Source of the DNA: Phoronis australis
Lineage: Eukaryota; Animalia; Phoronida
Length of the DNA stretch: 64,000 nucleotides
Direction of reading: 5' to 3'
NCBI GenBank assembly: GCA_002633005.1
Contig: NMRA01000249.1
Coordinates: forward strand, 62,001 to 126,000
Below, piece after piece: positions 1 through 64,000 of this stretch (the first letter of the stretch is position 1; the number at the start of each line of letters is the position of its first letter). Under the pieces are notes generated by a model, which searched no databases, was not told the origin of the DNA, and saw only the letters and a list, made by a program, of their open reading frames with translations. The position numbers were made by a program, and so were the translations under genes.

Positions 1-444
1 CTTCTATAGATCTATATTTCCATGCCGGTTTAAGATTTACATAATCTTTACTGAAGTAGTTGGTTACATCAGACACAGAAGACAATGCTTGCCACTTTTT
101 GGCTTACACATTGTTTTCATGTAACTCAAAAAAAGAAATAACGAGATTTTAGTGACTTGCCTCAGCCTCCACTGTCTCGCATGAACCAATTGAAGTTGTC
201 ATCTGTTCGTGATATCACGTGGTGTGAGACTACAACAATGCTTATTTAGATAACGCATTGCTGGTGAACTATCTTGTTGGCCCGAGCAGGTTTTTCTGTC
301 ATGTATGTGACTTCTCAAATCGTAATTAAATAAGTTTTAACCTTTGAGTCTTTCCCTTTAAAGCTACTTTACGGCAGTAGAAACCCACAGGTGTTCTCAC
401 TTAGTATGTTGCTGGGTTTTCATGTCGTTAGTTTTCCTCTCCAG

Positions 445-543
445 GTATTCCTCACATCCAGAGCTGTTTACGTGATTGTTTTCAACTTATGCCATGACTT
501 GGAAGACAGGGCCCACACTCAACTCTGGCAGTCCGATGACCAG
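445..543 (+). CDS. ROCO exon 1 (visible): ROC segment after switch II
   Basis: ctccAG|VFLTSRAVYVIVFNLCHDLEDRAHTQLWQSDDQ|GTaagt; phase 0-0; resembles the ROC 'FLtxrAvYxxVf' motif. Confidence 0.88.
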
Positions 544-3500
544 GTAAGTCATATTTCATGTCAATAAACAATGGAGGATGGTCATGCGTTGCTGTAGGAA
601 TTGGGCACTGACGAATTAGAGCATATCCCAGATGGTTTTCAGGTGTTAGATGGGGACTTATTTGTAAGGATAGGTTATTCATGACTGTATGTAATTTATT
701 CGTTATATAACGATATGCTTTCAGAAGCAAATTAATGTAGCATCACGGTTTTGTAGCTTATGTTTTTGTTTTGCAAATAAGCTTGAAACGGCACACCCGC
801 TAAGTGGCTGCCTAGGAAGTTATTTCTTTGGACAGTCAAGTTCAAATGTTGAATTACGGTAAGTTGTAAATGGCTCATGTTCAACTAGATAATAATATTC
901 CGTTGTATAGGCCATGTTCTGCTGCTGCATGGTCATGCAAGTGACTACAGGGTTTTCTTAGGGTTGTTTTAAGAGGGCTTTGTGTCCTCTTTTAGTTTGC
1001 ATTGTAGGTGTCTGATTGCAATCATCTGTCCTCTCCTCTGCCCTCTAAGTTTGTTGGGTTTGTTATTAATAGCTATTTGCTCAAGACATCCAGTCTAAAT
1101 ACTTGTCTGTCACAGTCAGCTGGGTAGTGTGATATGTGACTTTATGGTGACTCAAGACTTCATAAGTGGTTTCTTTTAAGTAGAGTCTCACCTGTATGGA
1201 GCACGTCATTACTTTGTGTGGAAAGGAAAGGTGTGGTTGTTCTTTCCATCTGACGAACCAATCAAAATGCAATCATGATATAAAACACAGAACTTCAATC
1301 ATCTGGTCTGAAGAAATCACTTGCATTAATGGCAATTGATTTCCGTAGAAGAACTGAATGTTCTAGTGAAGTCTGAAGCTGCAGTTGGTGTAATTATGTT
1401 GTATAAAGACTGGGTTGCCCTGTCAGTAGACAATTATGGTTTTTGGTTCTCCTTTCTTCTTATTGATTCTGGGAATGGTTCGTTTGTTATCATTTTATAG
1501 CATGATGTGTACAGGTTTCTAAAACAATCGTATTTTGTGTGGTTGGGTATCCTAGTTTAATGTGTGTCTGAGTTAGTGTGTATAACATTCATCTGTGGCA
1601 TAGGCATGGTTATGATTGGCTAATGTGAATGCACAATCTCAACCTGTGGTCTGGGGTCTGTTTCATGATAAGTGACTTAAGACTTAAAGTCAGAAATTTG
1701 GTCTTACACCACACAAAAATATTTCTGAAAAATAAAATTTGAATATCACTTTAAAGTCTCTGTCAGAAATAACTACTAGTCAGTGACTGTTTAATTTCGG
1801 TAAATTATTTCTAGAGAGTGACACTGTCGTAATTTCTTGGCTAAACCTGTTTTCAGCTATTGGGAAGTGGGAGTGGAAGACTGAACTTCAATGTGAAACA
1901 ATCCCATGATTTCATTATTGTATTTTGTTAAGAAATGTTACCTTTCACACCTAGTAAGTGATTATGCAATAGTAAGCTGTGTAGTTGGGTTGGACTGTGT
2001 GGACGTCTTTAGAGTACTAAATATAGAGCATGTCTTTTAAGATCAGTCTTGCAAGGCCAGACATAATGAAGCGTTGTTCTTTCTACTGTGGGAAGTGAGT
2101 AGACTTCTGTACAGTCGCCATAATCTGTGTGTGCTTTTCACATAAATTATTTACTGCAATTTAACTAGTCTAATGTGTAGTGCTCACGGTGCCTGCCGGA
2201 TGCAAAATATGAAAAACTGTCCTGCAATATTACACGTTGTCCAATATTAGTCTATTTAATGTTGTGATAATCAAGATTTGAAACAAGATCTTCTGGTCCT
2301 GACAATAAATTTCGAGCGCTATAAAATATCACCAATTTCGGAAAAAAATAATTGCAAAATTGTACTTTTTCATTTTTAAGGCTTCTAACATTATTGTGAA
2401 TGCTCAAAATGTTTTCTGTTGTTAGCTACAGTACAGAACTCGGATAAGTATTATTTTGGTACCACGTACATGATTAAAAGAATTGTACTGTTTGTGGAAC
2501 TCACAAATTAAGCTACATCAGATTTGCCTCATGGTTTTCTGTTATTTGTTGAAAGTGGTAAATAAGAGCAAAATGGCTGAGTTTATAACTTGTCCAAATT
2601 ATGCTTCGTGTAATTAAGTAACAAGCACGTTAACCGTTATGTCTTATGTCCGTTACCTGCCCCGCTCCATTACTTCTTCACTTCCCCTTTATTTATTCCC
2701 CTGCAGGGTTCACATATATATTGTCTGCTGTAAGTTGCCATTATCTCTATCCAAAGGTATTGGTCTACACAGTGACATGGCCTGGATCATGAGTCATTAT
2801 AGGTGGTGTTTCTCTTTGCATCCTGTTCATTCCTTTGTGCTTTTCAAATATACTCTTGTCTATAGTTTTCATTGACTATACTCACCTGACAATGGTGCTT
2901 GAAAACTAATTGTCATGAGCGTTTTTATTTTCATTTATTATGTATAACAAGGAAACAAAGCTGTGAAATAGTGAACACCAGTTGACCGGCTCATTATGTA
3001 TGTTTGTTAGAAGTACCCTTGTGCATGACGCTCCTGTACGTGTTTTCAAATATCTGTTTCTCATGCGCACACCCAGGGGGGCTCGGGGGCGGCTCAAACG
3101 AGCCCCTCCTTTTGACGAAGTGGACAAAAAGGTCCGCCTCAGGAAAACATAAAGTCCGAATAAACCAGACAAAAAGTCCTCTAAATAGGCACAAATGCAC
3201 AATTCCGAGCTCTGGACGTGGTACCCCGTTTTTGTTTTTTTTAGTCCTTTGGCTTTTTTGTCGGCAAAAGGTCCACATCGTCGCAAATCCGAGCCCCCCT
3301 TATTAAAGGCTGGGTGCGTGTATGTTTCTAGCTTTGACTGCGCGCTCTTTCTGTTACTTTTTATGGAGGTGGGAATGCACTCACAGAAGACAAGCACGTG
3401 TAAGTTGGATTTTCAATTAGCTCAGACAACATTCCATGCGCCTGCTTCTGCAGATAAGTCGGATTTCACCTGAGTCCATCTTCTACAAGTGTTTATATTT

Positions 3501-6500
3501 TGTTGTTACAGGGCGACTCGTCCACTGAAGAGGAGTTAACTAACCTGGACTACATGGATTATTGGATGAGTTCTATACACGCGCACACGGCACAGAACAC
3601 GCGCAACAGTGTGGACAACACCACACTATCGCCACCAATATTCATCGTGGGAACTCACCGCAATAGTCTGGCATCGGATCCTGACATACTCGAACAAATG
3701 GTAACTTCTCATTGTTTAAAAATTAAAAAAATTCCTGGGCTTTGCACTAGGTATGTTTTTGTTCAGGAGGGTTCTCCTGAAATGTCCCAAAGTTTTGCTA
3801 ACAAATTATTTTCTACTTAAGATAATGACTCAACACTTTCCTTAAACCTGCATAATTCCATTGCAAAATAACGCTGTAGCACGTGCTGCAAAAAGATTGT
3901 TCAGTGCTGCTTATCCAGGTTTTTTGAAATTTGTCAATTTCAAGCTTGATAGAGCACGGCGTCTTTTTCATTTTGGAAACTAAGGCGCATTGAGTTTTGC
4001 CGTTAGGGAACATTTCCAACACTTACTGTAAATTTAAAGTGAATTTCCAGTTGTCTCAACTTAACTACCTTTTCAGCTCAACTAGTCCATTTTAACAGAC
4101 ATCGTTTCTCGCATACTCCTGCTTTTTTGGACTGAATGCAACGAGTGTTGGGGAAAAGCGCTGTGTCGCAACCGAAAACGCTAGCATTAAAAAATGTACA
4201 ACACTAGTATTTGCCCAATTGATACATAAAATTGACAGTCTGCAAAATTTGAAGTTCCTGCCTCTATTGAAAAAAAAATTGGTCAGAGTTTGGATCCTGT
4301 TTCAGGAGAACCATGTTGTATCATTTTTTAAATCTTTGAAGTTACGTGTATTCCTCTGAAGATTCTTTCTTAAAACCTCATGTTCCAGTGCCTCTTTCTA
4401 CCCGTATTTCATGGAGACAATGTTTATTGAATATGGGGACATGGCTATGCATCTAACTCTTTATTTGTAAACTGTGTAGTAAGGTTTAAGGGTACAGTAA
4501 CAATTTTCCTTGTCATTTTTCATTAAATTACCATTTTCTGGTAATTCTAGATAAATTTCAAGTAGATTAAATTCCCTCAAATTCTATTTAACTATGCATG
4601 TGTAACACCAGAAGTGTGTTCAAGAGCGGAATCATTCCCCGCCAGCTTTGTTTCCATGCATTACAAACTGTGTTGTGACATGGACTGCATCAGTGTGTAT
4701 TTCAGCTTGTAACAAGTTTGACCGTTACTCGCCTTTCTCTGAGACCAGTATTCAGTATGCCTAGAAGCTGTTGCATACCCGGATGCAAGCTTCATAAGCG
4801 CCCGAAGAGGAGTATGTTTCACCAATGTCCAATGGTTGACTGGTGGAGTTGGCTTGTTTGTGTCAAGAATGCAGTGTTGCCCATTCATGCCACCAGTAAA
4901 CCAGTCAACTGTGCAGTAAATATATCTTACCATTGGGTTACGAAAAAGGACATGTATGTACACGGTCACGACGGTTAACTGCTAAACATGATCTGAAGAA
5001 AGATGCCATGTCATTGGTATTTACGTTGTTCTCTTCTCCGTCACCACCTGCTGAGAATGCTTTTTTGACACTGGATGCATGGCGAGCTGCAGCGACATTT
5101 TAGTGACTCGAAGCAACAAAGTCTGCGTCACACTAGCATGTGAACAATTACTGCTGCGTATAAGGCTAGCATCCAGTGCATAATGTACATGAGTCACGTG
5201 TTCGTGGTCACCGACCATCAGCCGTTTCCTGTCCTGTGGCTAAATTCCAGCACGGTGGAATGTGACGCTTTAATAAAAGATAAACCAAATTCTTCACTGA
5301 AATCCTTTTGGTAGGTGAATGTGTTCCTGTTGTTTCAGGTTGAAGAGAAGTTTGATCAAATCCGTAGCCATCTGGTGGGAAAGTCATATCAACGACATGT
5401 AGTGAATACATTTTATGCAGTAGAAAATAGTCTAGTCGACTCTGAGGATGAACAAGTAGGTCTTTGAATCTGCAATGGGGTGTCAGTATTTTAGTCCACA
5501 TGAATTTGCTACTGAGGATAATGTGTGACAAATATTGCATTGAGAAAATGTCTTTAGTGAAATAATAATTAGGATGTATTTAATATAATTACATTATGAA
5601 CTCAAAGTGGAACTTGTCCGCTAATTCGTTACCTCTGTGATTCTGTGGTCAAATTAGTTAGAAACGCAACATATAGCGACAATGTGGATGTGAAGTACGT
5701 TGAAAATTGCCAAATGTTTTGTGTCAAAGATGATTCACTGTGTCCAGTAAGCATCGTGACGTGGTGTTCGGGATTATGTGAGCCCCCCAAGGTATGTCAT
5801 TAGTGCAAAGGTCACCTATTTGCAGATTTTTTTTTGTTTTCACATTAAAGAGTTGTCAATGAATACAACTGCACTTTGTTTAGCGCAGGCAGTGTTCAAA
5901 TATTGTCATTTACTTCCTGCCATACATTATAAGCATGCAAATACTTGAGTTATACAAATGCTTTAATGGAGGATTTGTCCGATTTTTATGAGGAACTGGT
6001 CCATGCGTATTTTCAATGTGAACAGTGTGATGACGTGCAAAACCTCTTGGAAATTTCGTCAAAATCTCAAAGCTTGTTGAGGGATTTTGATGAAATTTCC
6101 AAGAGGTTTTGCACATGTCGTCATTCTGAGACGAGTGTAGGATTTGTTTCCTCACACGAACCATAAAAATGATCTTTTTGCTGAAAAACTCAATGTGTCT
6201 AAAACTTTCAACCACTTGTGTAAAAACACGATTGTGCAATGTAATAAGTAATTACTTTTTGTTGAGTAGTTTTATTTTAAACTTAACAATTGTAAATTGC
6301 ATTAGCTTTTGTAACCAAGGCTCAAGTTATAATCTAATAAATAGTCTTTGAAGTTGTAATTTCAAAGCTTAACATATGTTTATAAATAACAGTCAGTAGG
6401 GCTTTCCCCTGTGTGAAAACTGAATTGACCTTGAGACAGCACAGCTTGACAGTCTCACCATGTTTCTTGAGTTGGGGTTTGTCTCCGTTTGAATGATCAT

Positions 6501-9500
6501 GGATATGGAATTTACTGCCAAAGATGGTTCCATTTAAGATTTAAGAAGTTGTTTGCATGTCCTTCTGACTGGGAGTGCGTACAGTTCTGACACTGTTGTC
6601 TGTCATAACCATGTCACCTTCACGGAATTCCGTCGTTGTTTGGTTGGCGCGCCTTTGATTTAGTGTTTTGCAGATGATAAAATGTAAGGCGTATGTATTT
6701 CTTCTTAGCACTACTTTGTGATTCGCCCATGTCATATCAGAAAAAATACGTACTCGGTGTTATTAACCAGCCGTGTCGTAACACATTCTAGGTCATGTGA
6801 GGAAAGCTATACTAATTTCTGAGCAATGAAATTAACAGACATGAACTGGAATGAATTCAGGTTCTGTTGATGTGTTAAATAGCTCATTGTTTACTGGATT
6901 TAGCTTTACTCTGGCAATTTACCTATCGCAAACTCTGCCCCCTCGTGGTTGTAGACAATCAAACAATAAGTTTTACCAGACAATGTGTTGTTTGTCGCGT
7001 AAAATGGAAGTGAAGGTGTGTTCAGAATGATGCGTTCAGATTGGTCAGTTAAACCGTCTCTCAAATTTCTGGCGATAGGTCAATTACTGAAACATGGCTT
7101 ATTGAATCTGAGTTTGTTGTGTATATAAGACGAGTTGAACAAGTAAACTTGAACAGAAACCTGGACAGTTCGTAAGCTTTTTCGCAATTTTAACTTTGAG
7201 ATGATTTTAATATCCGTGTGTTGGGGAAAATGTTTGGAGAAATTTGGAGTGATTAGTGATCACACTATTCTGATGTAAACAGTAGATTACATACAGTGCT
7301 TATGATGTAAAATGCTCCAGGTCAAGGTCAGGTGTGCAGCAGCATATGAATCTTATTTATTATTAAAGGGTGATTGACTGGACTTTGACCTCTGGATTTA
7401 CACTTGTAGCTTAAATGTTTATGACAAGATTGCTATTCATGCATTATTGTCATGGATCAGATATAGTTATTATTGGCATTCTGTGCATGGGCACAGCTCT
7501 GCTTGTTGAGCTTGTCAGTCATTGATTGTCATCACAATCTGCTGTCATATAGAGTCTGTGGCTTGTAAGATCAATAAGTAACTATAATTGTTAATTCATA
7601 GCCAACGACCGACCGGATAGTACATTGCACATAAATAAATGAGCATTGTCCTCACAAGTGTTTGTACACAACTTCTCACTTGACAATGTTTAATTGTGAA
7701 CATTTCTAAGTTGTTGAGAAAAGACTATGCGCATCTGCCATGAATGTCAAAATAGAGAATAATATGAGCAGTGTTTCAGCCAGGGAATAAACATTTGCCT
7801 AAAATCATCCCAGAACAAACACTGACTCAAGAGAAAAACGTGAAACTCGTTCAATGTCTCTAAGACATTAAAAGCAGCTATAAACCCCATTCCATCAAAG
7901 AACTTAATCGTGTCTGTTCATTGCAGGTGGTGAAGCTGAGGCGGCACATTGAGGACGTAGCCAGTAAGCAGCCATACATAGGTGAACAGATGCCTATTAA
8001 GTGGCTCAAGTTTGAACAGGCAGTCGCAAAGCTGGTCGACTCGGGTGTCAATTTCGTCTCCACTGACCAGGTAAAGTCTGCTTGATGCCACTTTTTTGTT
8101 TACTTTTTATTAAAATTCTCACTTAAGATTTCTTCCAAATATACCTAAACTAGCCATTGCAGTGAAAGGCTGTTTACTGATTTAAGTTGGTAGACTTTCA
8201 CCACATTGAATTATGGTTGCGTTGTTTTTGAGAGTCATGTTGCTAAAATATCTTGGCATTAACAGTAACGGATTTATTATTTTAAGTTGTTTTTGAAGCT
8301 GCAGTTATTTAAGAGGAATGCCAGAGAGCTGAATTACTATCTCATGCCGACTAACAAATGCTGGTGTACGCTCACACTGCTAGTGTTCTAAGTGCTTATT
8401 TGATACGGGTGTTATTGAGCCCAACACTGACTGCTGCCAACATACAAAGTTTCATTGTTAGGTGTTAGTTCTGCACATCGTTACTCCGTTTAGATGTTTA
8501 AGCATAGTGTGTCGTGTTATGTCAGTAGGATAAAAATCTCTCGCAGATCCGTGAAGTGGCCAGTGAGGAAGGTATTTGTAAAGAGGAAGAGCTTTGTACA
8601 ATGTTAGAATTCTACCACGACCTGGGCGTTGTGATTTGGTACGGCAACTCGGGCACGCTAGATAGTGTTCTACAGAATACAGTCATACTGCAGCCCAAGT
8701 GGCTGGTGGATATGTTTAAAACTGTCATCACAGTCAAGGATTTGGACCAACAGGTAAGGTAGTGTTGGTAGGTCTTCTAATACACTGTCTTTGGGATATT
8801 CCTTCTTAGAAGCTGCGACCATCATTCACGTGGTATGAAATTCACTGGCGGCATGTGTTGTATTTGCTCAATCATTGAGTTGAGTTTAGAGTGATTGTTT
8901 TTTGTATTAGATAGACTTGCAAGGTATGTTGTTAAGATTTTGACAAAATAAGTGGATCATCACCTATCGAGACTATGTCCAGACTTAGCTCAAATGGAAA
9001 CATTATCTAGTAAAAAGTGAATCTTTTGTAGGGCTTTTGTGCATCAGCACCATCAAATTTTAATGTTGTCTTGTACATTTTGAAAGCTGCTGCATTGGTT
9101 CTGTGTTAGCTTACTAGGTAAAGAAGCAGAAAGGTGAATAAATACCAATTACTACGAAATTGTAAAGTTTGAGTGCTTTATTGAAAATGTTGGCGCTTTT
9201 GATATACAGACATTTTGTATTAACTTTTAGTTTGCACTGCTATTTGTCTCGAGAGAAAAACCTGTATTGTGAATTGTTACTGAGTGAGATAAATGCTTTG
9301 GTATTTAGAGACAGTACCATTGAGAATCGGTTCTTGAACTTGATATCCTATCTTTTCCAGTGGGCTGCTTACATGGATTCCTGGAACAGGTTAGACAAAG
9401 AGGCGATCCTGGAGGAGCGACTAGTTGACCACCTGTGGAGAGACATTCCCAATGAGAGGCCTGCTCTGCTGGGACTCATGGAAAAGTTTGACCTGATCTG

Positions 9501-12500
9501 TATTCGTCTTCCACCTACGCATGTGAGTGGGAAGTGTACCTTACTGCCAACAGCTCAAGTCTGCGGCGTCCATATAGTGACCAAATATTGACCACCAAGG
9601 ATCTGTTTACCTTTGCAAGAACATATTGAAAAAATATAGACTTTTGACGCTAAATGGGTATCAGTAGAGTTTCCTTTCCACGGTATATTAGAATCAAAAA
9701 CAATTCATGGCACTCGGGGTCTAACACTAATTTATTCTGATTAATTCTGAAAAAAGTTGGTATTTGCAAGCTCTCGCTTCCTGAAAACAAAACTAATGAT
9801 TCCTATTGATGTAGACATGAGTGAAATTAGTGGGTATGTTACTTCTGCTGATGGGCTCTATATTGGAAATTGTTCTATAATCTTACTAAGTGAAAGTTGC
9901 ATTTTTGCAACCTCTTGGGTCAGTTTTGTCATTTTGTGTTCACTGACAGACAAAACATTCTCGAAGTTTTAACGATGCATTTCTCCCTGTTTAGGGAAAG
10001 ACGGTTGCAAGCCACTTGAGCTCATAAAATTGATTTCATCATAAACCTCGTCATGATAGAATTTGATTTCTCTTACCAGCCACGACATTGGAACCATCGG
10101 CAACTCAAGAAAACGATTCAGAGTCTATTAGGGTTGGCCAACCCTAAAATTGCAAATTCAAAAATTGTTAATGTACACATTTGCCTTTGACTTAAGTTGT
10201 AAAGGGAAATAGAATCCTATCATGGTAAGGAATACGAGACTGTTTTATGAGTGGGGAGTTAAATGTCTAATTGGTACTTAAGCTAGCTAAACAGGATGAA
10301 ATTCTGCTTGTAGTCGTCATTGACGGTCACTGATAGTCACTGGCAGATATGGCCTATGGCCTATAACATCTTAATGTTATTTATGATTAGCGTTAACATA
10401 TTATTAATCTTTTTACTCATCTCGCTGGCCGTCCATCGTGGTTACAACATGGTGGTAGTATTTGCTACATCCATATGGTGTTATTTTTCCAGTTAAAAGA
10501 CACAGCGGACTATGCACAGAACAGTTATTATGTGCCAGCCAGGCTCAAGGCACAGCCGCCCAGTGAGAGTAGATATACCAGCAGACCCAATGATGTTGTG
10601 TTCTATTTATGTTTTAATGGATTCCTGCCCGGTGGGTGATCGTCTTTTGCTAATAGAATTGAAAGTTTAATTGCGTGTACATAGGCCTCCTGTTGACAGT
10701 TAACCATGTGCTATGTTGAATGTAGTTGCTTCTGCGGTTGCATTTTGGTATTAAGGAGTGTTAAGAAGGGTGGATGCCAAGGCTGTTTGAAATATACCAC
10801 AGCATACCTGTAGTGTTGGCTTCATTGGTGACATTGCCATTGTTTTACCGTGAGCTGTGCGTTTAGGAAAGAAACCTGTCAATTTGGGAGCTCTAAATTA
10901 AACTGCAAGTTGTCTAAAGTGTCATTGTCATACATGTCAGTCTAGACGAAACGGATTCTTTTAAAAAACGAATATTTAGAGCTATAATCAATTCCCGTGT
11001 TTTTAGCATAGCATTTACAAATGTACTGTACACCACGTTGCAATCCAGTTAAGCGATCTTATGGATTTTTGTCTTTAAATATGGATGTTTACAGAGATGA
11101 TGCAGGTGGGGACCTAAGGGACTTGACGTGTGTGCATTGTGTCTCAGAATTCCTCATGTTTAGTACAGATAAAGCATTCTGAACTGAAAAGCTCATATTG
11201 CTTTATTGACTTCAGGAATTTCACAATAATGCCAATTTTCTAAAATCTTGTGAATGGGAAGAAGCGTTTACCTTATTTGACGGTACAAAACAATCAAGTG
11301 GTATTTTTCATGCGCTATGGCTGACAATTTTGGATTCTGCAGCATCCGTAACTGGCTGAAACTAATTGGTAACGTTTCAGACATTTGAGTTGCATCACTT
11401 TTTGCACTGATATGGCATCATACCGTGCATCGTCAGTTCCTGTGCACTCGATTTCAAGGGTTTATTTTTGCAATGGATGCGGTCTCTGTGTATTCTGATT
11501 GAAGATGAGATCCACGAACCAGTCGAAGTTCATCAAAGCTATTGGACGAGATCAAAGTCACAAGACTGATACTTATTCTGACATCATTCAGTTGTTTCGT
11601 CCATAGTATGGTGACCATCTGAATACTTACATGTGTACTTGTTACAGAGGGTCTGTTCCACCGTCTTCTTGTCCGTGGTGTTCGCTGGTCTCAGGAGAAT
11701 GGCAGTACTGAGCCTCAGTTGTATTACAGACATGCCAGATTCTTCTTGGACAACGAACATGACTTCATGCTTGACATGGCCCCCATAAAGGATGCCAGGA
11801 TAAAGGTAAATGGTGTTGTGCATTGTGCTGGAGTCGTGGGTGAGAATGTGGATGAGGGAATGTTTGGCGCTTGCCCCTAGTCATAATATTATGTTTGGGT
11901 TTGGAATTTGACCTGTTCAGACGCTGTTATTGCTCGAAACCAGGCTCAAGATGTTCCACACGAACCAGTGATTCCTTTAATGCAGCGTCTATGTCCTCTA
12001 GCAACAGTCAGTTCATCTGAAGCTCACAAGTCTCTGATTACGTACTAAGTACACTATGTAGCAACACTGGCATTGCATCGTCACACTTCACTTAGCCATT
12101 GTTGAACAGTGCTGACCTCATGCATTATTAATCAATCTCATCCAGTGGATGAATTTAGAAGTTTTACGCAACCCAGTCCTGGTCACTATAATACATGTGT
12201 TGAATAAATGTTTATTTTTCTTTAGGTCACCATTCTTCGTGTAGCTGTACTGGGTGATGCTAACGATGATACACACAGTGTGTCGTCGATGGATAGGCTT
12301 GCGCAAACACCGCCAAACCCTTCCGCATGTGCCAAGGTAATAGCCAGTTGATGTGACAGAAAAAGACTCTGCCAACCTATTTTCACACAACTATGGCATG
12401 TTCCTCTAAGCGACAGGTCTACTATTTTGGCTGCTCTATTTTGGCAGGCACCTTTCTTTATGCTAAATGGTTAGAAAAGTCATGTCGAAATTTTCATGAT

Positions 12501-15500
12501 GGTGTTTCTATGTAGGCCAAAACCTGACAGATTTTGATTTTTGGACATTTTTACTAACTACTACTCCTCCCAGTGACTTGTGTGTTTGCTTCAATCAGTT
12601 TCTACCAAAGATCGATGAAGGATATTCGTGAAATTTGACAGATTAGGTTTTATCTATGAGAAAGAAACACTTGCTCATTTTTAAACTAGGTCGTGCCCCT
12701 TCTGGGAATTTTATCAGATAAGATTTTGCTCTCTGCCAGGCAATTTGAAGAAAACTGTTTGCAAATGAATGTGTGCTAAATTCAAGGTGGTAGTGACTGG
12801 CTTTGAATATTGGATGGATCCGGCGGCTGCAATGCCCTCTTGTGGGGATTTCAGTATCTCTTAGTGGCAAGTTTGCATCCTTTTTGTAAATCTTAATATT
12901 GCATTAAGTTTGCCAATTTCTGGATGACTGGCACAGTGACTGCAGCCAGTAGATCAATTTTAAGTTCACTGGTGTTACCCTTGTTCATGGGATGTTAAAA
13001 CAAACAATAGCACGCTTACTATATTTGCCATTTGTGGTGGAGGTGGTGGGCATGAATCAGTGATTTTAATTAGGAAGTAGTAGTACAAAGATGAGTCTCA
13101 ATAATGACTTATTTAATACACAGTGCAGATTCACTGTTTGAGAAACATGGCTTATGCTTGAAATTTTAAAAGAACGATTTAATGCCCGTTTCAATGGATT
13201 CCTTATCTGGCGTAAAGATTAGTTGAGCATGAATTTGCAATAAATATCTGCATCAGTGTGATCCACTGAAAGTGATCTTAAACGGTCTTGGTCTGGTATT
13301 TGCTTTCAATTGGCTCACTCCCCAAACATAGGGCATTTGCATGACAAATGAAAGTAGTGCCAAATACCATTACCTTTAATGGACTTGGCTAACCTCTCCA
13401 GAATTGGGCTTTTCAAAGTCAACCGCAGGTGACTCTTCAGTTCAACTAATTGCTACCATGGCATCTAGGGAACCTGTTACAAAGCTGGAAGAGATAATTT
13501 TGTGATTTTGATGGCCAGGTGCTTAGGTCATCAAGCAAAATGAACCATTTCTAACACTTTCCATTTTAAAAAGGGAATTTCCACTCATTCCCTTTTTGTG
13601 CCTGAAAAGTTGCAGATTTTTTCTGCGCCTGGATTTCCATCATTTTGGCTTAAAAATTGATATATTCCATTGCTTTTCAGAAAATTCTGCGTAGAATTCC
13701 ACCGCAGAAATTTCTGCGCAGTAAAATCCCTGCGCTGGAATTTTGCGCAAAAAAGTGTGCGCTGGAATTCTGCGCAGAAATTTCTGCGCATTAAAATTCC
13801 TGCGCTGGAATTTTGTGCAAAAAAGTGTGCGCTGGAATTCTGCGCAGAAATTTCTGCACTAGAATTCTGCGCAGAAATTTCTGTGTCGCAATTTTGCTGC
13901 GCAGAAATTTCTGCGCTGGAATTCTATGCAGAAATTTCTGCACTGGACTTTTGCTGCACAGAAATTTCTGCGCTGAACTTTTGCTGCGCAGGAATTTCTG
14001 AGCAACAGAATTTCAGTGCAGAGATTTCTGCGCAGCAGAATTCCAGCGCAGAAATTTCTGCACATGATACAACAGAGGGCTGAAATGCAATGGAATATAT
14101 CAATTTTTAAGCCAAAATGATGGAAATCCAGGCGCAGAAAAAATCTGCAACTTTTCAGGCACAAAAAGGGAATGAGTGGAAATTCCCTTTTTAAAATGGA
14201 AAGTGTTTTCTCTTACTGAAACATTGATTCAGTGTCACACAGTGATCTATCGATTTTTGATTTTCGGTTTCTAGTGTTTTTATTACAGCCTTTTTCCCTT
14301 ACTGTGGGAAAATATACTAGTAAGTTATATTAACTGTCAGGAATTTGTGTTGAACTGATGATTTGTTTGAATTGTGTTCATTTTCTCTATGTTTTGGAAG
14401 TTGGATAAAAGCAGAAGGCACTCTAAATTGTTAGATTTCAGTTTACTTGTTACGACTTCAAGATTGGATCAAATTGTTATACAGCCAAAGCAATTCATGT
14501 CACTATTTTGCTATTTTAAAAACAAGAACACAGATGTGTTGATCTAAAGCTGCTGCGTCGATATATGAATTATAAAATGCTTCTTTAAATGCCGTCATAG
14601 TCTTCAACCTTTTGCCGAATTACTGTAACTTTGGATAAGTAAGGTGCCCTTCATTTCAGGTGAGAAATTTTCTGGACTCTGTGCTTTCTGACCTGCGTAC
14701 CATGTGGGTACATAGAATCTCTTACCAAGCTAAAGTAGAGTGCTGTTGTGAGAAGAGTTTAACGCACGGCCTTCACTTCCTGGATCTCGATGAGTGCCTG
14801 TCCAGTAAGGTAAGACAGTTGGACTGGAATCTGTGGTCAGTGAAGGGACAGTGCGGTGTCAATATGCCCCTCAACTTGTGAGCAAGTTTGAAAAGACGTC
14901 TTGGCTCAATAAAGGCAGTGAAAGTGCGCTGACGTGGGATGTTGAAGCCCCCATGCTGTGCCACCTTTAAAAATCATCGTTTGGGTCTGTGTTTTGTAGT
15001 GGTTTGTTCATTTTTATACAGCCAGTTAGCGTTTCTAATTATACGTCACTCCGTCTTTGTAAAACCGTGGACACGGAATGATGTTTGTTCATTGTTTCAA
15101 CTTGAGGATTCATTGCCGCTAACTAAAGTTAGTTGGTATGGAATAATAGCTCAGCGTTCGGAGTGCCCGGTCGGTATTTGGAGATCGTTAGATTTCTGTG
15201 TCTGGTCAGGCGAGTTTCTTTCATAGCAGATAACGCCAATGTATTTAGGATTTACACAAACTTGCTAAAGTGAGAACTTACTTCCTAACTACTGTTATGT
15301 TGCCTGTGCTTGTTCAGCTTCATTGCATTTAATTGCCTGGAAAACCTTCATTGGCACACACAAGTGGATTACATCTTTATCTTACTTTCAGGTGGTTCTT
15401 TGCGATCACAGACGAATAAAGACAACCACTTACTGCAGTTGGTTCCCAGCTCCTGTTGTTAAAAGTAAGTAACCTATTTCACGAAATTAATGTTTTAAAA

Positions 15501-18500
15501 TGTCTGAAACTGCAGTTTCTAAAATGTGAAATATGCGCGTGTGTGATTATTTGGGGTCTCCCTTAATTGTTACTGGCCCATTTTTCTGCTTCCATAATCC
15601 ATCACGTTTACTTAGAACATTCCATCTCAATATCGCTAACCTACATCCCTTCTTCATCCTCCTCTATGAGCCAGTCCACGAGAGGTCCCTCTTCTCTGAC
15701 TCTGCGCACCTGAAAATCACCACCTCAGTGTAATAACTGAGATTCACTTTTCATCATCGCTGTCAATGTCACTCTGTATTTCAGCCAATGAGGGTCCTAT
15801 CTTCTCTGACACACTAATCGAGCAGCTGGACTTAGAACACTCTGTCAACATCGAGAGATCTGCTACAGACATGCCAGTCTGGACTAAGAGTGCTGCCAAG
15901 TTACTGAATGGTGGCTCAGATGGACAAGACTGGACAGCTCTGGCCAAGAGGCTTGGTAAGAAATTATAGTAGATAGCCAAGGTGTGGTTATTTAGTTTTG
16001 CCCTTGGTCAACCTCAGGTGTAAAGTGTATTTGCGGTTAAAAGTTGTGCCTTGTTTTTGTTTTTAAAGAGTTCCTGATAACAAGCATGTTGTTAGTGTTT
16101 TTATTGAAAAGACTCACTGAAACACAAACTCAAACTCTTTTGCCGTCCTGTTTACAGGTTATAAGAAGAATAAAATTGAGAAGCTGGGTGAGGACCTGAA
16201 CCCTGCGCTGGCACTGATCGCTGATTGGATCATACTGAGTGGTAACACGCCTCTCTCTGTGGACATGATAGTCTCGTACCTGGAGCAGATGCACAGGGAC
16301 GATATTATTGAGATTATTCAGAAGGGACAAGGTATGGAGACATGGAGTATGGATCGAAGAAGTGTCTCATGAATATTGGGTTAGAGATTAGGGACCCATT
16401 GTGTCAAAGGTTGTAACTTCCGAATGTTGCAGATTCACATTGAGGGTCACAAATGTAGTGTGCTGTTTTCTACAAAAACAAAGCATTGTAGCCTGGTTTT
16501 GGATTGTAGATGACTGATGTCGAATCCCCCTTCCCATAATTTAATTAATAAAGCAGTGTCTTGTAAAACGAATACTCATCATTCTTAGCTTCTGAGCATT
16601 CCACGTTTGATAAGAAGTGCACTTGAACTTGTTAAATCCTCTAGGGGTCGCTTGTCGTTAGTCAATTGATGCCGTGTAGTTTCACTGGCCATGAATTTTA
16701 AGATTCATTAAATGTGGCAGTGCACCCGGAAGAAGGTTAAATCTTATGAACACAATAAATTCATAATGATATAGTCTGGAGCTAATAAGAATTTTACAAG
16801 GCAGCCACGCAGCCTTTTTGGTAACAAAGTGGTGACTGGTATTGACACTTAATGTGGATGGTGTTACTAGTTAATGGCAAGCATTAGAACTTTACACTGA
16901 CAGACTACGGTATATTTCCTCTGAAATTCAGCAGTCTCAGTCATTGAAGCAATAACACCACCCTTCACTAGGCACACTTGACTGTCAATTACAATCACAT
17001 CACCTTGAGATAACAGTCCCCTCTTGATATCTAGGCCTGTGGTTTAATCTTTATACCTGAAATCAATCTCAAACTTACTTTATGCATTTATCATAGATCT
17101 GATTCTACTTTAATGCAGAATCCAGATAAGTATCTATCATTCCGTACTGTGGTGCCTTATGGTTTATGCTGGTTAGTTTGTAGTCCGAGTTTGCATTTGG
17201 TGACCCCAGCATTAAAGCCATGTGTTCGAGTGTGACCTCAAAATCCCAAGTTTTTACTCAAGTTTGTAGCTCAAGCGAACTTGCAATAAAAATTCACCTG
17301 CATAAACCAGAATGTGCTAGAACCCATAATTAGACACTTATATGGAGTCTGCTCAAAAGATGAATGGGAATGTCAAAAACAATTGGTAACAAGTTTGATT
17401 TTGATTAAAAATATTAGATCTCAGTCTCTGATGTTTTATCAGTTTCCAAGTTTTGTCCTTTCTGTAACTGCTCGAGGTCAATGAACGGTGATACACGACT
17501 TGGAGTCAGCTTATCCTAAGTTTCAAGTCTGACATTTTAAGTTACATTGTTCACTGTGATGTGCAAATGCAATATCGTAATGGTCACCGTAACAGCCTTT
17601 GGCCTCAGAAAGACTAGCCATCGCTCAGAGATGGGGACACACTGTTTGCATCACTGCAGTTCATCCCCTGTTGTACTCATTGTTCCGTTTATGTCACTAC
17701 TGAAGTGGACACCCTTGTAATCCTTTACACAGAGTCGGAGGCTGAACCTCCCCAGGTGTTCATCAGCTACCAGTGGGATGCCCAAGATAAAGTGCGACAG
17801 ACACGGGACAGGTTGGAGAGAGCTGGCTACACCTGCTGGATGGACATTGGTCAGATGGGTGGTGGTGACCAGCTGTATTCCAAGATTGACGAGGGTATTA
17901 GGAAAGCCAAGGTAACTAGTGATTAGGATGCCAACTCTGTGTTACATACCTGGCTGTTGGGGAGATGTCTTAACTTACATCAGGTTTAATATTTAGCACC
18001 TACTCTATTTGGTCTTGGCGTCAAACACCACAAGTAGGGAGAAAAATGTGGTACACGTAAGATTTGTGGCAAAAGTAATGTCAGTGACATTACGAACATA
18101 CCAGCTCACTGACCACCATCTCGCGTAATGGAGCACAGAACTGGGCATGTGATCAATCTTGTTGACTGGCATTGTGGTCCATTAATGGAACACCAGTTTC
18201 GTTATAATTTGGGGTTCAATTGCATCAATCATTTTAGGCAAATTGTATGTTTACGATCACAATAATATCTCAAAATGTAGTTTTCTAGCTGTGAGGTGAG
18301 AACACGATTGTCGCATAACAGTGACAGTGTATTGGACCAGTTGTTGTACATGGTTGTTGATTACGTCTCTTTGAAAGTTAGGGAATTATTTAATGGTCAG
18401 AATAAATTGATGTCATGCCTCAGGAAGCAACTCTCACTTGACTAATCATTTACCCACACTAGCTTCTAAATTCTGATTATTAATTGTCACCCAGTTCCAT

Positions 18501-19662
18501 ATAACAATGTTTCCACTATCGCCAACAGGTGGTGCTGGCATGTATAACACCCAAGTACATCGTCTCCCATCACTGTCACAGAGAGCTAAGCCTTGCCGAT
18601 CTCCTCCGTAAACCCATAATTCCTATTATGTACAAGAAAGTTCCCTGGCCTCCTCCAGGTGGCATGGCACTCACGTTGTCACAGCTGGTCTATATCAACA
18701 TGAAGGGTAAGGAATAATTCTTGAAATTTTGTCTGGTTGTGAAAGTACTCAATCATACAGCTTTGAATTATTTCTGAATTTTTGAATGCATGTTTATGAA
18801 GGTCTCGAAAATCAAGGAAAAAACAATCTTACTGTTTGCCATCCTAGCAGTAATTTTGATAACTGTAGGATGTACATTTTCCTAAATTTCCAAATGCAGT
18901 ACTGGGCATGTTGATGGAAACTTGCACAAATTTAGTTGTAAAAAACGTATGACCTTTTGAACAATAATTATATTATACTTTGTATTGAATTTGGTATCTT
19001 ACAATATGAAGCAATTAAGATTACAATGAATATGCTAGGTCTTGGAAAAAATGATCTAATCAGTGAAATTCTTATGTGTAAATCGTAGAATTAGTAATAA
19101 TGTTTGCTATGAAATTTTGTCAACAAGGCTTTACTCCCTGTACTATGGAATCCTCTGATTTCATTTTCTGTTCTTATAAGGATCAAGAAAAAATTCCTTT
19201 TTACGTAAAATTTAGTATCTTTGGTATACGATCTCAGAGATGCAGATTGAAGTATGTCATGTTAATTCTTGTCTAGGGGTTGGAGGTCATGGTGGGTCAG
19301 GAATCCACGCCGACCTCGCAGAACGATACAACGAAATCCTCCAACGTGTGTCGAGGTATGCCACACCGAGCCAGTCAGTGAAAGCAGAGAGTAATCCGTC
19401 CTTGAAAATCTCTGAGAAATTCCACACGGGGTCCGATAGTACGCTAGACGACACATCGTCCAACTATGACACGACACCGGAGCCACCCGTATTCCAAGAG
19501 TTGTTATCCCTTCAGCATGCCTTGCCAGCCAGTCTTCGTACAGCAGAGAACGTGAACGTGAACCGAGCCATTAGACCCCAGCCTCCAGCCGAAGTGACTC
19601 GTAGCGTGACCCGCGTGGAGCAAGTTCACGTGACCAAGTGTGCGGTCTGCACTATACTATAG
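445..19662 (+). CDS. ROCO-family protein, ROC-COR-Death-TIR-CaaX (5'-partial; 16 exons; 878 aa visible)
   Basis: Exons 445-543, 3512-3700, 5339-5455, 7927-8070, 8547-8753, 9361-9522, 10493-10631, 11648-11805, 12226-12336, 14660-14809, 15392-15464, 15785-15955, 16158-16331, 17733-17911, 18529-18706, 19277-19662. All have AG/GT boundaries with compatible phases and sum to 2637 nt (879 codons including TAG). Motifs: ROC (FLTSRAVYVIVFNL, PIFIVGTH), COR (PIKWLKFE, FYHDLGVV, LQPKWL, YYVPARL, GFLPEGLFHRLL), Death, TIR (VFISYQW, WMD, CHRE). Confidence 0.9.
3062..3324. mobile_element. MITE, CATG...(C/T)ATG termini, 5-bp TSD
   Basis: TIR catgcgcacaccca / tgggtgcgtgtatg; TTTCT on both flanks; related inverted copy at 34745-34979. 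Confidence 0.75.
3512..3700 (+). CDS. ROCO exon 2: ROC with G4 motif
   Basis: ttacAG|GDSSTEEELTNLDYMDYWMSSIHAH...SPPIFIVGTHRNSLASDPDILEQM|GTaact; phase 0-0. Confidence 0.92.
4757..5022 (+). pseudogene. Decayed THAP zinc-finger fragment (transposon-derived) in a ROCO intron
   Basis: MPRSCCIPGC...FHQCP...W...; after frameshifts, LCSK and LKKDAM..VF resemble the THAP CSxHF and AVPTIF motifs. Confidence 0.6.
5339..5455 (+). CDS. ROCO exon 3: ROC G5 region
   Basis: tttcAG|VEEKFDQIRSHLVGKSYQRHVVNTFYAVENSLVDSEDEQ|GTaggt; phase 0-0. Confidence 0.85.
7927..8070 (+). CDS. ROCO exon 4: ROC-COR junction
   Basis: ttgcAG|VVKLRRHIEDVASKQPYIGEQMPIKWLKFEQAVAKLVDSGVNFVSTDQ|GTaaag. Confidence 0.92.
8547..8753 (+). 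CDS. ROCO exon 5: COR-A
   Basis: cgcAG|IREVASEEGI...MLEFYHDLGVVIWYG...VILQPKWLVDMFKTVITVKDLDQQ|GTaagg. Confidence 0.93.
9361..9522 (+). CDS. ROCO exon 6: COR
   Basis: ttccAG|WAAYMDSWNRLDKEAILEERLVDHLW...LLGLMEKFDLICIRLPPTH|GTgagt. Confidence 0.92.
10493..10631 (+). CDS. ROCO exon 7: COR (YYVPARL...FNGFLP)
   Basis: ttccAG|LKDTADYAQNSYYVPARLKAQ...VFYLCFNGFLP+g|GTgggt; phase 0-1. Confidence 0.9.
11648..11805 (+). CDS. ROCO exon 8: COR-B
   Basis: ttacAG|(E)GLFHRLLVRGVRWSQENGSTEPQLYYRHARFFLDNEHDFMLDMAPIKDARIK|GTaaat; phase 1-0. Confidence 0.92.
12226..12336 (+). CDS. ROCO exon 9: COR-B
   Basis: ctttAG|VTILRVAVLGDANDDTHSVSSMDRLAQTPPNPSACAK|GTaata; phase 0-0. Confidence 0.85.
13553..14207. mobile_element. 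Foldback-type non-autonomous element with 128-bp TIRs and an internal tandem array
   Basis: 13553-13680 is the reverse complement of 14080-14207 with one mismatch; the interior is about 27-bp units such as gcgctggaattctgcgcagaaatttct. Confidence 0.9.
14660..14809 (+). CDS. ROCO exon 10: end of COR, Cys/His cluster
   Basis: tttcAG|VRNFLDSVLSDLRTMWVHRISYQAKVECCCEKSLTHGLHFLDLDECLSSK|GTaaga. Confidence 0.88.
15392..15464 (+). CDS. ROCO exon 11: end of Cys/His cluster
   Basis: tttcAG|VVLCDHRRIKTTTYCSWFPAPVVK+a|GTaagt; phase 0-1. Confidence 0.85.
15785..15955 (+). CDS. ROCO exon 12: linker and start of Death domain
   Basis: tttcAG|(T)NEGPIFSDTLIEQ...SAAKLLNGGSDGQDWTALAKRL+g|GTaaga; 'DWxxLAxxLG' Death-domain signature; phase 1-1. 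Confidence 0.9.
16158..16331 (+). CDS. ROCO exon 13: Death domain core
   Basis: ttacAG|(G)YKKNKIEKLGEDLNPALALIADWIILSGNTPLSVDMIVSYLEQMHRDDIIEIIQKGQ+g|GTatgg; phase 1-1. Confidence 0.9.
17733..17911 (+). CDS. ROCO exon 14: TIR N-terminal half
   Basis: acacAG|(E)SEAEPPQVFISYQWDAQDKVRQTRDRLERAGYTCWMDIGQMGGGDQLYSKIDEGIRKAK|GTaact; TIR_2-type FISY/WMD motifs. Confidence 0.94.
18529..18706 (+). CDS. ROCO exon 15: TIR C-terminal half with catalytic-position Glu
   Basis: aacAG|VVLACITPKYIVSHHCHRELSLADLLRKPIIPIMYKKVPWPPPGGMALTLSQLVYINMK+g|GTaagg. Confidence 0.94.
19277..19662 (+). CDS. ROCO exon 16 (last coding): TIR helix E, low-complexity tail, CaaX box
   Basis: gtctAG|(G)VGGHGGSGIHADLAERYNEILQRV...VEQVHVTKCAVCTIL*; TAG at 19660-19662. 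Confidence 0.88.
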
Positions 19663-19973
19663 AAGAGGGCTTACAGGGACGCATTTTGTGTTTTAGGCGT
19701 TTAGCCAACCTTTCGTTTTGCTAGTCGTTGAAAGACATATACCTGGTACCTGTGGACTTGTCCATACTTTTTAGTTCCATAAAAATAGGGACTAGGTGGA
19801 ACATGTATTCCCCCTCTCACTCACATTGTAATGCCTTCTTCATCAACGTATACGGGAGTGGTTTGAAATTTATGTGTGGACTTTCACACCATGCATTATG
19901 TGCCTCTGTATTATTGTCCATGCAACAAGTGAAAGGCTTATAATGTACAGATTACAAATACTGTAATGCCCTG

Positions 19974-20208
19974 GCGCCTGTTCCAACAAAACTGACTTAG
20001 CTAAGACAAATCTTAAATTTTAGTAAATTTAAAATAAAAGTTAAATTTGTCTCAAAGCAAATTGAAGAAAAAGATCTTAAGTTTGATTTAAGTGTGTGTC
20101 TTAATTTTGACTAACTTACCGAATGTGGAAGTTTCAAAGCTTGGAAGTTAAGACAAATCTTAAACTTAAGTCAAAAATGACCTTAAGTCAGTTCCTTGGA
20201 ACAGGTCC
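19974..20208. mobile_element. PIF/Harbinger-like MITE in the probable ROCO 3' UTR
   Basis: TIR gcgcctgttccaa / ttggaacaggtcc; CTG on both flanks; second copy at 24906-25149. Confidence 0.8.
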
Positions 20209-21143
20209 CTGATGTCTTGAGGATGGTGGGGGGGGGGGGTCAGTGACTTGTGGTGAGCTCATTTGAGGTCCCCTTTACTGTCCCTTGTAACCCTCCAGAC
20301 GGTGGTTGCATCAGTGATGGACATCTGACAAAATATTGATCATGCGTTGTACTGTAGAGCTTTTAAAAGTTTTTGGAAATGTGAAGAGGAGTACAACTCG
20401 ACTAAAGTCTCAGCACCTTTTTGTACATTTACAAGGTGTTCCCATTGTGAATTGCACCGCACCTGCTAAACTTGGTGCCTATTTTTGAGATACCCTGTAT
20501 TTTGTATGCAGTCAGGAAGTTCGAAATTGAACCATGTCCCGTTACATAGATAAAAATTAGAGTATTAATGTAACTTGAAGGATGCGAAGTGTCTTTTTTA
20601 CGTTAATTGTGAAATTGATTAATCTGCTATTTTGATTTGAAATCACCTGAAATGTGAGCTGGCTTGTATTTGGAGAAGCCGGTCTCGCCATATGGATTGC
20701 ATGAGTTTTGAGTCCAGATGTTTGTTGTCTAGTTGGTAATTTGCAAGGCAATTCTAAACATTAATTGAGAACATTTTTGTTAGTGAAAAGTGGTACATAA
20801 TGGTTCCACGAATTTCTTGAACTTTCTGCAAAGTTTCGCTCGCTTTGTTCAAGAATTTGCGGCCTCTGCTTTTGCAAAAATCAAGTTTATGTATTAAGAA
20901 TGTTTTGGGATTTTTAGTCATTGCAGCAGAAGGTATTTCTGATTTTACCTTTATAATATTTTGAAAAATGTACCTGCTGTGTGGCTGTCTGGGTTGATTG
21001 TCAGTTTGTATTATCATCTGACAAATTATTTGGACTTTATGGTTATTATCCTGGTATTGTTAGATTTGAGGAAAATTTACTACAATGCCTTACTTTTTGT
21101 CATTGTTTTGAACAAGACATGACACCTGAAAATGAGGTGATGA

Positions 21144-21223
21144 AATAAATATTTTAAAAATAGTCATATCTCTGTTTGAATTTAGTAGAGCCACATATAA
21201 CTGTGATTGTTATAAACAATAAA
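21144..21223 (+). terminator. Candidate poly(A) signals of the ROCO gene
   Basis: AATAAA at 21144-21149 and 21218-21223 after about 1.5 kb of AT-rich, UTR-like sequence; inference only. Confidence 0.3.
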
Positions 21224-23391
21224 TCATAAATTTTACTATTCCGACACAGCTGGACTCATGGGAAATGATAACTGACAGTTTCTCGTGAAAATGGCTTCCG
21301 TGGTGATGTTTGTTCTTCGCAGCAGGTGACACTGGGTAACATTTTGCCTTCATGAAGACTACAGACTCTTTTGTGGTCACACGTGACGCCCTTGCCTCCT
21401 CCTCCTCTAGAGGTCACTGGTATCCAGTTACATCTGATCGGTCGCCCGTGACGTTACTACTTGTACCCCATTACGCTACCTATCGGTGTTTCTTGACAAC
21501 TGTTGGAGCATGAGTCGGGGAAATGTTTGAGTGAGGATCCAGAAGTTGTGCATTTTGTTCTTTGCATTTAGATATTCACCTGGATGAATGATAACACCCA
21601 TTATCTAACCCGCGGAACTGTGGTTTGTCTACGATTGCCGTTCTTGTTATTATTTATAATTGCAGGCGGTGTGATGTCTTGCGGTGCATCTGAGACGTGC
21701 GCAGACCTCATTGTTGGGCCCTTTGCACGAAACACGTAGTGTAGGACCATATACTAATTATTTATGAGTTATTGGTGTTGAACGCCGTTAAAAAGCTGCT
21801 TAACATTGTCAGTATTGTGAACAGCCTGTAGAGTTTTTGTGATGGTAAAGGTTGTCTTTTTGTAATGGTTGTCCCTGGTTTTGGGTGTTTTCCTTGTGCA
21901 CGCAGCCAAGCGAGAAGTTCGCACACCAAACAAGCTAACTGTGCTCGATATGGCAACCTGCAGCTCGCCAACGCGACTTCAGATTGTGTTTGGCCACCTG
22001 AGAAAATCCCAAGACGCCACGAAGTCGCCACAACGAGTGTCCAAAGTCGGACAATAATTCACCCGAAATTCGTTTCAAAATTTGTGGTTACTTCTAAACT
22101 TTAACATGATAACATTTTTTCCTTGATTCAGTACTTATGATTAACAAGTTGCGCATATTTAGCGCTCTTACGATAGGTCGACAAACAAATAAAACTCACG
22201 TTGTGCACTTACATGAGATTCTATGTTCACGTTGTTGCCGTCCATGTGACAACTAGTTCCAGTGATATACGTTGCTCCGCGGTATCAGTTTTAGGTTCCT
22301 TTGTGTAGGTGCTGTGGAGGTACCGGGCGAAGATCACCCCCTCCCACCCCAGGGAGGAGTACGTGAAAAAACAAGTGTGTGGTCGCCATTTTATGTTGAG
22401 TACATGAAAACGACGTTTCGTCGCCATCGTGTTTTTTATTGCAACTAAGTCGTGAATGTCATTAACTTTAGACACAGATGGACAGAAAAAAGTCGACAAG
22501 AGCGAGGTCGTGTCACATTACGGAAGAAAATAAAATATTCGGTGGCATTGTTTGGTGGAGCAGAAACGGACAAGAATAGTTTTACATATTTATTAACACA
22601 CACACACATGAATCGAAACTCGCAGTACCCTTTTTGAAGAAGAAACTTTGAAACAGTCCTTTAGGCAGTACACCAGATGCCCCCGAAGCCGCCACACCCT
22701 TTCGAAGGGCTGTAGTACCCCTTCGAACTATTACCTTAGAACGACCTCTCCCTAAACCTGATCCGAATGAAGAAAATCATGACGGTGGGCTCATTTCACC
22801 TTCGGAAATAGACGAATTTTAAACCGACGTTTCTGACACAATGTTCTATCTACGAAAGCCTATATCATGTTCCTCTCTGTAGTTCTCTGATTTGTATTTT
22901 ATATCCTCTAAAATGATTTCGGCAGTCCGTCTTTTGTGACAGCAAAATAAACTGAAACTGTAAAACACCGTGTGCACGTAATTGCGTTAACATCCTCAAG
23001 CTTAAAAATGCACAGATATTCTCGCGAAAAAGTTACTGAAGCATGGCATCGAAGTTTCTGGTGGTCGTCTCCACGTGATCCATGATCTCTCCACAGAAAA
23101 GCGCATCATATGCGCCCTATGGCGAGAGGGTGCGAAATTGACGACGACTCAAAGAGAAAAGGTCGTTGAACGATGACGATTGTAACCTGTCAACTCAGAA
23201 AAGAAACAAATGAAAGACTGAACATTTATGATACAATAGGAACAACCACGGAAATGAAATCGAACTGTAGATTCACTGAGCTAGGTACATATAGAAACTG
23301 TAATAATGTATAGTTTGATTTCACTGTAGAGAAAGTGCATGAAACACTAAACGAATTCACAGTGGCACCTAACATCAATTAGGAAAGTTAT

Positions 23392-23595
23392 GGCCTGTCC
23401 ACGCTGACCGATTTGTCTGCAACGCAACCACTGTCAGGACGACGACTCGTGAGTGTGGACGCTCCAATGCGGTTCCAGAATCAGATCACGTTCAAGCGAC
23501 GAGTGTTCACAACAAATCGTTACTCTAAGTGTGGACAGGAGGGTTGCAAAGAGTTGTAGTTGCGTTGTCTATAAATCGCTAAGTTTGGACAGGCC
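23392..23595. mobile_element. Harbinger-like MITE
   Basis: TIR ggcctgtcca / tggacaggcc with further internal inverted similarity. Confidence 0.7.
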
Positions 23596-24905
23596 TTTGA
23601 AATACATGCTTCTTAACGAGCAATAACACTTACTGCTTAGGATTTCATTGGAACAACAACCGAATACGAGTGTGAAGGGAATACTGAAACATTAAGCATT
23701 AAACGGCCAGTAATCGTTCATTAAATCGAGTATAACAATGAGGCCATTTGGTAAGCTCCAGGTGTGTGCATTTACATCATGTTTCAACGAAATACAAATA
23801 TCGGAAGTAAACTGCTACAGAAAGGCTGTTTTAAACCCATGTCAGAATTTATTGCTTCATAGAAGTGTGGAATATTAAAAGTTCATGCATACGTTCTAAA
23901 AACAAACAGCTCTATCTCTAGTGAATGGTAGTGTACTCTTGTGACCATAAAGTCAAAGACAAAATTACAATCAAAACAGTACCTGTCGCAACTGAACTGC
24001 CCCTACTAACCAATGTTTTGCTATACAGTAGTATACACTCGTAGTGTCTGTACGCCGGTAAAATGCATTTCCATTTCTGCATGACTGACCCCTGACGATC
24101 GCCAGCTCGCGGTCTTTGACGAACGTGGTGTCCTCAATGGCAAAGTTGACGCGCTTTCTATTGCCCACATTCCTCGTCGATGCTTCCTTGGTCCGTTTTT
24201 CGCCAAAGATTGAGCCACTCTAACCACGTTCACGACAAACACACATAGTCACATACCCTCACCATAATTAAACTACAAAACACCCAAGCATTCACCTTTC
24301 AGCCGAGAGCAGGCCGTTCTGGAAATAATTCTCAATTCCATGACTGTGCCTCTAAATTCAAGCCACACGCAGGGAGGATGAAATGGGTTTCCGTGCGCGG
24401 AATATAGCTGTTTGGTAAGTTTTGAGTTAAAAGATGCTTTTATTGCTCAAATCTCTATAAATTGAGGGAAAACAGCGAAAATATTATAAAAGCAACAATC
24501 AGTTCAAACGTCATTTTTGATATGCTTAACGTTGCCACAGACATTATGCTTGATAAACGATATTTAAGACAGAACATGTGTTTTAATAATTTACGTTGGT
24601 TGACATAGCAGCGTAGCATGCAGCATGCAACGTTCGAAAAATACTCTGGTCTGGTACGCCGGGGCCAGTGGATTTGCGGCCGGTCTAGCAACCTTTAAAG
24701 GTTTACTTGGCTCCTGGGCCAGTGAATTTTCAAACTAACTGACCCGGTGAGTCAGCGTAATTATTTGCTGAAGTTTTAACACTGGTAGCATGTCATTCAG
24801 AGGAACCAGGGGTTACATGGCAGAAGTCCGAAGGTGCAGTGGCTCAGTTGGAGGCTCACATGCGGCTTAGAGGTTTGAGCTCCGGACTCCCGTTTGGGAG
24901 ACCAG

Positions 24906-25149
24906 GGGCCCGTTCCAACAAAACTGACTTAGCTAAGACAAACATTAAATATTAGTAAATTTTAAAATAAAAGTTAAATTTGTGTCAAAACTAATTCAAG
25001 AAAGAGGACTTAAATTTGACTTGAGTGTTTGACATAAGTTTTATCTTAATTTTGACTAACTTACCGAATGTGGAAGTTTCAAAATTTAGAAGTTAAGACA
25101 AATCTTAAACTTAAGTCAAAAAAGAACTTAAGTTTCTTGGAACAGGTCC
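24906..25149. mobile_element. PIF/Harbinger-like MITE (second copy) inside a tRNA-derived sequence
   Basis: Collinear with 19974-20208; TIR gggcccgttccaa / ttggaacaggtcc; flanks cag/ccg. Confidence 0.8.
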
Positions 25150-26567
25150 CCGGATTCGAATGCCGACTTTACTTCCCGAAACAATCAAGCATTGCACAAA
25201 TATGTCTCCTACTCCTCTGAGCTCCGTCTTACTAGTGAATGTGTACAAGAGAGTGACTGAGTACCTGGATATAATGTGAAAACGATTTCCGCGGTTGTGT
25301 TCATATTTTTCCGTACGTCACTGAATGGACGCGAAAAACCATCTCTTGAAATTTTCAAAAACATTACTGCGTTTTTGCACTGACGCGGCAGCGAAGACGA
25401 TACTCTCTGCTTGGAAACTTTCGCTACGAAAGAAAACAAAGCGAATTATGTCATCGCTCATTAAACTTGCAAAAATTTCAGTCATGAAGGGTGACGCACG
25501 GAAGTGAAATGTGCCGTTCGCCAAAAATTTCAAATTCAGGCACTTTCAGTGCAGCCATTCACTTGATTGTCGGAATGGTCTCCGGGCGCATCAGTAAGTT
25601 TAGTAGAATGCCGACGAAATTACATTTAATGTTTTATTGCTCAGTTCCGTCTTATTAGTAGACCTTCAAACTAGGGAATGCACCTTCGGACTAGTGAGCT
25701 GCTTATGGTACAAGGCAGGTGGTACTGTAAGTTAAAATATATACGGGCAAATTACAATCAATTAAGGTCCATATTTGGTGGCCACTTATGGTGAGATATG
25801 AAGGATGTCATATAACTGTAAAAGCTGGGTATTTTAAAGTACCACCATTCCTGTTTTGTAATCTAAAATATTTTTGCACAAGAACTACCGAATAAAATTT
25901 TATAGCCTGATGCATCACAGTTGTACACTACAACTTGTGGTCACAGCCCACTTCTACCATACAAAAAATCATAATGTAGCTATTAATTCAATAACGTCTT
26001 GACTAAACTGAAGAATTATCACCTACTAAAGTAAGAAAAATTTTAACCTTTCCGATAACGTTGTTCTAGATGGTGATGCATTATGTGTCTTAGCACAATA
26101 TAATGAGAGCTTCTTCTCTTGCTATATGATTCTTACGTAAAGAAACCGGCAAGCAAATGCTTTTTTCGAAAACTTTATTGGTACTATTCACCTGGTTTTT
26201 AATACATTCACCTATTGGTCAAAATAGTGAAAGCAAAGCTAGGTCCAGAGTTCAAGTTGTAAACAGTAAAAATGGTAGTGTGTGGCGGGAATACACTACG
26301 TAATTAGGCACAGTCAATCAACATCAAACTTTGACTAAGTTGCAGATGTATGGGATGAGCTTGAGTTTTGTGCTGCCACTACTTGTTGGTTTGCTGCAAG
26401 TTGTCTTGGGAGATAGAGAACCTGCCTCTGCAACAACAGTTGTCACATGACGTGGCTTCTAGGATGTTACTGGTCAAGTTCTGTGTGGCGTTCTATTGCC
26501 CACAAATATGATAATCTCCACGATAGCAAGTAACAGCATATGTTCACGAAAACAACAACGGATTTAA

Positions 26568-26615
26568 AACTTGACATGTTTCGGTGTCATTTATTAAACA
26601 CCATCCTCAGAAGTC
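26568..26615 (-). ncRNA. Minimal type I hammerhead ribozyme, inverted copy
   Basis: Exact reverse complement of 27872-27919. Confidence 0.78.
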
Positions 26616-26835
26616 ATAATACAGTGGCCACCTAGCTAGGCCCAGCAACAAGTAATGAAGCACAGATACAGTCAGTTACAGGGAGTGACAATGAACTATA
26701 CCAACAATGACAACCTGTGGTGTGTCAGTTGCCTATTGAGATTGGGCTTGCACCAACTGATATGTAAAGCCTCACGAATTTTAAGCTCCTTTGTTGTTAC
26801 TGCCTGGTCTATTATTGCAAAGTCATTGAAAGAGC

Positions 26836-27549
26836 NNNNNNNNNNNNNNNNNNNNNNNNNNNNNNNNNNNNNNNNNNNNNNNNNNNNNNNNNNNNNNNNN
26901 NNNNNNNNNNNNNNNNNNNNNNNNNNNNNNNNNNNNNNNNNNNNNNNNNNNNNNNNNNNNNNNNNNNNNNNNNNNNNNNNNNNNNNNNNNNNNNNNNNNN
27001 NNNNNNNNNNNNNNNNNNNNNNNNNNNNNNNNNNNNNNNNNNNNNNNNNNNNNNNNNNNNNNNNNNNNNNNNNNNNNNNNNNNNNNNNNNNNNNNNNNNN
27101 NNNNNNNNNNNNNNNNNNNNNNNNNNNNNNNNNNNNNNNNNNNNNNNNNNNNNNNNNNNNNNNNNNNNNNNNNNNNNNNNNNNNNNNNNNNNNNNNNNNN
27201 NNNNNNNNNNNNNNNNNNNNNNNNNNNNNNNNNNNNNNNNNNNNNNNNNNNNNNNNNNNNNNNNNNNNNNNNNNNNNNNNNNNNNNNNNNNNNNNNNNNN
27301 NNNNNNNNNNNNNNNNNNNNNNNNNNNNNNNNNNNNNNNNNNNNNNNNNNNNNNNNNNNNNNNNNNNNNNNNNNNNNNNNNNNNNNNNNNNNNNNNNNNN
27401 NNNNNNNNNNNNNNNNNNNNNNNNNNNNNNNNNNNNNNNNNNNNNNNNNNNNNNNNNNNNNNNNNNNNNNNNNNNNNNNNNNNNNNNNNNNNNNNNNNNN
27501 NNNNNNNNNNNNNNNNNNNNNNNNNNNNNNNNNNNNNNNNNNNNNNNNN
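26836..27549. other. Assembly gap (N run)
   Basis: Run of N characters. Confidence 0.99.
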
Positions 27550-27871
27550 CTGTTCGCCATTTGAAAACCAGGACCAAGGAACATCTAAATTCTGACAGTA
27601 ATTCACATGTAAATATTCACCTGCAGAGCTCCAATCATTGTTATCAGCAGTGCTCTTTCAATGACTTTGCAATAATAGACCAGGCAGTAACAACAAAGGA
27701 GCTTAAAATTCGTGAGGCTTTACATATCAGTTGGTGCAAGCCCAATCTCAATAGGCAACTGACACACCACAGGTTGTCATTGTTGGTATAGTTCATTGTC
27801 ACTCCCTGTAACTGACTGTATCTGTGCTTCATTACTTGTTGCTGGGCCTAGCTAGGTGGCCACTGTATTAT

Positions 27872-27919
27872 GACTTCTGAGGATGGTGTTTAATAAATGA
27901 CACCGAAACATGTCAAGTT
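27872..27919 (+). ncRNA. Minimal type I hammerhead ribozyme (Penelope-associated)
   Basis: gactt-CTGAGGA-t-ggtgt(ttaataaatg)acacc-GAA-acatgt-C-aagtt: stem I gactt/aagtt, stem II ggtgt/acacc, palindromic stem III acatgt, GUC cleavage triplet ending at 27914. Confidence 0.78.
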
Positions 27920-28065
27920 TTAAATCCGTTGTTGTTTTCGTGAAAATATGATAATGTCCATTGCTTTTTGTCAGACTGGATGCATTTTGGAAATATCAGT
28001 ATCGATAATGAAAGCAAAAGTAAAACTTCTTTTGAGCAATGTTTTATAGCACAGAGATTGAAGGT

Positions 28066-28655
28066 ACGTACACTATATTTCAGTGACATGTCAGGTTTAC
28101 AAAAAATATTTAGAATCTATTAAAAGTTAGTTCATTTACCAAATCTATTCAAAGAGAACAAATAAAAATTACAGCATACATGTGCATATCTGACTGTCAT
28201 TCTTTGAAAACAGGCGCATGTTAAGATATAGGGGTACGTACAATGCACAAATGTTAATATTTCACTCCAAACAAAATGTATTTGTAATATTTAATCTAAC
28301 ATTTTTAAGGATGGAAACTTCTGTGACAAATGTTGCATACTTACCGTGTAATGTTTTTGTTCCATGGTATTTGTTAACAACGTACACTACATTTCAATAA
28401 CATGTCAGGTTTGTGACTAAATACTAAGAATCTCCTGAGAGTTAGTTTATTTACTAAATTCATTCACTGAGAAAAAAAGTACAGCATTCATGTGCATATC
28501 TACAATTCTTTGAAAATAGGCTCAACTTAAAATATAGGGGTACGTATACCACACATTAGTATTTCACTCAAAACAAATGCATCTGTAAGGAAGGAAACTG
28601 TCGGTGACCAATGTTGCTCACTATCAAGCATTATTTTAATTTCATGGTATTTGTA
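28066..28655. repeat. Diverged tandem duplication, about 300-bp unit
   Basis: cgtacacta..tttca..acatgtcaggttt, catgtgcatatct and tataggggtacgta each recur about 300 bp apart. Confidence 0.75.
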
Positions 28656-29629
28656 ATCATGGGGATACGCACATTAAAAAAGGGAGTACCTAGTACGCTA
28701 AATCACTGTTTCTGCATCACATGTTGTATGGTCATTTATTTTTCTTTGATGATAATAAGCACCATGTCATTATAAGACAATAATTCTATTTGCAATCACC
28801 ATTTGTGTTACTGAATTTCACTTGGATGTTCGTACACTACATTTTGTTAGCCTTTTGGCCCTTTTTCAACATAGCAGAACCCAGTCAATATTCAAACTTT
28901 TGGTTTGTTTAGATGTTGAATAATTTGCTATTTTGCCAAGGCTAACATATTCTGCGGTTCTTTTTGTTACAGAAAGTGAACTTTTTAACATGCTTTACAG
29001 TAGATGAGGGTTAAAAACACAGAATTTTCAAATTTCATAACGAGTGCCTGTTTTATGATGAACCCTACCATTTCTCAATGATTAAGCACAACTTCATCTA
29101 AGTAATTCTGAAAGTGACTCGAGTTATTCCTAGTCATATCAAAGCAATTGCTATCTTAATTAAATAGATTTCTTTTCTACTATTAACAGTTGAACACCGA
29201 AGTTTTTAAAATGGCCACTCGTAACGCTAAAAATGCATGAAATTCATAGACAAAAACATGCATAAATTTCTCAAACATTGCCTGACTTTAATGATTCTTT
29301 TTTAATTTGCACAACTAAGTAACCCTTTGCATTTGAGATTCAGTTGTCATTTGGTAAATGAACAATTTTATTTTAGCCCGTAACGCAGTCGACTCTCGAA
29401 TATGGACCTTGATTGTGATTTACCAGACAGGTGAGGGTAACGTCCCGATTTTGGAGCGTGTATCTGTTAGCAAGATACATCAGAAGAGCAAGTTCACAAA
29501 ATAGACGCTACAAAACAGGTGTTCATGCACTTTCAAGTAAACATCGGACGTGGATAATTGAGAAGTCAGTGGACAACAAATACAAAGTCCCCCAATTTAG
29601 GTATACACTTCTACAAAGCTTACCTGCCT

Positions 29630-29706
29630 TCAGCTACGTTTTGAATACGGAGGCGTAGGGGCATGGGTTAAAGGGGCAGTATCGGCTTTTACAGCAGAAA
29701 TGCAGG
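29630..29706 (-). CDS. Probable last coding exon of the WSC gene
   Basis: tctcAG|(T)CISAVKADTAPLTHAPTPPYSKRS*; TGA at 29632-29630, then AGGCAG|GTaagc donor. Confidence 0.55.
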
Positions 29707-32700
29707 CTGAGATTATTGCGGGATGGGGTATCGGATAGACTTTTTGAGCTCATTATTTTTTACCAGAGCTTTAAGACAACACAATCCAATTCATGTGATT
29801 TCATTGCAAATCGCAAATTCTGGCCGTTATCTGCAAATCGATGAAACCAAGGCTGGATCATGGAGTGTTTCAGCATTTAAAGGAGATTGCCAGCCAAAAA
29901 GAACCTATTTTGTATCAATTTAGATCGAGTAGTTCTACTCGATAAGGTGACGTTCGGTTGCGTTACCTGACACATGACAGCAGACAGGGCCGTTGAAATT
30001 ATCCAATGACATCATTGGTTTCACGCGCAGTCTGTTCAGCAGTTAACAACACGGTTTATTGGTGTCAGCTTTTCGCTTGAATTCATCGTTTAACACCAAT
30101 AAAAATACATCGAACTCATTTAAAAACGTGTTGTTTTATTTCGCTGTTCGGGATTTATTGGTCTTTGGACACACCGTAGCCTACAAATTTCGGCAGGCCA
30201 ATTTACCAAGGTCCGTAGCAAGAGTTTGGGGTCTGTTCGGAGATAAATTCGAAGTATTCTTCCGTGAAATACAGACAGGAGAACCTAGATCTGTGTTGTT
30301 TACACTTGTATTTTTTTGAGTTCTAAACACACAACACGCTTGTGGCTCGGAACCCGATCAGGCCCGTCGCGGCCGCCGGGACTGGCACGAACATAAACCA
30401 GCTTGAATTGGAAGCTAAATCTCCAGTGACGAAAAGACGATAATAGTGTGCCAAAGAATTAATTTTGCCGTAATTATTTATGTGAATTAGCCACGAAACT
30501 GAAAAGCTACTGACTTGTCGGCGGCCGTGCAGTCGGGTTCCCCTTCCACAGACCGTCAGGGCAAAGGTTTTACAGTAACGATGATTTGATTAATCTATTT
30601 GTGTATTTCTAAATAAAGATTACCCTAACATGTGACCATAACATATAAAATCGAGTAATTGTTTCACAACAGCTTTCTGTCAGCAAACACTGAATTAGCA
30701 TGCGCTCACACGGTCTCGGTGCACGTCAATTACCTTTATTGCCGGCATCAAAACCCGGTAACGCAGTGCTTTATTCATTGCTGGCTTCTTACCATTTACA
30801 CCCACGAATACTGCAAAGGTATCACAAATTGTATCTAATGAGACAGACTTTGTTTCAGTTTTATATAAGCATTGGTTAGGATGAGAATAATTCATTTTGA
30901 AAAAGAACACAGACTAATGAACGCCTACATGGCAACTCGCCCGGCGCCAATCCCGACTTAGTCAAGAGCTCATCAGACGAAGACTTCACGGGTCGGATCG
31001 TTAAGTTTCACAGGCTATCAGTTCGAATCGGAATACACTGATCAAGAAATACTAGAGAGGCGCCGTGAACATGCACAGGCAGCGGAACGATTGGATTGTT
31101 CTTTGGTAAGCCGGAAATCGTCAGAGAAATCACTGTCGACGAAATGCCGGCCTCATACTTGCTGTACACAGCGTACCTTTCATTCTTCACTACCGCGAGC
31201 CACTTCCTAAGCATTTCGGGCTCTCGAGGAAGTCGAAAAAACGATATACCCGCTTTCTTCGCAGCTTCATATTTCGGGCAAGCAGGAACGATGCATTGCA
31301 ATATAGCGGCATTCACTCTGCAGACGAACCACTGACGTCGCTGTGTACTTTCTCACCTTCCTCACAGATTAACGCGACACCTCTCGGCAAGGTGAGGTCA
31401 ACCATATAAGAGGCAGTGTGGATATAGACCGATTAAGACGGTAAAAAGACTAATTAAATCGGGTGGCATTCTCCTTTAAATACGTTTAAAATATTCTGCT
31501 ATTCAACGGACGAGACTTTGGCTCAGCGGCCGAGCGTTTGTCTACTTACTTGTCGCTCTCATAATCCAGTTCGCTTGTGCTCCACCGCAGTACTCATCTG
31601 ATCCTGTACACTTTTTGAGACAGTCGGCCGAAGTACCATACTTGCCGAACGTGTCACCGCAGAAACAGTGACTTCCGTTCTGGACACCTGCATAACCATA
31701 ACCTCTGTCACTAGAATGCAACAGGGACAGGTTAACAACTCATAAGTAGGAGTTCCTGAAATTTGTTCCTCACTTTGGATCAGGTGCTACGCAGTGATGC
31801 TGTTACAGTGGCGGATCTAGGATATCACAAGGGGGGGCAACATTTTGTCCGGCTGTAAGCATTTGCGCAAACTGAACAACAATTGTAGATGCGCATAGCA
31901 CCGAATGGGGGGAGGTCGGGAGGGGGGGTTTGCCCCCCTCCCGCCCAGGGAATTTTCTGTTTTTACCTCTAAAAATCAAGCATTTTCCTTGATTCCTGAA
32001 GTATTATCCAAGAAAAAAAGGCAAAAAAAAACGGAGAACGTGTCAAACAGGTAAAACTGCAAATATAAAAAATTCGAACTCATGACCCGGCGATTAGAGC
32101 GCGCTTGCATAACCACTACACCACCACGGCTTAACTACTAACGTCATACTAAAAGACCTACTTGTTTATGGTCCACAGCGTTTGCGCGCGAAACCTACTT
32201 CTTTTTGTAATGCTTATTACACGTTTTATATTTTGTGCCATCAATTTTTAACAAATTTGTCGCATTTAAAATAGTCTTCAAATGCCCAAAAGACCAAATC
32301 CGTTTTTCGTGTTGGCAATAATGACGGGATTGCTTTGGAAATCGTCTTAAGATAAGGTTTGACAAAGAGAGTATTGCGAGTTTCTGAGTGATTTACTAAG
32401 GCTTCGATTAAAATTCACATCTTACCAGCAGCTTCTGTTTTTTCATCGTCACTCAGGTTCCATTTTCTTTAAAAAAATGAAGTAAATTTTCTTCATTGCA
32501 CAGTGGAGCAGACGACGGAAACGGAGTCGTAGTGCGCAGCGCCACTGCCGGTCGCCTGGGATAGTGCGGGAGATCCGATAGTTAGCCACAGTTCCGTTAC
32601 GAATGCGCCGTGTTCAGAATTTGACACTTGAAATTGGATTTGAGCCTCCCCCCAACACTAAAACTGCACATATTTAAATGTTTTTTCATCCGTATAATTT

Positions 32701-35700
32701 TAATTACCGGAGTTAATTAATAAACTCAACATTTCCCTACGCTCTTACTGCTTTATTTTTTTTTGCAGCAGCCAAGGGGGGGGGGGCGGGCCCCCTCCCC
32801 CCCCTAAATCCGCCTATGGANTGTGTTAAGACCATGTTTGGATACAATTTTGAGAATTCTAACTCTTTGCATGACAAGAATGAGCATCAGTAAAAGTACA
32901 CGGGGCACCATATACCGTAACGTTACCAAACTAATTATCAACTAATAGCAGTTTTGTTGCGGATGAAATATTTCGCAATAAGTACGATAAGAAACAATGC
33001 AATGACTTTCTCAAGATCTGGCTTGATACATTTGTGAACGGCGAGCTGGTTTAAAAGTCCTTACCTGCACATTTGCACACAGTTTGAATGCGAGTTTTTG
33101 TCGCCGTTGTACACGTTGACTTCCAAATCTCGAATCCACGCGTTGTCCCGGTAACACCCGGGAAAACCTGCGTCATGTAAAAAGGAGACTACAGCACGTG
33201 AAGGCACTAGTGACAACAGGGATGTTGGGATGCATTCCATACAAACAAGAAACTCGAGAAAAAGCTAGGTCACAGAGGACCACTTAAAACTCAAACCTAG
33301 TGAAAAAGGAGCTCCTTACGAGTATTTTGAAAAAACGCAGTTTGTTGTCCTCTTGACCTAATTTTCTTGAAACTGTGGCTGTTCGTAAAAACTCCAAAAA
33401 ACAGACATTGTCTGGAAATTAAGTTGCCCTCAGACTTTCCAGATTAGCAAAAAAGATCTGGCCGACAGCCATTGAAGGTTTGTCTACTCAACTGGACTGT
33501 GAAACGCACTTTGAATGCAAACCTTTGTATTGTAGGCAAAATGTATGTATGGTCACTACCTGCATGTATTTTTGTTTTGTTGTAGAAAAGAAATAATCTG
33601 CTTTCCGCCAGTTCAATCTGCCTGCAGACGCACAAATGAGGAAAAACTGTTGAGTACCACATTTACTTACAGGCAGGGTTGTACACTCGCCAAACGCCTT
33701 TTGAATCGAACCCTGTTGAGACGCTGATACCATGTATGGCAAACGGCTGGTGGTCGTGGTAGGTCATCAGGACCGAGCCCGTGTTGGTTACCTACATATA
33801 TGAAGGAAAATCGACGTTTTGGACGGCTCACATTCTCGCGAAGAATGACCTAAAACTTGCCAAATTCTTAAGGCTTTTCGAATAATAATGAGTAGCTACG
33901 TTCTTGTTATTTAGTTCCAAGGCACAATTTCTTTTGTTTTAATTGACATGCTCTTACAGAGCTTTCGGGTGCAATGTTGAGCAATAGGCTAAGCGCACTG
34001 TTTGGATGGATGGTATCACTTGTCTTCTCACTGATAGTTTGGAAAATAGCAGTCGACGGTTCAACAAAATACGGCTTAAATGGAGATAGACAACGTTTAA
34101 AACTTTACGTAGAAAGTCAGTAGTTGCAATAAGCCTTTAATAGATTTTGAGACTGAAAACGGCACTTATCTGGAGGAAAGAATGAAGAACATAAATACAA
34201 TTATTACAGGATCGTTCCCTAATACAATCAAAATTATTACAGGATCGTTCCCTAATACAATCAAGTAGAAATTCGGCTTAAAAATTGTAACCCAAAAGCA
34301 TTTAAGCCACTTAAGAAAATCTGTACGCTAGTTGCGTAAGGCTCGAACTACTAATCAACATTTTTCCTCGCACAATCTCGTCTATGGAGGACAGCTTCTG
34401 TCAAATCTCACATTACTAAAGATGTCCTCCCCCTAAGTAAAGTTGTCATAGGTGAGTAATGAATTACTACGGCAATAGCCTGGGAATCAACAGCACTTGA
34501 AAATCTTGGTTTTTGAATAAATTGACGACAGTCGCGAGCTTCAGAAATTAGACCAGGTGTCAAAAGCATTAGTTTTGATGACCGACATCACAAGACACTG
34601 TCATGTTTTATAGATTTAAAATACTCGCATGTTTACAGGTGGACAAAACTCTGATTGTATATCAGTAAGATAAGAATGCACCCTAGCGTTGCTTCAAGGC
34701 TGTTTTCAACTCATAGAACAAACTGAGACTATTGACGTGCGTACCATGCGCGCACTCAGCCTTCAATATGGGGGGGCTCGAATTTCTGTCGATGTGGACC
34801 TTTAGCTGACAAAATATCGACGGGATACTACCTTCAAAACTGTAGACTGTGTGTGTGCGTCTTTTTAATGGACTTTTGTATCGTTTTCTCGGAGTTTTTG
34901 TTTCTCTGAGGACGACTCTTTCGCTAAATGGTGGGGGCTCCTTCGAGCCCCCCGAGCCTCCCTCCTTAGTGCGGGCATGAGTACTTAACAATGGTCCAAC
35001 CGCTGTGCGGAATGGAAGTTGATCAAGTCGCAAGATGGCGATCTCAGGGTATTTGCAAGTGAACTAAACGAGTTAATATTATTATTTCGCTCATTTAAGC
35101 TGGCTAAAAATGAAAATCGAATTAAAATTTTGCTGTCACAAAGCGGTATCACCCCGTGATAGATTTCCAATTCCTTTATCAACGCAGGTAACCTCGCTGA
35201 TTCCTTGCGTGCCGCTAGGTGGTAAGTAGCCAGCACGTGCTGGCTAGGCACGTAGGGGACTAGAGAGCCCAGTTAACGGTCAATGTGCGCATGCACCATT
35301 TTCGAATTCGCAACGTTAGGTTCGGTCAACCCCAATAAACTCTGAAGCGTTTCCTGAAGTCACTGATGCTTTCAATGAGCACACAAATAGAATACCACAC
35401 CGTAAGGAATACTGTGGGACCGATTTTTTGAAGTGAATGTAAAAAGCAATTCTCCTTTTCGTTTTTAGCCATCTAACGAGGCAAAATGCAGCTATCTCCG
35501 TCATGATTGCTGCAAAAATTTGTACGCGTTCAAGCTAGTTTTACCGCCGCCCGGCTACTACCGAACACCATCTGCATGGATTGGCCACACTCAATTCAAT
35601 CTCCGACCAGCGTTAATTTACCCACTGTGAGTTTTGCAAAGGCAATTCTGCATAGAAATGCGCAGTTTAGGTAATGCCTGCAAACAATTTAGACAATGGG

Positions 35701-38700
35701 AGCTATTACCGTGATAATTTAACTAAAAAGCGAACGTTTCCTAATTTTGCTGCCTTTCATCGATTCTCAACAAATTCAACAGTTTCTAGAAATTAGCCTG
35801 ATTTAAATTCTGAGGAACTTTGGCTAATCTCAGGAGAAGAGACATGACCGTAGAGGAAAATCATTACACTGGATAAGCATCTTCTGAGAAGCACTGACAG
35901 TGGAAATAAAGTCTTTGGAGACGACCTCTTTTGTCATATAGTTTAGTAAAATTCAAATCAAATTGTCACGAATTCAAACATTCTTAATATCGAACACGTT
36001 CTGTTTGGATGGCCAATACCACAAGTTTTACTTTCAAACTAATTTGACAAGGCACTAAAATAGAATTTTCTCTTGAAATTCCCGGAATCACTAGGGCCAG
36101 ATGGGATGGAGTTTACAGTGTTTTTTGGGTAAAACGATTTTTGGAGGAAATTTTATGTAAAGAATCGATGGAACTTGACGCTTAGGTAGTTGACTTTTTT
36201 GGGTGAATTGGGGGATTTCACCACTACGGCACTCCCTGGTGGCCGTACGTTGTGGCAGGAATGGCATTTTGTGGATGATTTCTAGAGAACCAGTTAACGG
36301 ATTTCAATGCAACTTGACACAAAAGTATGTGACGACAACGCGATGGTACCACTGAGTCGATTTTCATCGGATTTATCTATAATAGTATCCCCCAGTTACC
36401 ATTTTGTTCTCGACAAGAAACTCTTCAGTATTTCACTGAGGAAGAGAGTTTCTGAGTTATATTTAGAGAAGCAATTGGCGAGTTTCAACGAAAGATTGCC
36501 CAGTGTTATGCGACGGTATTACGACGGCACCATTCGATTTCGGGCCATTTTCGTTCACTCCAGCACCCCCTTGTTTCCATTTCCAACTGTTGTTGTATTG
36601 TCCAGTCGTCTGCTCAAGACATGAACCTCTGGCCAGATCTGCGTAACAACAATGAGCAGTCACCAGCCAGTGTGAAAGATCCAACCAATGCACAAATCAA
36701 AAGTGGCTATTTTTGCCTCGACAAGGTGATTTTAAGTGTTTCCGGATGATTTCTAAAATACTGGCTACCGGAGGTTAGTGAATCTTGACACAGGGGTTAT
36801 GTGAAGGCAGTGTGTCATCAGAAGCGCATTTTCTGGCCGATGCGACCCTGCAGTACCTCGAAGTGCCATTTTATCTGGTTATTCTGTTGTCTGCTCGTAG
36901 TTCTGTTGCCCGCTCGATATTGTAACTTTACGTGTCGCTCAAGGGTGTAGGGCATCACTAGAGCGGTTCATGTCGATTTTGAATCTGCCCCTGACCTGGG
37001 GGATTTTCATTATTTTTGGGAAGAACATTTCTCGGAGCTGTCCAGAGAACTGAATACGGACAGATTACAATGAAACTAAACAGTCACACGGCTACGTGAT
37101 TGCAATGCTTCATGAAATATGACAGTCTGCAGCAAAATTAGCGGCGGTGTTATTGACGAGGATTACTGTTTGGATGAAGAGCGTTATATATAGGAAAGCG
37201 ATAGGCGGATTCTTATGAAAATTTGACGGAGTCGTGCGACGGCAACGCGGTGGTACCTGCAGATTCTCGAGTAGACATGACTACTGCAGCACTCCCTAGT
37301 AGCACTTCCATTTTGAAGATGTTGACAGCTACTAGTTTTGAACAGATTCCAAAATTTGATATGTCGGTAATGCCATTATTTTTCAATCTTTGTATCTGTC
37401 AAACGTCCTGATTTTCCTTTGTGAAAAGAAGTAAACTAAACATGCTAATTTTGAATGCACAGTAATGTGTACCTTTGTGTTAGGTTTTATTAATTTATTT
37501 CACATGTTGAAAACTGTTTGATTTGCCGTTAGTTATCGCTTGTGGTCAAATTGATGTCTCCTGTGCTTTACAGGACTAGCACCTCAAGACACGCAGTATG
37601 TGCAATGCGCTGTGGGAGCATATCAATGCTTTGCGTTATTCTTGTTTATAAATTTCTTCTATTCCACTGCTCGATTTTCAGAATTAGTCAAATTCAATTC
37701 AGCTTTCTTGGAAATGTATAGGTTTGAATAAGGACGCATTTTAGTTTTATAGAATAGAGGTTTGGGATATCGAAAACACCAAATCAAAACTGCATCCACC
37801 GCACAATGGTCACACAAATGGTTTATAAACATCCTGTGGCCTACTTTTTAATTCCGCACAGTTTTTGATTTTTTACCGTAAAATAAAATTATCTATAAAC
37901 AAGGTCAATAGTCATACCTTAATTCTGTCCATACACTCTTACATTTTTTCAACTTATGATGTTTGTTCCATTAAGGAACACTTCCACAAAGGTAGATGCA
38001 ATCTTTTGAACATTCACATGAAGATTTCCATTGTTCTAAAGCTTTTAGGCCTTAGTTAAATGTTATTACCATTACCAGTGAACAACTTTTGCAAAATGAA
38101 AATGGTTAAATTTCCAAAACGTTTTTATCAATACAGCAAAGATACATTCAACTTTGCCTTTGTTGCAGATTTTCTTACCCAAAGGTGTATTTTCCGGAAC
38201 GTACTACCTCATTCGCAGTTCCACAACTGATTTTCCTCTGGCTCAGAACTACACATATTCGCCAATCGCATTTAATGGGGAGCAATACAAAAAATAACTG
38301 AGTGTGCAACCATTGATGGGCACCTAATTTCGTGGTTTTTAATTTCTATTCCATGCCCTTGTGCATAAATGACAACAACATCCACCTACATACGTATGAG
38401 TTGCACAAAAAATGGCAATCAAGTAAACGTTCCAAAATAAATTACCGTTATCGTACCACCATCCAACAACACATCAAATGATTTGAATTTGCGGCAATTA
38501 AGATGTCCGCCAGAAAGTGACGCCAGGTCGACGTCCTGTTGTTTTCTCTTTCTTATGGCCGAATATGTGTTGTTCCTTTCTCCAATTACTATTTCGTAAA
38601 TCTCATTGCCGTTCATCAAGTCGATGTGCGCGTCTTTGCACGCCAACAAGTCAACGCGTATGCTACGTAAATACGTGCAATGGAAGAAATGCACCGGGAC

Positions 38701-41700
38701 TTTGTAGCTCTCTTTCGATGTTCTGATGGATTGGTAGTTCTCTGTAAAAATGTATCAAAAATTTTCAGTATTCATTTTATCGGTAAACGACTACTGTGCA
38801 AACATAAAAGCGCAACATGACGACTAAAACCAGGTAATGAACACCGAACCTAATTTACCTTAATTTACCGAGTGAAGACAAGTTGGACACGTCAACATGT
38901 CAATGGTGGAGTTTACGGGAGTGGTAAAAGAATGGTTGAATTGAATTAATTTTGGAAAATTACTTAACTTTTACAAACCTGTGCTACTCAGAGTAAGTCA
39001 AAGTTTCAAAATCTTTTACCAGCATATTCTAAGCCTCCTAGAAGGAAGAAGGTCACTGAGATCGACAAAACATTTTAAAATTCAAGGAGGCGTGTATTTG
39101 TCAAGGTGCTGATTTTCTATGAAAACGTCTTTAAGATTGAAAATATGCTGGCTCACGTGATGACAAGTTTAATGAAGGTGAATAAAGCCTTGGTTTTTGA
39201 CTAACTTTCTACGGCAATGTCCGTTTCGGGAAACTCTACAAACTTTGATAAATTTACACTGATACTCGAAAAGAAGGAACATGGACCTGCATGTACAATC
39301 GTGCAATTTCTTGAAATTAGGCCCACGCTAGCAAATTCGGATGCCTGTTTGCAGAAAGTTCCCTGTAAAAATCTTTGGAATTATCAGAGGGTCGTTCTAT
39401 AGTCGGCTAATCAGTTTTACCAGTTCAGCATTGAATTCAAATCAATGTTTCCAACTCCATGTAATCCTCGAAGACAATTTCCTCGGAATAACTTAAAACG
39501 TAAGGTAAGTCACGGGCCTGCAACAAACAATCACAATGCGAAGGCGATTACACAGTGTACGTGGACGAACCTTATGGATTTCTTGGGAGACCCGCAACAC
39601 CCAACAGGCTTTGAAATTTGTTAAAGTCATTACAAGTTCTAACCTCCTTTAGCTTCTTAATGTACAAAGGATTCACTTGTTTTGAGATTTTTACCTAATA
39701 GAACCCCAAGACCTTTTACCCCCACAGCAGCGGTTTCTACCTGAGCCGCGTCTATCGTAAATAGCGTCAAGGCTAATGCGGCTAGTGTTGCTGCTACTAC
39801 TATTACTACTAGCGTAACTCACGTGTTGACACTAGAGCTGCTACATGTGTACTGCTATACTACAAGAACTCTTACTAGTGCTGCGCATGTTACTATCGCT
39901 ACCATTGCTTCTAAAAGCTGCTTTGGCGCACCTATGCTATCCAGCAACAGAAACTTACACATTGTACATGAACTTGTTTCCTAGCAATAAGCACTTTGCA
40001 AACAACTTACTTGTAAACACAATCCAATTCCTGTATTTTTTACTGCAGCTACGATTAAGATTATTCGTGCACTTGTTTGAACACTCTAGCTTATTCACAC
40101 GGCCATACAGCCCGTATTGGTTTCCACACCAACACTCGAAGCCGTTTTGTACGCCGGCATAGCGGTACCGACTCGAAAAGCATCCAGTTCTGCATGTATT
40201 CACAGTGGTGTGGTTCGACTTGAAAAGTAGCAACGGTAGGTCACGCAACGGAAAGTCAAGGTCCACAAAACACCCTGGCACGCTTGAAACTGGAAGGTAA
40301 AGAATGAAAATGAAAGTCACTGATTCACTTGCTCCTGGAATTTATCAATATTGTTTATATGTGAAAACAATTTCAAAATATTTCAAAAGAATGTAACGCA
40401 TGGATTCCTGACGAAAATTATGGCTGTGTATAATTGATACTATTCACATTCGTATTTGCATCCCAACAATTCTAACATTATAGAAGGAAGATGACTGCAA
40501 ACCACTTTTCTGAAGCAGGAGACGTCTTACCTTCCTTGACGGCAATGACGTAGTTCTTCCTTTTGCCGCCACACAATCTGTTGTTATCAAATTGGCATGT
40601 TTTTTTGCAGTCTGTTTCGTTGACTTTGCCATGCCTTCCATACTGTGCGCCACAAAAACAAATATCTCTACCATCGTCATTCTGAACGCCGGCGAACCAG
40701 AAATGCAGGAAACGACAATGCCCGACACATGTACTGCGTGTCACGTAAGTCAAGTTCGCCTGATGGGGCAAATCCCTGTCAGTCCTCTCGTCATTATGAC
40801 AACCAGGATCTAAGTGCACACAAACAAAAGTTCTTTTAGCGTTTGGACCGAGTGAATCAAACGTTGAAACTCCATGTCAGATACGTCGGAAATTTTTAAG
40901 ACCACAGAGATATGACAGAATAACCGGAGCGGCGTGGTTTCTGTCCAAAAGCAAGTTTTAATGTATACCACTTGCTTTTATGAAATTAGTCTTGTTACTC
41001 GTTTTGCTCATGCAGTTTAGAAGTAATTTCTGTGCTCAGGAAGAATATTTTTCATTAGTTCATCAGATCAAGCTCATGAACTTTAAGGTCACGCCTCCAA
41101 GCCCAGAAACCACATTTATTTTAAAGATACCATTTCCTTTACTTTCGCCTACTTAGAACACAGAATGAGTTTCTTTAGTCCAAATACATCGCTAAAAATT
41201 AACACTTTTCGTATATTACAACCATGTATGTACAATGTACTCCTGCTATTTTACTATTAATTTCTTTAAAAAAATTATTAAAAGTGGGCGGACCTTCAGC
41301 GAAACCTCATTATTTATGCGGCGCTGCCAACGGAGTGAATACCCATAACGCACACAAACCAGCTGACGGAAGAAAAACAAGTCGAACACAAGCGAGATGA
41401 GTTAGTTGTTCTGACAATTGTTGTCAGTAAAACACAAAGAACCAGAACGCACTAACATTTGGAAATTACAGCGTTTGGCTTTACCCTTAAACAACCAGAT
41501 TAATTTGCTCTGAATATTGGTTCTCTCAACGACTTATGTCACTATCCCGAATCAGTCGAAGTCGACGCGTCCGTGGCCACCGCGTGTGTAAACCCGAGAC
41601 CAGGTCTTTCAGTTTTAGTTAGTTTTAATGCCTTACGACTTCGTCGTCATTGTTACCTTTTCACTTGCGAGGAGATTACAGCTGTATAGACAACGAGGAG

Positions 41701-44700
41701 GCATACAATTTTTGACAATAGAAGATATCAGTTGCTTACGAGAAATAAGTTTCCAGCGTGACATTGTGGTGTTCAACTTCTTGCCTTTATCAATTTTATA
41801 ATAGAGGAATATGGCAGGGGGTAGAAACGCTTCCATGCCTACACGTCTGTGACCTTTCAAACCCCAGTCCTAGACCAGCAGATAGGAAACCTATAGTACA
41901 AATCCCTAAGCCGAGCCACGCCACCTAACTCCTCACTTGTGCCAAAAATGTTCCATACACTCACAACCAAATCCTTTGTCACACAGATTCCTCTTCGATC
42001 TCACGGTCAAGTCCCCTGTATTAGAGATTAATTGTTCTTCAGGTATAGGACATTTCTGGTTTTACGTGAGTGTAACTGCGACATGTGTAAGGGGTGCATG
42101 TTGGATTTTTTGCCATGGGTTTAATGTCTGATGGTCTTGGACTGGGATTTACTGAGAGATGCAAGCTGGCATTTTGTGTACAGATGTGATGGCCACGAAA
42201 TCGCTTTGACCTCGTGCTGTATGCACTGGCAGTGGGGAAAGGGTCCAGATTTTGAAACGGTACATTGTTGTTTTGTATAATGTAAATGCAGGTGTTTTGT
42301 ATAATGTGTCCAGGATATTCTCTTAATTAGCATTTGGTCTGTTCATTTTCTACCAGCTAACCATAACTGAAATAGCAAAATTTATAAAGAATCATTTCAT
42401 CCCAGGCAGTGTGTCTAAGAAAAAGCAGAAATGAAGAGGCCAGAGTAAGCAGTATCTTAGCAATACTTATACAAAAAGTTACTCATATTTCGGACCGGTA
42501 TCCAATTCAGGTTGTTGTGCACATTTGCGACAAGAATCAGGTTTTTGACGTAGACACTGGATCACCGAACAATTTCAATTCAGAAAAGGTTTGAGTCACG
42601 TTAGGCAAACCGGCACTATCTCCATCACACGGTCGCTATTAGGCAAAAAAATGAAAAACCATTACCAGTCTTGGGAATCTTCGTTGCATATGCAAAGTTA
42701 CAGTCCAGCAGTGCAAAGATTGAAATGGTAGTTAGCAAACATGATTTAAAGGTTGTTGGCCTAACGGCAGTTCGACAACTACGATCTGATGTCACTGCTC
42801 TCTGTAAGATTCCGGTTTTGCGCAAGGACAACCAAAGGGGCAGAATTGGTGCTCTTCATCATGAGGTCGGGAAAAGTGATGTAAGGTTTCAGCAAGCATG
42901 TAGAAACATCTGCAATGAATTTCCTTATTCAAATCCAAACTGGGCTGCTTAAAATACTTCGAATTAGACATAAAATTCAACCCTGATGCTCAACCAACAT
43001 TCTACAAACCTCGCACAGTACCTTCGCATTACTGGATGACTTGAATCAGGCGTATGAGGCTGGTGTTAAACGTGAGAGTACGGAACACCTGTTGTCCTTA
43101 TAAAAAAGCAACGCTTCCTGGACAAAGTCAATGAAAGTTAAGAGTATGTGGAGATTACTCAGTAACGATAAATCCTCAACTTGAAACTCACCGTCATCCG
43201 CTAATCCTGTCTGAAGACCTAATGCGGCTTTTAATTCACAAAAATAGATTTAGCTGATGCGTATAATCAAATTAAATGAACACCGGAAAGTCAAAGACGT
43301 CTGGCACTATCCACATATCGTGGAGTTCGACAAAAGAGGTTGCCATTTGGCATTAGTTCAGCTCCTAGTTATTTCCAGAATATTGTGGACAAATTTTCTT
43401 CTGATTTACATGGCGTGATGATATACTTATATGGTGAGCGGTCGTAACTCTGATGAACATCTACAAAACTCGCGACGTTTACTTCAACGCTTACAAGAAA
43501 ATGGCACGAGATGTCGTTTTGAGAAATGCGTTTTTGGCCAAAAGACTATAATATCTTGGTCACATGCTTTCTCATGACGGCATTAGAAAGGGAAATAATG
43601 TAGATGCTATTTTAAAGAAGCCAGCTCAATCGGATGTCCCATCTGCGTTCTTTTTTTTGGGTCGTTACAGTTCTATGGAAAATTCATTTCGAATTTAGCT
43701 ACTTTAACTGATCCTCTCAACCGTTAAACAAGTAAAGAAACGCCTTGGAGATAGGGTGCTGAGCAGAATTCAATTTGTCAAAGTTTAAAAGAAATCCTAT
43801 GTACAGACGCAGTTCTTACTCATATTCAACCTCTGCAAGAAACTCGAATTTTGATTGACACGTCCGGCATCCATCTTTTCTTGGTGTACCACACCAAAAT
43901 AAAAATCTAGTTAAAAATCTGTATCAATTTTAGTTTATTTTGAAAAAAATGTTATGTCGAAAGAGTATCATTTAGGCTTAGGTCTCGAATTAAAGTGCTT
44001 GCACATCAATCCGTTTCATGAAATTATTAACAAATATGAAGCGGAAGTAGTATCTTTAATCAAGGAACAAATTGAGACCCATTTCATCAAAAGTATAATA
44101 GAAGAGTTTTGTTGGAAAAAAATTCAGACAGAAATGCCGCCATGGGAGGCGAAGCCAATTCTTGAGTGAGACATATACGTTAGTGAAGTAATGTGTGTTG
44201 TGATACAACACAAGGAGAATATATTGTGGGGAAATTGTAAGCCTGTATGTACGTGAAGAGCGACGTGCCAGCATAGTCTAACTGGTCACATAGTCTTGGC
44301 ATCCAGTTTTTGTGAACAGCGCGATTGAGACGATGATACCTTTTCAGAATGGGGTGTTTCCTTTCACACCATGGTAGTAGATGGTTACCAACAATTTTGG
44401 TATAACATTTTGTGTAACGTCACCAGCAGTACTTCGGTCTCCGTCACTGTGTTGTCCTACACCAACCGTGAGCCGAAGTGGCCGAAAAAATCGAACATTG
44501 CTTGAGACTGAACTTGAGACGAGTGTCATGAAAAAGTGCGTGTGCGGAAGATGCAGTAACAGCAATCGGACAGACATTTTAATTTTCCTGTTATCAAAAG
44601 ATCCTAAAGACGGATCGCTCAGAAATGGCGCAGGTACAGTAAATGCGTCGGACACGACCGGTATGGCAGTACACGGCGGAGCTACCAACTGGTTCAGAGA

Positions 44701-47700
44701 CAACGTTGAAGAATCTTGCTTCCACCCGACGCAGAAACGAAGATTTGATGGTTTCTCCGACCTCTAGCCCTGGAATCCCAACTTCCGCCCGAGACTAGCT
44801 GCTAGAGTTTGTACTGTGAATTTCCTGGTGTCTGCTCATCTGAGCTTTGATCGAGTGTTGAAGGTATAAAACCAAGCCTAATTTTATTGTTTCATTTTCA
44901 TTTTGTCTGTTTTGCTCATCATGTACGTTTCCAGACAACCAGCGATTTCTCGGAAAAATTAGCTAACAGACGGGCCATTTTCACTGGTCATAGTTTTTTA
45001 CACACCGACTTGTGGCTGTGACTGGAATGCCGTGAAGTCTGGCCTCTGATATCTTTTCAGCTCCAATCTTAGAACCACGTACGGCAACCTATAAAACTAC
45101 ATGCCACGAGCGTTTTAACAAAGCATTTTTGAGTGTTTAAAGTATGATGCCATATTTTACAAAAAGAAAAGAGACATTCGGTTTCTAATTGTTTGTTCTA
45201 CAATTGTTAATGAAAAGTTTATGTCATGGGAGTGCGTTTGTATGTTTTATTACCGTTTTCTTTTGTTTCAGTAATTCATTGAGGCAATATTTACCTGTTG
45301 CCTAGATGCCGTTTTCTTTAATTCGATTTCTGAGCAGTAGTTTTGTTTGAAGCATTTAACTGTACATGTACCTGCGTAATAAAATGAAAAGTTTTCCCAG
45401 TAAAAGAATGAAATCCAATAATTTTTGTTGTTGATAGTGTACTTGTTAATTGGGGCGCTCTAAGCGAAATTGACATAGTACCACACACTATAGTAAATTC
45501 CTACGCGACATAGCCATATTTTCCCGTTCGACTAAAAAGAAGAACAAGGGGCGTTTCGTGGGTTTTACTCTGTAACAACTTTAATCAGCTAGGCCCAGTA
45601 TATTTTGTAGCTACATACATGTAATAGATGATTGCCCATTTTTATCTATCAAAAAACCTATATCTTCAAATTTCGGATAGATAGCTACGGTGGTTTATCA
45701 CATTTTTAAATGTATCATCAACGTTTACAGAAGGATGTAATGGCATCAAACGGCACGAAAGGTTCGATTCATGCATAAAGATGTATGGTTTTGGATGGAT
45801 GTCTGACTTAACTTTTCCAGCAGCTGTCGAATACATATTCTAATACCTTTGTCATTGTAGGGTAGAATTCTATGACTTATTGAAAATATTTCCCTGCTGG
45901 TTTCACTAACCATTTATATAGCATCTAATTTCTTTTTATATTACTATTATCCTCTGATATTTTTGCATTTTTGTCACACTCTTTGTTTTTAGAATTAAAA
46001 GTACTGTTTAAACCTGTCAGATATGCAAAATGATAATTATTGATGGATTACTAAATTATTTATCCTTTGCTTCTGGTATAATCATACACAATCAACAACT
46101 GATCAAAGGACTTCATAATGATATAACTCTTTTGCAAATTGGTTTAAAAACGGCTGAGTTTTGAAAAGTTTAATAGTAAATTCCATAGCAGGAACCTACA
46201 CCGTAGCAAACGAATGCAAGAAAATCAACGTATGCGCGGCGCAACCTCAACAGCGCGATATTGAAGTTGGCATTCTAGGGCTATAGTTGTAGTATGACGT
46301 TTTTGATTTCTTCATGTTGAGGTGGCGCCTGAAACATTTTAGCTGGGTTGCAAACATGACAACCATGAGCATTTTTAAATATGTAAATTGATGCTGCCAT
46401 TATTGAATGTTCTGTTTTTGCTTACGATTTCCTTACCGAGCACAAGCTAACGCAGAAAGCAAAAAAAATGTCTGCAATTCGAAGTCAAGAGACAGAAATC
46501 CGTAGTCTGCTTTAATAGATAGCAGAAAAAAACATTTTGAGAAACACAAATGACAGGGTAATTAACATTTCGCTATTCGAACTCACAAATTCTGAAAATA
46601 AAGCAAAAATCAATAAACTCATTGAGAAACGTTTTAGAGTTAGCTCTATCACATGCGTGGGTGCCTCAACAATGATAAACAATACATGTCATGGGCGGCG
46701 CAGAACTGAAAAAGTGGGGGGGGGGGTGGCTATAGCCCCCCAGCACCCCTTGTGATGCACTGCCAATAGACCATGGGCGGCACAGCACAGAAAACATGGG
46801 AGGGCTATAGCCCGCTGCCCCCTATGGTGCCACGCCCATGCATGTACCAGAGCCTTGTTACTCACAAACCCTACACGTAGTTGTCTGCTAAGTTCATTCG
46901 AAAGTAAAATATCTGACTACGAAAAGCCTTAAGTTGACTTTTCGTCTTGTGACTTTGTCTCCCGAGCAGGTTACGAATATGTCTTTTGGCTTTTAGTTGT
47001 TCACACATTTTCTAACTATTAGCCTAAACCCATTTTCTTCAAACAGACCAACTCACGTGCTAATTATTGTTTTGAGGAACTTCTCACAGGGGCCTGGAAC
47101 CGAAGTCTACTCAGTTTGTCTGTTGGACATCAACTAAAATCTGTCTGTTTCACGATAATAAGGTAAGACTGAAAGTCAGAAAATCTGTCTACAACTCGAA
47201 GTCAAAAGACAGAAATCCACAGGCTGCTAGACTAGAGAGCAGAAGTAACGTTTCGAGAATCGTAAAAGTAAAAACTTGCTATCGTAGGCTGATTTCTTTA
47301 GCTTCTACAGTACATGTATGTTTTTCATCAATTTGGAAAAAGCTGACGACTGTGTAGACGGCTGTTTAGTGAATACATAGGAACGACAGAATTGATAATA
47401 TTGTGTTTTGACAATCATCAAAACCACTCTTTTGTAAATCGATAATTAATTATGTTAATTATTTATTGATCGCTGAAAACACTAGATGTACTTAGAACAC
47501 CAAGTACATGTAATTGTCTGTAATCACATGTAGCCAAAAACTCGTCAAATTTGCATTTCTAATTAATCTATTTTTTCTTGTTTCAAATATCGAAGATGCC
47601 CTATAATGTCATCATTTACTTTTTGTGTACCTTAATTGAGCATTGATTGTCTAAACACTTTTTTCAAAAGATGTGTACATCTTAAATTCATAAAAACATT

Positions 47701-50700
47701 CCAAGATAAGTGAATTCTTGAGGAAAAGGCGGACATTAACATGAAGATAACTTTGGATGCATATAGATTATTACATGGCGAAGTCGTTATCCCCCGTTAC
47801 CTAGAGCCCGAGTGGATTTTGGAGAATTATAGCCCGAGAAACATCACAATGAATCGATTTACCTTTCTCGACTCGCCTCGGCTTTGTAGCTACGTGTACT
47901 TTATATATCAGAGGCCCGGGGTCGGAGGTCGTGACCTTTTAAGAAAAGCCGAGCTATTTTTGTAAAATAATGCTTATACTCAAAATCAATTGGAAATTTA
48001 AACAAAATAAAAATAAAGTAAATCTATAAATTAAGATTTAGCAACTATCATAGCTTACTACACATTTTATCACGCTAAACTTTGACCGGGAAAATATCGT
48101 CTGCTAAACTTGGTTACCACTAGTAACTGACTATAATGCTCAAGTCAAAGGATCCCGATGACGCGAAGCCGCATTCAAACTGGAGATCGGTGACTTATAA
48201 GTGAGAGAACAAAAAGAAAAATTTCACTGAATTAAAATATCGTTTTTATTGAAAATGTGCGTCTTATTTTTTACAGCGAATAAATTTCGGTGCAATGCCC
48301 TTTGCTGAACATGCGATTGTTGCGCGTGCTCATTTAAGTATTCTATTTTCACGTTCGATGACGTCAACCGCTTAGTGGTGTGGTGGTAAAGTCGGCGACT
48401 CGAAAGTCTTGAGGACTGGGTTCGAATCCGGCGTTTTTCCGTCACAATGTTATCTCTTTAGTGAGATAACTTGATGGGTTATTACACGGTTGTATCTGCC
48501 ATTCGAGACTAATATTGCGGTATAAAGAGTCTTATCTGATTATATTATGAAAACGAACCAGTTTCCAAAATTTCATTCGTTTATCAAAACCGATCTTTTT
48601 GTCGAAGTTTTGGCTCTTAGCCACGGCACCAATTAACTGGTTTTGAGTAACAATTTCAAGAGACAAAACGTACTTCCGACTACTAACGCGTAAAATAAGC
48701 ATAATATAAAACAAACACCTACTGACTTTCACTTCATTATCCTGGATACCAAGATATCAAAATACACTTCCAGTATTTTCTTACAAAGTTGAATGCAAAT
48801 GCTTTTTCAAGTCTAAGGGAGTTTATTATGATCTTCTTGAAAAATGTGTTTTCCCGGTCCCTCCGTCCCCCTGCAGTACTCCTCCACCAATGCGTGGATA
48901 TAATTTGGACCACCAACGCTAAAATTCCGGTTAAAAGTTATGTTACTTTACTGGAAAACATTCTGTAGGGGTGTTTGTTCGCTTAAAGTTTGCATATTTC
49001 ATGATAGTACTTGCAACCAGCGAAGGTATGTAAACTACAACGAATCGATTCTTAAACGAAACAGGCATTCTACAAAGCATCCGTAGTAAAGAAAAAATTA
49101 TCCAAAAATTCTAATTTGTTGGAACGCATATGACTGCCAACACCTCTGATACCAGAGCAGAAGACGACAAATTTACCTTTCCTAGGATTCAAGGTCATGA
49201 CGAAATTCTTGTTTTTGCCACCACACCTTTCTTTGTTATTTACTTCGCATGTCATATTGCAGTACTCTTCTCCCACCTTTCCGTGACGTCCGTACTGGTT
49301 GCCACAAAAGCAAAGATCTATTTCGCCTTTCTGAACGCCGGCGAACAAGAAGTTCATTGAACGGCATTTGTAGCGACATGAATCGGGTGTCAAGTTGGTC
49401 ACGTTTGCCTGATGAGGCAAATCCCGGTTATCCTCATAGTCATTATAACATCCTGGATCTAACAACACATCAAGCATTCGTTAGTACAAAATATAAAGTA
49501 TCTGTGGCCACAGTTACTACAAGAATACACGCACAAAACAAACTAAATTAAAGTCGTTGAAAATCAGATTTACCAGTTGCTCATAGTGCTTCATCACCAT
49601 TGTTCTAATAATGACACGTTTGCTCCATTTTAATTAAAAAATAAAATATAAATAAATAATTTGGAACATGACAGTGTCGGATCACAATAAAGGTACAACA
49701 TGTTTTATTGAACTAACTAGAACTAACTGAAACACAACTGAATAAAATTTGGAAATACACGTAAGTTGTTCAAACTTTAACTAACCGATGCGTACAAATG
49801 CTGACGTCAGCAGTCCCGTGAGAACTACAACTGAAAACCCTGGTACACTCTTGACCATGTCCATGGTGATGTCGTTGACTGACTATGGCTAAAAAGTTGC
49901 TCGGCGTTTCATAAAATGCAGTTCATTACCAACAGGAACTCGGTCATAAGTTAACGATTCTCGTTCTTCTACGGTGTCTTGTTACGGCTGATTGCTACAC
50001 AAAGCAGGTCGAAACAAAGAGAATCGGCTATTAATTGGAACAGAACGCCGATATGCAATCGTATTTAAGTATGAATTGCCATGAGATTTATTTTAATGAA
50101 TACTTTAACAATACGTTTTTCCGGAAGACTTGCTGCATGAAACGCAGATGTTAAGAATTATAAACTAGTTTATGTGATACTTGGAGGCAATGTTATAAAT
50201 GTATGTAAATAGTTCACTTGTGTTTTACGATAGAAATCGTGAATTAATCGTGGTCCTGAACAAAAAGGACCTTGGAACCATAGGCACTCAACTCTCTCTC
50301 TCTCTTGACATCTTACAATCATCTGGCTATCGAATAATAATTTGAGTTATAATTCACCGCCAGCAACATACAATGTATGCGTATCAGTCAACCGAGAACT
50401 CGCAGTAACACAGAGCAACGAATTAATCAGGTGTAGAGACATCATGCGGAAACTCAGAACTTAATCAGACAAACGTTGGAACGTTTTATTCATATACATG
50501 TACGTGTATGTATGTACATGTAGCTCATTTGATCACCTAAGTGGAATCATCAATAACTGAAATATTCTTAGTTTGAAAAACTAGCGGCTCTTTAAAGTGT
50601 ACACAACATGACTCTAGTACCTCAAAATAAATTTTATTATTATATCTTACTTGATTTCAGTGCCTTTAGTGCACAGCTTATAAAGAAACACGCAAAAATT

Positions 50701-53700
50701 GAAAAAATAATAATTATGTACAACGTCATGGGTTGAACCCAAGTCGTTCGCCAAACTGTTCGGATCAGAGACAAAGTGTATAGAGTGAAGAGAAAGCAAA
50801 GTACATTTAGCGTCGAGAAGGTTCGTAGAGGGATCAAAAGATGAGTTTCCAGAGGCTTCAGCAACAGCAGCCAGGCGGAGAACGACTCGGTGTTCCGAAA
50901 GACACCAAAGTTGCGCAGAAGTGGCATCGCTTCTTGCGCCGAACGAGAGTGTGGGACGTCATCGTGGACCAAGCGATTCGGTCCGGGGCCACTCTGTGTT
51001 CTGCCCACTTTGAGGACTCACGTTTCGACTCCAGTCACAGGAGACGTTACGATGAAGGCCTGGTTCAATAAAGGACATTATTTATCATTCAGAAACATCA
51101 GCTCTTAATTCAGGATCGTCTGTTGGATGACTGGGTTGACTCGCCGAGCCCGAGGCAGCTTCTCTCGCGGGAGGATCCAGTTCGTAAGGCTCAAAGTAGA
51201 AAAGTACGCAGCCGGAAGCACATTAAACTTGTTCTTGCTTTCGTGCAATCCCATTTCCTCATCCTGGCCACCATGCCCGTACGTTTTTTCATAGTATTCG
51301 TTCAATTCTTGCTCACAATCGTCGTCGCTTTCAAATTCCCTGCTCTCCGCCATTGTTCAATGCTAGTCACTGATCTCTTGTGTTCAACCCATGACGTCAC
51401 ATGGCGGGAAATGTGAAAATTGGCAAAATTGAAAGAAAAATCAAAATTTCGAGCTAATTACACAAAATAAACATGGGTTTAACTAAATTATACGTCATAC
51501 ATTTAGTCTGTGGCCACCGGTAATTCGAAATGTGCAAAAATCCATGGTGTGTACTGTTTAAAACTGACGCTCTATCATTTTAGGTATAAATTTTGATCTG
51601 GGATAATGCCAACTTTTAAAGATACTATTTCCGCTTCATTTTTAATAAAAACGTCATGAAACGGATCTTTACGCACACACTTTTATTCGAAACCTAAGCC
51701 CAAATAATAGTCTTTCGACATGACATCGATTTTTTTTTTCAAAATGAACTGATTTAATTCAGATTTTTCTAACCTAATTTTTATTTTTCTGGTGGTGCAC
51801 CAAGAAATTAAGGATGTCGGGCGAAGTGTCAATCGAACTTCGAAACTCAAATAGGAACTTGGAATTTCGTTAAATCTCAAGATAGTATATGGGCCACATA
51901 ATAGAGACACAAAACATCTAAAAAGATTCCTTGATGTATCAAATGATGGAAAGGTATTTATGGGTCGTAACCTGTTTACTCCGTGGCCAACCATCTGTCG
52001 CCTGATGTCCGCTGGAAGGTACACCATGCATAAAAGTCCTAGTAGCACACGTTTCTAACCCTTGTTAAATAGTGAGAAGTTATAAAGAACCAAGCAGTAC
52101 CTATGCCATAACCAATACACAATCCGTAGTCGAAAAAAGTTTAAATAATCGCGCCACTCATGACTCCGACCCGAAGAACACACCGCCATTTTGAACCGCG
52201 AACCCAGAAGTACAATTCATTCAGGGACCCAGGCTTAAGAACGCCGACTGTGCGACTGGAGCAGTGTCTGTTACCAACATGCAAACGGGAATAAAATAAT
52301 CGACAGCGGATCTTAACTTTGATAAAACCAAAATAGGGACAATTTGTACTGAAATACTTCACAAAATGTAGTAAAATAAATTTTGACAGAAATTATTTTA
52401 CCAGACTCGGACCTGCAGTCGACGACCCGGTGCGGACCGATCGAGGCTACTGCTCTGGCGAAATGTGAAGGCATGCCGTTCCCGGCTGTTTTACGGTTCA
52501 AATCATGCATGTCGCATACATACAAAGACAGTTTCAGACACTAAAATTACGACTAGTCAAAATCCTGTGCCAGCAATTGAATAATAAGGCCGATTGTTGA
52601 CGGGCTAGGCTAAGCGTGTTTTACTGGATGTAATTAACTCTGGTAGACAAGCAGTATGAACAGAACAACGAACATGCAATATCAAAATAACTGAATATAA
52701 TTGCCATATACATGCAGTTAGAATAGCATGACGATTAAACTTGCGAAAATATCGAAAATAAATTTGGACGGATACCGGCGGTGGTGTCCTGCGACTTCCA
52801 AACGTTGTGATTTAGGTATACCTCGGAATGTTGGTTTTCATACGGAATCAGTATTAAAGAGTGCCTGCATGTATCAATCAGGCAAATGATTTAATCTGCA
52901 TAACGTGATACGCCACGGAATTTGAAATTCGTGTCGTATTACCCCTCGGATCCACTTAAGTACTAGTCCACGAGAGCACCAACCATGAGCGGCAAGGTGG
53001 GGGTCAGCCGATTTTCACCAAATTTGGCACATATGTAGTCCTATGGGATCTATAAACAGCGGTAAAATATTTCCTCAAAATATTGTGTTTTTCTAAAGTT
53101 ATAGGTTCAAACACATTTTACGGTTTCGCAGCCATGTTTTCACGGTATAAAAACTGTCCAGTTTTAACTGTTCATATTTTTCCTTGAATGAAAGCTATTG
53201 ATTTATTATTCACTTGGCATTGTTTAGTGGTGCCTGTAGATTGTTACACAGATGTCTTGAAACACGATTCCGATTTACCACCCTCATTTAGTAGTTTTAC
53301 TACACTGCCCCCCGTTATGCCATTTTGAGGTTGTGTTCAGTACACTGCTGTACCAAATCTGCCCCCACTGTTATGAGAATGAAACTTAGCCAAAATGTTG
53401 ACAAAACATGTTACTTTCATTTCATAAAATAAAAACTTTGTCAGCCAGTTTATTAGTTATATATTTTGGCACCTCAAATGTACTAAAATGAGAAATTTTC
53501 ATATATCTGAGATCGATGCGTGAGCACCGTAAAATCCGATTGTCCTTCATGTTTTTCGATATTTTGCAACAAGTTAGTTCCTCCTGAATGTTTTGAACGT
53601 TTTACTACTGATCACTTAGGGCTATAGTACCCCTAAATACCATACATGGCTCCATTTTGTAAAAAGCCGATTATGTCCTCCACAGTGAACAGGGTTAGAC

Positions 53701-56700
53701 ATGAACTCGACAAATGTAGGTTATTTTGATTTACAGTTGTTTTACTTTGCAATTTCCTCATGGGTATTTCTTCACACATATTCAAGTCAGATTTTCTGTT
53801 GATCAAATGTTCATGCAATGCATTGTAATATCAAATGAAGGATAAGTTTGGTTGCATGACCGCAATTTTTCCCACGACTTAAAACAAAAGACCGCAGAAA
53901 TTTTCCTGACGAAATACCGGGTTTGCAGTTCTGTAAAAACATTCGAATGACAAGACAAACTCCACCACTGTCCATGGCAACTCGTCGCATGTTTTTCGCC
54001 CATCGGTCCTATCATTGTTTTCCTTTGTTGTGTCATTGTTGGATGTAACAACACAGGTCGCATGGATATAGAACCTTGCGTACATCAGACCGTTGCCGAT
54101 AAGTGCTCGTCATTATATCTTTATTATAACAACGGAAACAATGAAGATGCTAATCTATTGTTCTCTATGCGACCAGGTTTCCCGTGGATGACCACAGAAG
54201 AGGAATCCCAAAGTATCCACAAACAATGACCACGCACCTTAGTAACTATTACCGCGCACACGAATCCTTTCCGTGGAACCTAAACACCAAATTTTTATAT
54301 CCGTGTATTGTGTTGTATTGCTCATGGTACGGGTTCAGACTCTGTTGTATTAAGATTCCAATCCCCAACCCTGTAATATGTAGTTTGAGTAAAATTTCTA
54401 GACAATGCAGGTTTATGGATTTATTCTCCTTCAAATGAAGAGTAAAAATCAAATTCTGCACAGGTTTTTTAAAAGTAATCACTTATTGGAAGATCACACA
54501 TCTAAAAAATAAAACAATGTTTGACAATTTTATTCATTATCTTATTTGAAAATTGCCTACCTCACAGACAACTCATCTAAGCTGAAAATATTCCTTGTGA
54601 AAAAATATAAAATACCAACCAGAGACTTGTGTACTACAAAATATGTTTTCGTAATACAATGCAAAGATAACTGTACAGTCAAAAGTGCAAATGTTATCAC
54701 TCTAATAAAAAGTTGCCTTCTAGATCTTTTCAACACTCTAATTGCTACAGGACAGAGTCAACCACACAAAGCTCATAAAGTCAGGGAATTACATTTAAGG
54801 TGACGTAGTCTCACTGCGAAAAAGTGATTTCGCAATATCGCTGACAACACTGGAAATCTCTTCTTCACAAACTTGAGGTAGCTGTATTTACCACACCAAT
54901 GTTCTTATCAAAACTAACCACCACAATATGAAAAATTGGCTTGTCGGTTCCAGTTAGGCAGCATTTTACAATAAAATGGTCATGAAAAAATACTTTTGCA
55001 ACATGGTTTGCATTACAATTGCCCTACGATTACAGTTGTACATACATACTAGACCAGTAACAAAATTACCCATGGGAACCATAAAATGGTCAATTCGCCA
55101 AAAAAACAAGGAGCCACCAGAGCTAATGTGCCAATACTTTTCAGTACTGCAACAAAAAATCATTTGAAGTGGACATAAACTCGCCTAAAATCACATAAAA
55201 CAACTTTTGATTTAGATATTTTACCATCACGAAATAGGTATTACTTCCAGGTCACTTTTGAGCAATTTCAGAACTTTGAAAGATCTGGCAATATGCAATT
55301 GCTAGAGACCAGACTAATAGTGTGCGATTTTATACACACAGCATGGTCTCAAGGAATAGCAAACTGTCAATTCGCTACAATTCCAGAAATCACTTCCCAT
55401 CTGGATAAGGAACAAACTGAGCAAAGTTTATAGAGGTAAATGGTCTAAATCAAAACTTATTACCTCCTGGACAGAATATGGGTTTACAACCCAGGTAGAA
55501 AGATAAGTTAACAAAACCAGCCTAACTGCAACAGGGTCTCAAATTTCAGTAATATATACCCATTTACAAACAAAAATCTATAATGGTAAATAAAATGCGG
55601 AAACATAAATTCAGATCAATTACGCATCTTCAAGGAAAAGGAACAGTACAGTGGTCAGAAATCATCTAAATGTGATGGCCACACTGAGAAATCCTGTCAG
55701 ACCAAAAAATCCAGTGGCTAAACAAAATGAACAATGTACCATTACCATGTGGCCCAGGATCATGATCCGTGCCTGGACAAAAATTCAGTCTTAGACTAGG
55801 TAAATTTTAGATTTGTGCTGTTCACACAAGCAGTTCTGGTGCAAACAAAGCTTGCGACAACACACAAGCCTACTTCCCTACACAGCTGTGCTGATACAAT
55901 AATGCCCCCACTGGATTTAGCAGATCAGCCAGAGTATTTACAGGTCCAGCCACTGTACTGTTTCCTCCCTTTGAATTTTTACAATGCTACATCCTTGACA
56001 ATCGCAGATTGCCTCTTTCAATGCATACTCCACTTCCTCTGTCCCAGTTTCCCCACATTTGCTGAGAGTGGCCTATCTCAACAAATTACTTTGGACCTGT
56101 TGTGGTATAAGCCAGTAATCTTTGGCAAATACTTTTTCCCCCGACTCGTTCCTCAAGCTACAAATTCTCTTTGACATATCTTCTGGGAGTAGACTTTACG
56201 GCCTCTCTCTAGCCCCCTCACTTAGTTGTCCAGAAGGGTACCTTCTTGCTGGTTGTGAACTTTTCCATACCCAACCTTTACTAATAATCGGCAAGTCTCC
56301 AACTTCAGCAGAAGCCACTTCTTCAGCATAAGCCTTTCCTGATTCCTAAAATTGTATTAATGAAAAAATTAAACATATTAAATTTAATGTGGCCATTTCG
56401 GCTCAGAAAATATGAATACCAAGCTAAAGTGAAGGCACCAATATTTTTGACGGCTTTAGCATGTTTAATTAACTTCATAATCACAGAAATTCATTGGCAG
56501 ACATAACATACTCCCTAGTCTCTAAAAGTAGTTCATGGGCAGAAGTCATGTTACACATTTGGTGGTTGTTATGAAAAGTTATGATGACTACCTATTTTCT
56601 ATGCCAATGTATACATGTAGTTGCATAAACATCAACACATTTGAATAAGATATGATTAAGCAATAAGGCCCAAGTTATAAGCAATCACGGTGTGACAATA

Positions 56701-59700
56701 AAAGTATTTTTGCATGAATGACGTGCTTCTAAAAATATTCCTCAGGGTCAGACCCTGGAGTTTAGTGATTCCTACCTGAGCTCACACGAAGCAGGACGTT
56801 GAACCTTGACTTAACGTCTTTGGTCATTTTTCAGACCTCTATCAGGCTCTATCAGATTTCTCCTCTAGTGTGCAGTGGATGTTCTCAGTGTCTTTGGCGA
56901 CAGCAATATATCTCGAGTGTTGTAACGATGATTCGGGCAAGTGAATCTAATAAGGTAGATTATGTAGCTCCTGCTCCACACCTGCCTCCGAGGCAGACAC
57001 TGAGACAGACTACTTCTCAGGAGGACACGTTCCACCTCCACATCAGCTCCACGTACTCTTATAAGGTGCTCAAATGTCTCGCTCTATACCTTGTGCATTT
57101 CCCAAGAGTTTCCAAAGTTGTTTCTCTCCGCAATTTGTAGAAATACCACATTCGATGCGACTGGCAGTGCCAGATAAATAGATAAATTCGCAAACCCGCA
57201 CTTTAGGTCAGCCATCATTCAACTAACGCATTGTAAGCTTTAGTTTGGTATTCAGACGAGTTGGATGAACAAATTTAGTATAATTTCATATTTTAGTGGG
57301 AAATGCTAGTGTCCTTAAAATTAATTAAAAACATTTAAGCAAACCAATTCTTTTAATTGTTGTATTATACCACGGCATATTAATGCGTAGAAACGGCGCA
57401 CAACTAGTGACTGGTTTAACATGACAAATACACATACGCGGTCTGAAAATAGTGAAATTCAGACACCTATTACCAAGCCTGCCTGAAGGGCTGACAAAGT
57501 TTTTATTGTATTAATTTCAAGGGCATGGAGTCTTCTACATGTCCATGTTATTATTTTTAGTTTTCTCGCGGGGGCAGCTTCGCTATAAGGGTACAACTTA
57601 CTGCTGGTTTTTCACAAGAAGGAAATGTACCTCCACGGAAACAGTTCCAGTGTTACCATGGTAACAGATATTGCAGTGTCGGTGCCGTTTTTACTGACAT
57701 TGGTCATGAACCTATCGTGTGATATCAAAATTGTTCAGAAACGATTCTGTTTGAAGCAGAAACTGGAGTAGAAAATTTGGTCAAAAATGACTCATTCCAC
57801 AACAAGAAATTGCCTCATTTTGCCCCCAAGAACACTTCCCTTGTATCTCCTAAACCACCAAACTTTGTGGGGTCATACTTCACCCAATTTCTCTCATCCC
57901 TAATGTGATTTATCAGACTAAACATGGATCTGAATGGCTGACCCCCCACCTTGCCGCTTGTTGGCTGTACAGTGGTCGGTGGATCCGTGGACTGATACTT
58001 AACTCCAAAAATGAAAATTATTTGAGCCAAGACTCTTTAAAAAACAAATCAAACAATTCGCCAAGACTTTGTCGACACCATTACTCGGAAACTTAGCCAC
58101 GTTCCAGGTTTAATAAAAGTCTTTAAAAAATGTAAATGAACAAAAACAAATACACCGTAGATGCATCCGAGATTCACCACAGACAAACGTTAACGTTAAT
58201 CACCAAGCATTTATATTACTTGTCGTGTTTTTGTTGATCACGTCCACTAATTGAGAGTGCAAGTACATGCGCATGTATCACAACTTGGAGGCGTTGTGAA
58301 AAAACCCTTGACAACATCTAATAGAACAAAATAAGATTTATCTAGAAACCAGTAGTCTTCGAAATTTCAACCCCAAGTGCTCTTCCGTGGATCCAGCGTT
58401 TTTTTCTGACACAATCCAAATTCTCGAGAAGGCAGTTGACGCTGTTTTCAATAACAAAAATAATGACAAAAGGATGGCCACAAGCCGTGCGAGTTTTGCT
58501 ATTACGATTTTCAAAACTTTTAAGTTAAAAAACTGCCAACAGTTGTGGTATTTTGACAGACGCCTTCAATGAACACTGAATGATTTGATTTTGATTTTAA
58601 GTTGTCTCACCTAGCGAAAAATAAATCACATTCCTCAAAGAGTCGATACTACTCTACGTCTGAGAACGATTCAACTCCAACTCACCGCAGTAATTTGCAA
58701 CACGACACAATAACATCTAACACCAGGCGGCACTTCGTGTTTTTGTAAGAAAGTTTCCAAGTGCTTAATTCACGCTAAAATGGTTTTGTATCCAGCGCAA
58801 GATTAATATCAAAGCGATCTGCTGTACCTATTTCAAGTTCGTATACCGACTAATAATTAATGTTAATTATTTTACTTTGAAAATTATGTTTAACGCATCG
58901 CCTGTCTTCCAGCTGATATTATACCCCCGTCGCACCACACGCGCGGTGCCACTACGGTTTTTGGTCAAAACCGCCATCAACGTAGTGACACCGCCAGTAG
59001 TGTTTCATAGTTTTTTGCCCTTCCCGTCACACATGTTATCGCCACTGGATCGCCGTAGGGTCACCAGTCTACGTTTTCGGCGATTGCACGGCGGTTGTAC
59101 TGCGGAAGCACGGCTGCGATCCCTGTACGGTGACACGGCGGTCACGACAGTGTCGCAACGATACTACTGCGGATTGACCCAACCCGCCGTGACACTGCAG
59201 AAGTTTTGAGCATGTTCAAAGTATCCGTCGTGTCACCGCGAAGGTCCACGATTTTGACAGCTATTCGTGTTGCAACGGAGATCAATGGCGGAACCACGGG
59301 GATCATGGCGGTGCCACTGCGTTCTATGCTGTACAAGCACTGCAGTGGCACCTCACATCCGGTTTGACGGAGTATTATGTGACAGTGGTCATATTTAGTG
59401 ACTGGTCGAAGTGCACAGGTTACGATCCACAGCTATATTTATGTCAACTGATAGATCGAAGGAACCATCTTTCAGATGTCGTATATATGTTGTTTTTCAG
59501 TGGAATGTTGCCCGTACACATGCACTTGAAGTTGCTAATTTTGATACGAGTGGCAAGTTATCTACTTAAATCAGTTTTTGGCCTTATTCATTGCCTAGAC
59601 CCAGCCGTTGAACTGATAGTTGTTTTCAAACCTCTTCGGAAACTTTCCAATATGCTGTGGAAACTGAAGTCACCCATCCCTTTATTGAACAAGAGCAACG

Positions 59701-62700
59701 TTGTGTATAAGGTTGAATGTGACAACTGTAAGGAATTGTATATCGGACTCACACAGAGACGCCTCTGTGACAGGTTGAAAGAACAACACACTCAGAGAAA
59801 AGTAACATATCTGGGCACTATGTTAGCAACAATCACCAAGCTAATTCAATCAGTATTATCTGCACAGAACCTAATAAGGAGTTACTGTACATTAAAGAGT
59901 CATTGGCCATTCATAACCAGCATATCACTTATTCTCTGAATAACATGCAGAGCTCAGTGACCCTGCAACCATGGTGATGGCAAGCTACTGACTATATTCC
60001 CTGTATCTCTCACTTCACTTTATGGATGTTACCTGAGCTGTATGTTGGCACTTGTTGTCCTAAATTGTTGTAAATATGATCCTGATGATGTCTAATGAAA
60101 AATACGAAACGTTGAAGTGAACATGAACTTTTTTCATTTTTGCGGCTATGGTCCGGTTTTTAAGTTATCTACTTTTTTCTAGAACATTCTTCCAAAAATA
60201 ATGGAATCAAATCGAATTCCCCAAAAAGTGCACAATTTCGTCTCTAGACGCAACCACTAGTGTGTAAAGCTAGTATGACCACGTAATTAGTTTGTTTTTA
60301 ACGCATGGCGATATCTCACGAAGACTTGTGTGCGTTCGCTTGCCTTGCGTAAGGGACTTTCTTGTATAAACGTACGTGACTGCACTAGTTCCGGCTACTG
60401 TTAACGGCAAACATGATGAGAACAATGCAGGCCTTCACTTTCTTTCGCTACTTAAATAATCTATTGGAAAAGATAGCACTGTAGTACCAGAAGAACACTA
60501 AAGAGGTACCTTTTTAGAACCAACGCACTTTACGGATAACGGATGTGATGAATTTTCTGTACAAAAGTGCCACTGACCGTTTCGAAGCAAGGATCCCCCG
60601 GCCTTAGCCTAAATGTACTATAATTATTGCCCATTTTCTTTGTAACGGTTGAGTCTGACAGGAGATAATGACTTTTCTGACGGATTAGAAATAATTTGGT
60701 GATAACTCGAATCGAAAACAGCCCCGAAGCAATAGTGATTAGTTCAATTAGTGATACACAGTGACTGAACTCCTCTTGTCATCTGGTCTGACTGTTGAAG
60801 GTAGCGAGCGCCTCCTGTGATTTGGTTTAGCACTCACCTCCTCTTCAATCGCCCATTCGGCATATTTTGGATTGACAGACAGGAGGTGTTGGTCGGTAGG
60901 GCGAGGATAACGCCTTCCGGTATCAGCTTCTTTCCACATTTCTTATCCGTCATCCATTAGCCAACCCAAACTGCGACAACCACTTTCAAGCACACACACG
61001 GTCACACTCTGAGACATATCTGCACTCACGTGGTACTTGCATCATATTTCCAACCCATTTCTTCATACAGAGTGTTCCATCGAAACAGGAACCACGGTGT
61101 AATACAGACATCACAGGGTCGAATACAGACTCCCGCACTTTCAAAACAGCTAACCAGCCCGAAAAAACACAAACCCCGGCCCTTAAAACAGGAATGCCGG
61201 GAAGCGGACAGGAAACCCCGGACAATTTGCTTCGGTTCCCGTCTTTACTGTCTTATTCCGGGATTCCTGTTTTAAAGATCGGGGTTTGTTTCTCGTGCTG
61301 GTTAGCTGTTTTGAATGTGCGGTATTCTGTTTTCAACTCCGTGATACTTGTTTTAAACCGGAATTCCTGTTTTGATGGAGTACCCTGATTCTTATCTAGG
61401 GCTATCATCCTACTACTGAGAAACAAAACTACTTGTATAACAAGAAGGGTAGTGTAGTGCATTCAGCTTCTATCGAAAGAAATGTACTAACGCGTAGTAC
61501 CTATAATTGAGATTAAATCGAACATATAAACCATTAACGAAAAAGAGCACCTACCTGCAAACATTACCCAAATATTTCCATTATCGCTGCCGCACGTTTG
61601 TGAAGCATCTCCTTGGCATTTGTGGCTGCATTTGTCACTAGCAAGAAAGCGAGTCATTTGGAAGGTGCTAAAGCAGTGACACTTAGTTAAGTCTTGCATA
61701 GCGGCATACACGTGACCCTCAACGCCGCAAGCACTTTTGCATTTCCGTCGCGTTTCGAGTGTCTCCTTGTACAACAATACAGGGAGACCATCCAGCGCAG
61801 GTGGTCTCCAGCATCCTGGTATTCCTAAAAGGCAGCAAGGTTTTATTCTGGCGAAATGCTGACGGTCACTTTATAACAAAAATTCAGTAACCTGTCATCT
61901 TACATACATGCACCTTGTTCTTTTAAAGCAGCAAGATAATCTCGCTTCCTCGACGGAACTAACTTTTGATTTATACCTCTAGCCTCTGTATATGGACTCC
62001 GGCTTGTTTCTTATCAGATGAGAAGTGACTTTTGGTCATGGACAGAACTGAAAATTCATTATTTATTGAGACCAAGATCTGTGTATTGAATTACACGAAG
62101 TGACTTGAAAAGTCTATTCTCAAGCACCAACGAACAAATGGTTAAAGTGAAAAATATGTCCCCGGATACTACAGAGTGGTGGTACAATGTTTCTTCCTTC
62201 ATCTATTCATTCACTGAAGATGTTTCTCTGAGATGGTTCCAATTTAGGATGGTTCACAGCATTATAGGCTGTAATGAATTTTTACAAAATATTAGCGTAA
62301 TTGATAGCTCGTTGTGCACATTTTGCTAAGAAGAAAGTAAATCTATTGTCCATGTGTATTGGACTAGTAACTATACTCAACAGTTTTAGACTAATGTTAA
62401 TAACTGGCTCGTAGATGCTGGGGGACATGGTTTAGAACAGTCCTTACATTCAGTGCTGTGTGGTGTTTAGGTGGAAGCGGTTTTACAAAGTATGACTCTT
62501 TGGCTCGGCAAGTACCATATTTATAAACAAAGGTTGACGTGTAAAAATCCCTGCCACGCACTGTTTAAAAACGAGGCTGCTTTGCTCATTTCCACTGAAC
62601 GGTGTACATGTACTTATACATAAACAAAATGAAGTGCGATTAATTTATAGAGCGTTGGCAAGGCCTTGTCCTGTTTTGCTTATTATAAATGAATCATAAC

Positions 62701-63338
62701 CTCTATTTGTTTTAATCTTGTATTACCTTTGTACATATCAGCACTATAAGTTGACCATAACTGATCCTTGACTTAACAAAAAGTTGTTGTATTGTGGTGA
62801 GGCCACTGTAATTGTGCGATCTGTGCCGTACCTATTATATTGAATAAAAAGTTTGAGAAAAGAGGTCTTTCGACGGCACGAAATTACATGTACACCTGTG
62901 AATAAGGAATATTTTGAACCACGTTCAGAACTTTGAGTAGTCAGAAGTTATTGTTTGTGGGTTTCCAGGGGCTTCAAGCCAGGTTTCACGTTAATGCTAA
63001 ACCATGCAATCGTCCCATTTATTCCACCTATACTGTACCTGTCACACAATTGTAAGTAGTATTCAGGTATTTGGGAATATATTTGCATGGGTCTCCAAAC
63101 AACCAGTTTGACACTTTCACTCTACATGATTTCTTTCCGTGACATTGTCTCCTCATGATGGACAGCGACGTCGTAGATGCACAGGCAGTATTCCGGCGTT
63201 CGGAAAAACCGCATACACAACTTTTCCCACTCGTGCATGTACTTCCGTAGACCGAGGAGACAATATGCAAAACGTCATGTAACCCGTCGCATGACAGGGA
63301 CATTTCATTACCCTCGCAGACCACAATATTGACGTCGC
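29630..63338 (-). CDS. Multi-WSC lectin-like protein: SUEL/Gal_lectin, WSC x4, Methyltransf_FA-like, WSC (5'-partial; 10 exons; about 721 aa visible)
   Basis: Exons 63338-63039, 61824-61555, 49458-49177, 40809-40531, 40289-40011, 38741-38446, 33791-33671, 33167-33065, 31710-31550, 29706-29630 join in frame with AG/GT sites. Further exons may be hidden in the long introns. Confidence 0.82.
29881..31475. mobile_element. Kolobok-like non-autonomous DNA transposon with THAP relic
   Basis: TTAA|aggagattgccagcc ... gggtggcattctcct|TTAA; minus-strand 31316-31100 reads CIVPAC...FFRLPREPEMLRKW, then RHFVDSDF after a frameshift. Confidence 0.8.
31550..31710 (-). CDS. WSC domain 5, second exon
   Basis: ttctAG|(S)DRGYGYAGVQNGSHCFCGDTFGKYGTSADCLKKCTGSDEYCGGAQANWIMRAT|GTaagt; phase 2-1. 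Confidence 0.92.
31806..32818. mobile_element. Non-autonomous TIR element with G/C-run subtermini, carrying a tRNA-like segment
   Basis: cagtggcggatctag ... ctaaatccgcctatg termini; 32071-32130 on the minus strand has A-box (tggtgtagtgg) and B-box (gttcgaa) motifs. Confidence 0.65.
33065..33167 (-). CDS. WSC domain 5, first exon
   Basis: cgcAG|(C)FPGCYRDNAWIRDLEVNVYNGDKNSHSNCVQMC+ag|GTaagg; phase 1-2. Confidence 0.9.
33671..33791 (-). CDS. Methyltransf_FA-like domain, second exon
   Basis: atgtAG|VTNTGSVLMTYHDHQPFAIHGISVSTGFDSKGVWRVYNPA|GTaagt; matches the M.w.DpxP...STG...G.W end of the domain; phase 0-1. Confidence 0.85.
34199..34264. repeat. Perfect 33-bp tandem duplication
   Basis: aattattacaggatcgttccctaatacaatcaa x2. 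Confidence 0.9.
34745..34979. mobile_element. MITE, inverted relative of 3062-3324
   Basis: catgcgcgcact ... agtgcgggcatg; shares the ggggggctcg and gatgtggacctt motifs; flanks cgtac/agtac. Confidence 0.7.
38446..38741 (-). CDS. Methyltransf_FA (FAMeT-like) domain, first exon
   Basis: tttttacAG|(K)NYQSIRTSKES...LACKDAHIDL...YEIVIGERNNTYSAIR...LNCRKFKSFDVLLDGGTIT|GTaatt; matches the ACxDAHI / YEIVIG / LxC.eF pattern; phase 1-0. Confidence 0.82.
40011..40289 (-). CDS. WSC domain 4 exon
   Basis: ttccAG|SSVPGCFVDLDFPLRDLP...CRTGC...YAGVQNGFECWCGNQYG...NWIVFT|GTaagt; phase 1-1. Confidence 0.93.
40531..40809 (-). CDS. WSC domain 3 exon
   Basis: cttAG|DPGCHNDERTDRDLPHQAN...FAGVQ...CFCGAQYGRHGKV...CGGKRKNYVIAVKE|GTaaga; phase 1-1. 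Confidence 0.93.
42380..43835 (+). mobile_element. Ty3/Gypsy LTR-retrotransposon pol relic (protease and RT; frameshifted)
   Basis: VDTGS protease; LRVCGDYSVTINPQLE; FTKIDLADAYNQI; KRLPFGISSAPSYFQ; EKCVF; YLGH; QFYGKFISNLATLTDPL; multiple stops and frameshifts. Confidence 0.92.
43840..44055. mobile_element. Terminal fragment of a TTAA-ended (Kolobok-like) element
   Basis: Ends gcggaagtagtatct|TTAA; homologous in reverse to 51620-51850 (TTAA|agatactatttccgc). Confidence 0.65.
44528..44767 (+). pseudogene. Decayed THAP fragment
   Basis: MKKCVCGRCSNSNRTD...KDPK, then AQKW after a frameshift, and EESCFHPTQKRRFD, similar to EDSRFDSSHRRRYD at about 51010. Confidence 0.6.
46690..46840. mobile_element. 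Short MITE dimer with 5-bp TSD
   Basis: catgggcggc ... gccacgcccatg; two units each with ggctatagccc; CATGT on both flanks. Confidence 0.7.
48368..48438 (+). pseudogene. tRNA-derived sequence (SINE head or pseudo-tRNA)
   Basis: A-box tggtgtggtgg, B-box ggttcgaatcc and a T run; no convincing acceptor stem. Confidence 0.5.
49177..49458 (-). CDS. WSC domain 2 exon
   Basis: gttAG|DPGCYNDYEDNRDLPHQANVTNLTPDSCRYKC...FAGVQ...CFCGNQYGRHG...CGGKNKNFV..RK|GTaaat; phase 1-1. Confidence 0.93.
50596..51557. mobile_element. Kolobok-like non-autonomous DNA transposon with THAP relic
   Basis: TTAA|agtgtacacaacatg ... catggtgtgtactgt|TTAA; + strand PKDTKVAQKW...LCSAHFEDSRF; convergent acidic ORF start MAESREFESDDD on the minus strand. 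Confidence 0.8.
51620..51850. mobile_element. Terminal fragment of a TTAA-ended element (same family as 43840-44055)
   Basis: Reverse-complement similarity to 43840-44055; partner end not found. Confidence 0.6.
52960..57998 (-). mobile_element. About 5-kb TTAA-flanked DNA transposon relic, Sola3-like
   Basis: TTAA|gtactagtccacg...gcggcaaggtgggggtcagcc at the left end and ggctgaccccccaccttgccgc...cgtggactgatac|TTAA at the right. Minus-strand decayed peptides CPNHRYN...HPLH (about 56950) and KGWVWKSS...RNESGKKVF..WLIPQQVQS (about 56350-56050). Superfamily assignment is from recalled motifs. Confidence 0.65.
53975..54185. repeat. Interspersed repeat nested in the Sola3-like relic; inverted homolog at about 63725-63960
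   Basis: The reverse complement shares ggtcgca.agag...tagattagc.tct..attgtt.ccgt.gttataataaa and catgcgacctgt.ttgtta.atccaacaa with 63760-63900. Confidence 0.75.
59620..60120 (+). mobile_element. Penelope-like retroelement 3' fragment (GIY-YIG endonuclease)
   Basis: KSNVVYKVECDNCKELYIGLTQRRLCDRLKE, then KESLAI after frameshifts; hammerhead-like CTGATGA...GAAACGTTGA at 60082-60115. Confidence 0.82.
61068..61387. mobile_element. Palindromic (hairpin) MITE
   Basis: cagagtgttccatcgaaacaggaa ... ttcctgttttgatggagtaccctg; inverted arms throughout (aaaacagctaaccagc / gctggttagctgtttt). Confidence 0.75.
61555..61824 (-). CDS. WSC domain 1 exon (divergent)
   Basis: tttAG|IPGCWRPP...KCKSACGVEGHVYAAMQDLTKCHC...CSHKCQGDASQTCGSDNGNIWVMFA|GTaggt; eight-Cys WSC spacing; phase 1-1. 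Confidence 0.87.
62090..62860 (+). mobile_element. L1/Tx1-clade LINE 3' fragment (zf-RVT region and A-rich tail)
   Basis: LRWFQFRMVHSII...SSLCTFC*EESKSIVHVYW; ends aataaaaagtttgagaaaa. Confidence 0.8.
63039..63338 (-). CDS. SUEL-type (galactose/rhamnose-binding) lectin exon
   Basis: ttgcAG|DVNIVVCEGNEMSLSC...IVSSVYG...CHGKKSCRVKVSNWLFGDPCKYIPKYLNTTYNCVT|GT; CEG, YG, FGDPC and KYL signature; phase 1-1. Confidence 0.92.
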
Positions 63339-63724
63339 CTGCAACACAGAATCAAGTATTAGTGGAAGGAATTCCAAAACGCAGTATTAGCAAAAATCGC
63401 GTTATAAATCATAATTATTTCGACGTTGTAGCGGTTATGGACTAAAGAAATCAATACAAAAACGGATAACTATTGGCAGCCTGTCTTATGAATGAAGAAT
63501 GTGCTGAAAAACAACAGAAGTTGACTTGGGAAACCGAACATATTTTTCTGTACTAGAATTTCCATTCAAGGTCCCCACTATGCATTTATGTGATTGCTCA
63601 GAAATGTGACACTACCCCTAGACACGTACCAAAGAAGCCAACATCGCGAATCAACTGAGCACACAACTTCTGCAGATCTTCAATCCCCAGCAATCAATTA
63701 TTGAATGTATTCAAAACCTGAAAT

Positions 63725-63960
63725 GCTCCCAGTCCTACGCGAAACCAGGTCGCTATCTGGTCGCACAGAGATCGGTAGATTAGCGTCTCTATTGTTCCCG
63801 TCGTTATAATAAAGATAATGACAAGCATTTATCGTGTGGTGTACGCCCAAGGTACGATATTCATGCGACCTGTATTGTTATATCCAACAAAGGCGTAACA
63901 AAGGAAAAAAATGAATACGTCCGATAGGTGATAACCATGCGACCAGTTTACGCGGTCGCT
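63725..63960. repeat. Interspersed repeat (homolog of 53975-54185)
   Basis: Direct sequence similarity to the reverse complement of 53975-54185. Confidence 0.7.
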
Positions 63961-64000
63961 TAGTTCTCACTACCTTACGACCTCAATACATCATTTGCCA

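Follow-up and report, generated by a model that had tools for sequence, protein, structure and literature searches.

A Neuralized-Roco-Death-TIR gene of Phoronis australis whose TIR domain keeps the catalytic glutamate of NAD+-cleaving TIRs and lacks their WxxxE tryptophan

The Phoronis gene described here encodes a protein of the Neuralized-ROC-COR-Death-TIR-CaaX type, and its TIR domain combines the glutamate of NAD+-cleaving TIRs with a histidine where such enzymes have the tryptophan of the WxxxE motif. We suspect that the domain provides the output of a Roco GTPase as a latent NAD+ hydrolase, activated by clustering and releasing mostly linear ADP-ribose and nicotinamide. On the sequence comparisons we give this reading a chance that comes near to even without quite reaching it. 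The gene occupies the beginning of the window, by which we mean the whole 64,000-nucleotide stretch of contig NMRA01000249.1 that was analysed.

It is an intron-rich animal gene on the plus strand, and RNA shows it to be spliced and expressed. Sixteen exons, all bounded by AG and GT, join into an open frame of 878 residues that runs from the middle of the ROC domain to a stop after KCAVCTIL, and Neuralized-Roc-COR-Death-TIR_2 orthologs map colinearly onto positions 442 to 19659 in tblastn. RNA reads cross at least seven of the 15 joints, among those listed, including 9522/10493, 12336/14660, 14809/15392 and 15464/15785 in the ROC/COR part; an eighth is seen as loose read ends only, those at 17731 matching the end of exon 16158-16331. 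Both joints within the TIR part are GT..AG and are crossed by 5, 8 and 18 reads and by 5, 7 and 12 reads in three stranded RNA runs from one study, and a contig from a fourth run also shows both. RNA depth in the TIR introns is zero, with reads on exons only, and first mates lie on the minus strand, which fits plus-strand RNA in most stranded libraries. The coordinates of the features are given in Table 1.

Table 1. Features of the Phoronis gene, in positions of the window
Feature	Position	Strand	Evidence
C-terminal half of ROC GTPase domain, G4 motif IVGTHRN	exons 445-543, 3512-3700, 5339-5455	+	ortholog tblastn, open spliced model, RNA joint 5455/7927
End of ROC and COR domain	8 exons: 7927-8070, 8547-8753, 9361-9522, 10493-10631, 11648-11805, 12226-12336, 14660-14809, 15392-15464	+	Pfam COR-A, RNA joints
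Death domain	exons 15785-15955, 16158-16331	+	Pfam Death E=8e-4 on one exon, under cut-off
TIR exon 1: strand A, helix A, strand B, BB loop, helix B	17733..17911	+	Pfam, spliced model, RNA, alignment
TIR exon 2: strand C, helix C (SHHCHREL), strand D, PWPP loop, helix D, strand E	18529..18706	+	Pfam, spliced model, ortholog model, RNA
His706, at the WxxxE Trp site (SARM1 W638, AbTir W204)	18571..18573	+	ungapped against AbTir
Glu710 (GAG), equivalent of SARM1 E642 / AbTir E208	18583..18585	+	sequence alignments
Trp731 of the PWPP loop, aligned with adenine-binding SARM1 W662	18646..18648	+	99.3% of 407 domains covering the site
EE loop GVGGHGGSG, first Gly split by an intron; His755 at 19288-19290	19277..19302	+	RNA joint
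TIR helix E, variable tail, C-x-x-CaaL box (KCAVCTIL), stop	19303..19662	+	spliced model, orthologs

The tandem of ROC and COR that defines Roco proteins is seen in the COR-A match on a window exon (47 bits at 8529-8759), in Roc and COR-A matches on orthologs and in the colinear tblastn alignment. Pfam Death scores above its cut-off in all three Roco-type orthologs scanned. To judge from the orthologs, which supply the 5' part of the full domain order, the Neuralized domain and the P-loop (found in 46 of 50 orthologs), together with the WDFxG motif, probably lie upstream of the window.

In the ROC exon at 3512-3700 the G4 motif reads THRN, with Asn in place of Asp; orthologs have Asn in 28 of 50 cases and Asp in 13 of 50. 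An Asp-to-Asn change at G4 of Ras-like GTPases shifts specificity towards xanthine nucleotides, so that nucleotide handling in the Neuralized-Roco family may be unusual.

Several other elements share the window. Intronic dispersed repeats at about 1300-3300, 5600-7300 and 10000-10670 attract many partly matching reads on both strands and lie outside the transcript, and a further intronic region (13678-14061) consists of units of 16-97 bases repeated in tandem and is rich in CTGCGCAGAAATT. On the minus strand, a THAP zinc-finger fragment at 31011-31352 probably derives from a DNA transposon, and exon-sized open reading frames between 38422 and 63351, with four WSC domains, one Methyltransf_FA and one SUEL lectin domain, indicate at least one neighbouring carbohydrate-binding gene. 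An assembly gap lies at about 26830-27560, and the window contains 715 N.

Searches with TIR exon 1 led to two invertebrate families, Death-TIR-TIR proteins and Neuralized-Roc-COR-Death-TIR_2 proteins. Sequence comparison makes the Phoronis gene an ortholog within the latter, which appears to be conserved, CaaX box included, from placozoans to amphioxus. The Phoronis protein is 46-62% identical to 50 orthologs, and up to 79% in the TIR. Its best named matches are from oweniid and alvinellid annelids and a nemertean (56-60% identity), and others occur in molluscs, echinoderms, hemichordates, amphioxus, chelicerates, a centipede and a flatworm; the Saccoglossus ortholog is named 'neuralized PATS1'. 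The architecture is already known from surveys, having been noted for Strigamia and Crassostrea (PMC5094078), and in the accessible sections of these surveys neither the GGHGG loop, nor the CaaX box, nor the absence of Trp from helix C is brought up. A clam expression table lists a 'neuralized PATS1' transcript as down-regulated in parasite lesions. Our literature search, which had subscription papers outside its scope, found no bench or functional study of the Neuralized-ROC-COR-Death-TIR family.

The first-pass annotation of this DNA, made from the letters alone, had placed a TIR_2 domain at 17733..18706. All the motifs it quoted are recovered once introns are removed, VFISYQW to IDEGIRKAK in the first TIR exon and SHHCHREL in the second. 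The range itself takes in these two exons and stops too early, as GVGGHGGSG runs over the joint into exon 19277-19662. The TIR_2 match stands, with 46.7 bits for exon 1 (Pfam PF13676, cut-off 28) and 27.4, just under the cut-off, for exon 2; the Lineus ortholog (P0087) scores 92.2 for TIR_2 versus 24.2 for TIR (PF01582). An AlphaFold2 model of the Lineus TIR (pLDDT 79.7) has the TIR fold and is about equally near Hydra TRR-2, SPARTA, SARM1, RUN1 and MyD88 (Z 16.0-17.1; Hydra TRR-2 17.1, SARM1 16.6, MyD88 16.0), a comparison that does not separate enzymes from scaffolds. We also rejected the fold search as a ranking of SARM1 above scaffolds: Foldseek placed SARM1 first with plant, bacterial and TLR TIRs within a tenfold E-value, and the top VIA Z scores were tied. 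TIR exon 2 by itself found nothing beyond chance matches among solved structures, and a predicted complex of four TIR copies with NAD (score 0.26, mark 0.32) was counted neither for nor against any reading.

The further description of the domain as SARM1/bacterial-like does not hold. In the accessible part of a recent TIR atlas, SARM1 falls in clade 8, where it stands separate from every other animal TIR; clades 9-13 contain eukaryotic proteins only and are described as uncharacterised (10.64898/2026.04.30.722052). All four Neuralized-containing entries of its supplementary table (Strigamia, Calanus, Octopus and Trichoplax, with Roc-COR-Death-TIR) are assigned to clade 13, along with Death-TIR-TIR proteins and amoebozoan, CRuMs and choanoflagellate proteins; the Strigamia protein was recovered in our homolog search with a TIR of the family type. 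According to the same source, Pfam TIR_2 matches nearly every clade, including the scaffold MAL of clade 1, and is of no use for subtyping. The Phoronis TIR is preceded by ROC-COR-Death and not by the ARM-SAM-SAM of SARM1, and its orthologs are placed neither in clade 8 nor in clade 1, where MyD88 adaptors belong. By sequence, the domain belongs to a eukaryotic TIR group other than that of SARM1. Multi-TIR proteins of Leptolyngbya and Parabeggiatoa are distant matches at about 30% identity, and a remote bacterial likeness exists at the level of sequence that is not special to SARM1.

The glutamate itself is kept, as had been claimed. Glu710 aligns with SARM1 E642 and AbTir E208 (equivalence by sequence alignment, with numbers counted from the printed chains) and lies within helix C (helix 74-85) of the ortholog model. 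The orthologs from Mytilus (P0107) and from Lineus (P0087, whose TIR is 79% identical to that of Phoronis) align with AbTir without a gap from strand B to the Glu, which lands on E208; in the alignment to SARM1, which has two insertions of four residues on the way, the Glu falls on E642. We aligned 495 TIR domains from 297 of 311 proteins, 414 of them at least 40% identical to the window TIR. All 48 Roco-type TIRs that span this position have the Glu, as do 412 of the 414 related domains (56 of 57 after thinning to less than 70% identity) and 68 of the 81 more distant domains (below 40% identity).

The earlier caution that this Glu is necessary and not sufficient is well founded, and taken alone it is weak evidence of enzyme activity. 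Human TLR1, with SEWCHYE, is closer to the enzyme motif than the Phoronis protein. Dictyostelium TirB and TirD keep the Glu and do not cleave NAD+ (10.64898/2026.04.30.722052, accessible part), the TIRs of TLR4 and MyD88 are reported to be inactive (review PMC7282519), and 40 of 110 TIRs were active in the available account of one screen (10.1101/2022.05.07.491051). The Glu column is also one of 14 near-invariant columns, and its conservation may be structural.

These columns, conserved at 99% or more among 114, include S643, Y644, W667, D669, G676, L679, S704, C707, E710 and W731, the alignment equivalents being S567, Y568, D594, F603, E642 and W662 in SARM1 and G174, L177 and E208 in AbTir. 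In the window model, F641 (17759), S643, Y644, D669 (17843), G676 and I683 lie in TIR exon 1. The counterparts of SARM1 F565, Y568, D594 and W662 and of AbTir G174 are kept in the pocket, and D594, F603, L607 and W662 of SARM1 and G174 of AbTir are needed for activity (10.1101/2024.11.19.624255 and the accessible parts of PMC8635717 and 10.1101/2022.05.07.491051), although in one study the W662A change in SARM1 had no more than a modest effect. The closest solved TIRs by sequence are bacterial TIRs (AbTir, E=2e-8) and SARM1 (6e-4), and the sole TLR among the matches listed is chicken TLR15 (0.09). Conservation within the protein is highest in the TIR (mean 0.78 versus 0.60-0.69 for the other domains), and 15 of the 17 coding differences listed in reads are silent, with none in helix C. 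We take the near-invariant Glu, the pocket and this conservation as the main support for an NAD+ hydrolase.

Other pocket residues speak against it. SARM1 R569, which binds the diphosphate (10.1101/2024.11.19.624255), is replaced by Gln, and AbTir S176, R178, K202 and Y207 are absent as well. The pocket rim is conserved in a form unlike that of tested TIRs, with Gln645 at 96.5%, Trp646 at 98.8% (399 of 404) and Gln649 at 99.3%. It is conceivable that the Tyr-Gln-Trp AA loop, the Trp-less helix C and the GGHGG loop are adaptations to another substrate or product, such as base exchange or a non-NAD nucleotide, but we consider this very improbable.

The first-pass annotation did not remark on the replacement of the WxxxE tryptophan by histidine, four residues before the Glu. 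Among the 414 related domains, the site holds Trp in 3, any of W, Y or F in 8, His in 23 and Asn in 330; the Roco family has His in 20, Leu in 16 and nine residue types among 48. In the accessible account of one study, every one of the 12 cyclising TIRs tested has W, Y or F at this position, and its mutation moves the product to ADPR (10.1101/2022.05.07.491051). There, AbTir W204A and SARM1 W638A are lowered in activity and not abolished, whereas L6 W131A and ROQ1 W82A are inactive. We regard the first pair as favourable to a Trp-less hydrolase and the second as unfavourable.

The same comparison bears on the claim that the output could be NAD+ depletion or cyclic-ADPR-type messengers. Its first half remains plausible, and its second is weakened, since the W, Y or F that all 12 tested cyclases carry, and that marks cADPR-isomer cyclase TIRs such as AbTir, AaTir, ThsB and plant TNLs, is replaced by His here. 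A signalling cyclase making cADPR, 2'cADPR or 3'cADPR would be in keeping with the retained Glu and pocket. Histidine has a ring and might allow weak stacking, the clade-specific Trp646 in the AA loop could conceivably take the place of the lost Trp, and AbTir W204A still gives 24% cyclic product (10.1101/2022.05.07.491051, available part). Against this, the Trp site varies freely within the Roco family and is therefore not under the constraint that a cyclase would impose. Cyclic messengers are thus unlikely.

The Gly-rich loop had been singled out as an extra feature, and it proves to be specific to the family. In the ortholog model it sits between strand E and helix E, with pLDDT below 50. 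Of 50 Roco orthologs, 48 carry GGHG[GS], against 2 of 138 other proteins. By domain it is found in 72 of 495, in Roco-type TIRs; all 72 keep the Glu, 63 of 72 end in CaaX, and all 72 have a Gly three residues on (G-G-H-G-x-x-G), a position outside the GGHG[GS] selection. A quick tree of 100 of the 481 usable domains plus that of the window, built without SARM1, MyD88 and TLRs and with loop columns included, gives the GGHG group 100% support, which is partly circular because the loop columns define the label. From the alignment, GGHGG is the EE-loop signature of the Roco branch. The EE loop of SARM1 mediates its two-stranded assembly and is needed for activity (10.1101/2024.11.19.624255; PMC8635717, accessible part), so that by parallel a role of the GGHGG loop in assembly is a reasonable inference. 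We considered His755 as a counterpart of SARM1 H685 and rejected it: both are in the EE loop, but His755 lies several residues further from strand E, in a loop that the model does not resolve.

The protein ends in CTIL followed by a stop, with the CaaX Cys at 19648-19650, and a Cys at -4 is present in 47 of 50 orthologs. The C-x-x-CaaL end (19639-19662) is kept even though the preceding 90 residues are the most variable of the protein (mean conservation 0.31). A CaaX end is also frequent in the sister Death-TIR-TIR proteins, which suggests a membrane compartment shared by both families.

If the Phoronis TIR is an NAD+ hydrolase, we suspect that the CaaL box is geranylgeranylated and the upstream Cys possibly palmitoylated, which would hold the protein on a membrane, and that the ROC-COR nucleotide cycle and the Death domain gather several TIRs there. 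A head-to-tail contact between BB loop and EE surface would complete the active site, with Glu710 contributed by one subunit and Trp731 by the next, and the GGHGG loop may shape this contact. Prenylation, GTPase control and Death-domain clustering are proposed here on the strength of the motifs and of what is generally known about CaaX and Roco proteins.

The main rival is that the TIR is a scaffold and not an enzyme. The protein would then resemble MyD88, as an adaptor anchored to the membrane and gated by its GTPase that seeds TIR and Death assemblies, possibly with sister Death-TIR-TIR-CaaX proteins as partners, and the Glu would be kept for structural reasons. We consider this a serious possibility, if one that falls short of an even chance. 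The MyD88 scaffold likewise has its Death domain beside the TIR, the comparison of folds is indecisive, and an Aplysia Roco-Death-TIR protein is listed as MyD88-like in the available part of one survey (PMC9334734). The loss of the Trp across the clade, the missing R569 and the existence of inactive TIRs with the Glu all fit such a scaffold. So do the sister TIRs, about 45-60% identical to those of the Roco family, and the CaaX ends of 111 of 138 non-Roco proteins. However, ortholog placement puts the TIR outside the clade 1 of MyD88 and TLRs; MyD88 and MAL have Gln at the site where relatives of the Phoronis TIR keep Glu at 99.5%; and both residues of the two-subunit pocket, Glu710 and Trp731, are near-invariant.

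Common model organisms encode only TIRs of clades 1, 4 and 8, and clades 10-13, although widespread in eukaryotes, have therefore gone unstudied, according to the available atlas text (10.64898/2026.04.30.722052). From this perspective, it is possible, if less likely than not, that animals have in clade 13 another family of NAD+-cleaving TIR enzymes, independent of SARM1 and working without the WxxxE Trp. The Phoronis protein would then join such an enzyme to a Roco GTPase switch, a Death domain and a lipid anchor, as a GTP-gated, membrane-bound NAD+ consumer kept in most invertebrate phyla, with the invariant GGHGG loop in its composite active site. As a bare observation on sequence, a TIR_2 domain with the Glu is ordinary. 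The Phoronis gene is of interest as a clean test case: its splicing is confirmed, its single TIR is highly conserved with an invariant Glu, the Trp is missing by nature, and the loop is peculiar to the family. If the protein cleaves NAD+, animals would have a TIR enzyme that is not related to SARM1, and NAD+ cleavage would be the output of a Roco protein; if it is inactive, near-total conservation of the Glu does not predict activity.

Among known systems, the closest are the 'neuralized PATS1' orthologs, which have the same domain order over the modelled part and show no difference in kind. The Death-TIR-TIR-CaaX sister family has clade 13 TIRs with the Glu (242 of 244 domains) and without the Trp, a Death domain and often a CaaX box; it differs in that the TIR is doubled, ROC-COR and the GGHGG loop are missing, and the Trp site is occupied by Asn (241 of 244). 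One of its members, from a sea urchin, is named 'MyD88-like protein L1'. The Death-TIR module is also found behind other fronts, LSM14-FDF-YjeF_N (EDC3-like) in one protein (P0222) and LRRs in another (P0261), through domain shuffling or gene-model fusion.

Of the TIRs with solved structures, the bacterial AbTir, BtTir and PdTIR match best by sequence (E 2e-8 to 8e-7); they align without a gap from strand B through the Glu and have in common with the Phoronis TIR the GDxL-x3-IDxG of BB loop and helix B. In contrast to them, the Phoronis TIR does not keep W204, S176, R178, K202 and Y207, and it belongs to a eukaryotic clade, an intron-rich gene and a Roco context. SARM1 shares the TIR fold (Z 16.6, 133 aligned, rmsd 2.6) and equivalents of F565, S567, Y568, D594, E642 and W662. 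However, at about 20% identity to SARM1, the Phoronis protein is without ARM and SAM domains, W638, R569, R570 and the CC-loop insertion, and it has a long Gly-rich EE loop where SARM1 has SHEY. MyD88 resembles it in the order of Death and TIR and in fold (Z 16.0), and differs in its Gln at the catalytic site and its place in clade 1, whereas the Phoronis protein adds a Neuralized domain, ROC-COR and a CaaX box.

Follow-up and report, generated by a model that had tools for sequence, protein, structure and literature searches.

The 64,000 nucleotides of Phoronis australis DNA analyzed here (contig NMRA01000249.1, positions 62,001 to 126,000; hereafter, the window) contain a ROCO-TIR gene whose reading frame closes on KCAVCTIL and a stop codon (19636-19662, forward strand), the terminus of its last exon. 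Human ROCO proteins, to our knowledge, have no CaaX box. The locus raises the question of whether this end belongs to an expressed protein and whether it could hold a TIR domain at membranes through covalently attached lipids.

Gene structure and expression of the terminal motif

Within the window, 16 exons (445 to 19662) joined at AG/GT boundaries give one open frame of 878 amino acids (Table 1); the 5' part of the gene, with the positions of the P-loop and the Neuralized domain, lies upstream. RNA reads support six of the joints, all of them between exons 10 and 16, including 14809->15392, 15464->15785, and 18706->19277, and the nine joints farther upstream were deduced from AG/GT sites, the open frame, and orthologs. 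In three stranded RNA runs belonging to one study (18 to 19% of the raw reads of each sampled), reads are spliced into the last exon and continue through the stop, with a depth of 6 to 17 over 19626-19681, on the sense strand only, and none contains a joint within 19150-19960. An alternative last exon was rejected because the reads show no splicing out. The original prediction, which had read this end as KCAVCTIL-stop behind a Ser/Thr/Pro-rich tail and had proposed RNA-seq as a check of the stop, is confirmed on both points, with the tail, counted from 19357, measuring 101 residues. No listed variant falls between 19623 and 19667; the last exon carries, in its coding portion, 13 allelic substitutions, of which 12 are synonymous and one is Glu>Asp (pN/pS of ~0.03, the changes being drawn from few alleles), and all indel rows (10/10) lie beyond the stop, starting at 19667. 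An end of the form C-x-[ILV]-L is expected by chance from composition at ~4e-4 per protein. The terminal motif of the Phoronis ROCO-TIR gene is real, spliced, and expressed.

Table 1. Features of the Phoronis ROCO-TIR gene, in coordinates of the window
Feature	Position	Strand	Remarks
Exons 1-3 of window, C-terminal half of ROC	445-543, 3512-3700, 5339-5455	+	G4-like T-H-R-N motif; joints inferred
Exons 4-11, COR region	7927..15464	+	COR-A E 1.2e-11 on exon 5
Exons 4-7	7927-8070, 8547-8753, 9361-9522, 10493-10631	+	
Exons 8-11	11648-11805, 12226-12336, 14660-14809, 15392-15464	+	
Exons 12 (15785-15955) and 13 (16158-16331), Death domain	15785..16331	+	Nearest p75NTR/NRADD
Exon 14, first half of TIR	17733..17911	+	TIR_2 E 5.6e-12
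Exon 15, second half of TIR	18529..18706	+	TIR_2 E 2.5e-6; alphaC Glu codon 18583-18585, conserved
Last exon: TIR end, tether, CxxCaaL	19277..19662	+	GGHG loop 19282-19293
Ser/Thr/Pro-rich tether, predicted disordered	19357..19614	+	Composition, low ortholog identity, oyster model pLDDT < 50
Semi-conserved V-E-Q-V-H-V-T-K	19615..19638	+	Precedes cysteines
Upstream Cys	19639..19641	+	Three residues before CaaX Cys; predicted S-palmitoylation; 36/41 at -3, 5/41 (oysters) at -2
CaaX box C-T-I-L	19648..19659	+	Predicted geranylgeranylation at Cys 19648-19650; Cys at -4 in 41/48 orthologs, last residue Leu in 39/41
TAG stop	19660..19662	+	Crossed by sense reads
3' UTR, ~1.5 kb	19663..21223	+	AATAAA at 21144 and 21218; repeat at 19970-20210

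Domain searches confirm ROC (in part), COR-A, Death, and TIR_2 in the gene product, followed by a tail of ~100 residues that is predicted to be disordered; orthologs carry an additional N-terminal Neuralized domain. ROC is followed by COR, the order that defines ROCO proteins (PF08477 and PF16095 in the orthologs), the ROC-COR core matches the folds of LRRK1/2 and C. tepidum Roco (Foldseek E of 1e-17 to LRRK1), and the orthologs have the P-loop GxxxxGK[TS] (35/37) and the G3 motif WD[FL]xG (39/43). The Death match (E of 0.0015) is below the cut-off for a single exon, and a single-exon query against the PDB returned no match. No longer forms of the family appeared at an E of 1e-60 in a profile search confined to lengths of 2280 to 5000 residues, a result that counts as weak evidence.

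Conservation of the motif among orthologs

A strict CaaX end (C-a-[ILVM]-[LV]) closes 41 of the 48 orthologs with COR, Death, and TIR, counts that refer to related sequences and not to independent events, and a second Cys stands two or three residues upstream in all 41. Within the box, a1 is variable (T in 14, A in 6, I in 5, and N in 5, among others), a2 is I, L, V, or M in 41/41, and X is Leu in 39/41, with CTIL, CVIL, or CIIL as the terminus of 20/41. The distance from the GGHG loop of the TIR to the motif ranges from 82 to 298 residues across orthologs, the motif still lying at the very end, and identity in the tail ahead of it amounts to 14 to 16% against 31 orthologs. Its carriers are annelids, nemerteans, molluscs (including mussels), chelicerates (including ticks), a centipede, echinoderms, a hemichordate, and amphioxus, so that the terminus, whose conservation the original prediction had proposed to check, extends over at least eight phyla-level lineages, and this distribution suggests that the CaaX box dates back to the bilaterian ancestor and has been retained. 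Neither the named matches nor 30 individually identified proteins came from a vertebrate, insect, nematode, or cnidarian, a sample too limited to show that these groups lack the family.

Seven of the 48 orthologs are without a strict CaaX box. One (P0016) is an additional model for the Mya locus, whose RefSeq version (P0018) has the CaaX; P0093 and P0126 end within or shortly past the TIR; P0160 ends in CSIF; and the remainder are P0095 (Macrostomum, 1845 residues), P0097, and P0112. The stretch V-E-Q-V-H-V-T-K ahead of the cysteines is conserved in part (Val at -6 in 33/41, K/Q/R at -4 in 38/41, counted from the CaaX Cys, and other positions in 16 to 22 of 41), and lipidation offers no explanation for its V-E-Q-V-H-V portion.

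A sister family with the order ARM-like-Death-TIR-TIR likewise keeps the CaaX box, with Ser and more Lys/Arg in place of the second Cys. Its Cys at -4 from the end is found in 61/111 members, or in 61/87 with at least 30 residues past the TIR, class bins that are rough and that include some truncated orthologs binned as sister. An upstream Cys is present in only 6/61 of these ends and Ser at -3 in 59/61, and the ten residues upstream contain a mean of 2.2 Lys/Arg, versus 1.2 in the ROCO family. Among control multi-TIR matches, 0/9 have a CaaX end. In a FastTree phylogeny of 203 TIRs, the ROCO-type TIRs stand apart from the two TIRs of the sister family, and because backbone support is weak, no order of events is drawn from it.

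Probable lipidation of the C terminus

As in CaaL substrates of GGTase-I, the Cys lies fourth from the true C terminus, a2 is hydrophobic, and X is Leu. Geranylgeranylation of OAS1 p46 is reported to require CTIL, which also suffices for it (PMC8357416), and human GGTase-I in yeast is reported to fully modify reporters ending in CTIL, CVIL, or CIIL (PMC11152559). Because the motif is conserved and CTIL is a proven GGTase-I substrate elsewhere, geranylgeranylation and palmitoylation are likely, and the Phoronis protein is very probably lipid anchored, through a predicted geranylgeranyl group on the CaaX Cys, processing at the ER, and subsequent reversible palmitoylation of the upstream Cys. The prenylation foreseen in the original prediction is thereby well supported, by the lack of splicing out, by the retention of CaaX in orthologs, and by the substrate status of CTIL in OAS1 p46 and the yeast reporter. 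Palmitoylation of the upstream Cys, the other half of that proposal, is supported indirectly: position and conservation point to it, this Cys being kept in 41/41, with a shift in oysters and replacement by Ser and basic residues in the sister family.

A CaaX box appears insufficient by itself for membrane residence, since OAS1 with a shortened C terminus and CTIL is reported as cytosolic and nuclear (PMC8357416). The Phoronis tail has no polybasic patch (one Lys/Arg in the last 15 residues), and its Cys close upstream conforms to the dual-anchor pattern of the H-Ras/Rap2 type, with three or more Lys/Arg in 3 of 61 sequences. GGTase-I would geranylgeranylate the CaaX Cys, aaX removal and methylation would follow at the ER, as happens to other CaaL proteins, and a palmitoyltransferase would acylate the upstream Cys, a second and reversible anchor that could trap the protein on the Golgi, endosome, or plasma membrane. 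Such trapping is proposed because the tail is without a polybasic patch.

The 101-residue tail is 32% Ser, Thr, and Pro, versus 16% in the remaining protein, and the model of the oyster ortholog has a pLDDT of <50 over residues 1043-1126, ahead of the CaaX, which predicts flexibility. A tether of ~70 to 100 residues would keep the Death-TIR module within several nanometers of the membrane, and nucleotide cycling and dimerization of ROC-COR would draw TIRs together and give the dimer twice the anchors. Of the suggestion that the protein anchors itself with its TIR near the bilayer, the anchor is likely, but the TIR would sit on a disordered tether several nanometers long (pLDDT of <50) rather than against the bilayer.

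Other readings of the terminus fare less well. That the CaaX Cys is prenylated and the upstream Cys not palmitoylated is quite improbable; the latter would then be a second prenyl or redox site or would, with the V-E-Q-V-H-V strand, be recognized by a prenyl chaperone or by other domains of the same protein, the lipid perhaps staying hidden until activation, as is proposed for GBPs. Partial conservation of the ten residues ahead of the cysteines (Val at -6 in 33/41, Val/Ile at -1 in 34/41), which is above the usual need of a palmitoylation site, speaks for such a role, as does the failure of CaaX alone to target shortened OAS1 (PMC8357416), but the Cys shifts by one place in oysters and the sister family trades it for Ser and basic residues, a shift and a swap that fit interchangeable second membrane signals. 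Less probable still, at a very low level, is a terminus that functions without lipid, with C-x-x-C as a metal or disulfide pair (e.g., a zinc clasp between ROCO protomers) or the end as a PDZ-type ligand. Although the CxxC spacing is found in 36/41 orthologs and T-I-L fits the class I PDZ pattern, five oysters have a CxC spacing, the sister family retains only the Cys at -4, Ser/Thr occupies the PDZ -2 position in only 27/61, and a2 and X match the preference of GGTase-I, which modifies any exposed CTIL efficiently; the zinc pair and the PDZ ligand were rejected as the main role on oyster spacing, the sister family, and this preference. An artifactual or accidental motif, with the gene model ending elsewhere, has a precedent in the GenBank Mya model P0016, which splices out just before the CaaX, but the Phoronis reads contain no such splice and at least eight phyla-level lineages conserve the motif, which leaves this explanation with practically no weight.

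Identity and function of the TIR domain

The putatively lipid-anchored Death-TIR module could act as an enzyme, a scaffold, or an adaptor. The SARM1-type alphaC Glu is present in 66/66 TIRs, where it aligns with the WxxxE Glu of Cat1 and 4LZP; it is reported for over 70% of all TIRs and is no proof of activity (PMC7075850). The WxxxE Trp occurs in 1/66 (the Phoronis residue is His), the GGHG loop in 64/66, and Box 2 (RDxxPG) and Box 3 (FW), as defined in PMC7075850, in 0/66 each. The best profile match is Cat1 (E of 6e-11), and by sequence the TIR is closest to bacterial TIR enzymes and SARM1. In fold comparisons, SARM1, TIR-1, and Hydra TRR-2 form the top rows (Z of 15.8 to 15.9, rmsd of 2.6 to 2.8, 124 to 131 aligned residues), with MyD88 tied (Z of 15.2), and feature-based Atlas matches of the Death-TIR part are all <0.9.

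The Aplysia protein is annotated "MyD88-like," and a role as a Toll-like receptor sorting adaptor of the MyD88/TIRAP kind is conceivable but unlikely. Death followed by TIR, the MyD88 order, is found in the Phoronis protein; the best Atlas feature matches are MyD88 clusters, at a lead level only (0.83 to 0.84); the MyD88 TIR is level with the best fold rows; and the MyD88 of arthropods carries a phosphoinositide-binding domain at its C terminus (PMC7075850). Against these stand the lack of Box 2 and Box 3, the universal alphaC Glu, reported as rare in MyD88 and TIRAP (PMC7075850), the best matches to bacterial TIR enzymes and SARM1, and a Death domain nearest to that of p75NTR/NRADD. The idea that a self-anchored TIR dispenses with a TIRAP/TRAM-type sorting adaptor calls for revision: TIRAP/TRAM orthologs are reported as not found in Aplysia (PMC9334734) and the TIR is without the Box 2 of MyD88, TLRs, and TIRAP, so that a role in the TLR pathway is unsupported and the comparison with TIRAP/TRAM weak. 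The TIR may instead function like that of SARM1. Most likely, Death-TIR modules self-assemble on the membrane as the output; the assembled TIR is somewhat more likely to be a pure scaffold than to consume NAD+.

Relation to known systems

The ROC-COR core is shared with the human ROCO proteins LRRK1/LRRK2, DAPK1, and MFHAS1, and DAPK1 also has ROC-COR-Death; the Phoronis protein is without a kinase and has an added TIR. Guanylate-binding proteins GBP1, GBP2, and GBP5 are large dimerizing GTPases with a CaaX box. Neither they nor OAS1 p46, which has the same geranylgeranylated CTIL end, in an isoform-specific CaaX (PMC8357416), are related in sequence to the Phoronis protein. LRRK2 structures have been reported with Rab29 and Rab12. 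Hypervariable regions of Ras, Rap, and Rho likewise combine CaaX with a second signal, as in geranylgeranylated Rap2B with its palmitoylated anchor cysteines (PMC4159233), but the Phoronis anchor lies ~700 residues from the G domain, past COR, Death, and TIR, on a tether of ~100 residues. SARM1/TIR-1 and the bacterial TIR NADases (Cat1, AbTir) have a similar fold and the invariant alphaC Glu; the Phoronis TIR differs in the missing WxxxE Trp and in having no ARM-SAM.

The Neuralized-ROC-COR-Death-TIR order was noted for Strigamia and Crassostrea beside the actiniarian "Novel Gene 3," which has a kinase and SH3 in place of Neuralized (PMC5094078), and Aplysia has the ROCO-bearing LOC101861518 (PMC9334734). 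The Phoronis gene is a member of this group, and the Strigamia and oyster orthologs belong to the set analyzed here. The passages of the published descriptions that concern these proteins give neither a C-terminal CaaX nor a function, and we found no mention of a C-terminal anchor on ROCO-TIR proteins in the literature consulted; the architecture itself is already published. A nearer precedent for a membrane-placed TIR is arthropod (Drosophila-type) MyD88, in which Death-TIR is likewise followed by a C-terminal membrane-localization module (PMC7075850). That module is reported to bind phosphoinositides noncovalently, in contrast to the covalent lipids predicted here, and the Phoronis protein is without the MyD88 TIR boxes and has ROC-COR and Neuralized in addition.

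It is tempting, if doubtful, to see in these families an ancient bilaterian clade of prenylated Death-TIR proteins that are membrane-anchored TIR enzymes and that escaped notice because the common model animals yielded no member. In its ROCO branch, we tentatively suggest, control of a TIR anchored by geranylgeranyl and palmitoyl groups would fall to a ROC-COR GTP switch together with a peptide-binding domain of the Neuralized type; in the sister branch, and just as speculatively, an ARM-like solenoid would control a tandem TIR whose anchor is of the prenyl/polybasic type. If true, this would add to SARM1 a second family of animal TIRs that consume NAD+, with the first ROCO to carry a lipid anchor of its own. 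The predicted anchor by itself would attach this little-studied, immune-type relative of LRRK2 to cell membranes without an intermediary, and a ROCO anchored in this way would be a simple model of membrane confinement driving ROC-COR dimerization, a question raised for LRRK2 as well. The anchor would also be a possible answer to how TIRs are placed at membranes in animals without TIRAP/TRAM. For two widespread, uncharacterized invertebrate TIR families, the motif provides a subcellular location that can be tested and a means of manipulating it (two Cys mutants, a GGTase-I inhibitor, and statins). The palmitoyl anchor predicted for the ROCO family and the polybasic alternative of its sister resemble H-Ras and K-Ras, respectively, and the exchange of Cys for Ser and basic residues between them would repeat that logic in an unrelated protein.

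Gene structure and transcription

The window is eukaryotic DNA rich in introns, and AG/GT splicing of sixteen exons yields a single open frame of 878 aa, the gene start lying upstream of the window. Relevant Pfam matches were obtained in 5 of 14 exon pieces searched as single exons, namely COR-A (E value of 1.2e-11), Death (0.0015, below the cut-off), and TIR_2 (5.6e-12 and 2.5e-6). Behind the TIR, a 101-aa tail contains 32% Ser, Thr, and Pro, compared with 16% in the rest of the protein, with one Lys/Arg among its last 15 residues. Translation of the window, together with sense RNA reads across the motif and stop, bears out both the K-C-A-V-C-T-I-L-stop ending and the Ser/Thr/Pro-rich tail described in the original prediction.

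RNA data consisted of three raw-read runs from one study, each covered to 18 to 19%, plus a contig set presumed to be RNA. Reads join exons 10 to 16 through six GT..AG joints, of which 18706 to 19277 is supported by 5, 7, and 12 reads; the nine joints further upstream derive from splice signals, frame, and orthologs. Between positions 19150 and 19960, every read lies on the sense strand and no splice joint is listed; the motif and stop are covered at a depth of 6 to 17. The stop, for which an RNA-seq check had been proposed, is real: sense reads cross it, and no joint splices it out before 19662.

Reads at least 99% alike to the window numbered 47 of 47 and 51 of 52 in two runs. In the same interval, the reads gave 38 substitution rows (13 coding and 25 past the stop) and 10 indel rows, all past the stop, with none of the listed variants falling between 19623 and 19667. 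Twelve of the 13 coding substitutions are synonymous (the other is Glu to Asp), against an expected share of about 25 to 30%, although they come from few alleles and thus are not independent events. With a pN/pS of about 0.03 in the coding part of the last exon, again from few alleles, purifying selection acts on the tail within the species.

Conservation of the C-terminal motif

Searches with the last two exons returned 52 proteins, and a profile search added 144 among the best 150 matches listed. Full-length orthologs have the architecture Neuralized (NHR)-ROC-COR-Death-TIR and measure 1240 to 1320 aa. The members with a species name belong to annelids, nemerteans, bivalves, gastropods, a chiton, a cephalopod, a hemichordate, crinoids, a starfish, amphioxus, a tick, spiders, a mite, and a centipede. 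Mean identity to 31 full-length orthologs is 58 to 78% in the TIR and 14 to 16% in the tail, compared with 63% in the last eight residues.

Among the matches listed, 196 proteins were analyzed after exclusion of cluster-member rows; 48 of them contain COR, Death, and TIR, and 41 of these 48 end in C-x-[ILVM]-[LIVM]. The terminal CaaX is indeed conserved in orthologs. Each of the 41 has another Cys within four residues upstream, at -3 from the CaaX Cys in 36 and at -2 in 5, all oysters. Position a1 varies; a2 is occupied by I (29), L (7), V (4), or M (1) and X by L (39) or V (2); CTIL, CVIL, or CIIL closes 20 of the 41. The seven exceptions are P0016, a second model of a Mya locus whose RefSeq model retains the motif; P0093 and P0126, both ending within the TIR or directly after it; P0160 (Seison), which ends CSIF; and P0095 (Macrostomum), P0097, and P0112, which also lack a strict CaaX. 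In a wider bin defined by the GGHG loop or ROC/COR (n = 76 among the matches listed), 63 proteins have Cys at -4 from the C terminus. From composition, a C-x-[ILV]-L end is expected by chance at about 4e-4 per protein, and it occurs in 0 of 9 multi-TIR matches used as a control. In three database proteins (P0007, P0171, and P0199), Trp and several further residues come after the CaaX, and this Trp is likely a TGA that prokaryotic gene callers translated.

The ROCO-Death-TIR architecture is already in print (PMC5094078, PMC9334734), and the name ecTIR-DC is in use for conserved TIR families of invertebrates (PMC6321704). Within mostly open-access main texts, we found no paper on the CaaX of these proteins or on a prenylated ROCO, noting that the ecTIR-DC survey may mention the motif. 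The C-terminal motif is a real, deeply conserved predicted lipid anchor on a known architecture, and probably an unreported one.

Predicted membrane anchor

The same CTIL end is described as necessary and sufficient for geranylgeranylation of OAS1 p46, and OAS1 carrying CTIL on a shortened C terminus as cytosolic and nuclear (PMC8357416). Human GGTase-I fully modified CTIL, CVIL, CIIL, and CVLL in a yeast reporter (PMC11152559), and Rap2B combines geranylgeranylation with palmitoylated anchor cysteines (PMC4159233), a pair comparable to that predicted for the Phoronis protein. Judged from sequence, a double-lipid anchor (geranylgeranyl plus palmitoyl) is very probably the correct reading of the ROCO terminus. 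Geranylgeranylation of the CaaX Cys would be followed by aaX processing and then by palmitoylation, completing a doubly lipidated ROCO, and ROC-COR dimerization would assemble a Death-TIR module concentrated at the membrane.

The original prediction also held the TIR near the bilayer. In AlphaFold models of two orthologs the tail is unstructured (pLDDT below 50 at residues 1043 to 1126 of the oyster protein P0011 and mostly below 50 at residues 259 to 373 of P0038), and random-coil scaling gives 70 to 100 residues an end-to-end distance of 6 to 7 nm. The TIR, as modeled, would be tethered to the membrane but not docked on it. The further suggestion that self-anchoring may replace a TIRAP/TRAM-type adaptor is weak because a study of Aplysia reports that MAL, TRIF, and TRAM orthologs were not found there (PMC9334734), and because arthropod MyD88 is a nearer precedent, with a C-terminal phosphoinositide-binding domain (PMC7075850) in place of a predicted lipid anchor.

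TIR and accompanying domains

Box 2 and Box 3, which belong to MyD88, TLR, and TIRAP (motif definitions from PMC7075850), are present in 0 of 66 TIRs among the matches listed. All 66 have the alphaC Glu, which lines up with the Glu of WxxxE in Cat1 and 4LZP and is given for >70% of all TIRs but <10% of MyD88 and TIRAP (PMC7075850). This Glu is common to SARM1 and the bacterial TIR enzymes, whereas the Trp of WxxxE is missing from all but 1 of the 66. The best profile matches are Cat1, bacterial TIRs, and SARM1; fold comparison leaves SARM1, TIR-1, TRR-2, and MyD88 tied (Z scores of 15.2 to 15.9). That the TIR consumes NAD+ is conceivable on these sequence features, at somewhat less than even chances. 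A family-specific, Gly-rich GGHG loop follows TIR strand E, its His nearly invariant (64/66).

The Death domain is closest to p75NTR/NRADD. The ROC-COR model matches LRRK1/2 and bacterial Roco; the P-loop is intact in 35 of 37 orthologs, and ROC motifs are kept in most. The orthologs' NHR (residues 1 to 152 of P0002) is close to NHR1 of Drosophila Neuralized (E value of 7e-41), which binds Delta/Serrate tails. Oyster isoforms without the NHR domain are annotated.

Sister Death-TIR-TIR family

The profile search also gave proteins of about 1200 to 1570 aa in which Death is combined with two TIRs; they come from Haliotis, Patella, Nucella, Dreissena, Ptychodera, Adineta, and Aplysia, and Atlas holds two clusters of this type at 0.95 to 0.96. 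The Aplysia member P0108 (LOC101850562) has been called MyD88-like with an Armadillo-type fold (PMC9334734). Among the matches listed, Cys stands at -4 in 61 of 111 proteins of this bin, which includes fragments and unrelated architectures, and in 61 of 87 where at least 30 residues follow the last TIR. These ends read K-S-x-x-C-a-a-L, and 59 of 61 carry Ser at -3. Only 6 of 61 have an upstream Cys, which the ROCO bin shows in 59 of 61; Lys/Arg in the ten residues upstream average 2.2 here and 1.2 in the ROCO bin. Nominal p-values overstate this contrast because each family is one lineage. By sequence, the contrast has the pattern of the two classical second signals, a palmitoylated Cys or a basic patch, as established in H-Ras and K-Ras; the sister end would combine a prenyl group with a Ser/basic stretch that may be phospho-regulated. 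In this ARM-like-Death-TIR-TIR family (P0099 to P0131), both TIRs keep the Glu (35/42 and 42/42).

Other features of the window

The gap and its inverted duplicate are probably an assembly artefact, and the minus-strand WSC, methyltransferase-type, and lectin exons likely belong to one or more carbohydrate-binding multidomain genes. Opposite-strand reads, starting right after the 3' UTR end, suggest a convergent transcript.

Coordinates of features in the window
Feature	Position	Strand	Remarks
ROCO-TIR gene, sixteen exons	445-19662	plus	
Degenerate palindromic tandem array	13678-14061		in intron; periods 16-70
GGHG loop	19282-19293	plus	
Ser/Thr/Pro-rich tail	from 19357	plus	
K-C-A-V-C-T-I-L-stop	19636-19662	plus	
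High-copy short repeat, MITE-like	19970-20210; 24902-25150		first copy in 3' UTR; second copy 84% identical
Opposite-strand reads	21224-21524	minus	
Gap, about 713 N	26537-27950		flanked by 299-base inverted duplicate, 99.7% identity
THAP domain exon	31011-31352	minus	E value of 5.7e-7
Farnesoic acid O-methyltransferase-type exon	38422-38754	minus	
WSC-domain exons	39958-40341; 40481-40876; 49073-49480; 61490-61870	minus	
SUEL lectin exon	63031-63351	minus
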